Shown one piece after another: positions 1 to 64,000 of a stretch of 64,000 bases of DNA. Source of the stretch: Lytechinus pictus (taxonomy: Eukaryota); contig NC_087251.1 of NCBI RefSeq assembly GCF_037042905.1, forward strand, positions 14,262,001-14,326,000. Direction: 5' to 3'. The translations under genes and the position numbers were made by a program. Every line of letters starts with the position of its first letter. Positions within the stretch are counted from its first letter, which is position 1. The notes beneath the pieces were generated by a model. The model had not been told where the DNA came from. It did not search any database and saw nothing but the letters and a program-made list of their open reading frames with translations.

Positions 1-377
1 CCAGGCAGAGGTAAGCAATTTTGCTTTTTTGTGTGACTTTAATTTTTAAGAATTGTAAACAAAATACAATATTAGTATAGCCACTCAACGGGGCTCTTCC
101 CGTTGAGTGGTTATACTATTGTATCGGCAATGAAACGATGTTTGCTGACTTTAAAATCAACACCCAAACACGGGTGTGCAAGGTTAGTATAGCTAACCTC
201 GCACTCTGTGTGAGTGGGCCTTTATAGGCTACTCCCTTTTTAAATTCATTATTGATAATAAATAAAACAAAGCAATATATTCCAATCAGCTTTTGAGATT
301 GAAAAAACAAAGATCTCAAAATCAAACCAAATCAGCAGACTGCTAGAACAAAACTAGCAATGCACAAGTTAATTTAA

Positions 378-961
378 AGGAGAATGAAACTCTTGGAGCA
401 AGTTAGCTTTTGTGAAAGCAGAAAAATCAAAGAATAAGATCAACAAAAGTTTGAGTAAAATAGGACTAGCAATAGAAGAGTTATGAGCATTTGAATGTCA
501 AGATCACTAATGCTATGGAGATCCTCCTATTGGCAATGCGACCAAGATCTATGATGTCACAGATGAACAACTCTCCCCTTTTGGACACTGAAAATATACC
601 CCAAAACATCTCTTTTTGCTCATTCTAATCATATGACAAACGATTCATCAATGATATAATGTTGTGAAACCTCTGTACTTGTCCTCTCATAAAGAGAACA
701 CCTCACCTTGTGATAGACTCTATAAAAGTGAGAATATAAGTGAAATAAGTACTAAAGTAATGAGGGAGTTGTACGTGTGTGACATCACAGATCTTGGTCG
801 CATTGCCAATGGGAGGATCTACATGGCATTAGTGATCTCAATATTCAAATGCTCATAACTTTCTTATTATTCATTCAATCTTCCTAAAACTTTCAACAAT
901 ATGTTTCTTGGATTTTTCTCTTTGATATGGATTCAGCTGGTTTCAAGGGTTTCATTCTCCT
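378..961. mobile_element. TTAA-flanked MITE (Kolobok/T2-like), copy 1
   Basis: ttaa|AGGAGAATGAAAC...GTTTCATTCTCCT|ttaa; internal ~80-bp inverted repeats; near-identical inverted copy at 31375-31957. Confidence 0.9.
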
Positions 962-1459
962 TTAAGATTAATTCATGAACTGGTCGATAATTAGGCCTAA
1001 CTTTTGAACTGTATTTATTATGCACTGCAAATTCAGATTCTCATCCCATCAGCTACAATTGTTTTTAATTTAAATGTTTGCGCAAGAATTTGAAAACTAG
1101 CACTAGATACTAACTGTAGTTTTAAAACGAGGCATCACACGTATATCACATCTGTAATCCATTCATGACATTGGATTCTAAAGGTAAGCCAAATGATATA
1201 AGGTCAGGGGTTAATCTGTATTACCGTATGTGGTAGTCTGCAACCACCTTGCCTGTGATGAGTCTATGCAACACAAAATATTATTGTGTCTCAATTGTCT
1301 CGCATGAATAGCTTTTTAGCTGAAGTGGGGCGATATTTGTACAGTATGCATTTGATCATGATGTGACATTCAGCTTTGAGATCACAGAGCTGAGAGGACC
1401 CTCCATGGTAACTTGATGAGCTACATGTAGGTTCGGCTCAAGATCCTGAACCCGGTTAA

Positions 1460-1947
1460 AGGGGAAGTTCACCCTGACAAAACCTTATTGTAAAAATATC
1501 AGAAAAAATAATATATTATATTTTATATATTATAAAATTTTATAAAAAAGTTCTAAGAATTTTAATTATTTGATTTGTGACGTCATATGCAAGCAGCTTT
1601 CCTACATAGCGTATGGTAAAAAAAAATCAATGAAAAATCTTTTCAGAAAATTGAAAATGGTTTCAACTTTACCTTCAGTATATCAATAGGCAAATCATTT
1701 CACAACCAATCATAAAAAGAAAAAAAAAAAAAGGCATAATTCAGGAACGATTCAAAGATTGAAATTTATGCATTTTATATTACATAGCATGTGGGGCAGC
1801 AGCTCGTTTATGACGTCACAAATCCAAATTTTAAATTCTAACAACTTTCTAAATCTTTAATGGATTTTCTTCAAACCTTCACCAATATTTTTCATCATTT
1901 CTTCTGCTATTTTTACTACAAACTTTTCTTCAGGGTAAACTTCCCCT
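1460..1947. mobile_element. TTAA-flanked MITE (Kolobok/T2-like)
   Basis: TIR AGGGGAAGTTCACCCTGA / TCAGGGTAAACTTCCCCT, TTAA on both sides, internal TGACGTCA inverted motifs. Confidence 0.85.
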
Positions 1948-1974
1948 TTAAGACTAATCGAGGAAATTGGTATG

Positions 1975-2380
1975 AAGGAACGTTGACGTCACTCATCCAT
2001 TTCTTTTGTATTTTATTCTATGAAATTTTTTTGTTTTCTCCTCATTTTAATTTGAAACATATTTTGGTTCCTCATTCAACATGTAAAATTGACATTGTTT
2101 TAACGTGTTGTGACTAGATGAAGCTAGTCTTTTTGTCAAATCCGAATTCAAACAATACATTGCTAAAGAAAAAGTGAGTGAGTGAGTGAGTGACATCATC
2201 AACACTCTCATTTGCATATCACTGTGTGGTGCTGGTGCATATACATGTAACTATTTTTTGAAAATAAGCAAAATTTTAATTTTGAATGTTAAAGTTCTTA
2301 TCTTACATCTGATTTCAATGAAATTTTCAGTGTGTATATGCTTGTTTGATTTTTCTCTTCTTTTCTCCCTGTAGTTTTGA
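1975..2380. mobile_element. Truncated TTAA-MITE family fragment
   Basis: Similar by eye to the interior of the MITE at 57587-58408. Confidence 0.5.
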
Positions 2381-3716
2381 ACAAATGGGCAATTTTATTT
2401 ACATTAAAAAGAAAACTTGCATGTTTACAGAAGTAAAATGATAATGAATTAGACAAGCAAATACTTCAGCATACTCCATTTCACATTTAAATTTCTTCTC
2501 TTCCCTTTCAAATCATAAATGTAACATTCATCTAAATAATATGTTTTAATTGACTTTTGTATGTTAGCTCATCCGGCCTGAAGGGCCAGATGAGCTTATG
2601 CCGTGGCGTGGCGTCCGTCGTCTGTCGTCCGTCCACAATTTCAAAATGCTTCTTCTTCGCCATTTCAAGTCTGATTTCAATTCTGTTTACTTTATATGAT
2701 AGCACTAGGTATGGGATTCAAAACTTCTACACAGAATTTTGAAACTCATTAAATATGCTAATTTATGCGCATTTTTCAAAATTCACAAAAAATGCTTCTT
2801 CTTTATTTGTTGACCGATTTTGAATTTTTTACTTCCATCTGGTAGAGCTTTACGAGATTCACCAAACTTCTTCACAGAATTTTGAAATTTTGACTAGAAC
2901 AATTTTTATGCTAATTTATGCATATTTTAAATATTCACATAAAATGCTTCTTTATTTTTTGACCGATTTCGATTTTTTTTCTTCCATCTGGTAGAGCTTA
3001 TAAGGTTCACCAAACTTCTATACAGAATTTTGAAATTTGGAGTAGAAAATTATTTATGCTAATTTATGCGAAATTCATAAATCACAGAAAATGCCTCTTC
3101 TTTATTTGTTGACTGAATTTAAAAATGCTTCTTCTTCATCATTTCAAGTCTGATTTCAATTCTGTTTGCTTTATATGATAGCATTAGGTGGGGGATTCAA
3201 AACTTCTCCACAGAATTTTGAAACTAATTAATTATGCTAATTTACATACATGTGTATTTTTAAGAATTCACATAAAATGCTTCTTCTTTAATTGTTGACC
3301 GATTTTGATTTTTTTTTCTTCCATCTGGTAGAACTTCATGAGATTCACCAAACTTCTACACAGAATTTTGAAATTTTCAGTAGAAAATTATTTGTGCTAA
3401 TTTATGCGAGATTTATTCATAAATCACAGAAAATGCCTCTTCTTTATTTGTTGAATGATTTTGATTTTTTTTCTTCCATCTGGTAGAGCTGCATGAGGTT
3501 AACCAAACTTGTACACAACATTTTGAAATTTTGTCTAAAAAATTATTAATGCTAATTTATGCAAAATTTATTCATAAATCACAAATAAATGTTTGTTAAA
3601 TCAATTTCAATTTTGTTTGCTTTATATGATAGCTCTAGGTGGTGATACAAAATGTCAACACAGAATTTTGAAACTCATTAAAGGGATGGTCCGGGCTGAA
3701 AATATTTATATCTTAA

Positions 3717-5718
3717 AGGAGAAATATATTGATTATGAATATGGCCTTATTATATATCAGTGGAGAGGTAATGATGTGAGGATTACCATTAGGTCATTCA
3801 AAAATAACGAAAATAATACATAAGGTGGAAATCGCCAATTAAAAAGCGCTAAAATGCCTCTCCGAAATATGTCTCGCATCGGTCTCTGAATTGACTCGAA
3901 TTTGATGACGTCACTGTCTGTACGAGAGGCGTGATTGGCTCTCCCACGTCAAGCTCCACTTGCATGCAAAACCTGTTGCGAGGGTACGTTTTCTCCACAC
4001 TGACACTGAATACTTCGATCATGAAATGAAAGAAAACCCAGAAGTTTATCTAGATTTGGATTTTCAAATTGATGATTATGCAGATGAAGAGAATGATGAT
4101 AAAGTTTCTAACTCTAGAAAAACAAAGTGACGTGGATGGTGGTAAATTAAGGGAATTACGGCGGTGATGATGAGTAGGACAATTCAACTTGCAAGCCGAT
4201 TCGCTACCAACGCATGCAGCTGCTAGCTGCACCGCGGGTCAAATCCATGAAAATGAATTCCATGCAGCATGACCACATCCAGACAGAGTCTCTTTCCTCT
4301 ATCAACAACATAATGAGAAGGAAAATAATAAAATAACTGTACTTACAAATAAGTGAATATATCCGAACCTAGGCTGAAGGTAAATCAACTCAAGGAATAG
4401 CAGCAGACGATATGCACCGACGATGAATTTCACGTGGCTGGAATAGATTGTCACTCGTTCTGTTAGATAAAATGTATCTCATTATATTTTGACTAAATTA
4501 CGAAACTCGGAGAATTAGTATTCTACATAAAAATTAAGTAACACCTGGTACTATTTTTTGAATTACGATAAAATATTTTTGCAGCAAAGAAATTGAGGTA
4601 AATTAAAATAAGATATAAAGGATCATCCACTTAGCCGCATGCGATTGTAAACAAACAATCAAAAGCACATGGCCAGCTTGCTGGACTGAAAATACGTATT
4701 TTCAGTTCAGTGGCTTGCTCGCCCATAGAGTTGGATAAAGCGTAGCTTTATCCAACTCTATGTGCTCGCCTTGCTGATTGTTTACAATCGAATGCGAGCT
4801 AGGCGGATGATCTTTTATATCTAATTTTAATTCACCTCATTTTCTTTGCTTCAAAAAGGTTTTATCGTAATTCAAAAAATATAGTACCAGGTGTTACTTA
4901 ATTTTTATGTAGAATACTAATTCTCCGAGTTTCGTAATTTAGTCAAAATAATGAGATAGAAATTTTATCTAACAGAACGAGTGACAATCTCCCAGCCACG
5001 TGAAATTCATCGTCGGTGCATACCGTCTGCTGTTATTCCTTGAGTTGATTTACCTTCAGCCTAGGTTCGGATATATTCACTTGTTTGTAAGAACAGTTAT
5101 ATCATTATTTTCATTTTCATTATGTTGTTGATAGAAGAAAGAGACTCTGTCTGGATGTGGTCGTGATGGAATTCATTTTCATGGATTTGACCCGCGGAGC
5201 AGCTATCAGCTGCATGTGTTGGTAGCGAATCGGCATGCAAGTTGAATTATCCGACTCATGATCACCGGCGTAATTCCCCTAATGTATACCTCTATCCACG
5301 TCACTTTGCATTTTTTCTAGAGCTAGAAACTTCATCATCATTCTCTTCATCTTCATAATCATCAATTTGAAAATCCAAATCTAGCTAAACTTCTGGGTTT
5401 TCTTTCATTTCGGGATCGAAGTATTCAGTGACAATGTAGAGAAAACGTACCCTCGCAACAGGTTTTGCATGCAAGTGGAGCTTCACGTGGGAGAGCCAAT
5501 CACGCCTCTCGTACAGAAAGTGACGTCATAAAAAATCCCCAATTTCGCGGACGTAATTCTGCGTGTTTGAAGCATTCAGAGAGAGAACTTTAAACTATCA
5601 ATTAACTGAGTTCCATCGGTCTCCATGATAAATGATTTACATCATCGTGTTCTCCTTATTTTCTCCTTTAATTTGATATATGATTCTCCATTTTTACGAT
5701 TTTCAATATAGTTCTACT
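3717..5718. mobile_element. 2-kb TTAA-flanked foldback MITE nested in the previous MITE
   Basis: ttaa|AGGAGAAATATATTGA...TCAATATAGTTCTACT|ttaa; internal inverted arms about 3905-4660 and 4774-5529. Confidence 0.85.
4724..4762. mobile_element. 39-bp TIR-only hAT-like micro-element
   Basis: Perfect 18-bp stem CATAGAGTTGGATAAAGC, 3-nt loop, 8-bp direct repeat TGCTCGCC on both sides. Confidence 0.6.
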
Positions 5719-6659
5719 TTAATACATAGAGTAGATTTCACTGAGCAAAATGCCAAAAATTTCATCAAAATCGGATAAGAAATAATAAAGTTATTGAAGT
5801 TTAAAGTTAAGCAATATTTTTCTGAAAACGGTCGTCATGAATATTCATTAGGTGGGCTGATGATGTCACATCTCCACATTCAGTTTTCTTATGTTATTAC
5901 ATAAAATCATATTTTTTTCATTATTTCATAGTTGTGTGAATAATATGTACCCTTATAATGAAATAAGGTGCAGCAATAGATATCTAATGCACTAAATCAG
6001 TTGTCAATCCAATTTTTCTAGTTCTTGGAGGAAAAAATTGAATAAACCTAATTTCATAAAATAAAATACAAAAGAACAAGAGGGGATGTGACATCATCAG
6101 CTCACCTAATGAATATTCATGGCGACTGTTTTCACAAAATATTGCTAAACTTTGAAATTCAATAACTTTGTTATTTGTTATCCAATTTTGATGAAATTTT
6201 CAGCATTGTGCTCAGTGAATTCTACTCTATTTATTAAGCTATAAATACTTTCAGCCCGGACCATCCCTTTAAATATGCTAATTTATTCATATATTTTCAA
6301 AACTCACAAAAAATACTTATTTATTTGTTGATTGATTTTGATTATTTTTGTTCTATCTGAGAGCTACATGAGGTTCACCAAGGTTCTACACAGAGTTTAG
6401 AAATTTTGACTAGAAAATTATTTATGCTTAATTTATATGAAATTTATTCATAGATCACAAAAAATGCTTGTATGTAATTTCTTCATCAATTTCAATTCTA
6501 TATCCTCAATTAATGTCACCACTATAATTCACTACAGTGTCAACTGGGCTGAAATTAAAATTGTGTTAAATTTCGTTGCGAGATGCCGGATGAGCTCCAC
6601 ATCATTGATGTGCTAGTTTAAAATCGGGCACAGTCTTGTTCAGCATCGAAAAAAACAAT

Positions 6660-7010
6660 TTGTTTTCTAAAATAATAATAATAGAATTCAAAACAGCATC
6701 ATTTCGCTTTTCTTTGTATTCAAACAATATATTTTGTGGAGTAAACTTGATAGTAAACATAGGAGATGATATCCATGACTCTACTGTACTTTACTCCAAA
6801 TATTTCTACTGAAAATACAAAAGCGAAGAAAGTGTTCAATTGTTTTTCCTTTACAGTATTACAAAATGTACAGCACTCAGTACTGGTGATCTTCAGTTTA
6901 AATAGTATATTAAAAACCACAATTCTATTGAAAAATTTGTATTGGAAATATTTTAGCCTATTGTCCATTGTGAATCTGAAATCATCCTATTAAAATCAGG
7001 TATTCGAGCA
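6660..7010 (-). mobile_element. L1/Tx1-type LINE 3' fragment (zf-RVT region)
   Basis: RLKYFQYKFFNRIV...LFKLKITSTECCTFC resembles the C-terminal zinc-finger region of L1/Tx1 ORF2; degenerate. Confidence 0.65.
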
Positions 7011-7280
7011 GAGAGAGATAATTTTAAGAATAAACCATGGCAAAACATATGATTTCCTTTCATTTTCCATCTGCCATGCATCTTGTGCTTTACAACAATT
7101 CAATGTCACAAATTATAACTAACAAATGAATTCAACTACGTGTATTACAATGGTGATAGAAATCTTGGCTGCTCACAATGAAAATGTGTTACTACTATCA
7201 CAATACAACATGTCACGTAGTGTGGTCAAAGACTAAATAATCTATGAGATAAGTAATGTAGGTGTTTAATCTAATTCCAG

Positions 7281-7470
7281 CTGGGATGAAACTCATTTTG
7301 GCAAGATGGGGAGCTACTACATCAATCGCACATTCTTCTTTGATGTGCATCCACCGCTGGGTAAGATGTTGATAGGCCTTGCTGGCTATGTGTCTGGATA
7401 CAATGGCTCCTTCCCATTTGATAAACCTGGAGACAAGTATGGTGACACTGAATACTATGGCATGAGAGCT
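7281..7470 (+). CDS. POMT2: POMT2 exon A: (C)[35 protein letters not shown]...YYGMRA
   Basis: ttccag| acceptor, |gtaagt donor; catalytic DE motif of PMT loop 1. Confidence 0.96.
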
Positions 7471-10400
7471 GTAAGTTTTCCAACCATTATTTTTATTGAA
7501 TGATAATAATAAACATATAATAGTGCAACTTATAAAGTCTTCATATCCACTATAAAAACTGCAAGGCACAATTTTTTTTAAAAATAGTTTTCCAAAGGTT
7601 ATTATATTGCTGCTACAGTGTTTGCCTGAAAATACATGTATGGTGGTAATAGTAATTATACTTTATATAATGTATCTTGGAAGTTAAGCAAAGCCAATGG
7701 GTTGTAATCTACAGAGATGAAATAATGAATTAAATCTCAGTTAGGCTTGTAGTGTAAATTCACTTTAAGATTAAATAAAGTTATTCAAAGTTGAGATTGC
7801 TTTCATTTGCTTTTGGATCATTTGAATTTAATCAAAATTTTTATTGTATATAAGTACAATTGGAGGCCCATTTCATAAAGAGTTCCAACTATTGTAACTT
7901 TCATGGCATTGGAAACCTTGATTGTCTTCGGCTAATGAGGGCTGTTACCATGGTAGTTGCCTTAATGGCAAAGTAGCAGTAGTTGTAACTCTTTATGGAA
8001 CAGGCACCAGTTACATATAATTACTTTTGATCTTTACTTTATTTAGTTTTGTACCACCTTGGGATCACTGATCATCCCTCTGACCTACCTCACAGTGGAA
8101 GAAATGACCAAGTCAATTCCTGCAGCAGTAGTTGCATCCTCACTCATTCTTTTTGGTAAGCTTGTTCAGAATGATGAACTTGTCTAGATTGAATAAAAGG
8201 TATGTAATTTTTGGCCAATCTTACTTGTATTTCTGTTTATATTTACAACAGAGATGAGTTGAGATTGACATAAAAAAGAAAAATAGTAATAAAAAAAAGA
8301 AATTTAGTGTTAACTACCGGTATTAAAGATGAAATATGAGTAAATGTAAATTGACTGTATTCCCTGTATTCTCTGTTTTTTCGTGTAAAGACAAGAAATG
8401 CAGGTCCCTAAAATCACTCACTACCTCTTTTTTCTAATTCCTAAAGCCATCCACAGTTTATCTCTCTAGTAATGCATAAAATTTTAAAGGAAAACTATTG
8501 CATTGAAAGACAGCTAATTGATGCTGTCAGTTTGAACAATAAAGGCTGATTAATCAATACACATGCATGTGGAGAATGGTCTTTTACACTTTTACAGAAT
8601 TTTTTTCTTGGTCAATATTGTTTCCTAGACTGTGGATGCCTGACCCTGTCTCAGTACATCCTCCTGGATCCAATCTTAATGGTGTTTATCAGTGCTTCAG
8701 TCTTCTCTCTTGTCAAGTTCAGATCCTGTCACTCCAGTCCTTTCAGCCCAAGCTGGTGGGCTTGGATGTCTGTGACAGGAGTGTTCCTGGCATGTACTTT
8801 CAGGTATGGAATTACATTTGTCGTGCAGCAACTTTTTGGCCATGATACATATATTTTTTTCTGCCTGTTTATTGTAAATTATGCCCCTAATAAGTTGTTT
8901 AATCAAGGAGGTTTATTGTGAGCTCTGTAAATAAGCTGAAAGTTGTTGGTACTTTTACATGTTCCAACTATTAAAATAAAACATGAGAATAGCTTAGTGA
9001 ATTTGAATAACCCTCACAAAGACATTTTAAATATATTTTGCTTTAAACCAATCTACCAGATGATAGATAACAATGTAATTTGTAACATTCTCATGTCCAC
9101 TCTTCAGAGTGCTCAAGACGTTAATTGTCCTAATAAGCCTGGCTGGAGCTCAACTGTTGCCTATGTGTATCAGTATTTCAAGGAATGAAAATTCTTGCCA
9201 GGGACAGGCATTTATGTATGGAAAACTTATTGAGAAGTAATTAGAAATAAATGAATGATTTATTTTTTGACAGTGTAAAATGGGTTGGATTGTTTGTGAT
9301 CCTCCTTGCTGGTGTGTCTACAGCTCAGGACCTTTGGAATCTTCTTGGTGACTTGAGTCTTACAAAGGTAAATAGAATTTAAAAGGAATTTTTTCCTAAA
9401 TCCTGTATAGTGTGACTAAGTCCAGCAAAATGTTTTTTATGGCGTTCTGAACTTTTGACATGGTGTAGGAAATCCTCCCATGTATGCTATTAAAAACACA
9501 TTAAATGCTTCAGGGCCCCGTCTTACAAAGAGTTACGATTGATCCGATCAACCACAAGTATATGGAAATCCATCAATGTCATAATTTTTCTTCAGGAAAT
9601 TTGCACAATGTTTTTTGTAAACAAAGAAAAGCACACTTAATTTTCAAGAAAAGTATGAATGTATCAATATACATCATATCTAGAAAATATTTTGAACAAA
9701 CATGTGTTTAAGATGTTAACATTGGTGGCTTTCCATAGTTGTGGTTGATTGGATCAATCGTAACTCTTTGTAAGATTGGACCCAGGCCTCAATAATTACG
9801 TTGTATGGACTAACTCGTAACATCATAATGATATCATGAGATACGTTGATTAATGTTTTGTCATTTTACCTCCTTCAAATAGTTTGCAGTACAGTGAAAT
9901 GCTCTTTAATACAAAACTATACAAAGCAAGATAAACGGTATTCTGGACCAGGGTTCCGTTTCATAAAGACTTGTTATAATAACAAATACAAAAGATGTAT
10001 AACAAATGTACCATTAGCCAATCAAATGGAAGGATTTTGCTAGCTTTTAACTGTTATTGCAACTTTGTTATTGTAACAAGTTTTATGAAACGGGCCACAG
10101 ATGTCTCTTCTTGCCTAATCGATGAGTCTCTGACTTTATGACAAAATAACAAGAATCTCAGTATGTGTACAAATCAGATATGTTCGATTTGGGTATTTTC
10201 CATGCACACAGATGACACTGTTTTACCATCTCTTGGCGAGAGTATTGTGTTTGATATGTTTGCCAGCCATCGTCTACTCAGCGTTCTTTGCAATCCACTT
10301 CAAAGTCTTAAATCAAAGGTGAGATATGACACAGAATGTGATGACATTCCAGGAATATGATGCAATTTAAAAAAATGAAGATCTTTTAAGATGGTACAGT

Positions 10401-13400
10401 AATGTAACATATTGCCATATAGAAACTTGTGCAGATCAATGCAATTTAAATTTTTAATTATTCCAAATCTACTTAAATAAAGCGATATTAATTGGTCGCT
10501 AGCTCAGAACTAAAATATTAATTGATATAAGAATAAAAGGCTGCAGAAAACAGAAGGTTTCAAGTGAAATATTGAATGTAGGATATCATTTGTCCCCATG
10601 TTGGTTCTGCATGCATATTTAAGGATGGGCTAAACATTTGATCCAACTATTGTTTCAATTGCAGTGGGAATGGAGATGGTTTCTACAGCTCAGCATTCCA
10701 AGCCAAGCTCATAGGAAACAAACTTCATAATGCAGCTTTGCCGGAAGGTAAGAAAGTCTTAATGTTTGTCATCTGTCAATCAGAAAAATAAAGCCTAAGA
10801 AAACAACTATTAAGGGCATAACCAAATACCAAAAGACTCATGAAATTATGGATTCAAATATACTTTACATCACATTTTAAGTCTAGTATAACCAATCCTG
10901 GAGAAGCTGGCGTTTCAAATTGTGATTTTCCAGATTTGTATCAATCAAATCTTCTTGATGTCTGGGAATTCATGCCTTAAGGACGTTCCACAGTTATGTT
11001 TGTGCGCATCATGATCTGCGCATATTTTACACTGTGCGCGCTGACGTCACAATGGATGAACTTGTGATTTAATCAGCTGTAGGTATAATTATGTGAGCTG
11101 ATTTTTCTCCTTATCTAAACTTACTGCAGATCTGATGTGTTATTTTATGAAGCTATAATAAACTGGAATTATTCCAGGGACCATTTTTTGTATTCCTCTA
11201 CAATTTCAAAATTGTTTCTCTGTAGTGCTGCAAAGTATGATGAATATGGCCCCGAGTATGAATAAATGGAAAAGTGGTTCGGAATTTTTCCTCTCATAGA
11301 TAATGCTTTTGGCGCGTTTTCGGGTGTTTTGAGAAGCAAATTTGCTCTAATAAGAGTGCTGACAGTTTGAAAACAAGCACATAAACCCACATTTTTTAAT
11401 GATTGAACCTCTTAGGTATACCTTCCTCTACAACTTTGCAAAGTTTGGTGAACCTGACATGGGTTTTGAATAAAGTGCAGCATTTATTTTACTTCTCAAG
11501 TTTGTTATTGAAATTTGAAATTTTTGAGGTTGAGTATCTTTCCCGCAATTTCTAAGAACTGAGAGTGTTGTTAGACTTAAATGAGCGAACAATTGACAGC
11601 AGTATAGATAGATTACCCATCTTACGGATACAATTATTAATCATATTGCAAAATTTGATGAAATTTTCATGGATTTTGACTGAATAACAGGGCTTTAAAC
11701 TCAATGTTGTGATCTCGTGAGGTCTAAAAATGCCAAATTCTTTTGGATGCGCACTTTTTAAGAACATCATCCATTTTTGGTCAACTTTTAAGCTCTATAG
11801 CAAAAAAATCACGCACATGGACCCATGTTAATTTTTGCATATTTGGAATATTTAGGTGCTAAAGTATCTATGTGCAAAGTATGATGAAAACGACATAGAT
11901 TTTCAATGTTTGGGAGCAAGACTACGGAACCATTCGCATTTTAGACGGTATTTTGCTTGTTTTCGGCGCATTTTGGGCTGTTTCAAGCCAACTCGCAATA
12001 CTTTGGACAATGATAATGTGAAAATGAGCACATGGACCCCATAGTTTAAATGTCTTAACTTCTTCAGAATATATTCCTCTACAAATCTAGAGAGTATGAA
12101 GAAAATGACATGGATTTTGAATGTTTGGGAGCAGGACTAAGGAACCATTCGTATTTTAGACATTTTGGACGGTATTAGACTTTTTCCCGTTTTAGGCGCA
12201 TTATCCCGGCGCATATAGACTGTTTCAAGCAAACTCGCAACACTTTGGACACTGATAGTTGAAAAACCAGCACATGGACCCCATATTTCTAATATTTCAA
12301 TGTTTTCAGAATATATTATTTTACAAATCTAGAGAGTATGATGAAAATGACATGGATTTTGAATGTTTGGGAGCAGAACTACGGAACCATTCATATTTTT
12401 AGACAAAGGACGGTATTATCAGACTTTTACTTGTTTTCGGCGCATTTTGGGCTGTTTCAAGCCAACTCGCAACAGCTTAGACACTGATAGCTTAAAAACG
12501 AGCACATGGACCCCATGTTTTCAATATTTTAACGTCATCAGAATATATTCCTCTGTAAATCTAGAGAGTATGATGAAAATGACATGGATTTTGAATGTTT
12601 AGGAGCAAAACTACGGAACTATTAGAATTTTAGACGGTATTATTAGACTTTTGCACGTTTTCGGCGCATATAACATGTATAAGGTGCATTTCAATATTTT
12701 CAAGCCAACTCGCAACACTTTGGACACTGATAGTTTAAAAGCAAGCACATGGACCCTATATTTTTAATATTTTAATGTCTTTAGAATATATTCCTCTACA
12801 AATCTAGAGAGTATGATGAAAATGACATGGATTTTTAATGTTTGGGAGCAAATTATCGAACCATTTGCATTTTATAGGGTATTAAGAGACTTTTGCATGT
12901 TTTCGGCGCTTTTTAGGCGATTTTCAAGCCAACTTGCAACACTTGGGACACCAATAGTTTAAAAACGAGCACATGGACCCCATATTTTCAATATTTCAAT
13001 GTTTTCAGAATATATTATTTTACAAATCTAGAGAGTATGATGAAAATGACATGGATTTTGAATGTTTGGGAGCAGAACTACGGAACCATTCATATTTTTA
13101 GACAAAGGACGGTATTATCAGACTTTTACTTGTTTTCGGCGCATTTTGGGCTGTTTCAAGCCAACTCGCAACAGTTTAGACACTGATAGCTTAAAAACGA
13201 GCACATGGACCCCATGTTTTCAATATTTTAACGTCATCAGAATATATTCCTCTACAAATTTAGAGATAATGATGAAGATGACATGGATTTTGAATGTTTG
13301 GGAGCGAAAATACGGGAACCATTCGCATTTTAGACGGTATTATTAGACTTTTGCATGTTTAAGTCGCATTTAGGAGGATTTCAAGCCGTCTCGCAACACT

Positions 13401-16400
13401 TTGGACACTTATAGTTAAAAAAGGACCACATGGACCCCATATTTTTAATAGTTTAACGGCTTTAGAATACATTCCTCTACAAATCTAGAGATTATGATGA
13501 AGATGACATGGATTTTGAATGTTTGGGAGCGAAATACGGGAACGATTCGCCTTATAGACGGTATTATTAGACTTTTGCACGTTTTCGGCGCATTTAGGCG
13601 ATTTTCAAGCCAACTCGCATCATTTCGAACACTGATAGTTAAAAAACGAGCACATGGACCCCATATTTTTGATATTTTAACGGCTTTAGAATATATTCCT
13701 CTACAAATTTAGAGATTATGACGAAAATGACATGGATTTTGAATGTTTGGGAGCAAAAATACGGGAACCATTCGCATTTTAGACGGTATTATTAGACTTT
13801 TGCACGTTTTCGGCGCATTTTAGGCGATTTTCAAGCCAACTCGCAACAATTTGGACACTTTTAGTTGAAAAACGAGCACATGGACCCCATATTTTTAACT
13901 TCCCAACATCTTCCATATACATTCCTCTACAGTTTAGCCGAATTTGATAAAAATGACATGGATTTTGAAAAAAGTGCAGCTTATGAAATGCTTTTTAAAT
14001 TTTTGAGTAGATTCACGTCTTTGAAGATTTGTTTTTTCCGAATTTTTGCACCATTCTTGCCAAATGAGGGCGCTGCTGACTCCAAATAGACATAGTTTTA
14101 CCAATTAAAATACTTTCTCCTACTTTGGTATATACTAAGTTACACATCCTGAAAGTTTTATGAAGTTTGATGCGATATTGAGATAGTAAAGATGATTTAA
14201 ACTCATTTGGTGAATTCGTGAGGTCTAAGAGAGGCATAATTCTCATGATTGCGCAACATTTCATATCATTCAAATACGGCAACTTTGAAGTCCCATAGAA
14301 AAAAAACAAGCACATGAACCTATATTATTTTTTGCATTTTCATAATGCATAGATACCAAAGTAACTCTCTGCAAAATTTGGTGAAAATGACATGGACTTC
14401 ATTTTAACTGTGGAACGTCCTTAAGTTCTATATTTTTAGGGCAAGGCCATTTAGCCATAAAACACATTTCTATAAGACAGCACAAATTGGAAAATTAAAA
14501 AAGTGCACAGCATATCTCCATGGCCATAGCCATGGCCTTCAAATGCCTTCTATTGATTTAAAAGGGGAGTTACAAGAGTTTTTTTTGCACCATTTTTTCT
14601 AGACTACTTGGAACTTTCACCCAGATTACACATCGTGCGCATCCTGTGCTTGAGTGGACCCTGACCTTGTTTTATCCTTATTTCTTTCAAATGCAATCAA
14701 ATAGTTGCACTGGTAATAGTTGACCAATCTTGACAAGTTATATGTCATTTTAAAGCCTAGGGTGTGCTTTTTCAAGCAAAAAAAAAAGAGATGAAATGAA
14801 AATTTCAAAATTCATTTCGGGTAAAAATTCATTGTGGGATTTCAGGTGGCAGATCACATACATAGTTTTAAGTAGTTGAGAATAAATTTACTGCTGATAT
14901 TTTAAAAGTGCCATGGTTTACATCATCTACTATGAAAATCCTTCTATGGATTCTCTCCTTTAGCCATTGCCTATGGATCTTTGATCACATTGAAGAATCA
15001 TCGATCAGGAGGAGGACTACTTCACTCTCATCATCATCTCTATCCTGAAGGCTTTGGTGCTGTGCAACAACAGGTAGTTAAACTTTTTTCATACTGTCTC
15101 TCATCTCTGGTTTGCTTCCACTTTCAGTACATACATGTAGATACTCTATGATGATAGTAAATAATAATTTTGTCATGTTGTAGTTAAATTTGAAATGTAT
15201 TTTATTTCATACATAAGACAGTTTTATTGGTGTACAAGTAAGCAAATGATATCTTTGGTAAAAGGGGACCACAAAATGGATGTTTGTAGTGCAGTGCTCT
15301 GTGTTAAACATCCACGTAAATGATACATAAGAATACTGTTGTTACTTGTACTACACTTGAACAAAAGTCTTAAGTCAGTGCAGGACTTTTTTTGGAGTTC
15401 TTTAATGCCAGGAAAATGCAAAGCCGTCTCTTAGAATCTCTCTGTAATAAAAATCTATTCCACTTTGAATGGACAAAAACCAGTTACTGTGTTAATATCC
15501 TAATAGTATCAGATTCTCTCCAATGCTTGACAATCTTTAACCCAATGGATACTGATTCTGCTCTAATGCATCCTTGGTTCTATGCAACATATTTGATATA
15601 GCGTTATCAGCTTGTATCAGATGGGTTACACTTATCTTATTGTACATGTACTATTATCTATATGATTGATGCATTGCTTTTGTCTCTCAGGTAACTGCAT
15701 ATACTCACAAGGATATGAACAATGAATGGCTGGTGAAAAAGTTTAATGTCAACCCTGACCCAAATGATACATCAGTACAGTATGTCAAACATGGCGATCT
15801 CGTAAGACTGGAGCATACTGCGTAAGTAATCTATGTACTCCTTTCATATTGATGGGTTGAAGGGGATCAACTATGGACTTGACTCAGACGGAGACTGTAT
15901 GGAACCTTTGTAGATGTCTCTGCCTGAATTGAGAAAAGGATGAGTTCAGGGTCTGTTACAAAAACTGCCATCTAACGGTATACTAATTAGAATCCTCAAA
16001 TTAGATTGGCTGTTGAGTATTTTAGCACGGTATTTATCATTGGATGACAAATTTATTAATTTTAACGCAATAAGGCCTAGATTGGATCCAGATATGAAGT
16101 ATGATGAGAGCATTTGTATTAATTGTCTGAACTGATTTTTTGTTTGCTGTGATCTCCAAGTCATTTTTTTCAGTGACACCCACACCAGCAAATAAGTTTA
16201 CTTATCAAATTTAATTAGCACTTTTATTTTGTTGGGGAAACTCTTCAACATAGTTATGCACATTCCTATGGAAAAACCTGCTGCTCAAAATAAATTTTTT
16301 GCAGCATTGATGCATAATGTGCTCAGAAAATTGTGATTTTATGCCATGAAAAGTATACCCTTGAAGATAAACTTACATTTCAGTTTTTGTTGAATTCTTT

Positions 16401-19400
16401 CCAAAGAACTAAAAGAAATCTTCATAGTCATCCGCTACCGGCTCCATTGTCCAGTCGGCACCATCAGGTTACTTGCTATGGAGAGGTAAGATTCATTACA
16501 AATTCAGAAATGATTCTGGCTCTACCAATTGATCATACAAATGTTGATTGATTGTGTATAATTATGATGATAATGATACTAAAATGCAGCATTGTTAAAG
16601 TGCTTATAAAAATATTGTTAAGCATTGAATATTATTACTCCTCTTTTATATATCTGCCAATAAAGTGTTTAAGAATTTCAAGGAATAACACAAGGAATTG
16701 GAAAGGTATAGGCAAACTTTATCTGTAAGTTCTTGGTTATTGCGATGCGACGGACAAAAAGATTTGACCTGATTGTGAAGCATTTTGTGTATGACTCTTT
16801 TATTTGACCACAGCACTCAAGAGATCTGCTTCTTGTAACAAGAGGCCTGTGCATCTTTTAACATTTTCCAGACAATCTGGCATAGAATTGGATGCACTGT
16901 CTAAAATTGTCTTTCACTTTAAGTCAGATCGTTTGTCACTTCCTTTCTAACCTCTTCCCCATCTTCTTTGCCTTTGTGATCTCTTCTGAATACCAATGAT
17001 TTGATGGTTGTGGGGCAACATACAACAACACTTAACAGGGGTTTGCTTGTCAAGAATGTCTGAAAAAATTCTTTAATATTGATCAATCAACTTGGTGATG
17101 TTAGTTTCCAGAAGATTCAAGATAATTTATTGTCATGCATAAAAATACAAAAAATTCGCTTTCGGGCATAAAGTTACAAACATGAATACAATAAACAATG
17201 GCATAAATAATACATTTGACAAACAATCATAACTGTTAAAATATGTATTGCACAACTGTACGAGAAGAAAAGAGAGAGAAGGAAAGGGGGAGAATGAGAT
17301 CATAGAGGATAGAAGAGAAAAAATAGAAGATAAGAAAAGAAGAGAAGTCAGAGAGAAATAGGACAATGCAATTGTGCAACCTACTTGTACAGTACCAGTC
17401 ACATATCTCTAACACCCGTCCACCCGTCCCTACCAGAGAATGATACATTATCTATTGCTCTCTGGCCGAAACAGGCAAACGGGTATCAAAGATGTATGAC
17501 TGGCACTGTACCTCCACCCCGCAACCCCCACACAAGAGTACCCTTCCGTTGTGACCGCAATCACCATGCAACAACTACCCAGTGTTCAAAAGAACCACAC
17601 ACATTTCCTCACATTCTACACACAAACTCCCCCCCCCCATGTACGCTCCTCTACATATATGTCAATCATACGCTCAGACAGCTCAGACCGTGGCTCACAC
17701 CGTACATCCAACTCAAACATAAGTCAATATGAAGGGCACCCTGGTGTGAGGATGCTTAGATGGAGACATGGAGACAATAAATCATCCATTGTTTAGCAAT
17801 AAAAACACCTATGTAATAGTAAAAATTTGAAAAGCTGCGTGGCTAAGGTAGGAGAGCAAGGAAGTGAGAGAGAGAGAAAGGGTATTTATGGCACTGTAAC
17901 TTCCTATACTTTATAATAACTAATAAATAACATATATAAATAGGTAAATAAATAAATAGTGTGCATGCATACAAATAAATCTACATTAAAGTATATATAG
18001 AGAGTGGTAATGATTAAGTATGGTGGACCAAGCCATACGTACAGTGTACTGTGCAATAATCTAGACCAGGGGGCAGTACATTCCTCCACGGTTCACGGCC
18101 CCGATGTACCACCGGACGGAGACCAGAGCGCTAAGGCAACCCCGGCCTGCAAAGCACCACGTCCAACAGCCCACCCCAACCACCGCCTCCACCAGACCAA
18201 CACCGCACCCCCAACCGACTGTACAGAACCCCCAAGCAACGACACACTCCCGGACCCCAGACCCCACCGACAACCATAGGTATACATCGCCCACAGCCCT
18301 CGGCAAGCATCGGGACTCCAAAAAAGAATTATTGCCATGGGGAACCCCGCAAAGCCGGACGGGAAGGTGACACCGAACCGATTTAAGACAGTGCCCAGCG
18401 AGACAGCAAAACACAGCACTTCAGCGGCCGAGCCTACCCGCACATGAACTCCGTCCCATGGCGCATACGTACATGCCAGGAACCGCAGAAGCATAATGCC
18501 TGAAAAATAGTTTTAAAAAAAAAGAGGAAATTATGTTAATATCATGAAATCTATTAAAGGTTGAACATACTGAGGTAATTCAGATCCATGTCAAAGGGTA
18601 CAAGTTACACAAATGCACTTTGATTTATGTGCCGGGGAGGGGGGGGGGGGGGCGTTGCAAGAAAATATCTGCAACCAAAAGCACATTTCAGTTGTAAAAT
18701 TCACAAGTGACAGATTAACCTCAACCAAGGCGAGTCCATTTATTTCCGTCAACACAAGAAGCAGGCCAACAGTCAATCAATCGCAAACCTACAATTAATA
18801 AAAGATTTATGAATAATTGACGTTAAGACCTAAAATTGACATGCAATCGATTGTGAGTCTCATGCAGCGCCCTAATAGATCATATTGCAAATTTGAGGAA
18901 TTGAACGCTCAAAAACATACCGTAGACAGACACGCTCATGTATCAAGTAGTACATGTAGGTCACATGTATGTCTCGAATACATATGCGTGCCTGTGCACA
19001 TAATATTTAAATATATAGAACATTTAATGAAATGCTTACATGTAGTTACATATATTTTGCCAGTTTTATTAAGTTTAAGATATGTGTTGTGCATGCATGT
19101 GCACATACTATCTGATACACACCAAACATTTAGTTTGCTAGTGATAGAATGAGATGCAAGTACATTGTACAAGGAAAAAATACACCCTACTTCATCATCT
19201 GACCAATTTGCTATTGAAAGCTCTACTTGCTGTGATAAAAAAGGACCGCCTGTATCTCTCAGTTTTCACCTTTGGCAATCTAATTCTACCAGACCTGTTT
19301 AGAATAACTTCATGAAGTGGATGTGATTTGTCATGCATTATGATATTAAGCCTAGACTGGAGAGCTGATTCAACAATATCTTCTAGCTCTTGCATGGGTA

Positions 19401-22400
19401 TACCAATAACTTTGCTAGCTTGGGACACAATCTTGGTTAGTTTAACCCTATTCTTTTCTGTCAAACCACTAAACCATGCAACTGAAGAGAAAGATAAGAC
19501 AGACTGGATGACACTCTGATAAAAGAGAGTAAGTGTCTGTTCTCCTACATTAAATGACCTGAGTAACCTTAAAAAATACAATCTTTGATTTCCTTTTGAC
19601 TGAATTTTTCTGGTGTTTTCATCCCAGCTCAGAGTATCCTGTACCAATGTACCGAGATATTTGTACTCTGACACCTGTTCTATTGCACTTCCCCCTATGG
19701 TGATAATCTCATTGTCCCTTCAGCCAGTTTTACGAAAGTCCAATACCATCTCTTTGGTTTTCTGGGTATTCAGAATCAGTGATGTCTGTTGACACCATTC
19801 GACAAAATCATCAACACACTTCCTGTATGCTGTTTCTTCATTATTCTGAATTAATCCTACTATACATGTGTCATCAGCATATTTCAAAACATGGCAAGAT
19901 GGGCTAACTGGACTATCACTGGTTAATAGTGAAAATAGAATGGGACTTAGAACACAACCCTGCGATGCACCTACATTCAGTGTTACTGTCGGAGGTTACT
20001 TCTCCATGCTGAACTAGTTGTACCCGATTAGTCATAAAATCACCTATCCACAATGACAGATATGGGTTAACTTTCATTACAGAGTGTAGCTTCTCTATTA
20101 AAACCTGTGGTACAATGGTATTAAAGGCTGAAGAGAAATCGATATACATGTACAAGACTCTGACATATGACTTACTCTACTCTAGATGTTTGATTATTGT
20201 ATGTAACAAGTAGGTAATAGCATCATCAACAGATCTGTTATTCCTATATGCAAACTGAAGTGGGTCATGGTAGTCCCTAGTCTGCTTAACCAGAGTTTCC
20301 TTAACTAGTTTTTCGAAACACTTCATTATAACAGGCGTAAGAGCAACTGGTCTGAAATCATTAAGTATAGTAGGCTTAGGAACCTTTGGAATTGGAATGA
20401 TTTTTGAACATTTCCAAATATTGGGTACATGAGAAACATCAAAAGACCATTGGAATAACCTACAAAATATGTGGCATAACTGCTGTGCACACAACTTAAG
20501 AAGTTTACCTGACAGGCCATCTGGTCCCATTGATTTGCTTGTTTTGATGGATTCCATTACCTTCCTCACCTTAGTGACATCAACCAGTATTCTGTCGCTA
20601 TTTGGTATATATTCCTGTATTTCTCGAGCATAAGAATCATACAAATCAAAGAATCTTTGATCACATTTATCTTTATCAAATCTACAGTAAAACTTGTTAA
20701 AGTCAGAAACAAACTTTGGTACATCTTCACCAAATATGTTACCTTTCCTCTTAGGAATATCAAACCCTGTTATCAATTTTAGACCTCTCCAGGCTTCTTT
20801 GGGGTTACCTTCCCGGAATTTATTTTCCATCTTTTTACCAAACTTTTGTTTCCTAGAATTAATGCGTCTCTTAAAGTCCCTTTGAATTATTTTAACAGCT
20901 TCAAAGTTATTACTATGAAATTCTACAGTCTTCTCGTGTATAAACTTCCTACAACTTTTATCTACTCAAGGTTTGTTATTTGGATATTGTTTGAAAGTTT
21001 TTTCCGGAACAATCATGTCCTCACAGAATTTTATATATCTAGTTACCACTTCTGCCGCCTCATCCAGGGATGTTGGATCCAAAAGAACGTCCCAATCTGT
21101 ACAGTCCAAACAAGCTCTCAATTACCCAGAAAGAGGTCTTATGAGCCCAAGGCATGAGTTATTGCCTTCAGTTTCTGGTACAGCAAAGTCCTGAAGAAAC
21201 ATCAATGTTGTTGTGCTATCCCTTTGAATCTATGGTGGCCTGAAGATCACTTCCACCTTATCAGAGACTGATGAGCCATCGTCTGGCAAGACATTTCAGC
21301 AAATACATTTAATACATTTTTACTGGTGGAAGTATGATTGAGGATGTTATAAGGTTAAGAGAATGTCTCCTCAAGTACAGTTAAGATGCGGAGAGTGCCA
21401 AAACTTGTGTCTGTAAAATATAAGATCAGCTATGACTTAACCATGTTTTTCTCCATTGGATACCCATGTTACTGTTACACACAAAACATCAAAATCATGT
21501 TGAAAATTAGGTACATGTAGTTTAAAGTACAAGTAGTTAGTTGGAAGATCAGCGTTATTGCCAAAAGACTTTGTGTTGATAAAGCAATGCAGATCTTCTC
21601 CTAGTCACTTAAGAAGGTCATTCCTTTTTAGTTGATAAGGAGTTAAGTTCCATTGGAAAAGAATTTCATTTCCTCCTTTTTTGATACCATCTCTGGTCCC
21701 TGAGATATTTTATAAAGAAAAAAAGTAATTTCTTAAAGTGATGAGCTTAATAACTGCCAGTATCAAATGGAAGAATAAAATTAAGAGAAAATATAAATGT
21801 TAGAATAATCATAATCATTTTTTTTTAAAGATTATACTCAGAAGACAAATATATATCACATACATTGAATATTGTCATCATCCCACAGAATGGTACAGGC
21901 GATGTGAATGATGTATGGAGAGTCGAGATTGTAGGAGGTAAAGAAGGAGACCTTGTTAAAGTTGTCAAAACCAAACTCAAACTGATTCATCAACTCATTG
22001 GATGTGCCTTATTTTCACACTCAAAGACACTTCCCAAATGGTTAGTAACGTGATTGTCACTCCCTCTCTCATACTCTCTCTCCTTCCTGTCTCTTTCTCT
22101 CTCCCTCTCATTAGAATTGCCTTATTCTCACACTCTCACTCAAAGAACTTCCTACATGGTCTTTCTCAGTCTCTCTTTTCTCTCCTCATAGAATGGGGAT
22201 TTGCTCTGCAAACTACAAAAAGCATTAGTATTCTGTACTCATTATCATTTTAAGATTACATTACATTGTATTTTCGAATTATTTCATTTCTTAGTAGTAG
22301 GCCTGAGTCATCACTGGTTTTACTCGAACTGGGATTGAGTGGTGGGGAAATGGGCAGAAATCTGGTACCTGAAAATTCTAGTAGTGCTAAATTCACTCCA

Positions 22401-24963
22401 CAGGCATTAACGCTAGTGCAGCACGTGCGGAGGTGAAGATGTCGGAGAGCAAGATATGATTCAGAAAAGATATAAATTTTAAAAGTTGTGTGCATTTGTG
22501 AACTGCTACCAGAAAACCAACAATAAGTCACCAAAAATGAATTTGCCATTTTTCATTGAGCTTGAAAAACTATATCCTCAGCTTGATAAATAATTTGTCA
22601 AAGTGCGGATCAACAATATCCCTCACAAGTACTTGATTGAATGCATAAGAAATTCAGCAAGAGTTTACAAAAATAAGAAGAAAACAATGTTTGAAGTTTG
22701 GGGTTCATTCAGGCATGAGAGGTGCAAACTGCAATCTCAGGGAAACTTTCAATCAGTCTGGAAGAAATGGTGTCAAAGAAACTCTGGCATCTTAAAATCT
22801 CTCCTTGAAATTTTGACAATATGAAGAAAAAAAATTACTCTTTTCCTCTATACTGGAATTGGGCCTAATATGTTCAAATCTTAAGTTACATGTATCATGA
22901 CTAAAAAAATTAATACTCTGTGGTCAACTGAGGAATTCAAAGAAAAAAATTTGTGGCTTTATTTTGTGGCTATGCGGGCAGCGAGATGTACTGAAATGGC
23001 CACCGGGCTGTACTGATTGGTTGTAGTGAAGTCGATCTAGTAGTGCATGAGCGCGGCGTGTCCAGCCTCGATCTGTGTGACTCTTACTAGTTACCTCTTT
23101 CATGCCGTGGAGCCAGGTGAGTCCTTGCTTTCAGATTGTTGCTATTAAACTGTATTATTTTTTTGCGAGGTTATAGAGTGTAAAGTTAAGGAGATGACCA
23201 CATCTTACATCTACCTGATTGGATGATTGCTTCAATATTCCAAAGCATGATGCAAATGAAAAATGAAAAACTTTGACTCAGGCCTACTTAGTACTAAATT
23301 AGTTCTATATGTTACCATATATGTTTTCTTGTACAAATGTGAGTATTGTGATTTTTATGCCTAGTTTGTTGGTACCTTATTTGTGCATTTTATGAAATGA
23401 ATTTAATACATTGAAGTTAGAGAGTTGATCATAGGAAGTTTGCTGTCATTTGATCATAATTAGGCTTTTCATCTTTCTACCTATGTTATAGGGGTTGGGA
23501 ACAGCTGGAAGTCACATGCAACCCTTACACAAGAGATGTGAGAACTTTATGGAATGTAGAAGATCACACCAATACGAAACGTGAGTTTACTGTAAGAGTA
23601 TTCATTCTGTTCTCAATAGAGATGTACTGAATTGTAATATCCCAATGATATCTGTTTATATGTAGTCGTGAATGGTTGCTCTCCCTGACTTACCTCCCCC
23701 CTCCCCCTTCACCCCCCCCCCAAAAAAAAAGGAAGGTAAAAAAAGTATGGGAATTGAGAAAGCTTATTAGGTGAAAATATTAAACCCCCTAAGCCACACC
23801 CCAAAAAAACCATTGCACCCCCCCCCCCCCATTTCACTAGCTGTTTCACATTACCACCTCAGGTACTGTTTGTTTATGTCCATTATCTTGGTAATTATTC
23901 TATAATCAAGCACATGACAATGACTGCAAAATATGTGTTTTATACACCATTCATGGTGGTTCATTTTCTGCCAGAAATAAAAGATGACTAGACATATTTA
24001 TTTTGTGGAACATCTTTGTCAATGGACCTGGAGCTTCTGAACAGATGCAAAGCATGTTTTGCATATTTTGCATATTGACTAATGATTACGTTATTTACAA
24101 AATGGAGTTACTGCATTTAACCTTTTCAATTTAATTTCTAATAAATACAACACTTGTGTCATTCTTTCTTTTCAGTTCCCAATGTGAATATAAGCCTGTT
24201 TGTGCCATCATTTCTGGAAACTTTCATTGAAGCTCACTTGGTCATGGCCTCTGTAAGTTTTATATAATTTTTTTTTTTTTTTTGGGGGGGGGAGCAGAAA
24301 TAGATTGATAAAGTTGTCTTTGACTTGTGTCATGAAATATTTATTTGTATCATTATAGTATATGTCATTGGCATGCAAATGTATTAAATTATCCCCCCCC
24401 CCCCCCATCTGGAAGATGTAGTCCCTTCGGTATAGAAATATAATATATATTTATTTTTATACACCTTACCATGTATCTGATGCTTGTATATGGGCCAAAT
24501 AATTCTTGGAGTAAATGAGTTATTACTCAGTATTGAGGAAGTAACCATGCCATTCTACCAGTAGAGGGTTTTTTTCTAAGCAGCTGATATTCGTATATAG
24601 TGGGTTTTTTTTTTTTTTTGGGGGGGGGGGGGTTAGCATAATAATTTTTCAGCTTGTTTTGTAATTTACAACATTTGGATTCCTGTTGTCAGACTTACCT
24701 TATCCTATGGTATTGTTGTTTCACTTCACCTTGCATTGAAGACTTTCTCTCAGAAATATTGCTCAATGTGATGACTTTAGACCTTTTTTTTCAGGGTAAC
24801 AACAACCTCAAACCTAAAGAGGGTGAGCTGACATCACAACCCTGGCAATGGCCCATTAACTATAGGGTAAGTTAAATCGGTGGTGATGACTATGATGATG
24901 ATGATGATGATCATCATCATCATGATCATCATCATGATCATCATCATGATCATGATCATGATA

Positions 24964-25008
<45 letters not shown>

Positions 25009-25028
25009 ATGAACATCATCATCATCAT

Positions 25029-25059
<31 letters not shown>

Positions 25060-28000
25060 TTGATCTATAAAGTTAGTATAAAGATATCAAATAAACAGAC
25101 AATGATTTGATTTTATTTGTTAAATTTACAGGCTAGCAATTTAAAATAAAATGTGCTTAAGTGGGTATAATAGAACAGGTGCAAACATATAAATAAAAGG
25201 TCAAGGAAACATCAGATTTAGAGCTCAGGATGTAGACTGAATGTTAATATTTGAAAATATGTAAGTATATCAGTGTCCACATTACCAATATCTTAATTAC
25301 TATTTGATTATTAAACATAAAGTTGAATTGGTACCCAGTGAACAGAAGTTCTTTGAATGGTGTTTCGATCTCTTTTGTGGTGCTCATATTAAGTTTTGCT
25401 TCATCATAATGTTTTTATACCCTGCCTTAAGTTTCAAATGAATGGAATAAGGAAGCCAAATGTGTGCCTGAATTATTGAAACTGCAAAAAGTACAATATG
25501 CAGATGTTCCTTATAGTTCATTGGACTACAATGTAGCTTACTTCCTATACTCTGATCACCTTAAAGCCATGGGTAAATAAATAAGACCAGCTTTGATAAT
25601 AATAAAATAAACCATTTAAAACTTACCATAGGCTCGTGTTCTTCCACGAGATAACTCCCATAAGTCACTTTTGGCACAACTATTTTTTTTCCCCAAAAAT
25701 TTCAGGGGCAGCGTTTTTCTGGTGCTAATGATACTGAGTACAGAGTGTATCTCCTTGGCAATCCCATTATTTGGTGGGGGAACTTAGTTGTACTAGCCCT
25801 CTTCTGTCTGGCAGCATTGGTTTGGCTCTTCTTGATGCAGAGGGGATTTGAGCTCTCTAAACAGATGCAAGGTATGGTTAATAGTGTATTAAGAGATAAT
25901 ATCTTGTATATTTTATTGAAAAAAAAAACCAGAAAGAAAGCATTCATTATGAAAAAAGACCCAGCCCCCTTGAAACTGCATTCTTTAAAAATGTATAGTT
26001 TTGGAAATAATAATAAGACCACTTTTCTACTAAGCTCCCATTTAGTGTGGTCTAATAACTATTTCCCAAACTATATGATTGAATTCCAAAAGTAATTTAT
26101 TTAATGTTTATTATTTAAACCACCCAGGCCAATAATAGTAGAGCGGATTAGCCGAACAATTGTGCAAATTTTGACTAAAGCATGAAACTTTCACAAGTAT
26201 TAGTATATGCCGTAAGATTTATTTTAAAGATGGGAGGTAAATTTATAAATGCCATTTTCGACCGTTGCCATGGCAACGGATTAATTTCTCCAAAATAACA
26301 CGCATTCCCATGTAAATGGTAATTAAACATGATATAGATGACCAAAATGATAATTTTCAGGCTCCCAATTGAATGCATATGAAATTTAGAAATATTCAAG
26401 ATCATCAAGATAGTTCCAATTGGTCCGTTGCCATGGCAACGGCTTGTTTTTCCCCAAAAAAGTAAAAATTTTGATTAAAAAACGTTGTAGAATATGATTT
26501 ATCTTTAATTTCCCCTAACTTTACAGTGCTTATCGAAGATATTTTGGTTGCTAAATGTGTAAATTACATCTCAAGCCATTGCCATGGCAACCAAATAACA
26601 TCTAATTTACAAAAATAACATGTTTGACAAGACAATGGACAGGTGGAAAATACGATTGGAATTGACTTAATCTGTATGCTTAAGATTTGACCCCCTCATT
26701 TGAACAAAAAATACAGGAAGTGTTCTGCAGGAGTTCTTTATAAAGATAAAAATTAATGTTGCCTTGGTAAAGCTTGAATTAAATTTAAAAATAAACAATT
26801 TTGCAAAGGACCCGTTGCCATGGCAACATCTTATTTCCCTCTAGAAAGGTAAAAATATTGATAAAAATGTAAAATACATGTACAGTAAGATCATCATTCC
26901 ATTTTCCCTAATTTCAAGGTACTAATCGAGATATGTTTGTGACTAAATTTTATAAATATAACATCTTATGCCATTGCCATGGCAACCAAATAACATCAAA
27001 TTTAAAAAAAAAGTGGATGATAAGGTTAAAAACAGGTGAAAGATACAATGAATATTAACTTAATGTGCATTCGTAAGGTCTGACCTACTCAATTAATTTA
27101 GGGGAAAATAATACAGTCAGTGTTCTGCATGAACTAAATTAGAATGATAAACATTGATGTTGCCTTGGTAATACTTGAATTCAACAATAAATATCAATAT
27201 TCAAAATGGCCTGTTGCCATAGCAACAGATCATTTAGTATCAGTTTTGATTAAAAAAGGGACTGTAGAATCTGATTTTTCTTGCATTTCCCCTAATCTTT
27301 GTGTGCTAAACATCGATATGTTTGATGCAAAATGTATAAATAACATCTGAAGCTATTGCCATGGCAACCAGATAATATCTAATACTAAAAAATAATGATT
27401 TGGATGACAAGATTTTGGACAGGTGGAAAATACAAATACAAATAACTCAATATACGAAAGGTTTGGCCGGTCATTTAATTTCGAACAAAAATTTCAGTTA
27501 GAGTTCTGTATGAGTTCATCAGAATAATAAAATTATGTTGCCTTGGTAATACTTGAATTTAATGATAAATATCAGTGTTTCAAATGTCCCGTTGCCATGG
27601 CAACAGCTCATTCCCCCCAGAAAAGTATCATGTTTGATAAACAAAAAAATTGTAAAATCTGATTTTTATTTCATTTGCCCCAATTTTAGGGAGCTAAGCA
27701 TATATATGCTTGCTGTTAATAAATAAATAACATCTTCAGCCATTGTCATGGCAACCAATTAAGATATAATTTTTAATACAAACTAACACAGTTGTAATGA
27801 TAATGGACAGGTGGAATGTAAAGTAAAGATTTACTTAATCTACATAAGGTTTGACTTTGACCAGTCATTAAGTTTTGAACAAAAAATACAGTAAGTGTTC
27901 CGCATGAGTTCATTAGCATGATAAAAACTGATGTTGCCTTGGTAATGCTTGAATTTATTGATATCAATGTTTACAAATGTGTTTTCTGTTCCCATGGCAA

Positions 28001-31000
28001 CGGGTCATTTTATTCCCCCTAAAATACCATCTTTGATAAAAAATACCTTGTAGAATCTTATTTTTCATTCAATTCTACTAAGTTGAGGGTGCCAAACATA
28101 CACGTACATCTCTGTTGGTTAATGTATAAATAACATCTTAAGGCATTACCATGGCAATAAAATAACATATAATTTACCCCAAAAATAACATGGCTGACAA
28201 GATAATGGACAGGTGGAAAATACAATAAAATTAACTTAATATGCTTGAATTTATTGATATCAATGTTTACAAATGTGTGTTCTGTTCCCATGGCAACGGG
28301 TCATTTTATTCCCCCTAAAATACCATCTTTGATAAAAAATACCTTGTAGAATCTTATTTTTCATTCAATTCTACTAAATTTAGGGTGCCAAACATACACG
28401 TACATCTCTGTTGTTTAATGTATAAATAACATCTTAAGGCATTACCATGGCAATAAAATAACATTTAATTTACCAAAAAATAACATGGCTGACAAGATAA
28501 TGGACAGGTGGAAAATACAATAAAATTAACTTAATATGCGTAAGGTTTGACCTACTCTTTTAATTTTAAAATCACATTAAGTGTTATGCATGATTTTTTA
28601 CGATATGTTGATTTGGTAATGCTTGAACATAATGATAAATATCAATGTTGCCAATGGTCCCTTAAAAGTACAAATTTTGATAAAAATAATATGTTTATTT
28701 TATTTCCTGGTCCCTTATTTGAGGGTGCTGAACATAAATATGCTAAATGATAAGCACCATCTTATTTCGTTATACATGGCATCGAAATAAGACCTACAAA
28801 AATCTTATCAGACTTTTTTGGGCTCAAATAAATTCCCGAAACTCAAATTTCGAGGCTGGTCAATTTCGTTCAAAGTATTCGCAGGCTGCCATTTTGAAGA
28901 AAGCGTCTTGGTGTGATTTGTGCTTTAAGGCCGTTCATCATATCAATATATAAGGGGATAATAGGCGTTGATAAATCAAAATCAAAAGTCTATCTGAGGA
29001 GTTGACATGGTCTTGAGCTCCTAATCAATGTAAATACAGTAAATCAACTTTTACATGGAAATCATTAAAATTTTGCTTTGTCTGACTGTTTTAGCATAAT
29101 ACTTGGCTCGAAATTTGATGACAAAGAATTATCAAGTATCATCTGCTAGTACGCATTTTAATTTCTGCATATATCAGAAAATTTTTACTTTTTGAAAATT
29201 CCCATCATTTCTTGAAAATTGCCGAAAATTCCTAAAATTCCCACCAAATTCTCGTTTATTCCCATGAAAAGATTCCATCAAGAAAATTCCCGGAAATTCT
29301 GCAACCCTACTCCCCCCAAAAAAAATTATTACCAAGAAAAAAATAAAGAGAACCTGAAAGAGAGATGGATAAAATATGATTATTTTACGAATACTATACC
29401 CAAAATCTTTTACAAAATTTTATTTTTGTACAAAAAAATGAAAAATTTCGAAAGTTTTACTCTTTCGCTGGGCTAGCTGACAACTTTTAAAAATTAATTT
29501 TACTCAATACATCATATCTGGACCCCTCAAAATTACATCACATATTTTGACGAAGAAGATTTTGAAATACTGTGATAATTTTTAAATTAACATAATTATG
29601 AATCTAATCAACATGAAGTATAATCTATTCACTGCTAATTTTACATGATAAGTAGACTTATTAAAATATTTAAATTTTTAAAAATACCCTTACTGGTTGA
29701 AAGGTTGAAAAGAAAAATTAAGTACTCCAGGGTAACAGGAAAATCCAAGATGGTGCCCTCACTGGCTGCCGTAGGCTAAAAATCCACAACTCATCCATTA
29801 CTTGATAAAATGGCTTTAATTTGTTTTTTATTCATTGGTTATTAAGGATCAATAGTACATAGGGCCAAGTTACAGGGACAGCCAGTGGTCTGGAATGTCC
29901 AAAAACATAAGTTGGCTTCAAAAAATTGAATCTAAAATAGTTGCTGATACCTAAAGCGGACGTAGCTCATTTCATATTGGCCTAGGGGAAGTGATTTTGA
30001 CTTTAAATCATTGGTTTCAAGAGTCTAATAATATTAGGAAAAGTTACAACGACAGTCAAGTATATCCGAAAATCCAATATGGCTTCCGAAAATAATTATA
30101 AAATGGCTGCTGATACTTAAAAGTGGAATAGCTCATTTTATATTCACCTGTGAGATATGATTTTGGTGTCTAAACTATGATTTCAAAGGCGAATAATACA
30201 TAAGGACAAGCTACACGGACAGTCGGTGGTCTTGTATGTCCAAAATTCCAAGATGGCTTCCAAAAAAGATATAAAACAATGTCTAATGTTGCTGACAAAT
30301 AAACATAGTTTGTTCAATATCTGTCTGGGGAATATGATTTTGGTGTCTAAACCATATTTTAAAGGGTCAAGTAATGCATTAGGACAAGTTACAAGGACAG
30401 TCGGTGGTTTGGTATGTTAAAAAACGCAAGATGGCTTACAAAATGGGGTCTAAAATTGACTGTTGTTACTTAAAAATTGGCAGAGCTCATTCTATATCCG
30501 CCTGTGAGATGTGATTCTGGTGTCTAAACCATATTTTCAAGAGTCAAATAATACATTAGGACATAGTTTGTTCAATATCTGTCTGGGGAATATGATTTTG
30601 ATGTCTAAACCATAATCATAAAACCATGGTTTAATGCATTAGAACAAGTTACGAGGACAGTCAGTGGACTGGTATGTTAACAAATCCAAGATGGCCTCCA
30701 AAATGGGGTCTAAATTGACTGTTGGTACTTCAATATGGACATAATATAGTTCATTAATAATATAATATGGGGATATGATTTTGATGTCTACACTAGTATT
30801 TAAAGGGTCAAGTAATACTGTACATTTGGTCAAGTTGAAAGGACAGTCGGGTGTCATTATTATGTCAAAAAATTCAAAGATGGCTTGAAAAATGGGGGTT
30901 ATAATGTTACTAAAAAATGGACATAGTACATCAAAAATACACCTGGTGATATTATTTTGGTGTCTACACTAGGGTTTCAAGGATCAAATTATACTTTGGG

Positions 31001-34000
31001 ACTGGTTACAATTGTCCATTTTGCCTGAAAATCCAAGATGGCTTCCATAAATTGGTTCTAAAATGACAACTGTTACTTTGAAGTGGATGTAATATCCACT
31101 TGTGAGAAATAATTTTGGTGCCTACATTCAAAATGCAAGCAGGTAAGAGTTGGCAACAGCACCCATTGATGTAATTTTAGAATCTACCTTGGACTTTGGA
31201 CAAAATTGATAACTAACCATCCTTGTTACTTGTCCTAATGTAATAGTGGACCCTTCATACCACAGTGTAGACACCAAAAATGTTTCTCACATGTTGATGT
31301 TGTATGAACTCAGATAATTTCTGAGTGATATAAGTCATTTTAGATGCCATTTTGAAAATCCTCTTGGATTTTAAAGGAGAATGAAACCCTTGAAACCAGC
31401 TGAATCCATATCAAAGAGAAAAATCAAAGAAACATATTGTTGAAAGTTTGAGGAAGATTGAATGATAATAAGAAAGTTATGAGCATTTGAATATTGAGAT
31501 CACTAATGCCATGTAGATCCTCCCATTGGCAATGCGACCAAGATCTGTGATGTCACACACGTACAACTCCCTCATTACTTTAGTACTTATTTCACTTATA
31601 TTTTCACTTTTATAAAGTCTATCACAAGGTGAGGTGTTCTCTTTATGAGAGGACAAGTACAGAGGTTTCACAACATTATATCATTGATGAATCATTTGTC
31701 ATATGATTAGAATGAGTAAAAAGATATGTTTTGGGGTATATTTTCAGTGTCCAAAAGGGGAGAGTTGTTCATCTGTGACATCATAGATCTTGGTCGCATT
31801 GCCAATGGGAGGATCTCCATAGCATTAGTGATCTCGACATTCAAATGCTCATAACTCTTCTATTGCTAGTCCTATTTTACTCAAATTTTTGTTGATCTTA
31901 TTCATTGATTTTTCTGCTTTCACAAAAGCTAACTTGCTCCAAGAGTTTCATTCTCCTTTAAGGAAAAAATGGACAACTGGATATCATTGTAACCAGTCTA
32001 AACATATTTTTAAAACCTTGAAACCAAAGTGTGAACATCAACAATTTTTTTTCTTGGTGGATTTTAAATGAACTATGTCAAATTTTAAGTAACAGACTCC
32101 GATTAGACTCCAATTGTCGGAAGCCATCTTGGATGTTTAGACACACTAGATTACGGACTGTCCTTGTAACTTGTTCAAATGTACATGATGTATTTACTGA
32201 CATATATTACACGAAATATGTCAATTTGTTAGTAACAGGAGCTATTCCATTTTTGGAAGCCACCTTGGATTTTTGGACAAACTTGACCACTGACTGTCCT
32301 TGTTACTTGTCCTAATGTATTATTTGACCCATTTAACCATGACATAAACATATTCCAGGATATCAAACAAACTACTTTTTTAATGCAGCAACAGCAATTT
32401 TAGACTCCATTTTTGGAAGCCATCTTGGATTTTTTTATATAATGGACAACTGACTGTCCATTCAACTTGTGATAGTGTATTATTTGACCATTGAAACCAT
32501 GGTCTAGACACCAAAATCATATATCTCAGATTGATAGGAAATGACCTATATGTCCATTTATATATCAACAGCCATTTCAAACTCCATTTTTGGAAGCCGT
32601 CTTAGGGTTTTGGACACGTCAGACCACTGGCTGTCCTTGTAACTAGTCCCAATGTACTACTTCACCCTTAAAACATAGAAACCAAATTAAGCCACTGAAA
32701 TTAGATGTTATTTGGTTGTCATGGCAATGACTGAAGTTATTTGTACATCAACAGCAAACATATCTATGCTTTGCATCTTAAAATTAGGGGAAATTTATGA
32801 CAAAATGCAGATTTTAAACTGTTTTTCGATCAAATTTGGTGCTTTTCTTGGGAAAAAAGAGTTGTTGCCATGGCAACGGCCCATTTGCAACATTGATATT
32901 TATCATTAACTTCAAGCATTACCAAGGCAACCTCAAATTTCACCATTCTAATGAACTAATGCGAAACATTGTAATCTTTGTTCAAAATTAAATGACTGGG
33001 TCAAACCTTGAGTTAATTGTTATAAATTGCAGTTTCCACCTGTCCATTATCATGTCAACCATGTTAATTTTTTTTTCAAATTAGATGTTACTTGGTTGCC
33101 ATGACAATGGATTTATATGTTATTTGCATGTTAACAGCAAACATATCTATTCTTACCCTAAAGTTAAGGGAAATGAAAGAAAAATCAGATTATACAGTCC
33201 TTTTAAAAAATCAAAACTGCTACTGTTCTTGGGTAAATGATCCGTTGCTATGGCAACAGGCCATTTGGAACATTGATATTTATCGTTAAATTCAAGTATT
33301 ACCAAGGCAACATCAATGTTTATTATTTTAATTAGTTCATGCAGAACACTGACTGTATTATTTCCCCTAAATTAGTTGAGTAGGTCAGACCTTACGAATG
33401 CACATTAAGTTAATATTCATTGTATCTTTCACCTGTTTTTAACCTTATCATCCACTTTTTAAAAAAATTAGATGTTATTTGGTTGCCATGGCAATGGCTT
33501 AAGATGTTATATTTATAAATTAAGTCACAAACATATCTCGATTAGTACCTTGAAATTGGGGAAAATGGAATGATGATCATACCGTACATGTATTCTACAT
33601 TTTTATCAATATTTTTACCTTTCTAGAGGGAAATAAGCTGTTTCCATGGCAACGGGCCCTTTGTAAAATTGTTCCTTTTTAAATTCAATTCAAGCATTTC
33701 CAAAGCAACATAATATTTTATCTTTATAAAGAACTCCTGCAGAACAATTTTGTATTTTTTGTTCAAATGAGGGGGTCAAAACTTAAGCATACAGATTAAG
33801 TCAATTCCAATTGTATTTTCCACCTATCCATTGTCTTGACAACCATGGTATTTTTGTAAATTAGATGTTATTTGGTTGCCATGGCAATGGCTTGAGATGT
33901 AATTTACACATTTAGCAACCAAAATATCTTTGTTAAGCACTGTAAAATTAGGGGAAAATAAAGATATATCATATTCTACAACTTTTTTTTAACCAAAATG

Positions 34001-35968
34001 TTTATTTTTCTGGGGAAAAACAAGCCGTTGCCATGGCAACGGACCAATTGGAACTATCTTGATGATCTTGAATATTTCTAAATTTCATATGCATTCAATT
34101 GGGAGCCTGAAAATTATCATTTTGGTCATCTATATCATGTTTATTTACCATTTATATGGGAATGTATGTTGTTTTGGAGAAATTAATCCGTTGCCATGGC
34201 AACGGCCGAAAATGGCATTTATAAATTTACCTCCCATCTTTAAAATAAATCTTATGGCATATACTAATACTTGTGAAAGTTTCATGCTTTAGTCAAAATT
34301 TGCACAATTGTTGTGATTTTTGGAGCTAATCCGCTCTACTATAATACAAAGCTCATCAATTTATCGTACAGTTGGATGGGATTGATTATATGTTGTGATC
34401 ACTTTGGTCAATTGTAAGGCATGCAATAAATCAATATGCTTTCTGTTATGGAGTGCAGAAGATTGTTCTATTTTTCCCATTTTGTGTGTGCGTCTTATTG
34501 CCAAAGTGATTCATATCTAATTTTTTTAAATAATATAACTCAATATTACAATATAATTTCCATTACAGAAACTTGTCCATAAAACCACCTGCTTATAAAG
34601 TGTCACCTTTTTTGCCTCCCTTGTGTGGTCTTCATGTACAGGCTTAACTGTATTTCCATCAAACCTTTTTCTCTCTTTCAGACTCTGCATCTAATGTCTA
34701 TCCATCATGTGGTTGGCTGTTTCTTGGCTGGGCACTTCACTACTTACCATTCTACTTAATGGGTAGAGTCCTTTACTTTCATCATTACTTCCCTGCGATG
34801 CTTTTCAGTAGTATGATCACTGGTAAGTCATTGTTCTTTCTTACAGAACTTTAAAGTAGCAGCCTCTGATTATTTTTTTTCATTTGCAGTATTAATCATT
34901 TGATGTAAATTTTGATTCATCTAGGCGAACAATAAATGAAAACCATGAAGAATTCAAAGTTTGTTGAGAAATGGCACCAAAGAGCTTGGCACCATTTTTT
35001 GGTACTAAGTAAATGGGATTAGGGGATGAAAGAGAATGTTGAAAATGCAGGGTGACATAAGTTGCACCCATATCAAATTCTTTTAAATAAAAATTTATGA
35101 CTGCAAATTTCTAAATGAACATTGTTCAACGTGAATCATGACAAAATAATAAAATCATATTAACATCGTATTACACGAGTCATGACATCATTATGATTTA
35201 ATGTGAATCTTCAGACTGTTTTTCTTTAAACCCTGAAGTATTTAGTGTGCATTTAGTAAGATGTTTGGTCTTACCATGTCTGAACAAAATAAAATGTTAC
35301 TGAGCACTGGACTAAGTCTTTACTTTTGGACTTATCATTGATATTTTTTGTACAGGGATCTTTGTGGATCATGTGCTGAAGGTTCTAGAACTGAAGCTAG
35401 GAGGTCGTTTTCCTCACATTCATCAGAGTGGTGTAGTCATAATCCTGGCTATAATCATTCACAGGTAAATAACATGAATGCTCTCTCTAATGAAATGAAA
35501 ATGGAAGCTAGCACACTATCTTTTGAATTTTGTGAACAAAATTTAATGTGATCCACAAATCTGTGTGGATCAAATTAAATTGAATACTGCTATTATGAAA
35601 TACACTGTCCCATTGGTACTAAACTGAAAAATATCAATGCATGATGTTTAAGCAAAGAATTGTAAGATCTCCAAGATTTATGTCTAAATATATCATGAAG
35701 ATTGGTTGCTCCAGAGAAAGATTGGGCATTGGATGATTAGCTCTTTTGTGATATACAAGGGCTATCTTGACATTTTAGGAAGAAGTACATTAAAATTCTT
35801 TATTTACCGGTAATCCCTTTCTTTGGGTTGACTGGTTTTTTGTGTCCATCTTACCATTGCAGTTTCTACCTGTTCCATCCTCTCTCCTATGGAATGATTG
35901 GACCAGTGGCAGACAAACCAGGAAGCCCAATGTCTGGACTCCTCTGGCTCTCTTCATGGGAGTTCTAA
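7281..35968 (+). CDS. POMT2: Protein O-mannosyltransferase 2, spliced gene model (17 coding exons in window, 5' incomplete)
   Basis: Exons bounded by AG/GT splice in one frame (1990 nt). Motifs [37 protein letters not shown]-domain LHSH repeats, [33 protein letters not shown] and C-terminal SWEF* match POMT2 rather than POMT1. Confidence 0.96.
7865..8010. mobile_element. Small hairpin MITE (Harbinger-like)
   Basis: GGCCCATTTCATAAAGAGTTCCAACT ... AGTTGTAACTCTTTATGGAACAGGC inverted termini. Confidence 0.55.
8047..8155 (+). CDS. POMT2: POMT2 exon [37 protein letters not shown]
   Basis: tttag| ... |gtaagc; frame continuous. Confidence 0.92.
8629..8803 (+). CDS. POMT2: POMT2 exon [21 protein letters not shown]...[16 protein letters not shown]
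   Basis: cctag| ... |gtatgg; conserved SQYILLD motif. Confidence 0.94.
9274..9367 (+). CDS. POMT2: POMT2 exon [33 protein letters not shown]
   Basis: gacag| ... |gtaaat; VKxVGLF motif. Confidence 0.94.
9514..9782. mobile_element. PIF/Harbinger-like MITE
   Basis: About 50-bp imperfect TIRs (TCTTACAAAGAGTTACGATTGATCC), CAG on both flanks. Confidence 0.7.
9949..10100. mobile_element. Small hairpin MITE (Harbinger-like)
   Basis: CCGTTTCATAAAGACTTGTTATAATAACAAA / TTTGTTATTGTAACAAGTTTTATGAAACGG. Confidence 0.6.
10212..10318 (+). CDS. POMT2: POMT2 exon [36 protein letters not shown]
   Basis: cacag| ... |gtgaga. Confidence 0.92.
10665..10747 (+). CDS. POMT2: POMT2 exon [29 protein letters not shown]
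   Basis: tgcag| ... |gtaaga; SGxGDGF motif. Confidence 0.94.
10981..14420. mobile_element. 3.4-kb non-autonomous TTAA element filled with ~230-bp tandem repeats
   Basis: ttaa|GGACGTTCCACAGTTA...TAACTGTGGAACGTCC|ttaa. Confidence 0.88.
11810..13980. repeat. Satellite-like array, about 10 units of 215-243 bp with a 699-bp higher-order repeat
   Basis: Recurring CACATGGACCC anchor; ORFs at 12363 and 13062 are near-identical and 699 bp apart. Confidence 0.9.
14964..15073 (+). CDS. POMT2: POMT2 exon G (MIR1): [37 protein letters not shown]
   Basis: tttag| ... |gtagtt. Confidence 0.94.
15691..15821 (+). CDS. POMT2: POMT2 exon [18 protein letters not shown]...[12 protein letters not shown]
   Basis: ctcag| ... 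|gtaagt; MIR domain. Confidence 0.94.
16407..16485 (+). CDS. POMT2: POMT2 exon [27 protein letters not shown]
   Basis: caaag| ... |gtaaga; MIR2 RNLHSH. Confidence 0.93.
16690..21700 (-). mobile_element. Old degenerate L2/CR1-like LINE relic, split by the Rex/Babar insertion
   Basis: Left flank reads ...[21 protein letters not shown] on -, like the post-endonuclease PW..E...K..R..ERKW motif; weak endonuclease-like remnants at 21130-21700. Confidence 0.45.
17114..21125 (-). mobile_element. 5'-truncated Rex1/Babar-like LINE with disrupted ORF2 (about 19195-21123) and long 3' region
   Basis: Motifs [49 protein letters not shown] with stop/frameshifts; 3' end AATAAA plus TCTTGAATC tail; candidate CCAGAA TSD at 17108 and 21126. 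Confidence 0.85.
21889..22040 (+). CDS. POMT2: POMT2 exon [18 protein letters not shown]...[14 protein letters not shown]
   Basis: cacag| ... |gttagt. Confidence 0.94.
22298..23286. mobile_element. hAT-type non-autonomous element
   Basis: 13-bp TIR TAGGCCTGAGTCA; 8-bp TSD CTTAGTAG/CTTAGTAC. Confidence 0.8.
23492..23580 (+). CDS. POMT2: POMT2 exon [30 protein letters not shown]
   Basis: tatag| ... |gtgagt; WGWEQLEV motif. Confidence 0.94.
24176..24252 (+). CDS. POMT2: POMT2 exon [27 protein letters not shown]
   Basis: ttcag| ... |gtaagt. Confidence 0.92.
24795..24866 (+). CDS. POMT2: POMT2 exon [25 protein letters not shown]
   Basis: ttcag| ... |gtaagt. Confidence 0.94.
24882..25062. repeat. 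Compound trinucleotide microsatellite (ATG/ATC/CTG)
   Basis: Read directly; intronic, about 15 nt after the POMT2 exon M donor. Confidence 0.95.
25706..25871 (+). CDS. POMT2: POMT2 exon [28 protein letters not shown]...[11 protein letters not shown]
   Basis: ttcag| ... |gtatgg. Confidence 0.94.
26136..34341. mobile_element. 8.2-kb non-autonomous foldback-type DNA transposon with ~1.1-kb TIRs (possibly Academ-like), copy 1
   Basis: TAGTAGAGCGGATTAGC termini, TAA flanks, mirror ORFs 26175(-) and 34059(+), subterminal repeats with GTTGCCATGGCAAC, inner ~150-bp repeats with TCCAAGATGGC; no transposase seen. Confidence 0.88.
31375..31957. mobile_element. TTAA-flanked MITE, copy 2 (inverted relative to 378-961), nested in the foldback element
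   Basis: Same 64-aa spurious ORF as 664-858; TTAA TSD; empty site in the paralogous element at about 49320-49345. Confidence 0.9.
34682..34822 (+). CDS. POMT2: POMT2 exon [48 protein letters not shown]
   Basis: ttcag| ... |gtaagt. Confidence 0.95.
35356..35464 (+). CDS. POMT2: POMT2 exon [37 protein letters not shown]
   Basis: tacag| ... |gtaaat; phases fit both neighbours. Confidence 0.88.
35863..35968 (+). CDS. POMT2: POMT2 terminal coding exon: [35 protein letters not shown]
   Basis: tgcag| acceptor, TAA at 35966-35968. Confidence 0.94.
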
Positions 35969-35972
35969 TATA

Positions 35973-36091
35973 GGGTTCTGTAACACAAAGATCTGCAATC
36001 AATTGCAAAATGGTAGTGAATGATTATGATCATTGCAATGAGAACCATTGATTGAAATTTGCAATTGATTGTGAATCTTTGTGGTATGGCC
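35973..36091. mobile_element. Hairpin MITE immediately after the POMT2 stop
   Basis: CACAAAGATCTGCAATCAATTGCAAA / TTTGCAATTGATTGTGAATCTTTGTG. Confidence 0.6.
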
Positions 36092-39000
36092 TTGTGATGT
36101 GACTACTTCATCTTCATTCGATCAGTACTATTGACCTCTTGTATCGTGAATATGGACCCGGTTTCACTAGATTTGTTATTACTGATCACTACTCTGATAT
36201 AGAAAACATATGCAAGCCAATCAACACTGCTGCTGGTAAAAACAAAATCTAGTTCAGATTCAAATTAATTTATTTTCAATATTTGTGAATCTTGAATCAT
36301 TTTGAGTGAATTTCGTGTATTTAAAATCGATCATGAACACAAATGCCAAGTTTTGTGAAACTGGATTCAGAATGTTCAAGAGTGTAACCTAAAAGATATG
36401 ATGCTGCATATTTTTGTTATTACGCAATTCTTGTTGAATATTTATGGAGTAGTGCCAAGCTTGCATCATTTAGAGTAAATCTTTATTGTGTCTTACTCAA
36501 GGCATGTATTGATACAAATACTAACTGGAAGGAATATGCAAATGATGTACTTGGAAAAACACTCTGAGAGGGAGATGGTCGGGGGTGGTGCTAGATGATT
36601 GTGATGTTATTTGATCATGTTAATGATAACAAATCTGTGTTTTAGATGTGATACTTTGCCATCATAATCTATTATTTGATTGTAAATCAAGACTGCTTTT
36701 ATCAACAAGGATTTATTTACTTTGGTAGACTTGGTAGATTTTTGAACTTTCAGTTAATGTGTTGTGGCCCTAATGTTTATTGTGCTAATTTACTTATGCC
36801 AATTTTATGCAAATGTGTGCATCTGTGTGCATTTTCCTTTTCCCCTTTGTTTTTGTTTAGAGAGGGTTTTTTTTTTTACTTATAATTGATATAATTTTAG
36901 GAGTAGATGTAAAATGAATACATTATTGCTTGCCTCTGTTGTTGACAAATGAAGTGTGATTGATACATGGAAGAAGTGTGGTTGACAGAGATTAGTAAGT
37001 TTGGACAGGTTATTATTGAATTTTCTACAAAACAGATAGCCACTAAAGTTTATATTTAACAGTATATGTTTATTAGCAAGAAGGGGGTAAATTTTCAAGA
37101 GAATCTTATTTATTAGTTAGGTACGGAAGCCTGTATTGAAGCTCATTTGGGTACAACTCTGAGTCTTTCATATATTTATTGACACATTCATTTGTATGCA
37201 TTACATTACATGAAGTAGATTTGTGTGTGAGTGGGTGTATGTGTAAGGATGTGTTTGCACATAAGGGTGTGTGGGTGACTGGGTATGGGTGTGTCCTTAT
37301 GCATCTCCAGTGTTGAAGTCTTTGAATTACATTTTTTTCAATGCTATTATATTGCTATTCTTTTTAGTTAAAACAGTTTATTTTACCGGTGCTTATGGGT
37401 GTTCTTTTTTGGCCTGCTTTGATTCTTGTTTTTATATTTATTTTTTTTTTTGCTTTGCTGTAACAGTCTATATGTATCTCATGTTTGTACCAGACTTTAA
37501 GTCTGTTTAAAAGATTGTTTTATTTGTTGACCTTCAATGCAGCGTTTTTACTCCTGGGGATAATCTTTTCGTTTTGTGTGTGTTTCTTTTTAAAAGGGGT
37601 GCATGTATTCAAGTTTCAGTGCCCTTTATACAGCTTGCTTTGTTATTTATGGAAATCCTCTTTCATACAGTATTCCATTGTATCAGGTTGGACGTATCCT
37701 GGATTTCATCATGATGGGACTGAGTGGGATGGTTTTACAAGTAAAACAACTTGCTTAAAAGAGGAAGCATTTGCTAACACCCCCCGCCAAAAAAAATATC
37801 TAAACATGCCACAAATAAAAAAAAGTTAACCATTTGATAAATTGAAGCTTAAAAAAGGATAGGCATAATTCCACATTTGGTGGGGGAAGGGCTTCTCTAC
37901 TTTTAGATTAGTCAAATACCAATTTACCATCAACGTCCAAGTTTTATCGCACCAGCCTGCATACTTGGGCTGGGGTCTATGGAAAATGCATGTTATAGCA
38001 TAATCAGCAAGTCTCTATAAATAGGTTGAAATATTGACTCCAAAATTCTGTAATTTTTATAGTCTTTCTACAAGGATTTTAATACAAAATGGGTATATTG
38101 AACTAGTCTTTTTCATCGCATGACGGAGAGGGTGGGGTATTTCATGAAGGGCATGGTCAGTGATTTTCACTGTTAAAAACTACTGAAATCCTTGCATTTG
38201 ATTGACTGAGAGCAGATTTGTCAGGGAAAAGTAACTGATATTGTAAGATGCTTTGTGGAATGCACCTCGGATGCAATATACAAAGATGAGTTACCGAGTT
38301 GGAGATAAAGTACATGTAATAGAAATAATGCACAGTGATTGTCTTGAAAACACAACCAATAACTTTGTAGGCCTACATTATATCATGAAGGAAGTATTTA
38401 ATGATGCTCTTTGGTTAGATCATTGCATAGTTAATTGGTGCTAGTTCTATGTATTTGCCAATGCTCTCAGCTTCCATTATGGTTTGTATTTTAAGTATAA
38501 TTCAGTCCATTTGTCTGCGTCTTTCTAGTCTCTTGTCATTTCATCTATTTAATAATTTAGTGATTTGTATTGTCTCGGTACTGAAATGGAGCAGCGTGAG
38601 TTTTCTACAGCCTGTAATAAATTAATGATAGCAGCAACTCATGGAGTATGTAAACAATTGTGATTATTCATTAGGGAGAATGGAATATGTATATATTTTT
38701 GTTGGAAATGACAGTTTGTCGAATAATAGTATGTATTCAGTTCATTTAGTATTTATTCATTATAGACAATTCATGATCATGCCTAGCTCCTTGACTTATG
38801 TTAATTATTTATTAAACAAAAATGTTTGGCTTAAAACTCAAAGTAGCCTTGAGACAGACTAATGGGGAATTGCAAGAAAGTTGCAATCAATTGCAAGTGA
38901 AGTTCAGGTCACAAAATCAGTCACAAATCTGGCAATTAATTGCAAATCCACACTTGATTACTGGTCTGCTTCTCCACCACTAGTTGTAAAAATGACTTTG

Positions 39001-39329
39001 ATGTAGTTACAATTGATATATTAATTATGGATTAGCAGCATAAATTTTCAATTGATTACAAACATTTTCTTGTGATCTTTGTAGGTTTGCATGGTGGATT
39101 TTAAAACATGGAGAACGTTCACGTTTCACTATGTGTAATGTGAAGAGGGGAAAGGAATTACAGGCAGAAAATTGAAATGGAAAGACTAGAAAGGATGAAG
39201 AGGAAATTAGAGGTATTCTTTTCTTGATAGTGAGTGAAGTCCTGAAGGACTGTAAACCAGATGAGATGAGCTGAATATGGCTTGAGTAGCGATGGTTTGA
39301 GTAGTAGCAGGTTGAAATGAAGAGAGGTT

Positions 39330-39370
39330 ACTCGACGCTTCGGGCAGGTTGATTGTCCGTCTTCAGGAGT
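39330..39370 (-). ncRNA. Degenerate minimal type-I hammerhead ribozyme motif (PLE-type)
   Basis: ACUC-CUGAAGA-CGGACAAUCAACCUGCCC-GAAG-CGUC-GAGU; stem I ACUC/GAGU; core GAAA changed to GAAG. Confidence 0.55.
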
Positions 39371-39396
39371 GGGTATCACCATAAGCTATATGATGT

Positions 39397-39432
39397 ATCC
39401 TGAAGACAGTCAACCTGCCCGAAACGCCGAGT
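39397..39432 (+). ncRNA. Degenerate minimal type-I hammerhead ribozyme motif (PLE-type)
   Basis: UC-CUGAAGA-CAGUCAACCUGCCC-GAAA-CGCC-GAGU; stem II shortened, GUC changed to GCC. Confidence 0.5.
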
Positions 39433-42400
39433 AACCTCTCTTCACTTCAACCTGCTACTACTCAAACCATATCTACTCAAGCCATATTCAGCTCATCTCA
39501 TCTGGTTTACAGTCCTTTTCAGGACTTCACCCACTTTCAAGAAAAGAGTACCACTCATTTCCTCTTTTCATCCTTTCTTATCTTTCCATTTCAATCTTTC
39601 TGCCTGTATTTCCTTTCCCTTCTTCACATTACACATGGTGAACCGTAAACCTTCTGCACGTTAAATATTTTCTTGCAACACCCCCTTAGTGTGATTTTGA
39701 CCATGTTATTGAAGAATGTATTTTCAATATATGAGTAAAGTTAGTCATAAACAAATGATTCAGGTTCAGATGTCATAAGAATCATGTGCCGTGATTTGCT
39801 ACTGTGAACTATTTATTATACATGTAATGTCAATCAATTCTGTCAGTATACATAAGAATGTTTTCCACATGCTTAATATGTTGCTGTCCTATTGGTTGAG
39901 GTGAATGGTTTGCCCATCAAAAGCAAAGGGGATGTTCTGCTTGTTAACTGATCTTTAAATTAAGTTAATATAAGGTCACAATGGACATCATCTAGGGTAT
40001 TGGCGAAATGATAGTTTACCAGTGAAAATATACTAATGATTATGATGATAATGATTATATCAATGTTTGAAATAATGATAATGAAGATATAGGAATTAAT
40101 ATATGATGACAATAAATGTGAAAAAGTATTCTATAAAGCTTTCTGAAATTCTTCCATTACGATTTGTTTGGCACCAGAATATCATGGCGGTGGGGAAGGG
40201 GGGGGGGGCTTAAAAAGAGTAATGAGATGTTTGAAGACAAGAAAACAACATTCTCAAATTATTTACCCTTTTCACCACAATAATTTATTTCCAACTAATT
40301 TCATGTATAAGAGTACATTGCAATTACCAATGTGTAGTTTACACCATTCAAAATACTTCAATATATCAGTTAAAAGTTTACAATATAAAATCTGAATTCA
40401 ACCTTACAATAGCCAAAAATATATAGTATCTAATTTTCTACAACCATTAAATGTAAGGATGTTAAGTTCATGAAGCTATAGGATTTCATTTCTTAAGATG
40501 AGGTAATTGTTGGCTGTACAACATAATACATTTTGTAGAAAATTTATATTTTTTTATAATGTAATAATGTTTCTCACATTGATCTGTGCCAGTTTGCCTT
40601 CATATTTGTAAATGGTCGAATTGTACAATTTATATTTATCAGATACATAAAATGTACATTATTAGACATTAACTTTTCTTTATAATCTTGCTTAACTTGT
40701 TGTATGAACAAAGCAAGTTTACAAAAAAATATTATTAGCCTTTTTTTAACTCAATAAGTCATTATAATACTAGTGTACAGTGTATGTAATATAATATCAA
40801 GTAACCATTCCAGTTGTTTAATTATAAAAGAAATTACATTTTCTTGTGAAAATATCAGTTAAGATTTAAAAGCTCAACAAATATGGATATTGATTTAATG
40901 CTTCTTTAAATCAAGGCTAAAAATGAGAGTTGTATTTATTAGAGCAAGCAGTATTATATTTCATTTTTGCATGTATAGAATAGAAGGAATCTAGTTTTTA
41001 ATTCATATTTTTTCTAATATTTGTTTATGATGGGTTCAAGATCTGATTGTTAATGGCACATCAAACAGAAATAAAAATATTTCAGTATAGCTTCTTTTTA
41101 AATCGGATAATGGCAATGAATAAAATATGTCTCATGGACCAAATATACAGAAAACTAGAAATATGAATTGAAAAATAAAGTTTAATTTGTAACATACTCC
41201 TTACTGTACATTCATTCTAATGAATATGACAATTGTTTGGCACATCCAATAGCAATTTTTTTTCCCTCATCAGGTTCGATAATTTCAATTTGGTCAGAAT
41301 CAAATTAAATTGTTATATTGTTTCAAGTATATATGCTAAAAACGTACATGACTATGCATTCCTAGATTTCAAAGGATTATTGCTAAAGTATTGAAAATGG
41401 ATCGTCTTCTAAGGCTTATGTTTATTAACATTTAGTCATTTACAATGTATCAATTGCAGTTAAATAGTTTGAAATATCATTCAAACTTTGTTTGAGAATA
41501 TTTACAATCTTGCCTAGCTTGTTTTTGTGAATATTTCATTTAAAAAGTACTAGAACTCATTAAAGTAGCCTTTGAGAGAGGAAAAAAGGTGTGACCTGGA
41601 CCATTTTATTTAAGAGTGTACGTACGATTACAGGAGTGAAGTAAATCATGTTCAAATGATTGAGAATGAATGCCTTGTTAGTTCTGGGAATTTTTTATTT
41701 GAGTGAGCATTTTCTATTTCTTATTTTGACATAATGATTATGCAATATTTCATGCTTTACTTTCATATAACACAGCTTCATCTATCCCTGGAATAGCTGA
41801 AATTATTGGAGTTTTCTCAATGTTTACTATGATATTTGGAAATAACTCATCTTCCTACAATAAAAACTATTGAGATACATGTCCTGGAAATTCTTAAAAT
41901 ACATACATGTATAACCATGCTAATATTTATCATATTTACAAGAAATACCCTTTTCTTTTTTAGATAGTTAACAAGTGTAAAATTAGAAAACTAGAGAGAT
42001 CTATGATGTAATCATATATATAACCTTTACCTGTAGAATGAAAGTAAAATATAAACTTATAGGCAGCAAAGACAAGTATATAAAAAGGCAAGAACAATGA
42101 CCACAATACCAAAAGAAAGAAATAAAGTAGATTACCATTCGACTCCCGAGTTGTATATAATACAAATATGCATCTATGTATAGGCTAATATCTATTTTTT
42201 TTTGCACGTAAAATATTTCTTAAATTTCTATTTACAAACATGAAGATAAACACAGACATGTCAAAGATATGCTTTCTGTGTTTTACATTGTATTCATAGA
42301 GTGGAAATACTTTGGCCCATATTAATTAATATTACTGATCAACTAAAGAACAAAATAATACGAGAATACGGAACTGTTTAAATAATAGGTGCTATAAGAA

Positions 42401-43664
42401 AAAGTACACTTCTTTTCAATATACACACATTGACATATATCATGACATGATATTTAACTGAACTACACAATAAAAAATACTTCTTTGTACTCCATGAATG
42501 TCAGAGCATGTACACAACAATATTAATGATGATAAAAATAAGGAATTTATATAGATATGAAGTGTCATCTGTCTAGCTAAAAATCCATTCCAAGGCGCAC
42601 TATTATCAACAGCCAAAATTTTCTCCCATATATAAAATCTATTCATCTCTAATTTAATATAATGTTTATGTACAATATGTAATCAGGATGTGATTAACCT
42701 TAAGGAGGAGTAATGGTCAATCAGAGAAAGAAAGAAAGGAACAGGGAGAGAGAGAGACAGAAGGGGGAGGTTTACTATTTGAGGTGACATTTAATAATAT
42801 ACAAATAATGCATGCAGCCGAGTGCGTAAGTGAAAATGCAGAGCACGCGACGTTTCTTTAGATAGGTGCCGCACTGTGCATGAGCCGCTGGCGGCGAGTG
42901 CCCAGTGTGCACCATCTGAAGAAACCAAGCTTTCTCTGCATTTACTTTTACACACGACAGAGCAAGTGCATTATTTGTTTTATAAAATAGCAACACAGAA
43001 ACACATTCTTAAAAAGTTAAAGTACACTTTTGTTGGACTTCTACCGCACTGTCTGCTTGAGCATGCAATGTCAATTTTCGTTGCGCACCTTTTGCACTGC
43101 CGTGCACGCACAAAAAAAGTTGGATGTCATGTGACGCGTATTGGCCAATCGCGATGCTTGAAATAATACACCTATTTTATAACGCTAGTTAATCTCACTG
43201 GCACTTCAATAAATGAACACAAATTGGCCAACTTAGCTTCATGTTATTTTTATGTTCACATAATGTGCCTACTTGTTTACTGAACGATGCACATTAAATC
43301 AAGTAAAGAAAAATGGTGAAAATGTGGAAGAAACTAGCAATATTGAAAATATGCATACCTACATCAAATATGTTGCTGCTTTGATGAATTTCTTTCACTT
43401 CCCAGCAGCTGGTTTGTTCTCTACAGATGTTCATTTTTGTTTTTGGAGATTCTTCTCATTAAAATAAAAAGCAACTAAAAATTGTTTGCATGATGGACAC
43501 TGATCTCCATGTCATAGTTATTATTTCCTGTAAATTGGAAAGCGGTTTGAAACTTCTTCAGTTACTGTAAATTTCTTCAGGATATGACATATTGTTTTCC
43601 TTTTTACTCTCTGATGTAGTATTTGCTACCTGGTTGTAGCTCCCAATGAATTAAGATGTTTGTT

Positions 43665-43793
43665 CTAAAGCTTCTCAAACATGGTGTCTTCAATGTACTG
43701 ATATGCTGCAGTCCATGCATCCTGGACCTCACTGCTAAAGACTGACTTCCCAAGGCCTTGCTTCAGCGTGAACATCAGGGCACTCTTGGCAGC
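43665..43793 (-). CDS. Polyglobin terminal exon (G7-H of D10): AAKSALMFTLKQGLGKSVFSSEVQDAWTAAYQYIEDTMFEKL*
   Basis: Acceptor gccag| at 43794-43798 on -, TAG stop at 43665-43667. Confidence 0.92.
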   Translation of the reverse strand, partial: AAKSALMFTLKQGLGKSVFSSEVQDAWTAAYQYIEDTMFEKL

Positions 43794-46700
43794 CTGGCAA
43801 AAAAGGTATATGGAAGAAGGAATTTATTATACTTAGAATACCAATTGAAAATGAAAGTTAATTGTATCCATACACACGGCAAACTGTATTTGTGCTGTTG
43901 AAAATATAAATGACAGAAATTTTAGACTCCGTTGAGGGATACAATTAACCCCAAGAAACCAAATTAATGTTGATATGTTTAGGTATTCATCCACATGGGG
44001 AAATATTTCATGTTGTTTAAAATTCATGTATATTGACTATGATCTTCCTGCTCTTTTTTAAAATTGATGCAAATATTGATTTGTCACCCTAGTCACTTGC
44101 TGTCAAGACAACTTAACTTTACCAAAAGCAATATTCTCATTGCAACATTGATTTTACTGTTAACATATGCCCTTTTGATATGATTCAAATTTCGATTTGT
44201 TTTTACTTTCATTGAGGCTTTGATAATATCAAATATGCAGTCAAGACTTAGGCAAATCAGTAGAAACTTCAAAAGTAATATAATCAGTGCAACATTAAGT
44301 TTTATGGGGTCAGATGCCTTGTCAGTAATGTATGAATTATTATTATCTTACCATGATAATTTTCAATATCTTACTATTATTGATGTTTCTTCACTCATTT
44401 TAAAGTGTAAACCAATTAAACTCAAGAACGATCTTATGAAATTTGTCAAGTTAACTCACCACAAAAAGGTCTTTCGTGACCCCGTAGCCTGAGTGTCTTG
44501 TTGCGAGCTGATGAAGCATCGGAACCAAGAACTCTGGATCCTCTAGGCCACCAACCACTTGACCCATGGTGCTCATAAATCTCTCACCATGACTGATCAC
44601 TTCATTTTCATTTAAGAGCTTGTTGTAGGGATACTTCTTCTTGCCAAAAGAGAAGAGCTTTCCAGCTTTAGGATTGTCGCTGACCAATCTTAAATCAATG
44701 AACATGGAATTGGTTCAGGGTATATCTTTCCCACAAATTCAACGACAAAAATAATATAGAACAAATTGATAGAATTACATCATCTGGTTTGCCATTTTAA
44801 AACGAAAATTTCTTATCCTTATGCATTTGGCCCTCAGAAATCACATTCTTATCATCATAACATTGTCATCAAGCAGTTGTTTCATATCTAAACAAGATCT
44901 CCAGCAATCTAACTTATTTGTGATATTGATGATTACATTTACATAATTATATAGCCTTTACTATGATTCTAATTGATATACAAAACTCTCATTTCTGTTT
45001 CTATTCTACATCCAATCATGCTTAGCTTGAGAATAGAAATTTAGATTGTGTTTGGAGGATATGTGTTGGTGTGTTTTTAGATTGCGTGGATGAGTGTATT
45101 TATGGTAGGAGTGAGGGGGTATGTTTATAACAGATAGCAAGAAAAAGAAACTGAAACAAAAATACCTGAGATTCCATTGCACTATCTATCCTGTAATATC
45201 CTACTGTTACACCCCATCATATAGGAAAGGGCGCTACCTTTTCAATTTGTCATTTATAAGGACTTACTTTGCGAACATGACCGCACCATGCTTGTCAGGA
45301 GCAGAAGCCATTAACTCCCATGTACTCCTAACAAGTTCTCGCTGTTTACTTTTCATCATCTCTGTGCCCGTTGTCTTTCTTCCATCTAGTAGCTTTAAAG
45401 ACATGACATCCACTATCAACTGGAAAAGGACCTCCCAAGCCTGACGAACTTCTTCCGTGAAACCATGGCCAAGTGCATCGCTGATAGCGAATAACAGCGC
45501 TTCTCCCGCATACTGGTTAACACAAAACAAAACAAAAGCACAATTAATGAGTATAATTCTTATTCTTGCCCAAATCTGTTGTTGGTATTTACAGACTGCA
45601 TAGTTTTGAAAGAATCAGAATACATGCAGTATGATAATTTGATAGGAAAAGTAAAGAAAAGAAGCAAGAAAGAAAAGAAACAAATAAAAAGATAGAAAAC
45701 ATTCCTCTCCAATACAGTTGTTTTCAGATGCAATTCACTCATTCAAAAAGATGGAAATAAATAATTTGAGGAGCGGAGGAGGGACAAAGTCTTGTATGAA
45801 AGGTGCTAAGGAAAGGTGGGGTGCAATCCAGAACCTCATTGGTCAACCACTAGATATAAGCATCCACTCACCGGTAGATGTTGCCTTGTGACACCTAATC
45901 CATTATGCCTCTTAGCAAGTTCGTCCAACAGCGGAATGAGAATCTCATGATTCTCAAGATTATCGATGGCACTGCCAACCGTAGCCATGAACTGACGGCC
46001 ATGTTTCCTGACATCATCGTTTTCCAGGAGTTGCTCATAGGTTAGGCCTTTCCCTCCAAATGGAAAGAGGGAGCTGACCAGAGAGTGATCTGATGCTAGC
46101 CTGTATTCAAAACATTTTGAAAAAAGATTTAGAACTAGTTTTCACTTAACTATATCCTGAGGACAGTATTTGGATTGCTTTAGAAATTGTAGGTCAATTT
46201 TCAACCTTGTGGACAAGAGTTACGGTGTATATCAATAAAATTCAAATTAGAATCAATTCTACAAAATACTATCAAAATTTCATCCAATTTATAATTTTAA
46301 CCAATATAAATGATTCGTTAATCAACAATTGGTGTTGGACTACTTTCTTCAGTTTTCATTGGCTGAGAAGTGCAGGTGTCTGACTGTTACTATGGTAACT
46401 GTCCGATAAGGACAACCTGTGATCAGTGCTTACAACTTTAATGATCTAGCAACTTGGATCCATTTTAATGAGACAAATATTCTTTTCCATTACTTGGCAA
46501 AGACGACAGTGCCGTGTTGTTCAGGATTCTGACCTAACACCTTCCATGTTCGTTTCAGGACTTCAATATGGTCAAACGATATGGGTCCTTCAGGAAGAAC
46601 TTCTGACATCATGTCAGAAATGAGTTGGAAGACCACCGACCAAGCATCTTTCACTTTACTGGTGAACGAACTTCCGAGACCTTCTTTAATGGCGTACATC

Positions 46701-49700
46701 AAAGCTTGTCCGGCCGGCTGTAATTTACCAAAAAAGAAAAGAAAATAGTTTTCAGAGTAAACTCACAGAAAATGATAACATTTTGTTAATGTTTGCTGAG
46801 GCACGTAGTTCATAATATTTAGAAAAGGGGAAAGGAAGCAAAATTCTCTCTGTATGGAAAATGATAGAAGAGGAGAAAGGTGGAGAAGAGCAGTGTAGTG
46901 GCTGTTTTTTTTTCAATAGCTACGGTTATATACAAGATCGATGATTCGGGAATGGTCAAAACTCAACCTAAAATATTATTAATGTTTTTAATGTATTATG
47001 TGATAGGGTAGTAGGATCATATTAGTTTTCATTACAACTAGCAAATCTTTGATAAACATAAGTAATGAGTCTGAACCATATGACACGTCTAACACTAAAA
47101 TAGCTAATCTACGTACTTATCACCCTATTGATTTTGAATTCATGCAAGATTGTTCACTTGAGAGTGTGAAAAAGAAACAAACCTCAAAATGCATTTTGGT
47201 GACGTTGTACTGAATATGTCTGAGTGCTAGTTCCTTCAAGACTGTTGCAAGATCGTCTACGTTGTCAAGATTTTCTACGGCGAGGCCGATGGTTTCCATT
47301 ACCTTCGTCCCATGAGCTCGGACTTTCTTGTTGGACAGCAGCTGACTATAGCTCAAGTTTTGATCTCCGTATGGAAACAATCGACCAACGATTGGATTTT
47401 GTGTTGTTAGTCTGTGGTTAATTTGGAAAAATATAGATCTTTGCATTTAGCATTATGAATTTTAAAAATAATTCAACAATATTACCAATGGGAGCAGAAA
47501 GAACAATTATAGCTACCACATAGAAATCTTAAAGTATCATACCTGCCTGAGAACAAATAAATTGAGTACAATTTCAAACAACTTATTTTGGTCCTTAGAT
47601 ATTATGAATAAGGAATGAATTCGATAGAAATTTTGCCAGTTGTGACCCTTCAAAATGTATTTGGGCAAATTTATTAACATTATTGAAGTAAATTTGATAA
47701 TATACACTACATTTATTATTAACTTAATATACATGTTTATGTTTCAATCATATCTAAATTCGCCATCATGGCATTTTGAAAGTTGAAATAAGAAATGGGT
47801 ATTCCATATTTTGATGATTGTAAGGCTGAGCCATTTCTTTTCATTTTTCGCCACACACTTCCCTACTATATAGTAAAGCGGATAAGCCAAACAATTGTGC
47901 AAATTATGACTAAAGCATGAAACTGATATGATAAACATTGATGTTGCCTTGGTAATACTTGAATTTAACGATAAATATCAATGTTCCAAATGGCCTGTTG
48001 CCATAGCAACGGATCATTTACCCAAGAAAAGTACCAGTTTTGATTTAAAAAAGGACTGTATAACATGATTTATCTTTAATTTCCCCTAATTTTACAGTGC
48101 TAAACAAAGATATTTTGGTTGTTAAATGTGTAAATTACATCTAAAGCCATTGTCATGGCAACCAAATAACATCTGATTTGAAAAAAATAACATGGTTGAC
48201 ATGATAATGGACAGATGGCAAATGCAATTTATAACAATTAACTCAAGGTTTGACCCAGTCATTTAATTTAGAACAAAGATTACAGTGTTTCGCATAAGTT
48301 CATTAGAATGATGAAATTTGAGGTTGCCTTGGTAATGCTTGGATTTAATTATAAATATCAATGCTGCATATGGCCCGTTGCCATGGCAACGACTCCTTTT
48401 TTCCCACAACAAAAGTACAAAAATTGATCGAAAAACAGTGTAGAAACTGCATTTTGTCATATAAAATTTCCCCTAATTTTAGGGTGCAAAGCATGGATAA
48501 TTATGTTTGCTGTTGATAGACAAATAACTTAAACCATTGTCATGACTACCAAATAACATCTAATTTCAGTGGCTTAATTTGGTTTCTATGCAATGGTTTT
48601 AAGGGTGAAGTAGTACATTGGGACTAGTTACAAGGACAGCCAGTGGTCTGATGTGTCCAAAACCCTAAGACGGCTTCCAAAAATGGAGTTTGAAATGGCT
48701 GTTGATATATAAATGGACATAGCTCATTTCATATCCGTCTGGGATATATGATTTTGGTGTCTAGACCATGGTTTCAATGGTCAAATAATACACTATGACA
48801 AGTTAAACGGACAGTCAGTTGTCCAGTATATCAAAAAATCCAAGATGGCTTCCAAAAATGGGGTCTAAAATTGTTGTTGCTGCATTAAAAAACGTAGTTT
48901 GTTTAATATCCTGGAATATGTTTATGCCATGGTTAAATGGGTCAAATAATACATTAGGACAATATACAAGGACAGTCAGTGGTCAAGTATGTCCAAAAAT
49001 CCAAGGTGGCTTCCACATATGGAATATAAAATAGTCTTTGTTACTAACAAATGGACATATTTCGTGTAATAAACCATGGTTTTAAAAGTAAGTAAATACA
49101 CCATGTACATTGGAACAAGTTACAAGGACAGTCAGTAATCCAGTATGTCTAAACATCCAAGATGGCTTCCAACAATTGGAGTCTAATCGCAGTCTGTTAC
49201 TTAAAAATTGACATAGTTCATTTAAAATCCACCAAGGAAAAATTATTTTGGTGTTCACACTTTGGTTTCAAGGTTTAAAAAATACCTTTAGACTGGTTAC
49301 AATTATATCCAGTTGTCCCATTTTACCTAAAAAAATCAAGAGGGTTTTCAAAATGGCATCTAAAATGACTTCTATCACTCAAAAATTATCAGAGTTCATA
49401 CAACATCCACCTTTGAGAAACATTTTTGGTGTCTACACTGTGGTATGAAGGGTCCATTATTACATTAGGACAAGTAACAAGGATGGTTAGTTTTCAATTT
49501 TGTCCAAAATCCAAGGTAGATTCTAAAATTACATAAGAATGGGTGCTGTTACCAACTCTTATCTGCTTGCATTTTGAATGTAGGCACCAAAATTACTTCT
49601 CACAACTGGATATTACATCCACTTCAAAGAAACAATCGTCATTTTAGAACCCATTTATGGAAGCAATCTTGGATTCTCAGGCAAAATGGACAATTGTAAC

Positions 49701-52700
49701 CAGTCCCAACGTATCATTTGATCCTTAAAACCCTAGTGTAGACACAAAAATAACATCCCCAGGTGTATTTTTAATGTACTATGTCCACTTTTAAGTAACA
49801 TTAAAACCCCCATTTTTCAAGCCATCTTTGAATTTTTGGACACAATAATGACACCTGACTGTCCTTTCAACTTAACGAAATGTACAGTATTACTTGACCC
49901 TTTAAATACTAGTGTAGACACCAAAACCATATCCCCAGTGTATATCATTAATGAAGTATATGTCCATATTGAAGTAACAACAGTCAATTTAGACCCCATT
50001 TTGGAGGCCATCTTGGATTTTTTAACATACCAGACCACTGATTGTAACTTGTTCTAATGCATTAAAGCATGGTTTTATGATTATGGTTTAGACATTAAAA
50101 TCATATTCTCCAGACAGATATTGAACAAACTATGTCCTAGTTTATTACTTGACTCTTGAAACGATGGTTTAGACACCAGAATCACATCTCACAGGCGGAT
50201 ATAGAATGAGCTATGTCAATTTTTAAGTAACAACAGTCAATTTTAGACCCCATTTTTGTAAGCCATCTTGCCTTTTTTAACATACCAGACCACTGACTGT
50301 CCTTGTTACTTGTCCTAATGCATCACTTGACCATTTAAACTATGGTTTAGACACCAAATCATATTCCCCAGACAGATATTGAACAAACTATGTTTATTTG
50401 TAAGCAACATTAGACATTGTTTTACACCTTTTTTGAAGCCATCTTGGAATTTTGGACATACTAGACCACTGACTTCCGTGTAGCTTGTCCTAATGTATTA
50501 TTGGCCTTTGAAATCGTAGTTTAGACACCAAAATCATATTTCAAAGGTGAATATAAAATGAGCTATTCCACTTTTAAGTATCAGCAGCCATTTTAGAATC
50601 ATTTTTGGAAGCCATATTGGATTTTCGGACATACCTGACTGTCGTTGTAACTTGTATTATATTTTTAGTAATATTTTTCATTAAATTCAAGTATTACCAA
50701 GGCAACATAATTTTATTATTCTAATGAACTCATGCAGAACACTTACTTAAATTTTTGTTCAAAATTAAATGACTGGCCAAACCTTTCGCATATTGAGTTA
50801 TTTATAATTGTATTTTCCACCTGTCCATAATCTTGTTATCCAAATTATTATTTTTTTTGTAAATAAGATATTATTTGGTTGCCATGGCAATAGCTTCAGA
50901 TATTATTTATACATTTTGCATCTAACATATCTATGTTTAGCACACTAAGATTAGGGGAAATGCAAGAAAAATCAGATTCTATAGTCCCCTTTTTAATCAA
51001 AACTGGTACTAAATGATCCGTTGCTATGACAACATGCCATTTGGAACATTGAAATATTTATCGTTGAATTCAAGTATTACCAAGGCAACATCAATGTTTA
51101 TCATTCTAATTAGCTCATGCAGAACACTCACTATATTATTTTCCCCTAAATTAATTGAGTAGGTCAAACCTTAGGCATGTACATTAAGTTCATTTTCATT
51201 GTATTTTTCACCTGTCCATAACCTTGTCATCCATGTTGTTGTTTTTTAAAATTAGATGTTATCTGGTTGCCATGGCAATGGCTTAAGATGTTATATTTAT
51301 AAATTTAGTCACAAACATATCTCGATTAGTACCTTAAAATTGAGGAAAATGGAATGATGATCATACATGTATTATACATTTTTATCAATATTTTCACCTT
51401 TCTAGAGGGAAATAAGCTGTTGCCATGGCAACAGGCCTTGTGAAAAATCGTTTCTTTTAAAACTTAATTCAAGCATTACCAAGGCAACATAATTTTTCAT
51501 CTTTATAAAGAACTCCTGCAGAACACTTTCTGTATTTTTCGTTCAAATGAGGGGGTCAAAACTTAAGCATACAGATTAAGTCGATTCTAATTGTATTTTC
51601 CACCTGTCCATTGTCTTGTCAACCATGTTATTTTTGTAAATTAGATGTTATTTGGTTGCCATGGCAATGGCTTGAGATGTAATTTACACATTTAGCAACC
51701 AAAATATCTTTGTTTAGCACTGTAAAATTAGGGGAAATTAAAGATAAATCATATTCTACAACGTTTTTTTAATCAAAATTTTTATTTTTCTGGGGAAAAA
51801 CAAGCCGTTGGAGAAATTAATCCGTTGCCATGGCAACGGCCGAAAATGGCATTTAAAAATTTACCTCCCATCTTTAAAATAAATCATACGGCATATACTT
51901 ATACTTGTGAAAGTTTCATGCTTTAGTCAAAATTTGCACAATTGTTGTGTTTTTTGAGCTTATCCGCTCTACTATACCCTCTTCTTCCTTTTTTCTCCTT
52001 TTCATTTGATCACTTAATCCATACTGGTAGTCATCTTGTCTTCGTTTAGCTCCCTGAATACTTAGCACTGATTTACTTCCTAAATAATGTCATCCTTCAT
52101 ACCTAGTGACCAAAAGATGCATCATAAGTCGTCCTGAGACGATTGCAATGGATGCATTTACCTTGCAAACATGACAGCACCGTGTTTACCGGGATCTGTA
52201 GATAGAATCCTCCATGATTCTTTCACAAGCCTTTTGGTCTCATCTGTTAGTATGATATGGTCTGGCAAGATTCTTGACATGGTATTGGTGATCACTGTGA
52301 ATACAGCCCTCCAGGCTTCTCCAACTTCTGAAGAAAATTGCTGACCCAATCCCTCCTCGATGGCGTGCATTAATGCTTTTCCAACAGGCTGTACAAAAGA
52401 GGATTTCAAACATCGACAAGAATGAGAATAACCAAATCACCAAAAAAGCCTTAAGGACTGATGTGAAAATCTCTGTTTAGTAAATTTTTATATAATTGAA
52501 ATCATCTTCTTCGTATTTCTACTGCCATTAAGATGAGTTTGTCGCATATAAATTGAACTCTACACCAAAGTTGTCAAGATATTTAGTGAAAATTTAAGAG
52601 AGTAAGTTTTTGACAAATGAAATAAAATTCTGTACAGCCATAGGTAACAATATCAGTATATGTTACAGACTTATTGCATACCAGGAAGATTGATATAGAT

Positions 52701-55700
52701 ATATATATACATTAAGTGTGCAATTAGTATTAAAACTGACTTTTTTAAATACAATTTTGAAATAAATGTTTGGATAATTGCACTTTAAACGAGTGTTGGT
52801 TTTTTTCAATTATCTTGAAATCCTTAATTTGGCTTAAATGAAACAATTCTATCTAGAGTACTACATGAACGTTAAATATAGTGCAAGCCAGACACCAAAT
52901 ACCTCATATCAACTGTAGGATGTATTGACTCTTGATACCTTGATTATGAATTTGAAAACTGATCTTTAAAGCAGACATCAATTAATCAATACACAATCAC
53001 CCCTGACTCACTTTGAAGTACTTCTTGGTTACGCCATACTGATGGTGTCTCTGTGCCAATTCCTCTAGGACTGGAACCAAAAGATCAAGATCATCCAAAC
53101 CCGACACAGCATGACCCACAGTCTCCATCACTTTCCTCCCATGTGATTTCGCCTGGGAGTCGGCAAGAAGTTGGTCATAAGAAAGATTCTTCTTTCCAAA
53201 AGGAAACAGCCTGCCAATCGCAGGGTTGTCTGTTACAAGCCTATTGTGATAACAAAATGGAGTTGAGCGTTCAGTTACTATGAAAATAACCTAATAATGG
53301 TTTCATAAAAATATAAAAACATGCTCAATTGGTTTTTATTGGAATGATTAAATGAAACAGGAAATATGAGAAAAGCCCAATCAAAACTAATATTATTCTT
53401 GTATGAACAAAGTACAGGACATGTGAGTAAGTACATACTTCGCAAACATTACAGCCCCATGTTGTTCTGGATTTCTAGACAAGATCGTCCAGGTCGCTCG
53501 AACAAGATCCTTCTTTGCATCGTCGAGGGTACCATCCGGTAGTTCAGCGGACATCGTATCGACAACAATCTGGAGAACTGCAAGCCAAGCCTTTTCGACA
53601 TCACTGTTGTAGTCGCGCCCAAGCCCCTGTCGGATGGCGTACATCAATGATGACACTGCCGGCTATTATACAAGTGGGAATCGTCAAAGCAATGAAAATG
53701 ATTTACTGACAATTTACTTGAATGTATCGCCAGAAATTACATTTATTGTGAAATGAATTTTACTTGAGTTTGAATTAATGTAAATCCATGTATGCTACAT
53801 GTGGAATACATTGAACAGAAAAAAAAATTATTAATATAAAGAACAGAAGGTACTATAAGAAATGAAAATACTGGTGTAAATCAATTAAAATTTTAAGAAT
53901 TCATCCTCTGAAACATTGAATTATGAACTGAAAGCAAAGCTATGTGACCCATGAAAAAGATGATACTTTTTGAAAAGCTTGATTTGAAATTTAATCTCCT
54001 CTTAGTAAAGAGGCATCTGACATATTTTAAAACAGTAAAATGATTGGGGCTTAGATTTGTAGTGAAACAAAAACAGTCACAGAAGTCAATGAGTAGACAT
54101 AATAGATGCAAATGAGATAAAAGTAGATAGATTAATTTCATAGTTCATAGAAAAGGAAGAAATTAAAAAAAAGAGTTGTTTATTAAAAGGTAACCGATGT
54201 ATGCAATGACAGGGTTTTTAAATTATGATAATATAGAAAAGGATTGCTTGGAAAATGTTCTTATCATTATTTCCCATTGCTTTTCTTGATAGTAATTAGA
54301 ATTGTGATTGTAGTCTAAGGTTGATGCACATATGCATGTTACATGACTAATGATCGTCTGTATTTTGTTAATTTGGAAAATGAGTAAGGGATCTATTCGT
54401 CAAAATAGAGACCTTGCAGTTTGAAATAAATTTGTAACATAATTAAAGGGACAAGAACTCATTAGTCTTTGCCATACCTACCGAAAAGTGTTGCTTGGTG
54501 ACGCCATAGGCTATATGTCTTGTTGCAAGTTCTTGTAACATCAGCACCACCGAGCTTATATCATTGAGTCCATCGACTGCGCCTCCAACCGTCTGCATGA
54601 CTCTGGTGCCATGGGCTCGGACCCTTGGATCAACTAGGAGTTGATCATATGAAAGGCCTTCATCACCAAATGGTAGCAGAGGGCCTACTGCAGGATAATC
54701 TGTAACAAGTCTGGAAACAAAGATGGTAACCTATTGTTTATATACCACCACAAATAGCAATGAACAATCATGATGTGTTGTATTATACTCCACAGACATG
54801 TAATATTGCATATCAATTGGTGAAAGTTATAAAAAAAATTAATCAATCACAAAAGGCCTATGGTGTTCTGCTTTTCGATGAACTCCCAAGGTATTAAGCT
54901 TTGATCTTTACACCCTCAATGAAGATGATAATTATTTTGAAGTATTCGTAAAATGATGGTGCATTGCACAAAATACTATCTTTGATATCAGTGCGATGCA
55001 CTGTGTACTATGTCATCAGAAGCCCATTACCCATGCGTGTAATTAAAGCAAACACAGACACGTTTCGGAAGTAGACATTGACGCACATCCTCCGCGAAAG
55101 AAACAATTTTTCAGCTTTGCCTGCATTCAATTATATCATTTTCAGTGTAGGTATAATTTTTATGTGGTCCTTTTTGTAATTCAATCGCTGCCGATGGGGA
55201 ATATAAAGTAATAATCACACTTTTTATTTAATTGTTGATACAATCTACCACTTCCTTCGAAATAAAAATGTAGATGCTTTGTATCCTCAGCTTCACTTTG
55301 GAAAGATCCAAAGTTTATTTGTCTCATCACTTTCACCAATGCAATAATTTGCTAGTTATTTTCAGGTATTAGGCTGACATTGTGCAAGATAGCCTACGGA
55401 ATAAGTTGTCATTGCCCGTGCTTGTTGTGATCAAATGCTACAATGAAGTGTTTTAAGATATAATAACAAAACCACAAGATAAAAGAAAAATGAAATGCAA
55501 AAACAAAACATCAAATCGATATAAATGGTGTGCAAGTATCTCTGAATTAATAACCAAGCTAAGTGGGCGAGGGGGTGGTTAAAGATGGTCATTATATCAT
55601 TACATTGTGTTGAGAAGGTTTATGCTACTTCCATCTCAATTCATTTAATTTTGTTTCTTTCCATTTCCAAATTAATTACTCAATGCACAATATATAATTG

Positions 55701-58700
55701 AATTCCTTAAGATAAGATGTATATTTAATGTGCAATCACTGTAAAATACTTACTTGGCAAACATTGCCGATGGGGAATATAAAGCAATAATCACACTTTT
55801 TATTTAATTGTTGATAAAATCTACCACTTCCTTCGAAATAAAAATGTTGATGCTTTGTATCCTCAGCTTCACTTTGGAAAGATCCAAAGTTTATTTGTCT
55901 CATCACTTTCACCAATGCAATAATTTGCTAGTTATTTTCAGGTATTAGGCTGGCATTGTGCAAGATAGCCTACGGGATAAGTTGTCATTGCCCGTGCTTG
56001 TTGTGATCAAATGCTACAATGAAGTGTTTCAAGATATAATAACAAAACCACAAGATAAAAAAAAAATGAAATGCAAAAATAAAGCATCAAATCGATATAA
56101 ATGGTGTGCAAGTATCTCTGAATTAATAACCAAGCTAAGTTGGCGAGGGGGTGGTTAAAGATGGTCATTATATCATTACATTGTGTTGAGAAGGTTTATG
56201 CTACTTCCATCTCATTTCATTTCATTTTGTTTCTTTCAATTTCCAAATTAATTACTCAATGCACAATATATAATTGAATTCCTTAAGATAAGATGTATAT
56301 TTAATTTGCAATCACTGTAAAATACTTACTTGGCAAACATTGTTGCTCCATGTTTAGCTGGATCAGTTGCTAGTTTTCTCCAAGTCTCCTGTACCAGCCG
56401 TTTGTTTTCAGTAGTGATAGATCCTTTACTCAAGGCCTCAGACATTGTATCGGATACAATCTTGAAAACGGCAACCCAAGCCTGTCTCACTTCATCAGTG
56501 AAATCACTTCCTAGTGCTTCTTTGATAGTTTCAAGAAGCACTTCTCCAACAGGCTGGAATAAATATGATTTGTAATTGTATATTTCAATAAGCAAAGGAA
56601 ACGATCTTCTATCGTGCCATAGACAAAAACCATTAACCCTATGTATGAACCTTTCCTCTCTATATTACTGCTGATGGCAATACTTGTCAAATATTATTAG
56701 ACAAGGTTAGGTTGTGGAGATAATGCCTCAAACAATACCTTGCTCATATGTCATTCAAAACTATAATACTACTGAAAACACCATGATTATTTTACTGTAT
56801 TACCTTGCACTAATAGAGAGACCATTAATGGTTGGTATTGGTGGTATTTTCTAAACAGTTCCTTGTTCACACCTAATTAAAAACTGCAAAGTGTTCAATT
56901 CAATAAAAAGAATATAGGACAATGCTAAATGGTTAATGTACCCGTACATGAATGGAGAGACCAAGAAATTCAGGAAATATTAGCAATACCTCAAACATTT
57001 CCTTGACATTCACGTGCTCAAACCTATAATTCTTCATTAAAGTTACATATAATGTGGATTATGATCTTCTGCCATGCAGAACCCTTAAATTAATGGAGGG
57101 ACAAACAAGGTTAGGTAGTTGGGTCATAACTCAACAATACCTTGTGCACACATTGTCAAGGCTAGAAAGGCGTCAGTTCATTTATATGCATAGTGAATTA
57201 TTGATCCTGCAACCTTTGTATTAATGGAGAAACCATCAGACATATGTGGCAATGTGTAAAGTGTTCCTTGTTAACGCTTTAATGGTCGTTTTAGACCACG
57301 TTCTTAGTATACTTTCTTGAGCTTATTTCCCTTTAATTAGTTTAGAAGATCGCTTTGCTAGTGTCCTACAGGAGCACTCTCATTTGGGTCAGTGTTTCGC
57401 ATGAAATATGAATTCGCAGTGTTGGCATTCTACAGTGTGTGGAGTAGCGCGCCCAACATGTGCGAATATCACTTCCTGAAGAATGGTCGTGTGCTCACCT
57501 ACGCTTAAGCTACTTTGACGGGGCTAAGCGATTTTGAAAACAACATTGCGAGGTGGTTTTCTGAACCAGTTTGGAAGACCACTTAAAGGACAAGTCCAAC
57601 CCCCCCCCCAAAAAAAAAATGATTTGAATAAAAAGAGAAAAATAACACTGAATATGTCCTCAAAATAGGATGTAAAATAAGGAATTATGAAATTTTAAGG
57701 TTTTGCTCAACTTCACAAACAGTTATATGCACATCCTGGTCGGTATGCAAATGAGGAGACCGATGACATCACCCACTCTCTATTCGTTTTGGACTTTAAG
57801 ATTCAAGATTCAAGATTCAAGATTTATTCATTCCATTCGATAAAAAGATACAATTCATACATACAAATTTACAAATTTACAAGATTTACATACAAATTTA
57901 CAAGATTTACATTTGGATACAATACAATTTATACAAACACAGAAATGGTATTGATTTCACATATATAGAAAAAAATCAAATGGAAATGGGTCACTGCAAA
58001 AGTTCAAAAAGGGACTTGAACTTTATTATATGAAATATTCTAATTTTCTCATTGTCTCGCGAAACAAAGTTTTATTTCTTCATAAATATGTGGAATGACC
58101 AACGTTTAGAGAGTTTATGGTTCAGTCACGTTGGTCATTCATGTCGATTCTGTATATAAAAGCTGAAATATTATATTCTTCAGACATTGAAAAAAAAAAG
58201 TAAATGAGTGATATCATCGACTCTCACATTTACAGATCATTTAGTTTTGCATATAACTGTTGTGTGAAAAATAAGCAAAACTTTCAAATGTCATAGCTTT
58301 CTTATTTTACATCCGATTTCGATGAAATTTTCAGCATTGGGCTTGTTTGATTTTTCTCGATTGATTCAAATGAACATTGTTCTGGGCAATCTGGGGTGAA
58401 CTTGACATTTGAATTCGCTTCCAAGATCGCTTTTAGCGTCCCATTGCACATTAAACTGATTTCCAATAAACTAGTTTAAGGACTGTAATGAGAACGGTTT
58501 TCTAGTTGCTACCCTTGCCCTAATGGAGAGACCATTAAGAATTGGTATTTGATAGTATATCTCTAACTGTTCCTTATTCGGGCAAAACTTCTATACAATG
58601 ACAAACGTAATGAATTATTCATCATGCTATCATTGCTTTAACGGGTTAGTAAGGTCAGCTAATCCTAATAATACCTCAAAAAGTTCCTTGTTAACACCGT

Positions 58701-61700
58701 ACCCCACATGTCTCCCTCCAAGATCCCTCAAGATTGGAACCAAGAGATCCAGGTCATTTAGTCCATCTACTGCAACACCTACGGTCTCCATCACTTTCTT
58801 ACCATGGGCCAGAACCTTGGAGTGTTTCAAAAGCTGGGCGTAAGACAGGTTCTCTTTACCAAATGGAAAGAGCTTGCCAACGGTAGGATGTCGGGTGAGT
58901 AGCCTGTGAACATGTTTTAAGAGATTTGTATGAGTTGAAAATTGAGAATTTACATTCAAGAATTCAATTACGATTAGGCTTTTTACAAGAAATATGATTA
59001 TCACTCGTCAACAACCAGCTTTTACTTACACATTGTTCTATCGTGATTATATTCACAAAACTTGCGTGTAACACATTGATCAAGGCTTGAAAAGATAAGT
59101 TGAATGCTAATCCATTTGTATTCATTTTGTTGTAGGATTACAATTTTCAGTTGTCTTTTTCTTTTGATTGCTTTTGTTTTTACATCTTTGGAAGGAAATT
59201 ATAGTAAGAACTATTTTGTATACAAATATTGAACTATCAATGACCTTAATAAATAAATCAATCCATGTCAGAGGAGAGGCTCATAATTGTTTCCTAGTAG
59301 ATTTACAAGTGATCCCATAAATATTGTCCAAAACTACTAATCGATAGTAAAATATCAATCGATGATTATGATACTACTTTACCATGTAGTGAAAACTTAC
59401 TTTGCAAACATCACTGCTCCGTGTTTTGCTGGATTCGGAGCGAGTATTTGCCATGTTCTTTTAACTAACTCCTTCTGCTCTGATGTTGGTGGAGCAGCGT
59501 CTTGTAGGATTTCAGACATTGTGTTTGTGATGAGTTGGAAGACGGCCATCCAGGCACTCTGGATATCTGGAGAGAAGGATGAACCTAGTCCTTCTTTGAT
59601 GGCATGAATCAGGGCTGCCCCTACAGACTGGTTGAATTAACAACAGAAACGACAGAAATAATATTTTACCCCCTTAGATTAAGAAGCGAATATCAACTCG
59701 GATTATTGCAAATGATGTAGATAGATAAATATTAGTTAGGCCTACTAGATTCTGTACTGTTGATATACGGTTATATCTTCAAAATACTGAATCGAAATGG
59801 GTGGATATAAGACAAATCATTCGGTCAAGGGTTTATGCCGTTGCCATTATACCTTGAAATGTTTCTTGGTGACATTGTAGCCAATGTGCCGTGTTGCCAG
59901 CTCACGTAGAATTGGTACGAGAAAGCCTAGATCATCTAAACCATCTACAGCTGTTCCAACTGTCTCCATGACACGTTTACCATGTGCTAGAGCTTGTGGA
60001 TCTCTCAGTAGCTGTTGGTATGATAGATTCTTGCTACCGAATGGGAATAGATGACCTACATCAGGATTATCAGTTACAAGTCTGTAGGTTTAGAGAGAGG
60101 AAAATCATTGAATTAAATGGTAATTTTTCAGACCTGTTGGTCAAGCTGTCTTCAAGGTATATGCTGAAGATGGCATGTAGTATATTGAAAGAAATCATTT
60201 TGTTAAGTATAAGTTGATTAAGATAGGCCTATTTTTCAATCTGTTGCTCTGGGAGTGGAATTGGGAGTTGTTTTGAGCAGTTTAGTCCATGTTAACCATG
60301 CACTTATAAATGAAAGGGGAGGACGCAAATAATTACGAGACGTTTGTGCCATATAACTCTGGAGCCGCAAGAGTTCACATAGTATTATGGCGTCAAGACT
60401 TTTTCTCTGTCATCCTCTCTCTTCCTCACCCCCCCCCCCCCTACATCTACTACTTCAATCTGTTGCTCTGGGGGTGGAATTGGGAATGGTTTTAAGCAGT
60501 TTAGTCCATGTTAACCATGCACTTATAAATGAAAATATCTTTACAAATCCCCACCAACATAGTTGGGTGACTCCACTTACTTCGCAAACATGACAGCGCC
60601 ATGTTTTGCTGGGTTCGAAGCAAGACTTCGCCATGTTCTTTTCACAATCTCCTTCTGCGCTGATGTCGGAGGACCAACACTTGGAAGGATTTCAGACATT
60701 GTGTTTGTGATGAGCTGGAAGACAGCCACCCAGGCACTCTGGATATCTGGAGAGAACTTTGAACCTAGACCTTCTTTGATGGCATGAATTAGTGCTGCTC
60801 CGACAGACTGTATGAATGAATAACACCAATTGAGAAGTACTAATAGTTAACCCTCTTCGTTTACGAATCAAATACCAACTCATATACTGCAATCATAGGA
60901 TATAGACAGGTAAATATTAGTGTACTCCTACTTGATACTGTGCAGTTACTACTGTTTATTTTTACACAACTGAATAGTTGATATAAAATACTAGTACACT
61001 TTCAGTTCAGATTTTGTTTATGCCATTATACCTTGAAATGTTTCTTGGTAACATTGTAGCCAATATGTCTAGTTGCTAGTTCCCGTAGAATTGGTACGAG
61101 AATGTCTAGATCATCTAAACCATCTACAGCCGTTCCAACTGTCTCCATGACACGTTTACCATGTGCTAGAGCTTGTGGATCTCCCAGTAGCTGCTGATAT
61201 GAAAGATTCTTGTTTCCGAATGGGAAGAGATGACCTACATCTGGATTGTCCGTTACAAGTCTGTGATATCAGTGATTCAATGAAATAATCGTGCCGCTAC
61301 AACAAAATTCAATATGTACTACATAAATAAATTATTTAATGAACAGAAATAGGTTGGGTAAATTAATTACATCACATTTCACTAATTAGACATCATCACT
61401 AATTGTCACAACTAGATCGTCAGTTGTGTGGTAACTCGATGAAGGCAACTCAACATAAAACTAATTGAAACACATACATGACTATAATATACAGGGACAT
61501 AGCCCAACAAATAGAAATGTTGCGATTTACAGTCTTATAGCAATTAGTGATGAAGTATCACATTTTTCTAAAACTTTTCTCTTCTTTGGAATAACGGTAT
61601 ATTTATCTCTCTACAAAAGTATACCTTGCCCTCCTTACTTTGCAAACATCACGGCACCGTGCTGTGCTGGGTTCGAAGCCAGTTTTCGCCATGTTCTTTT

Positions 61701-63296
61701 CACGATGTCTTTTTGCGCTGATGTCGGAGGACCAACACTTGGAAGGATTTCAGACATTGTGTTTGTGATGAGCTGGAAGACGGCCATCCAGGCACCCTGG
61801 ATATCTGGAGAGAAGGATGAACCTAGTCCTTCTTTAATGGCATGAATCAGGGCTGCACCTACGAGCTACATGGATTGAAAATAACGAAATTATATCCAAG
61901 ATCCCTGGTATTAAGAATCTGAACAATATTATTGTAAGAGAGGAACCATACGATTACAAATATATATTACATCATATACTTTTTTCTTCGTCATTCAATG
62001 CTCATTATCCAATCGGGTCAGAAGGATTCCCCGGTGCGGTTACGAATTAACTTACATGCTCTTGTAAAAACAGCATGAGATATAGTTTTATAAAACTTAC
62101 ACTAAAGTGTTGTTTGGTGACATTGTATCCAATGTGTCTAGTTGCCAGCTCACGTAGAATAGGTACAAGGATGTCGAGATCGTCTAAGCCATCAACAGCT
62201 GTTCCAACTGTCTCCATGACACGTTTACCGTGTGCTTGAGCTTGTGGATCTCTCAGTAACTGTTGGTATGATAGATTCTTGCTCCCGAATGGGAATAGAT
62301 GACCTACATCAGGATTATCCGTTACAAGTCTGTAGGTTTAGAGAGAGGAAAAATCTGTGAATTAAAGGGTAATTTTTCAGATTTGTTGGTCAAGCTGTCT
62401 TCAGGGTATATGCTGAAGATGACATGTACTATATTGAAAGAAATCATTTTGTTGAGTATCAGTTGATTAAGATACGCCTATCCTTTCAATCTGTTGTTCT
62501 GGGAGTGGAATTGGGAATGGTTTTAAGCAGTTTAGTCCATGTTAACCATGCACTTATGAACGAACAATTCTTTACAAATCCCCACCGACATAGTTGGGTG
62601 ATTCCACTTACTTCGCAAACATGACGGCGCCATGTTTTGCTGGGTTCGAAGCAAGACTTCGCCATGTTCTTTTCACAATCTCCTTCTGCGCTGATGTCGG
62701 AGGACCAGCACTTGGAAGGATTTCAGACATTGTGTTTGTGATGAGTTGGAAGACGGCCATCCAGGCACCCTGGATATCTGGAGAGAAGGATGAACCTAGT
62801 CCTTCTTTAATGGCATGAATCAGGGCTTCACCTACGAGCTACATGGATTGAAAATAACGAAATTATATCCAAGATCCCTGGTATGAAGAATCTGAACAAT
62901 TATAAGAGAGGAACCATACGATTACAAATATATATTACATTAGATATTTTTCCGTCGTCATTCAACGCTCATTATCCAATCGGGTCAGAAGGATTCCCCG
63001 GTGCGGTTAAGAATTAACTTGCATGCTCTTGTAAAAACAGCATGAGATATAGTTTTATAAAACTTACACTAAAGTGTTGTTTGGCGACATTGTATCCAAT
63101 GTGTCTAGTTGCCAGCTCACGTAGAATAGGTACAAGGATGTCGAGATCGTCTAAACCATCTACAGCCGTTCCAACTGTCTCCATGACACGTTTACCATGT
63201 GCTTGAGCTTGTGGATCTCTCAGTAGCTGCTGATATGAAAGATTCTTGTTTCCAAATGGGAACAAATGACCTACATCAGGATTGTCCGTTATGAGT
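43665..63296 (-). CDS. Multi-domain (>=10 domains) neuroglobin-like globin, spliced gene model (20 exons in window, 5' incomplete)
   Basis: Ten 229-nt exons alternate with 224-245-nt exons and end in a 129-nt terminal exon; all GT/AG, one continuous frame (4471 nt). Each domain has B10 Phe, E7 His and F8 His. Motifs W..L..P..HG.V.FAKL and VGE.L...L...LG..F.....AW resemble neuroglobin. Confidence 0.95.
44460..44688 (-). CDS. Polyglobin core exon D10 (E11 Phe)
   Basis: 229 nt; LVSDNPKAGKLFSF...SHGERF...TRHSGYGVTKDLFV. Confidence 0.92.
45268..45512 (-). CDS. Polyglobin junction exon D9/D10 (longer linker)
   Basis: 245 nt; YAGEALLFAISDALG...LLDGRKTTGTEMMKSKQRELVRSTW...HGAVMFAK. Confidence 0.92.
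45872..46100 (-). CDS. Polyglobin core exon D9 (E11 Phe)
   Basis: 229 nt; LASDHSLVSSLFPF...KHGRQF...KRHNGLGVTRQHLP. Confidence 0.92.
46494..46717 (-). CDS. Polyglobin junction exon D8/D9
   Basis: 224 nt; PAGQALMYAIKEGLG...NPEQHGTVVFAK. Confidence 0.93.
47183..47411 (-). CDS. Polyglobin core exon D8
   Basis: 229 nt; LTTQNPIVGRLFPYG...AHGTKV...LRHIQYNVTKMHFE. Confidence 0.93.
47871..51974. mobile_element. Foldback-type element, copy 2 (internally deleted, 4.1 kb), in polyglobin intron
   Basis: Termini TAGTAAAGCGGATAAGC / GCTTATCCGCTCTACTA; interior matches the reverse complement of about 29980-33325 and 26140-27570; TSD not clean. Confidence 0.88.
52162..52388 (-). CDS. Polyglobin junction exon D7/D8
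   Basis: 227 nt; PVGKALMHAIEEGLG...DPGKHGAVMFAR. Confidence 0.93.
53012..53240 (-). CDS. Polyglobin core exon D7
   Basis: 229 nt; LVTDNPAIGRLFPF...SHGRKV...QRHHQYGVTKKYFK. Confidence 0.93.
53439..53662 (-). CDS. Polyglobin junction exon D6/D7
   Basis: 224 nt; PAVSSLMYAIRQGLG...NPEQHGAVMFAK. Confidence 0.93.
54482..54710 (-). CDS. Polyglobin core exon D6 (CD1 Leu)
   Basis: 229 nt; LVTDYPAVGPLLPFGDEGLSY...AHGTRV...TRHIAYGVTKQHFS. Confidence 0.92.
55189..56342. repeat. 576-bp near-perfect tandem duplication including a splice donor
   Basis: CCGATGGGGAATATAAAG at 55191 and 55767; both units end in CTTACTTGGCAAACATTG. Confidence 0.92.
56330..56553 (-). CDS. Polyglobin junction exon D5/D6
   Basis: 224 nt; PVGEVLLETIKEALG...DPAKHGATMFAK. 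Confidence 0.93.
56670..57280. repeat. Degenerate ~140-bp tandem repeats
   Basis: TAATGGAGAGACCA-like anchors at about 56811, 56951, 57091, 57222 and again at 58521. Confidence 0.6.
57587..58408. mobile_element. Degenerate TTAA MITE containing a short LINE 3' tail (about 57797-58020, - strand)
   Basis: ttaa|AGGACAAGTCCAACCCC...GGGGTGAACTTGACAT; insert ends on - with AATAAA(TCTTGAA)3. Confidence 0.65.
58675..58903 (-). CDS. Polyglobin core exon D5
   Basis: 229 nt; LLTRHPTVGKLFPF...AHGKKV...GRHVGYGVNKELFE. Confidence 0.93.
59401..59627 (-). CDS. Polyglobin junction exon D4/D5
   Basis: 227 nt; ...EILQDAAPPTSEQKELVKRTWQILAPNPAKHGAVMFAK. Confidence 0.93.
59853..60081 (-). CDS. Polyglobin core exon D4
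   Basis: 229 nt; LVTDNPDVGHLFPFGSKNLSY...TRHIGYNVTKKHFK. Confidence 0.93.
60581..60807 (-). CDS. Polyglobin junction exon D3/D4
   Basis: 227 nt; SVGAALIHAIKEGLGSKFSP...HGAVMFAK. Confidence 0.93.
61032..61260 (-). CDS. Polyglobin core exon D3
   Basis: 229 nt; LAHGKRV...TRHIGYNVTKKHFK. Confidence 0.93.
61639..61865 (-). CDS. Polyglobin junction exon D2/D3
   Basis: 227 nt; LVGAALIHAIKEGLG...NPAQHGAVMFAK. Confidence 0.93.
62101..62329 (-). CDS. Polyglobin core exon D2
   Basis: 229 nt, near-identical to D1. Confidence 0.93.
62612..62838 (-). CDS. Polyglobin junction exon D1/D2: LVGEALIHAIKEGLG...KRTWRSLASNPAKHGAVMFAK
   Basis: 227 nt, phase 0 to phase 2. Confidence 0.93.
63068..63296 (-). CDS. 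Polyglobin core exon D1 (B12.2-G7.0): LITDNPDVGHLFPFGNKNLSYQQLLRDPQAQAHGKRV...TRHIGYNVAKQHFS
   Basis: 229 nt, phase 2 to phase 0, AG/GT flanks. Confidence 0.93.
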
Positions 63297-63817
63297 CTGT
63301 CAAACCAGTCAAAGAATGCAAGATGTTAATCATAGGCCTATCCAGAACTCTTTACATAAAAGTGATTGGCAAAAGAATCTCGTAATTAAGTGACCCCGGA
63401 GGCCCAACCTTTCCCAATGGTATTTCCTTGATTCTCTGTTGACGTTACAAGAAAGATTTGACCTTGTCTTGTCATTCTTAAAGAACCCTCTTTAGCTAGT
63501 TAATTTTGAAGCTCCCATTTAAAAAACATAGTGTGAGTAAAAAAAAATTGCACCTCACGAATCCCAATTTAAGAGGAAAATATATCTTGAACACATACTT
63601 ATTATACATGGCCTGAAAAAAGTATATTCTCCCAAATAATTTAGTACCATATTTATGTGGTGTATGTGGATGATCAGGAGGTGTTCTTTACAGTGATGTA
63701 AATTTTGATATGTGCCAAAGTAAGGCATGACTGCACTGAATGAATCCAGATCTCAATGATGTCATAATCCTACAAGGGTTGCATTAAAATCCATTGCAAA
63801 ATATCTTTTCAATAATA

Positions 63818-64000
63818 ATGATACCCCCGCCAAACGAAGTTTGAAGGAATATAGGAATCAGTCGGTCCGTTGCAAATCGTGCGCATCGAACTTCTTCCTC
63901 AGTTTTTGACCAATTTTCATGAAACTTGGAACACATATTGGTGTTTGGGTGAAGATGTACAAGACAGACTTTTCGCATATGTCGGAAATTATGTTGCCAT
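63818..64000 (+). mobile_element. Start of a probable HINE/pearl-like element
   Basis: TACCCCCGCCAAACGAAGTTTG hairpin, GTCGGTCCGT and TTTTCATGAAACTTGG core typical of such elements; cut off by the window edge. Confidence 0.45.

Follow-up and report, generated by a model that had tools for sequence, protein, structure and literature searches.

Locus and gene model

The window analyzed here, a stretch of 64,000 nucleotides from Lytechinus pictus, carries 20 exons of a globin gene on its minus strand, from position 63296 to 43665. A six-frame reading and a splice-aware model give these exons a coding length of 4,468 nt, or 1,489 amino acids (1,489.3), arranged as 10 tandem globin domains; all 19 introns have GT..AG ends and there is no internal stop. 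An initial annotation of this DNA, which had reported 20 exons, about 1489 amino acids without a stop and 10 globin domains, is thus borne out, and its start coordinate, 43665, is the end of the TAG stop codon (43665-43667). Three kinds of exon can be distinguished: 10 'mid' exons of 229 nt, which run from the end of helix B into the beginning of helix G; 9 'bridge' exons, 224-245 nt long, in which helices G-H of a domain are followed by a short linker and by helices A-B of its successor; and a single last exon.

The first exon in the window is the mid exon of domain 9 (63068..63296), which carries His E7 and His F8 and matches the Pfam Globin family by itself (E 1.1e-10). It is followed by the bridge exon of domains 9/10 (62612..62838, acceptor AG, donor GTAAGT), where we located the linker ...MSEILPSAGPPTSAQKEIVKRTW... 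that the initial annotation had quoted as an example of very short linkers. The mid exon of domain 10 (62101..62329) and the bridge exon of domains 10/11 (61639..61865) are connected by a joint, 61865|62101, present in the X1 and X17 contigs and in three raw RNA reads. Next come the mid exons of domains 11 (61032..61260) and 12 (59853..60081), both placed by the splice model and the mid-exon alignment, and between them the bridge exon of domains 11/12 (60581..60807), placed by the splice model.

A spliced RNA contig ends within the bridge exon of domains 12/13 (59401..59627; joint 58902|59400, cut +1). From there on, model, contig and alignment concur on the mid exons of domains 13 (58675..58903), 15 (53012..53240), 16 (47183..47411) and 17 (45872..46100), while model and contig give the mid exon of domain 14 (54482..54710), which was also part of the Pfam test, and the bridge exons of domains 14/15 (53439..53662), 16/17 (46494..46717) and 17/18 (45268..45512), the last with the longest linker. 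The bridge exon of domains 13/14 (56330..56553) is defined by the joint 54710|56330 and by 224 nt of contig between the neighboring pieces, and at the bridge exon of domains 15/16 (52162..52388) the joint 47411|52162 removes an intron of 4,750 nt. The mid exon of domain 18 (44460..44688) was found by the model, the Pfam test and the contig. The last exon (43665..43793) encodes helices G-H of domain 18 and the stop codon; the 3' UTR extends below 43600, with 445 nt of RNA contig beyond that point. A high-depth repeat in an intron at 57300-58900 gave no match in an Rfam scan.

On the plus strand, tail-to-tail with the globin gene, lies a PMT2-type (POMT2-like) protein O-mannosyltransferase gene (7255..26095, a sampled span and not the full gene), with exons seen at 7270-7497, 8625-8798 and 25664-25870.

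As the initial annotation had anticipated, the globin gene continues past the window: about 30 kb upstream hold 8 further domains and an N-terminal exon (exon 0). The full model has 38 exons, GT..AG ends at 37/37 introns and no internal stop, and it spans about 50 kb of the minus strand (C7:14305665-14355532). The predicted chain of 2,888 amino acids, roughly 317 kDa, comprises a non-globin N-terminus of 148 amino acids and then a tandem array of 18 globin domains with the 3-on-3 fold, each about 152 amino acids long. From residue 121 to residue 2888, the model agrees at every position with RefSeq XP_054758842.2 (L. pictus, "uncharacterized protein LOC129264905", 2,768 amino acids), as does a 37-exon model without exon 0 over its residues 15-2782. 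With exon 0, the model equals the older XP_054758842.1 in length (2,888 amino acids), with 30 residue differences.

One chain of 18 domains

A spliced contig of 3,292 nt from a public run (X1, presumed RNA) joins 13 consecutive exons at the predicted junctions with 0-1 mismatches. These are the 3' 13 exons (numbered 24-36), about 6.5 domains, which are transcribed and spliced as modeled. Among the 15 joints listed, 12 are model introns, with CT..AC ends on the plus strand; 39 further joints lie beyond those listed, and 6 in-window introns, between near-identical repeats, fall outside the 15. Reads were mapped to the window, so that exons 0-17 lie outside this mapping. Of the runs listed as containing the sequence, none is registered as RNA; the two mapped runs that are (X20, X21) reach a depth below 1 over the exons, too low for a judgment of expression level.

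All 17 inter-domain joints lie inside bridge exons, and the exon pairs that amount to one domain all keep the frame. A transcript boundary between domains would therefore have to cut an exon, which makes it very improbable that the locus holds several separate genes or transcripts. Such a partition was annotated in Spur_v3.1 of Strongylocentrotus purpuratus, where Christensen 2015 (PMC4527676) described a 14-domain and a 2-domain protein, and RefSeq isoforms of unequal length could be read in the same way. However, a single contig spans 13 exons here, and the current RefSeq models of five species, with isoforms that differ in length, are single chains of 2,425-2,888 amino acids. Moreover, the S. 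purpuratus 2-domain protein, which is without helices G-H of its second domain (Christensen 2015, PMC4527676), resembles what a gene model cut short at a mid exon would give.

Could near-identical repeats have been mis-assembled, and the count of 18 domains be inflated? Mid exons share 89-96% identity in domains 8-12, and this is the block in which the RNA contig breaks off. The copies are nonetheless distinct, with dS of 0.32-1.04 between mid exons of the block and unit lengths of 967-1,179 nt, and an independent RefSeq model on an earlier assembly version has equal length. We consider such inflation very unlikely and retain 18 domains in one chain.

Most domains are 1:1 orthologous across Lytechinus, Strongylocentrotus and, for the greater part, Diadema, while the central block (domains 7-12) is a separate, lineage-specific expansion. 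Among the mid exons of domains 7-12, dN/dS is 0.05-0.13. Judged from these sequence comparisons, the chain is under purifying selection from Lytechinus to Diadema. Since the joints lie inside exons and exon pairs are in frame, unequal crossing-over could add domains, and splicing could leave some out, with the frame kept.

Globin domains and haem pocket

Pfam Globin (PF00042) matches 18 stretches of the 2,888-residue protein, with 1,164 bits in all. Mid exons match it singly in 3/3 tests (E 1e-10 to 2e-8, 35-42 bits against a cut-off of 22); two bridge exons and the last exon, each scanned alone, gave no match. In the alignment, His E7 and His F8 are invariant in 10/10 in-window mid exons, as the initial annotation had stated. 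It had also read Phe B10 in the nine domains with a visible B helix; this is correct, and the tenth domain, whose B helix lies just outside the window, has Phe as well. Over the whole chain, His F8 and Phe B10 are each present in 18/18 domains, and His E7 and Phe CD1 each in 17/18, the exceptions being Gln at E7 in domain 5 and Leu at CD1 in domain 14.

In each domain, His F8 probably ligates a single haem b; neuroglobin-like bis-His coordination would be possible through the His E7 of 17/18 domains. Given the Gln at E7 of domain 5 and the Leu at CD1 of domain 14, the domains need not all behave alike. The leucine of domain 14 (mid exon 54710-54482) was not mentioned in the initial annotation.

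Affinity to neuroglobin

When solved structures (PDB) were ranked by similarity, the 20 best matches were all neuroglobins, the first with an E-value of 4.1e-21 (78.7 bits). Other globins followed at 6e-15 (sea-cucumber hemoglobin), 4e-12 (hemoglobin beta) and 4.6e-10 (cytoglobin), which leaves neuroglobin about 20 bits ahead of the next animal globin; for the whole protein, the best structure match was 1oj6. Introns B12.2 and G7.0, read from the sequence, occur in 18/18 domains and the vertebrate intron E11.0 is absent. The S. purpuratus gene and an amphioxus candidate had previously been described as lacking E11.0 (Droge 2012, PMC3485006).

The neighboring gene bears on the same question. 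Two of its exons on the plus strand match yeast Pmt2 best, and it carries a C-terminal PMT_4TMC domain. Following the established division of the PMT subfamilies, we take PMT2-type to be POMT2. The only other PMT locus, on C15, matches yeast Pmt1 best and not the expected Pmt4, so the assignment to POMT1 or POMT2 depends on the C7 exons by themselves. The pairing of globin and PMT2-type genes in the window matches the NGB-POMT2 adjacency published for S. purpuratus and for vertebrate NGB (Droge 2012, PMC3485006). Published trees also group the S. purpuratus domains with neuroglobin (Christensen 2015, PMC4527676; Droge 2012, PMC3485006, the latter without branch support). The initial annotation had proposed a polymerized chain of the neuroglobin class, and gene model, spliced RNA contig, structure ranking and POMT2-type synteny all point the same way.

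A word-indexed protein search with one domain returned 8 fragments of 89-149 amino acids, none of them a named neuroglobin, cytoglobin or GbX. Among 10 single-domain representatives, two are named, as is one further cluster member: 'neuroglobin-like' in a crinoid and in Asterias amurensis, 'bacterial hemoglobin-like' in Asterias rubens; these names are automatic and do not amount to a test of class.

A predicted membrane anchor at the N-terminus

The initial annotation had suggested retrieving the upstream sequence to count domains and to look for a signal peptide or acylation site. Besides the 18 domains, this revealed that exon 0 begins with MGCCHSKP, a predicted N-terminal myristoylation and palmitoylation motif. 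No signal peptide or hydrophobic segment was found in the first 160 amino acids (best 19-residue Kyte-Doolittle mean 0.66), and Pfam matched no family on the N-terminal exon. Only 4 cysteines occur in the whole chain, 2 of them in the MGCC motif. The MGCC start is common to L. pictus, Lytechinus variegatus, S. purpuratus and Diadema antillarum, and a 3-domain Asterias protein starts with MGC. The prediction of dual acylation, together with the lack of a signal peptide, points to an intracellular protein, and the conservation of MGCC suggests that the chain may be tethered to a membrane.

Many covalently linked globin domains per chain are also found in the secreted respiratory hemoglobin polymers of the Artemia or planorbid type. 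An extracellular pigment of this kind is extremely improbable here, as the chain has no signal peptide or hydrophobic N-terminal segment, its N-terminus is an acylation motif of cytosolic type, and its nearest solved relatives are neuroglobins, not blood hemoglobins.

A more serious alternative is that the main L. pictus product is soluble and cytosolic, starting in exon 1 without an anchor, the MGCC exon being unused or confined to a minor isoform. Indeed, XP_054758842.2 starts at MEDDRG inside exon 1 and leaves out the MGCC exon, which the older XP_054758842.1 had included. Exon 0 is intact, however: no other ATG separates its start codon from an upstream in-frame stop, the bases at -3 and +4 are A and G, the donor of the exon is GTATGT, and the exon 1 acceptor is a pyrimidine-rich AG in phase. 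In addition, the protein sequence of exon 0 is 93.7% identical to that of L. variegatus, and MGCC is kept as far out as Diadema. A mainly soluble product thus seems rather unlikely.

With the frame, the domain count, the haem-pocket residues and the orthology to annotated urchin genes established, we consider it likely that the locus is orthologous to the polymeric neuroglobin-like globin of echinoids, one 38-exon gene for an 18-domain chain with a putative anchor and putative haem functions. In a possible mechanism, MGCC would be N-myristoylated on Gly2 and palmitoylated on Cys3/Cys4, and the acylated chain would be suspended on the cytosolic side of a membrane, in the manner of globin X. Eighteen haems would thereby be concentrated at the membrane, where they could serve in local O2 buffering or in redox chemistry, candidates for the latter being NO dioxygenation, nitrite reduction and the protection from reactive oxygen species or of lipids. 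The roles put forward in the initial annotation, an O2 store, an NO/ROS sink or an electron relay, are likewise speculative. More generally, we propose, tentatively and with slightly less than even confidence, that echinoids have, in their neuroglobin orthologue, a membrane protein with a lipid anchor and 15-18 haems per chain, a number adjustable via in-frame cassettes. If so, membrane tethering would be ancestral to the neuroglobin lineage as well as to globin X, and the urchin would offer a genetically tractable system for neuroglobin-type globins at membranes.

Relation to known globins

The gene family is already known, as the initial annotation had cautioned it might be in view of a many-domain globin in the purple sea urchin genome. 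The S. purpuratus polymeric neuroglobin-like globin was given 16 domains in 2008 (Bailly & Vinogradov 2008, as cited in PMC4527676), its synteny was published in 2012 and its phylogeny in 2015. As the L. pictus gene is itself annotated in RefSeq, its identification is a rediscovery. Beyond what we found in print, our analysis contributes three points, namely that the acylation motif is conserved, that the exon pairs are laid out as in-frame cassettes, and that orthology can be followed from domain to domain. The literature searched, including Christensen 2015 and Droge 2012, does not mention the acylation motif or the cassette structure, although Blank & Burmester 2012, on acylated animal globins, may cover it. 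A literature search for LOC763287, the S. purpuratus gene, found no paper, and Christensen 2015 (PMC4527676) describes the hemoglobins of sea urchins as wholly uncharacterized in biochemical terms.

LOC763287 is orthologous to the L. pictus gene, with 88% mid-exon identity, 1:1 domains, an MGCC start, the same B12.2/G7.0 exon plan and a POMT2 neighbor. The two differ in size, as isoform X2 has 15 domains (HMM) and isoform X1 is one 152-residue unit longer, against 18 domains in L. pictus; furthermore, E7 of domain 5 is His in S. purpuratus and Gln in L. pictus.

Vertebrate neuroglobin, the best structure match, aligns over 140/152 residues, has Phe B10, Phe CD1, His E7, Val E11 and His F8 at matching positions, and shares introns B12.2 and G7.0 and the adjacency to POMT2. 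In contrast to the 18-domain chain with its acylation motif, it is a single domain of 151 amino acids, and it has the E11.0 intron where L. pictus mid exons are uninterrupted. The function of neuroglobin is still debated more than 20 years after its discovery, and the urchin orthologue, with 18 haem domains, stands at an extreme of natural variation. As laboratory breeding and gene editing are both possible in L. pictus, the gene is a workable entry point.

GbX-type genes have extra introns in helices E and H. These are absent from the L. pictus domains, whose exons extend without interruption between B12 and G7 (mid exons) and between G7 and the following B12 (bridge exons). Globin X, a vertebrate globin that is bound to membranes (Blank et al. 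2011, as cited in PMC4527676), resembles the L. pictus chain in its predicted N-terminal myristoylation and palmitoylation motif and in the intracellular membrane tethering that such a motif would bring about, but it has one domain, and the L. pictus domains are neuroglobin-like rather than GbX-like by similarity and synteny.

Artemia-type polymeric hemoglobins are secreted respiratory pigments. The 9-domain Artemia protein and other extracellular polymers share concatenated domains with the L. pictus chain, which differs from them in being of neuroglobin class and without a signal peptide.

Starfish globins likewise hold tandem neuroglobin-like domains in one chain, with the MGC start in Asterias, but only 3-7 domains (Patiria miniata, 880-1,240 amino acids; Asterias amurensis, 635 amino acids). 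A quick tree placed 10 starfish domains in one group (SH-aLRT 98) and 34 echinoid domains in another (92), which indicates that the two arrays probably multiplied separately or underwent concerted evolution.

Structure of the globin gene

Read in six frames, positions 43000-64000 of the minus strand show two kinds of open segment in regular alternation. Splice sites were assigned from the conserved protein pattern and the dinucleotides then checked, giving 20 exons of the globin gene (LOC129264905) in the window (C7:14262001-14326000), all on the minus strand: ten 'mid' exons of 229 nt each, which take in the last part of helix B through the first part of helix G; nine 'bridge' exons of 224-245 nt, in which a short linker rich in Pro and Gly connects helices G-H of one domain to helices A-B of its successor; and a last exon (43793-43665) with TAG at its end. 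Their coding length of 4,468 nt, or 1,489 aa, agrees with the initial annotation, as does their alignment, in which His E7 and His F8 are invariant across all ten mid exons. The Pfam Globin family matches the mid exons tested (3/3); the bridge exons and the last exon, tested singly, are without a Pfam match.

The gene had also been claimed to run past the window. A genome-wide Globin scan (812 Mb) found eight further globin exons immediately upstream, also on the minus strand, and the model extended with 30 kb of additional upstream sequence has 37 exons, 36 GT..AG introns and an unbroken 2,782-aa frame, bringing the count to 18 domains in total. Residues 15-2782 of this model match RefSeq XP_054758842.2 ('uncharacterized protein LOC129264905 [Lytechinus pictus]') without a single difference. 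The L. variegatus and S. purpuratus orthologues begin about 105 aa earlier, with MGCC, and the exon encoding this start (exon 0) was found intact by tblastn at C7:14355218-14355532, minus strand. An in-frame stop precedes its ATG, with no other ATG between the two; position -3 is A and +4 is G. Its donor, GTATGT, is in phase with the AG acceptor immediately before exon 1. With exon 0 the protein reaches 2,888 aa (calculated mass 317 kDa without haem), as long as the older RefSeq XP_054758842.1, with 30 residue differences between the two. Pfam recognizes 18 Globin stretches in it and no other credible domain.

Domain anatomy and haem pocket

The 18 intact domains, about 152 aa each, align almost gap-free. 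Trp A12, Phe B10 and His F8 are found in 18/18, with no exceptions. His E7 is kept in 17, domain 5 (outside the window) having Gln; Phe CD1 is also kept in 17, with Leu in domain 14 (in the window), and Val E11 in 15, with Ile in domain 4 and Phe in domains 17 and 18. By analogy with the globin family, each domain would carry one haem b on His F8, possibly with bis-His coordination through His E7. Besides Gln E7, the domain 5 mid exon (C7:14332881-14333109) has a Cys replacing the His that other domains show before helix B; the S. purpuratus orthologue of this domain keeps His E7. The whole chain contains four Cys, two of which belong to the N-terminal motif.

Globin class and synteny

Among all solved structures, the 20 sequences that best match domain 10 were neuroglobin, every one, led by 1oj6 (E 4.1e-21, 78.7 bits), against 6e-15 for sea-cucumber haemoglobin, 4e-12 for haemoglobin beta and 4.6e-10 for cytoglobin. 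Phe B10, Phe CD1, His E7 and His F8 of human neuroglobin are in register with domain 10. Introns interrupt the domains at the ancestral globin positions B12.2 and G7.0, and there is no counterpart of the vertebrate E11.0 intron. Published trees also place urchin domains with neuroglobin (Christensen 2015, PMC4527676; Droge 2012, PMC3485006, the latter without branch support). Droge 2012 argued that the S. purpuratus gene is an NGB orthologue, mainly from POMT2 adjoining both. On the + strand of the window, a gene for a PMT2-type (POMT2-like) protein O-mannosyltransferase faces the globin gene tail-to-tail (sampled span 7255-26095). Exons with PMT and PMT_4TMC domains are seen at 7270-7497, 8625-8798 and 25664-25870, the last holding the C-terminal PMT_4TMC domain. 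Two of these exons match yeast Pmt2 best, and the genome's sole other PMT locus, on C15, matches Pmt1 best; the POMT2 synteny therefore holds in Lytechinus.

On the minus strand at 19195-20965, within a G+C-rich stretch (18001-20000) and apparently inside a PMT gene intron, is a non-LTR retroelement fragment, with broken reverse-transcriptase ORFs (Pfam RVT_1 in two frames) alongside an ALKBH8_N-like stretch. Elsewhere in the genome are two more globin exons, C10:29297056-29297298 (-), the best Pfam match of all (E 1.3e-13), and C7:18517519-18517722 (+); presumably they belong to the cytoglobin-like globin of one domain and/or the androglobin that urchins are reported to have.

The initial annotation had cautioned that the family may be known, and it is in print for S. 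purpuratus (2008, 2012, 2015). A 16-domain neuroglobin-like globin is attributed to Bailly & Vinogradov 2008 (cited in PMC4527676), and Christensen 2015 gives a phylogeny and a '14 + 2' re-annotation, labels the N-terminus 'unknown' and describes sea-urchin haemoglobin biochemistry as wholly uncharted. Song et al. 2020 (PMC7771090) deliberately excluded these serial globins from their survey. The gene first observed, correctly, in the window is already known and annotated, and functionally unstudied.

Transcription and splicing

Reads were compared over the window alone, so that the splicing evidence concerns the in-window exons. Run X1 (Logan contigs, tentatively taken as RNA) contains one 3,292-nt contig with 0-1 mismatches to the gene. 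It starts 445 nt inside the 3' UTR and links the exons from the last one through to bridge exon 59401-59627. Eleven listed joints of this contig are predicted introns, with CT..AC ends on the + strand; a twelfth, 56553|58675, was deduced from contig numbering, which leaves 224 nt between neighbouring pieces. The contig ends at the onset of the near-identical domains. Joint 61865|62101 is present in X1, in run X17 and in three raw RNA reads of run X20. Of the 15 joints displayed (39 more were not), 12 fit the gene model; the other three lie inside a repeat-rich intron and have non-canonical ends. In the two runs on record as RNA, exon depth is below 1 and the first mate is mostly on the + strand, as expected of minus-strand RNA in a usual stranded library. 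The 3' half of the gene is transcribed. Irrespective of any reads, all 17 inter-domain joints fall within exons, so that no transcript could end cleanly between two domains.

The 2.1-kb intron between exons 25 and 26 holds a repeat (57480-58800) that has no Rfam match. Its contig word depth reaches thousands, and raw RNA reads align to both of its strands, many of them beginning at 58290; it is probably a transposable element of high copy number.

Evolution of the array

By HMM count, L. pictus has 18 domains, L. variegatus X3 and Diadema setosum have 16 each, and S. purpuratus X2 has 15. Pfam finds 16 stretches in the D. antillarum protein; longer RefSeq isoforms have one extra 152-aa unit each. 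In a maximum-likelihood tree built from 65 domains, most positions are starred as 1:1:1 orthologues among Lytechinus and Strongylocentrotus, with Diadema partners at domains 1, 3, 4, 5, 16, 17 and 18; the long array therefore arose before these urchin orders separated. Domains of the central block (7-12 in L. pictus) cluster by lineage, and L. variegatus X3 has no counterpart of domains 11 and 12. Adjacent units of this block share 81-93% identity over about 690 nt, a stretch that includes the intron. With a dS of 0.32-1.04 and a dN/dS of 0.05-0.13 between their mid exons, they are distinct copies constrained by purifying selection rather than duplicates from assembly or repeats in decay. Every mid+bridge and bridge+mid exon pair has a length divisible by three (17/17 each way), and for two species the annotated RefSeq isoforms show a difference of exactly 152 aa within the repeat block; the layout thus permits domains to be gained, lost or skipped in frame.

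Searching 1.84 billion representatives with a profile built from the ten mid exons retrieved 1,214 proteins (E <= 0.001). The named multi-domain relatives are starfish globins: those of Patiria have 880-1,240 aa and 6-7 domains, and that of Asterias, which starts with MGC, has 3 domains in 635 aa. In a quick, midpoint-rooted tree, 34 echinoid domains form one group (SH-aLRT 92) and 10 asteroid domains another (98), which points to separate multiplication or concerted evolution. Four protist proteins (P0036, P0040, P0046 and P0077; 1,142-3,690 aa, 5-8 matched stretches), from a dinoflagellate (Prorocentrum) and euglenozoans or kinetoplastids (Bodo, Sulcionema, Papus), indicate that serial globin chains are not restricted to animals.

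A predicted membrane anchor

N-myristoylation calls for Gly2 and a small residue at position 6, and palmitoylation for adjacent Cys. The MGCC start is kept in four urchin species. The search for a signal peptide or acylation site, proposed in the initial annotation, yielded this motif and no signal peptide: no hydrophobic segment occurs among residues 1-160 (the highest Kyte-Doolittle mean over 19 aa is 0.66), and hence no signal peptide or transmembrane helix. Read by these acylation rules, the MGCC start would hold the chain at the cytosolic side of a membrane. With 18 haems strung on one tether, the local haem concentration would be high, which might serve O2 buffering or NO/ROS chemistry, any choice among these being a guess. 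Our literature search returned no paper tying acylation to the urchin protein; Blank & Burmester 2012, reportedly a survey of acylated animal globins, may cover it. Acylation or myristoylation wording occurs 0 times in Christensen 2015 (PMC4527676) and Droge 2012 (PMC3485006). Membrane anchoring of the predicted kind has been demonstrated experimentally for globin X (cited in PMC4527676).

Other intronic and intergenic repeats

The intron between exons 26 and 27 contains a tandem duplication (55181-56195) of two nearly identical short-ORF sets about 575 nt apart (55181-55351 versus 55736-55927; 55431-55619 versus 56007-56195); ORF 55739-55927, the one of the four tested, has no Pfam family. 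One dispersed repeat occurs at 26175-26474 (-), 30639-30968 (-), 33993-34292 (+), 49737-50057 (+) and 51732-51926 (+). Its copies, some of them inverted, have near-identical ORF translations and are located between the PMT and globin genes and within the globin intron of 4.75 kb (47411-52162).
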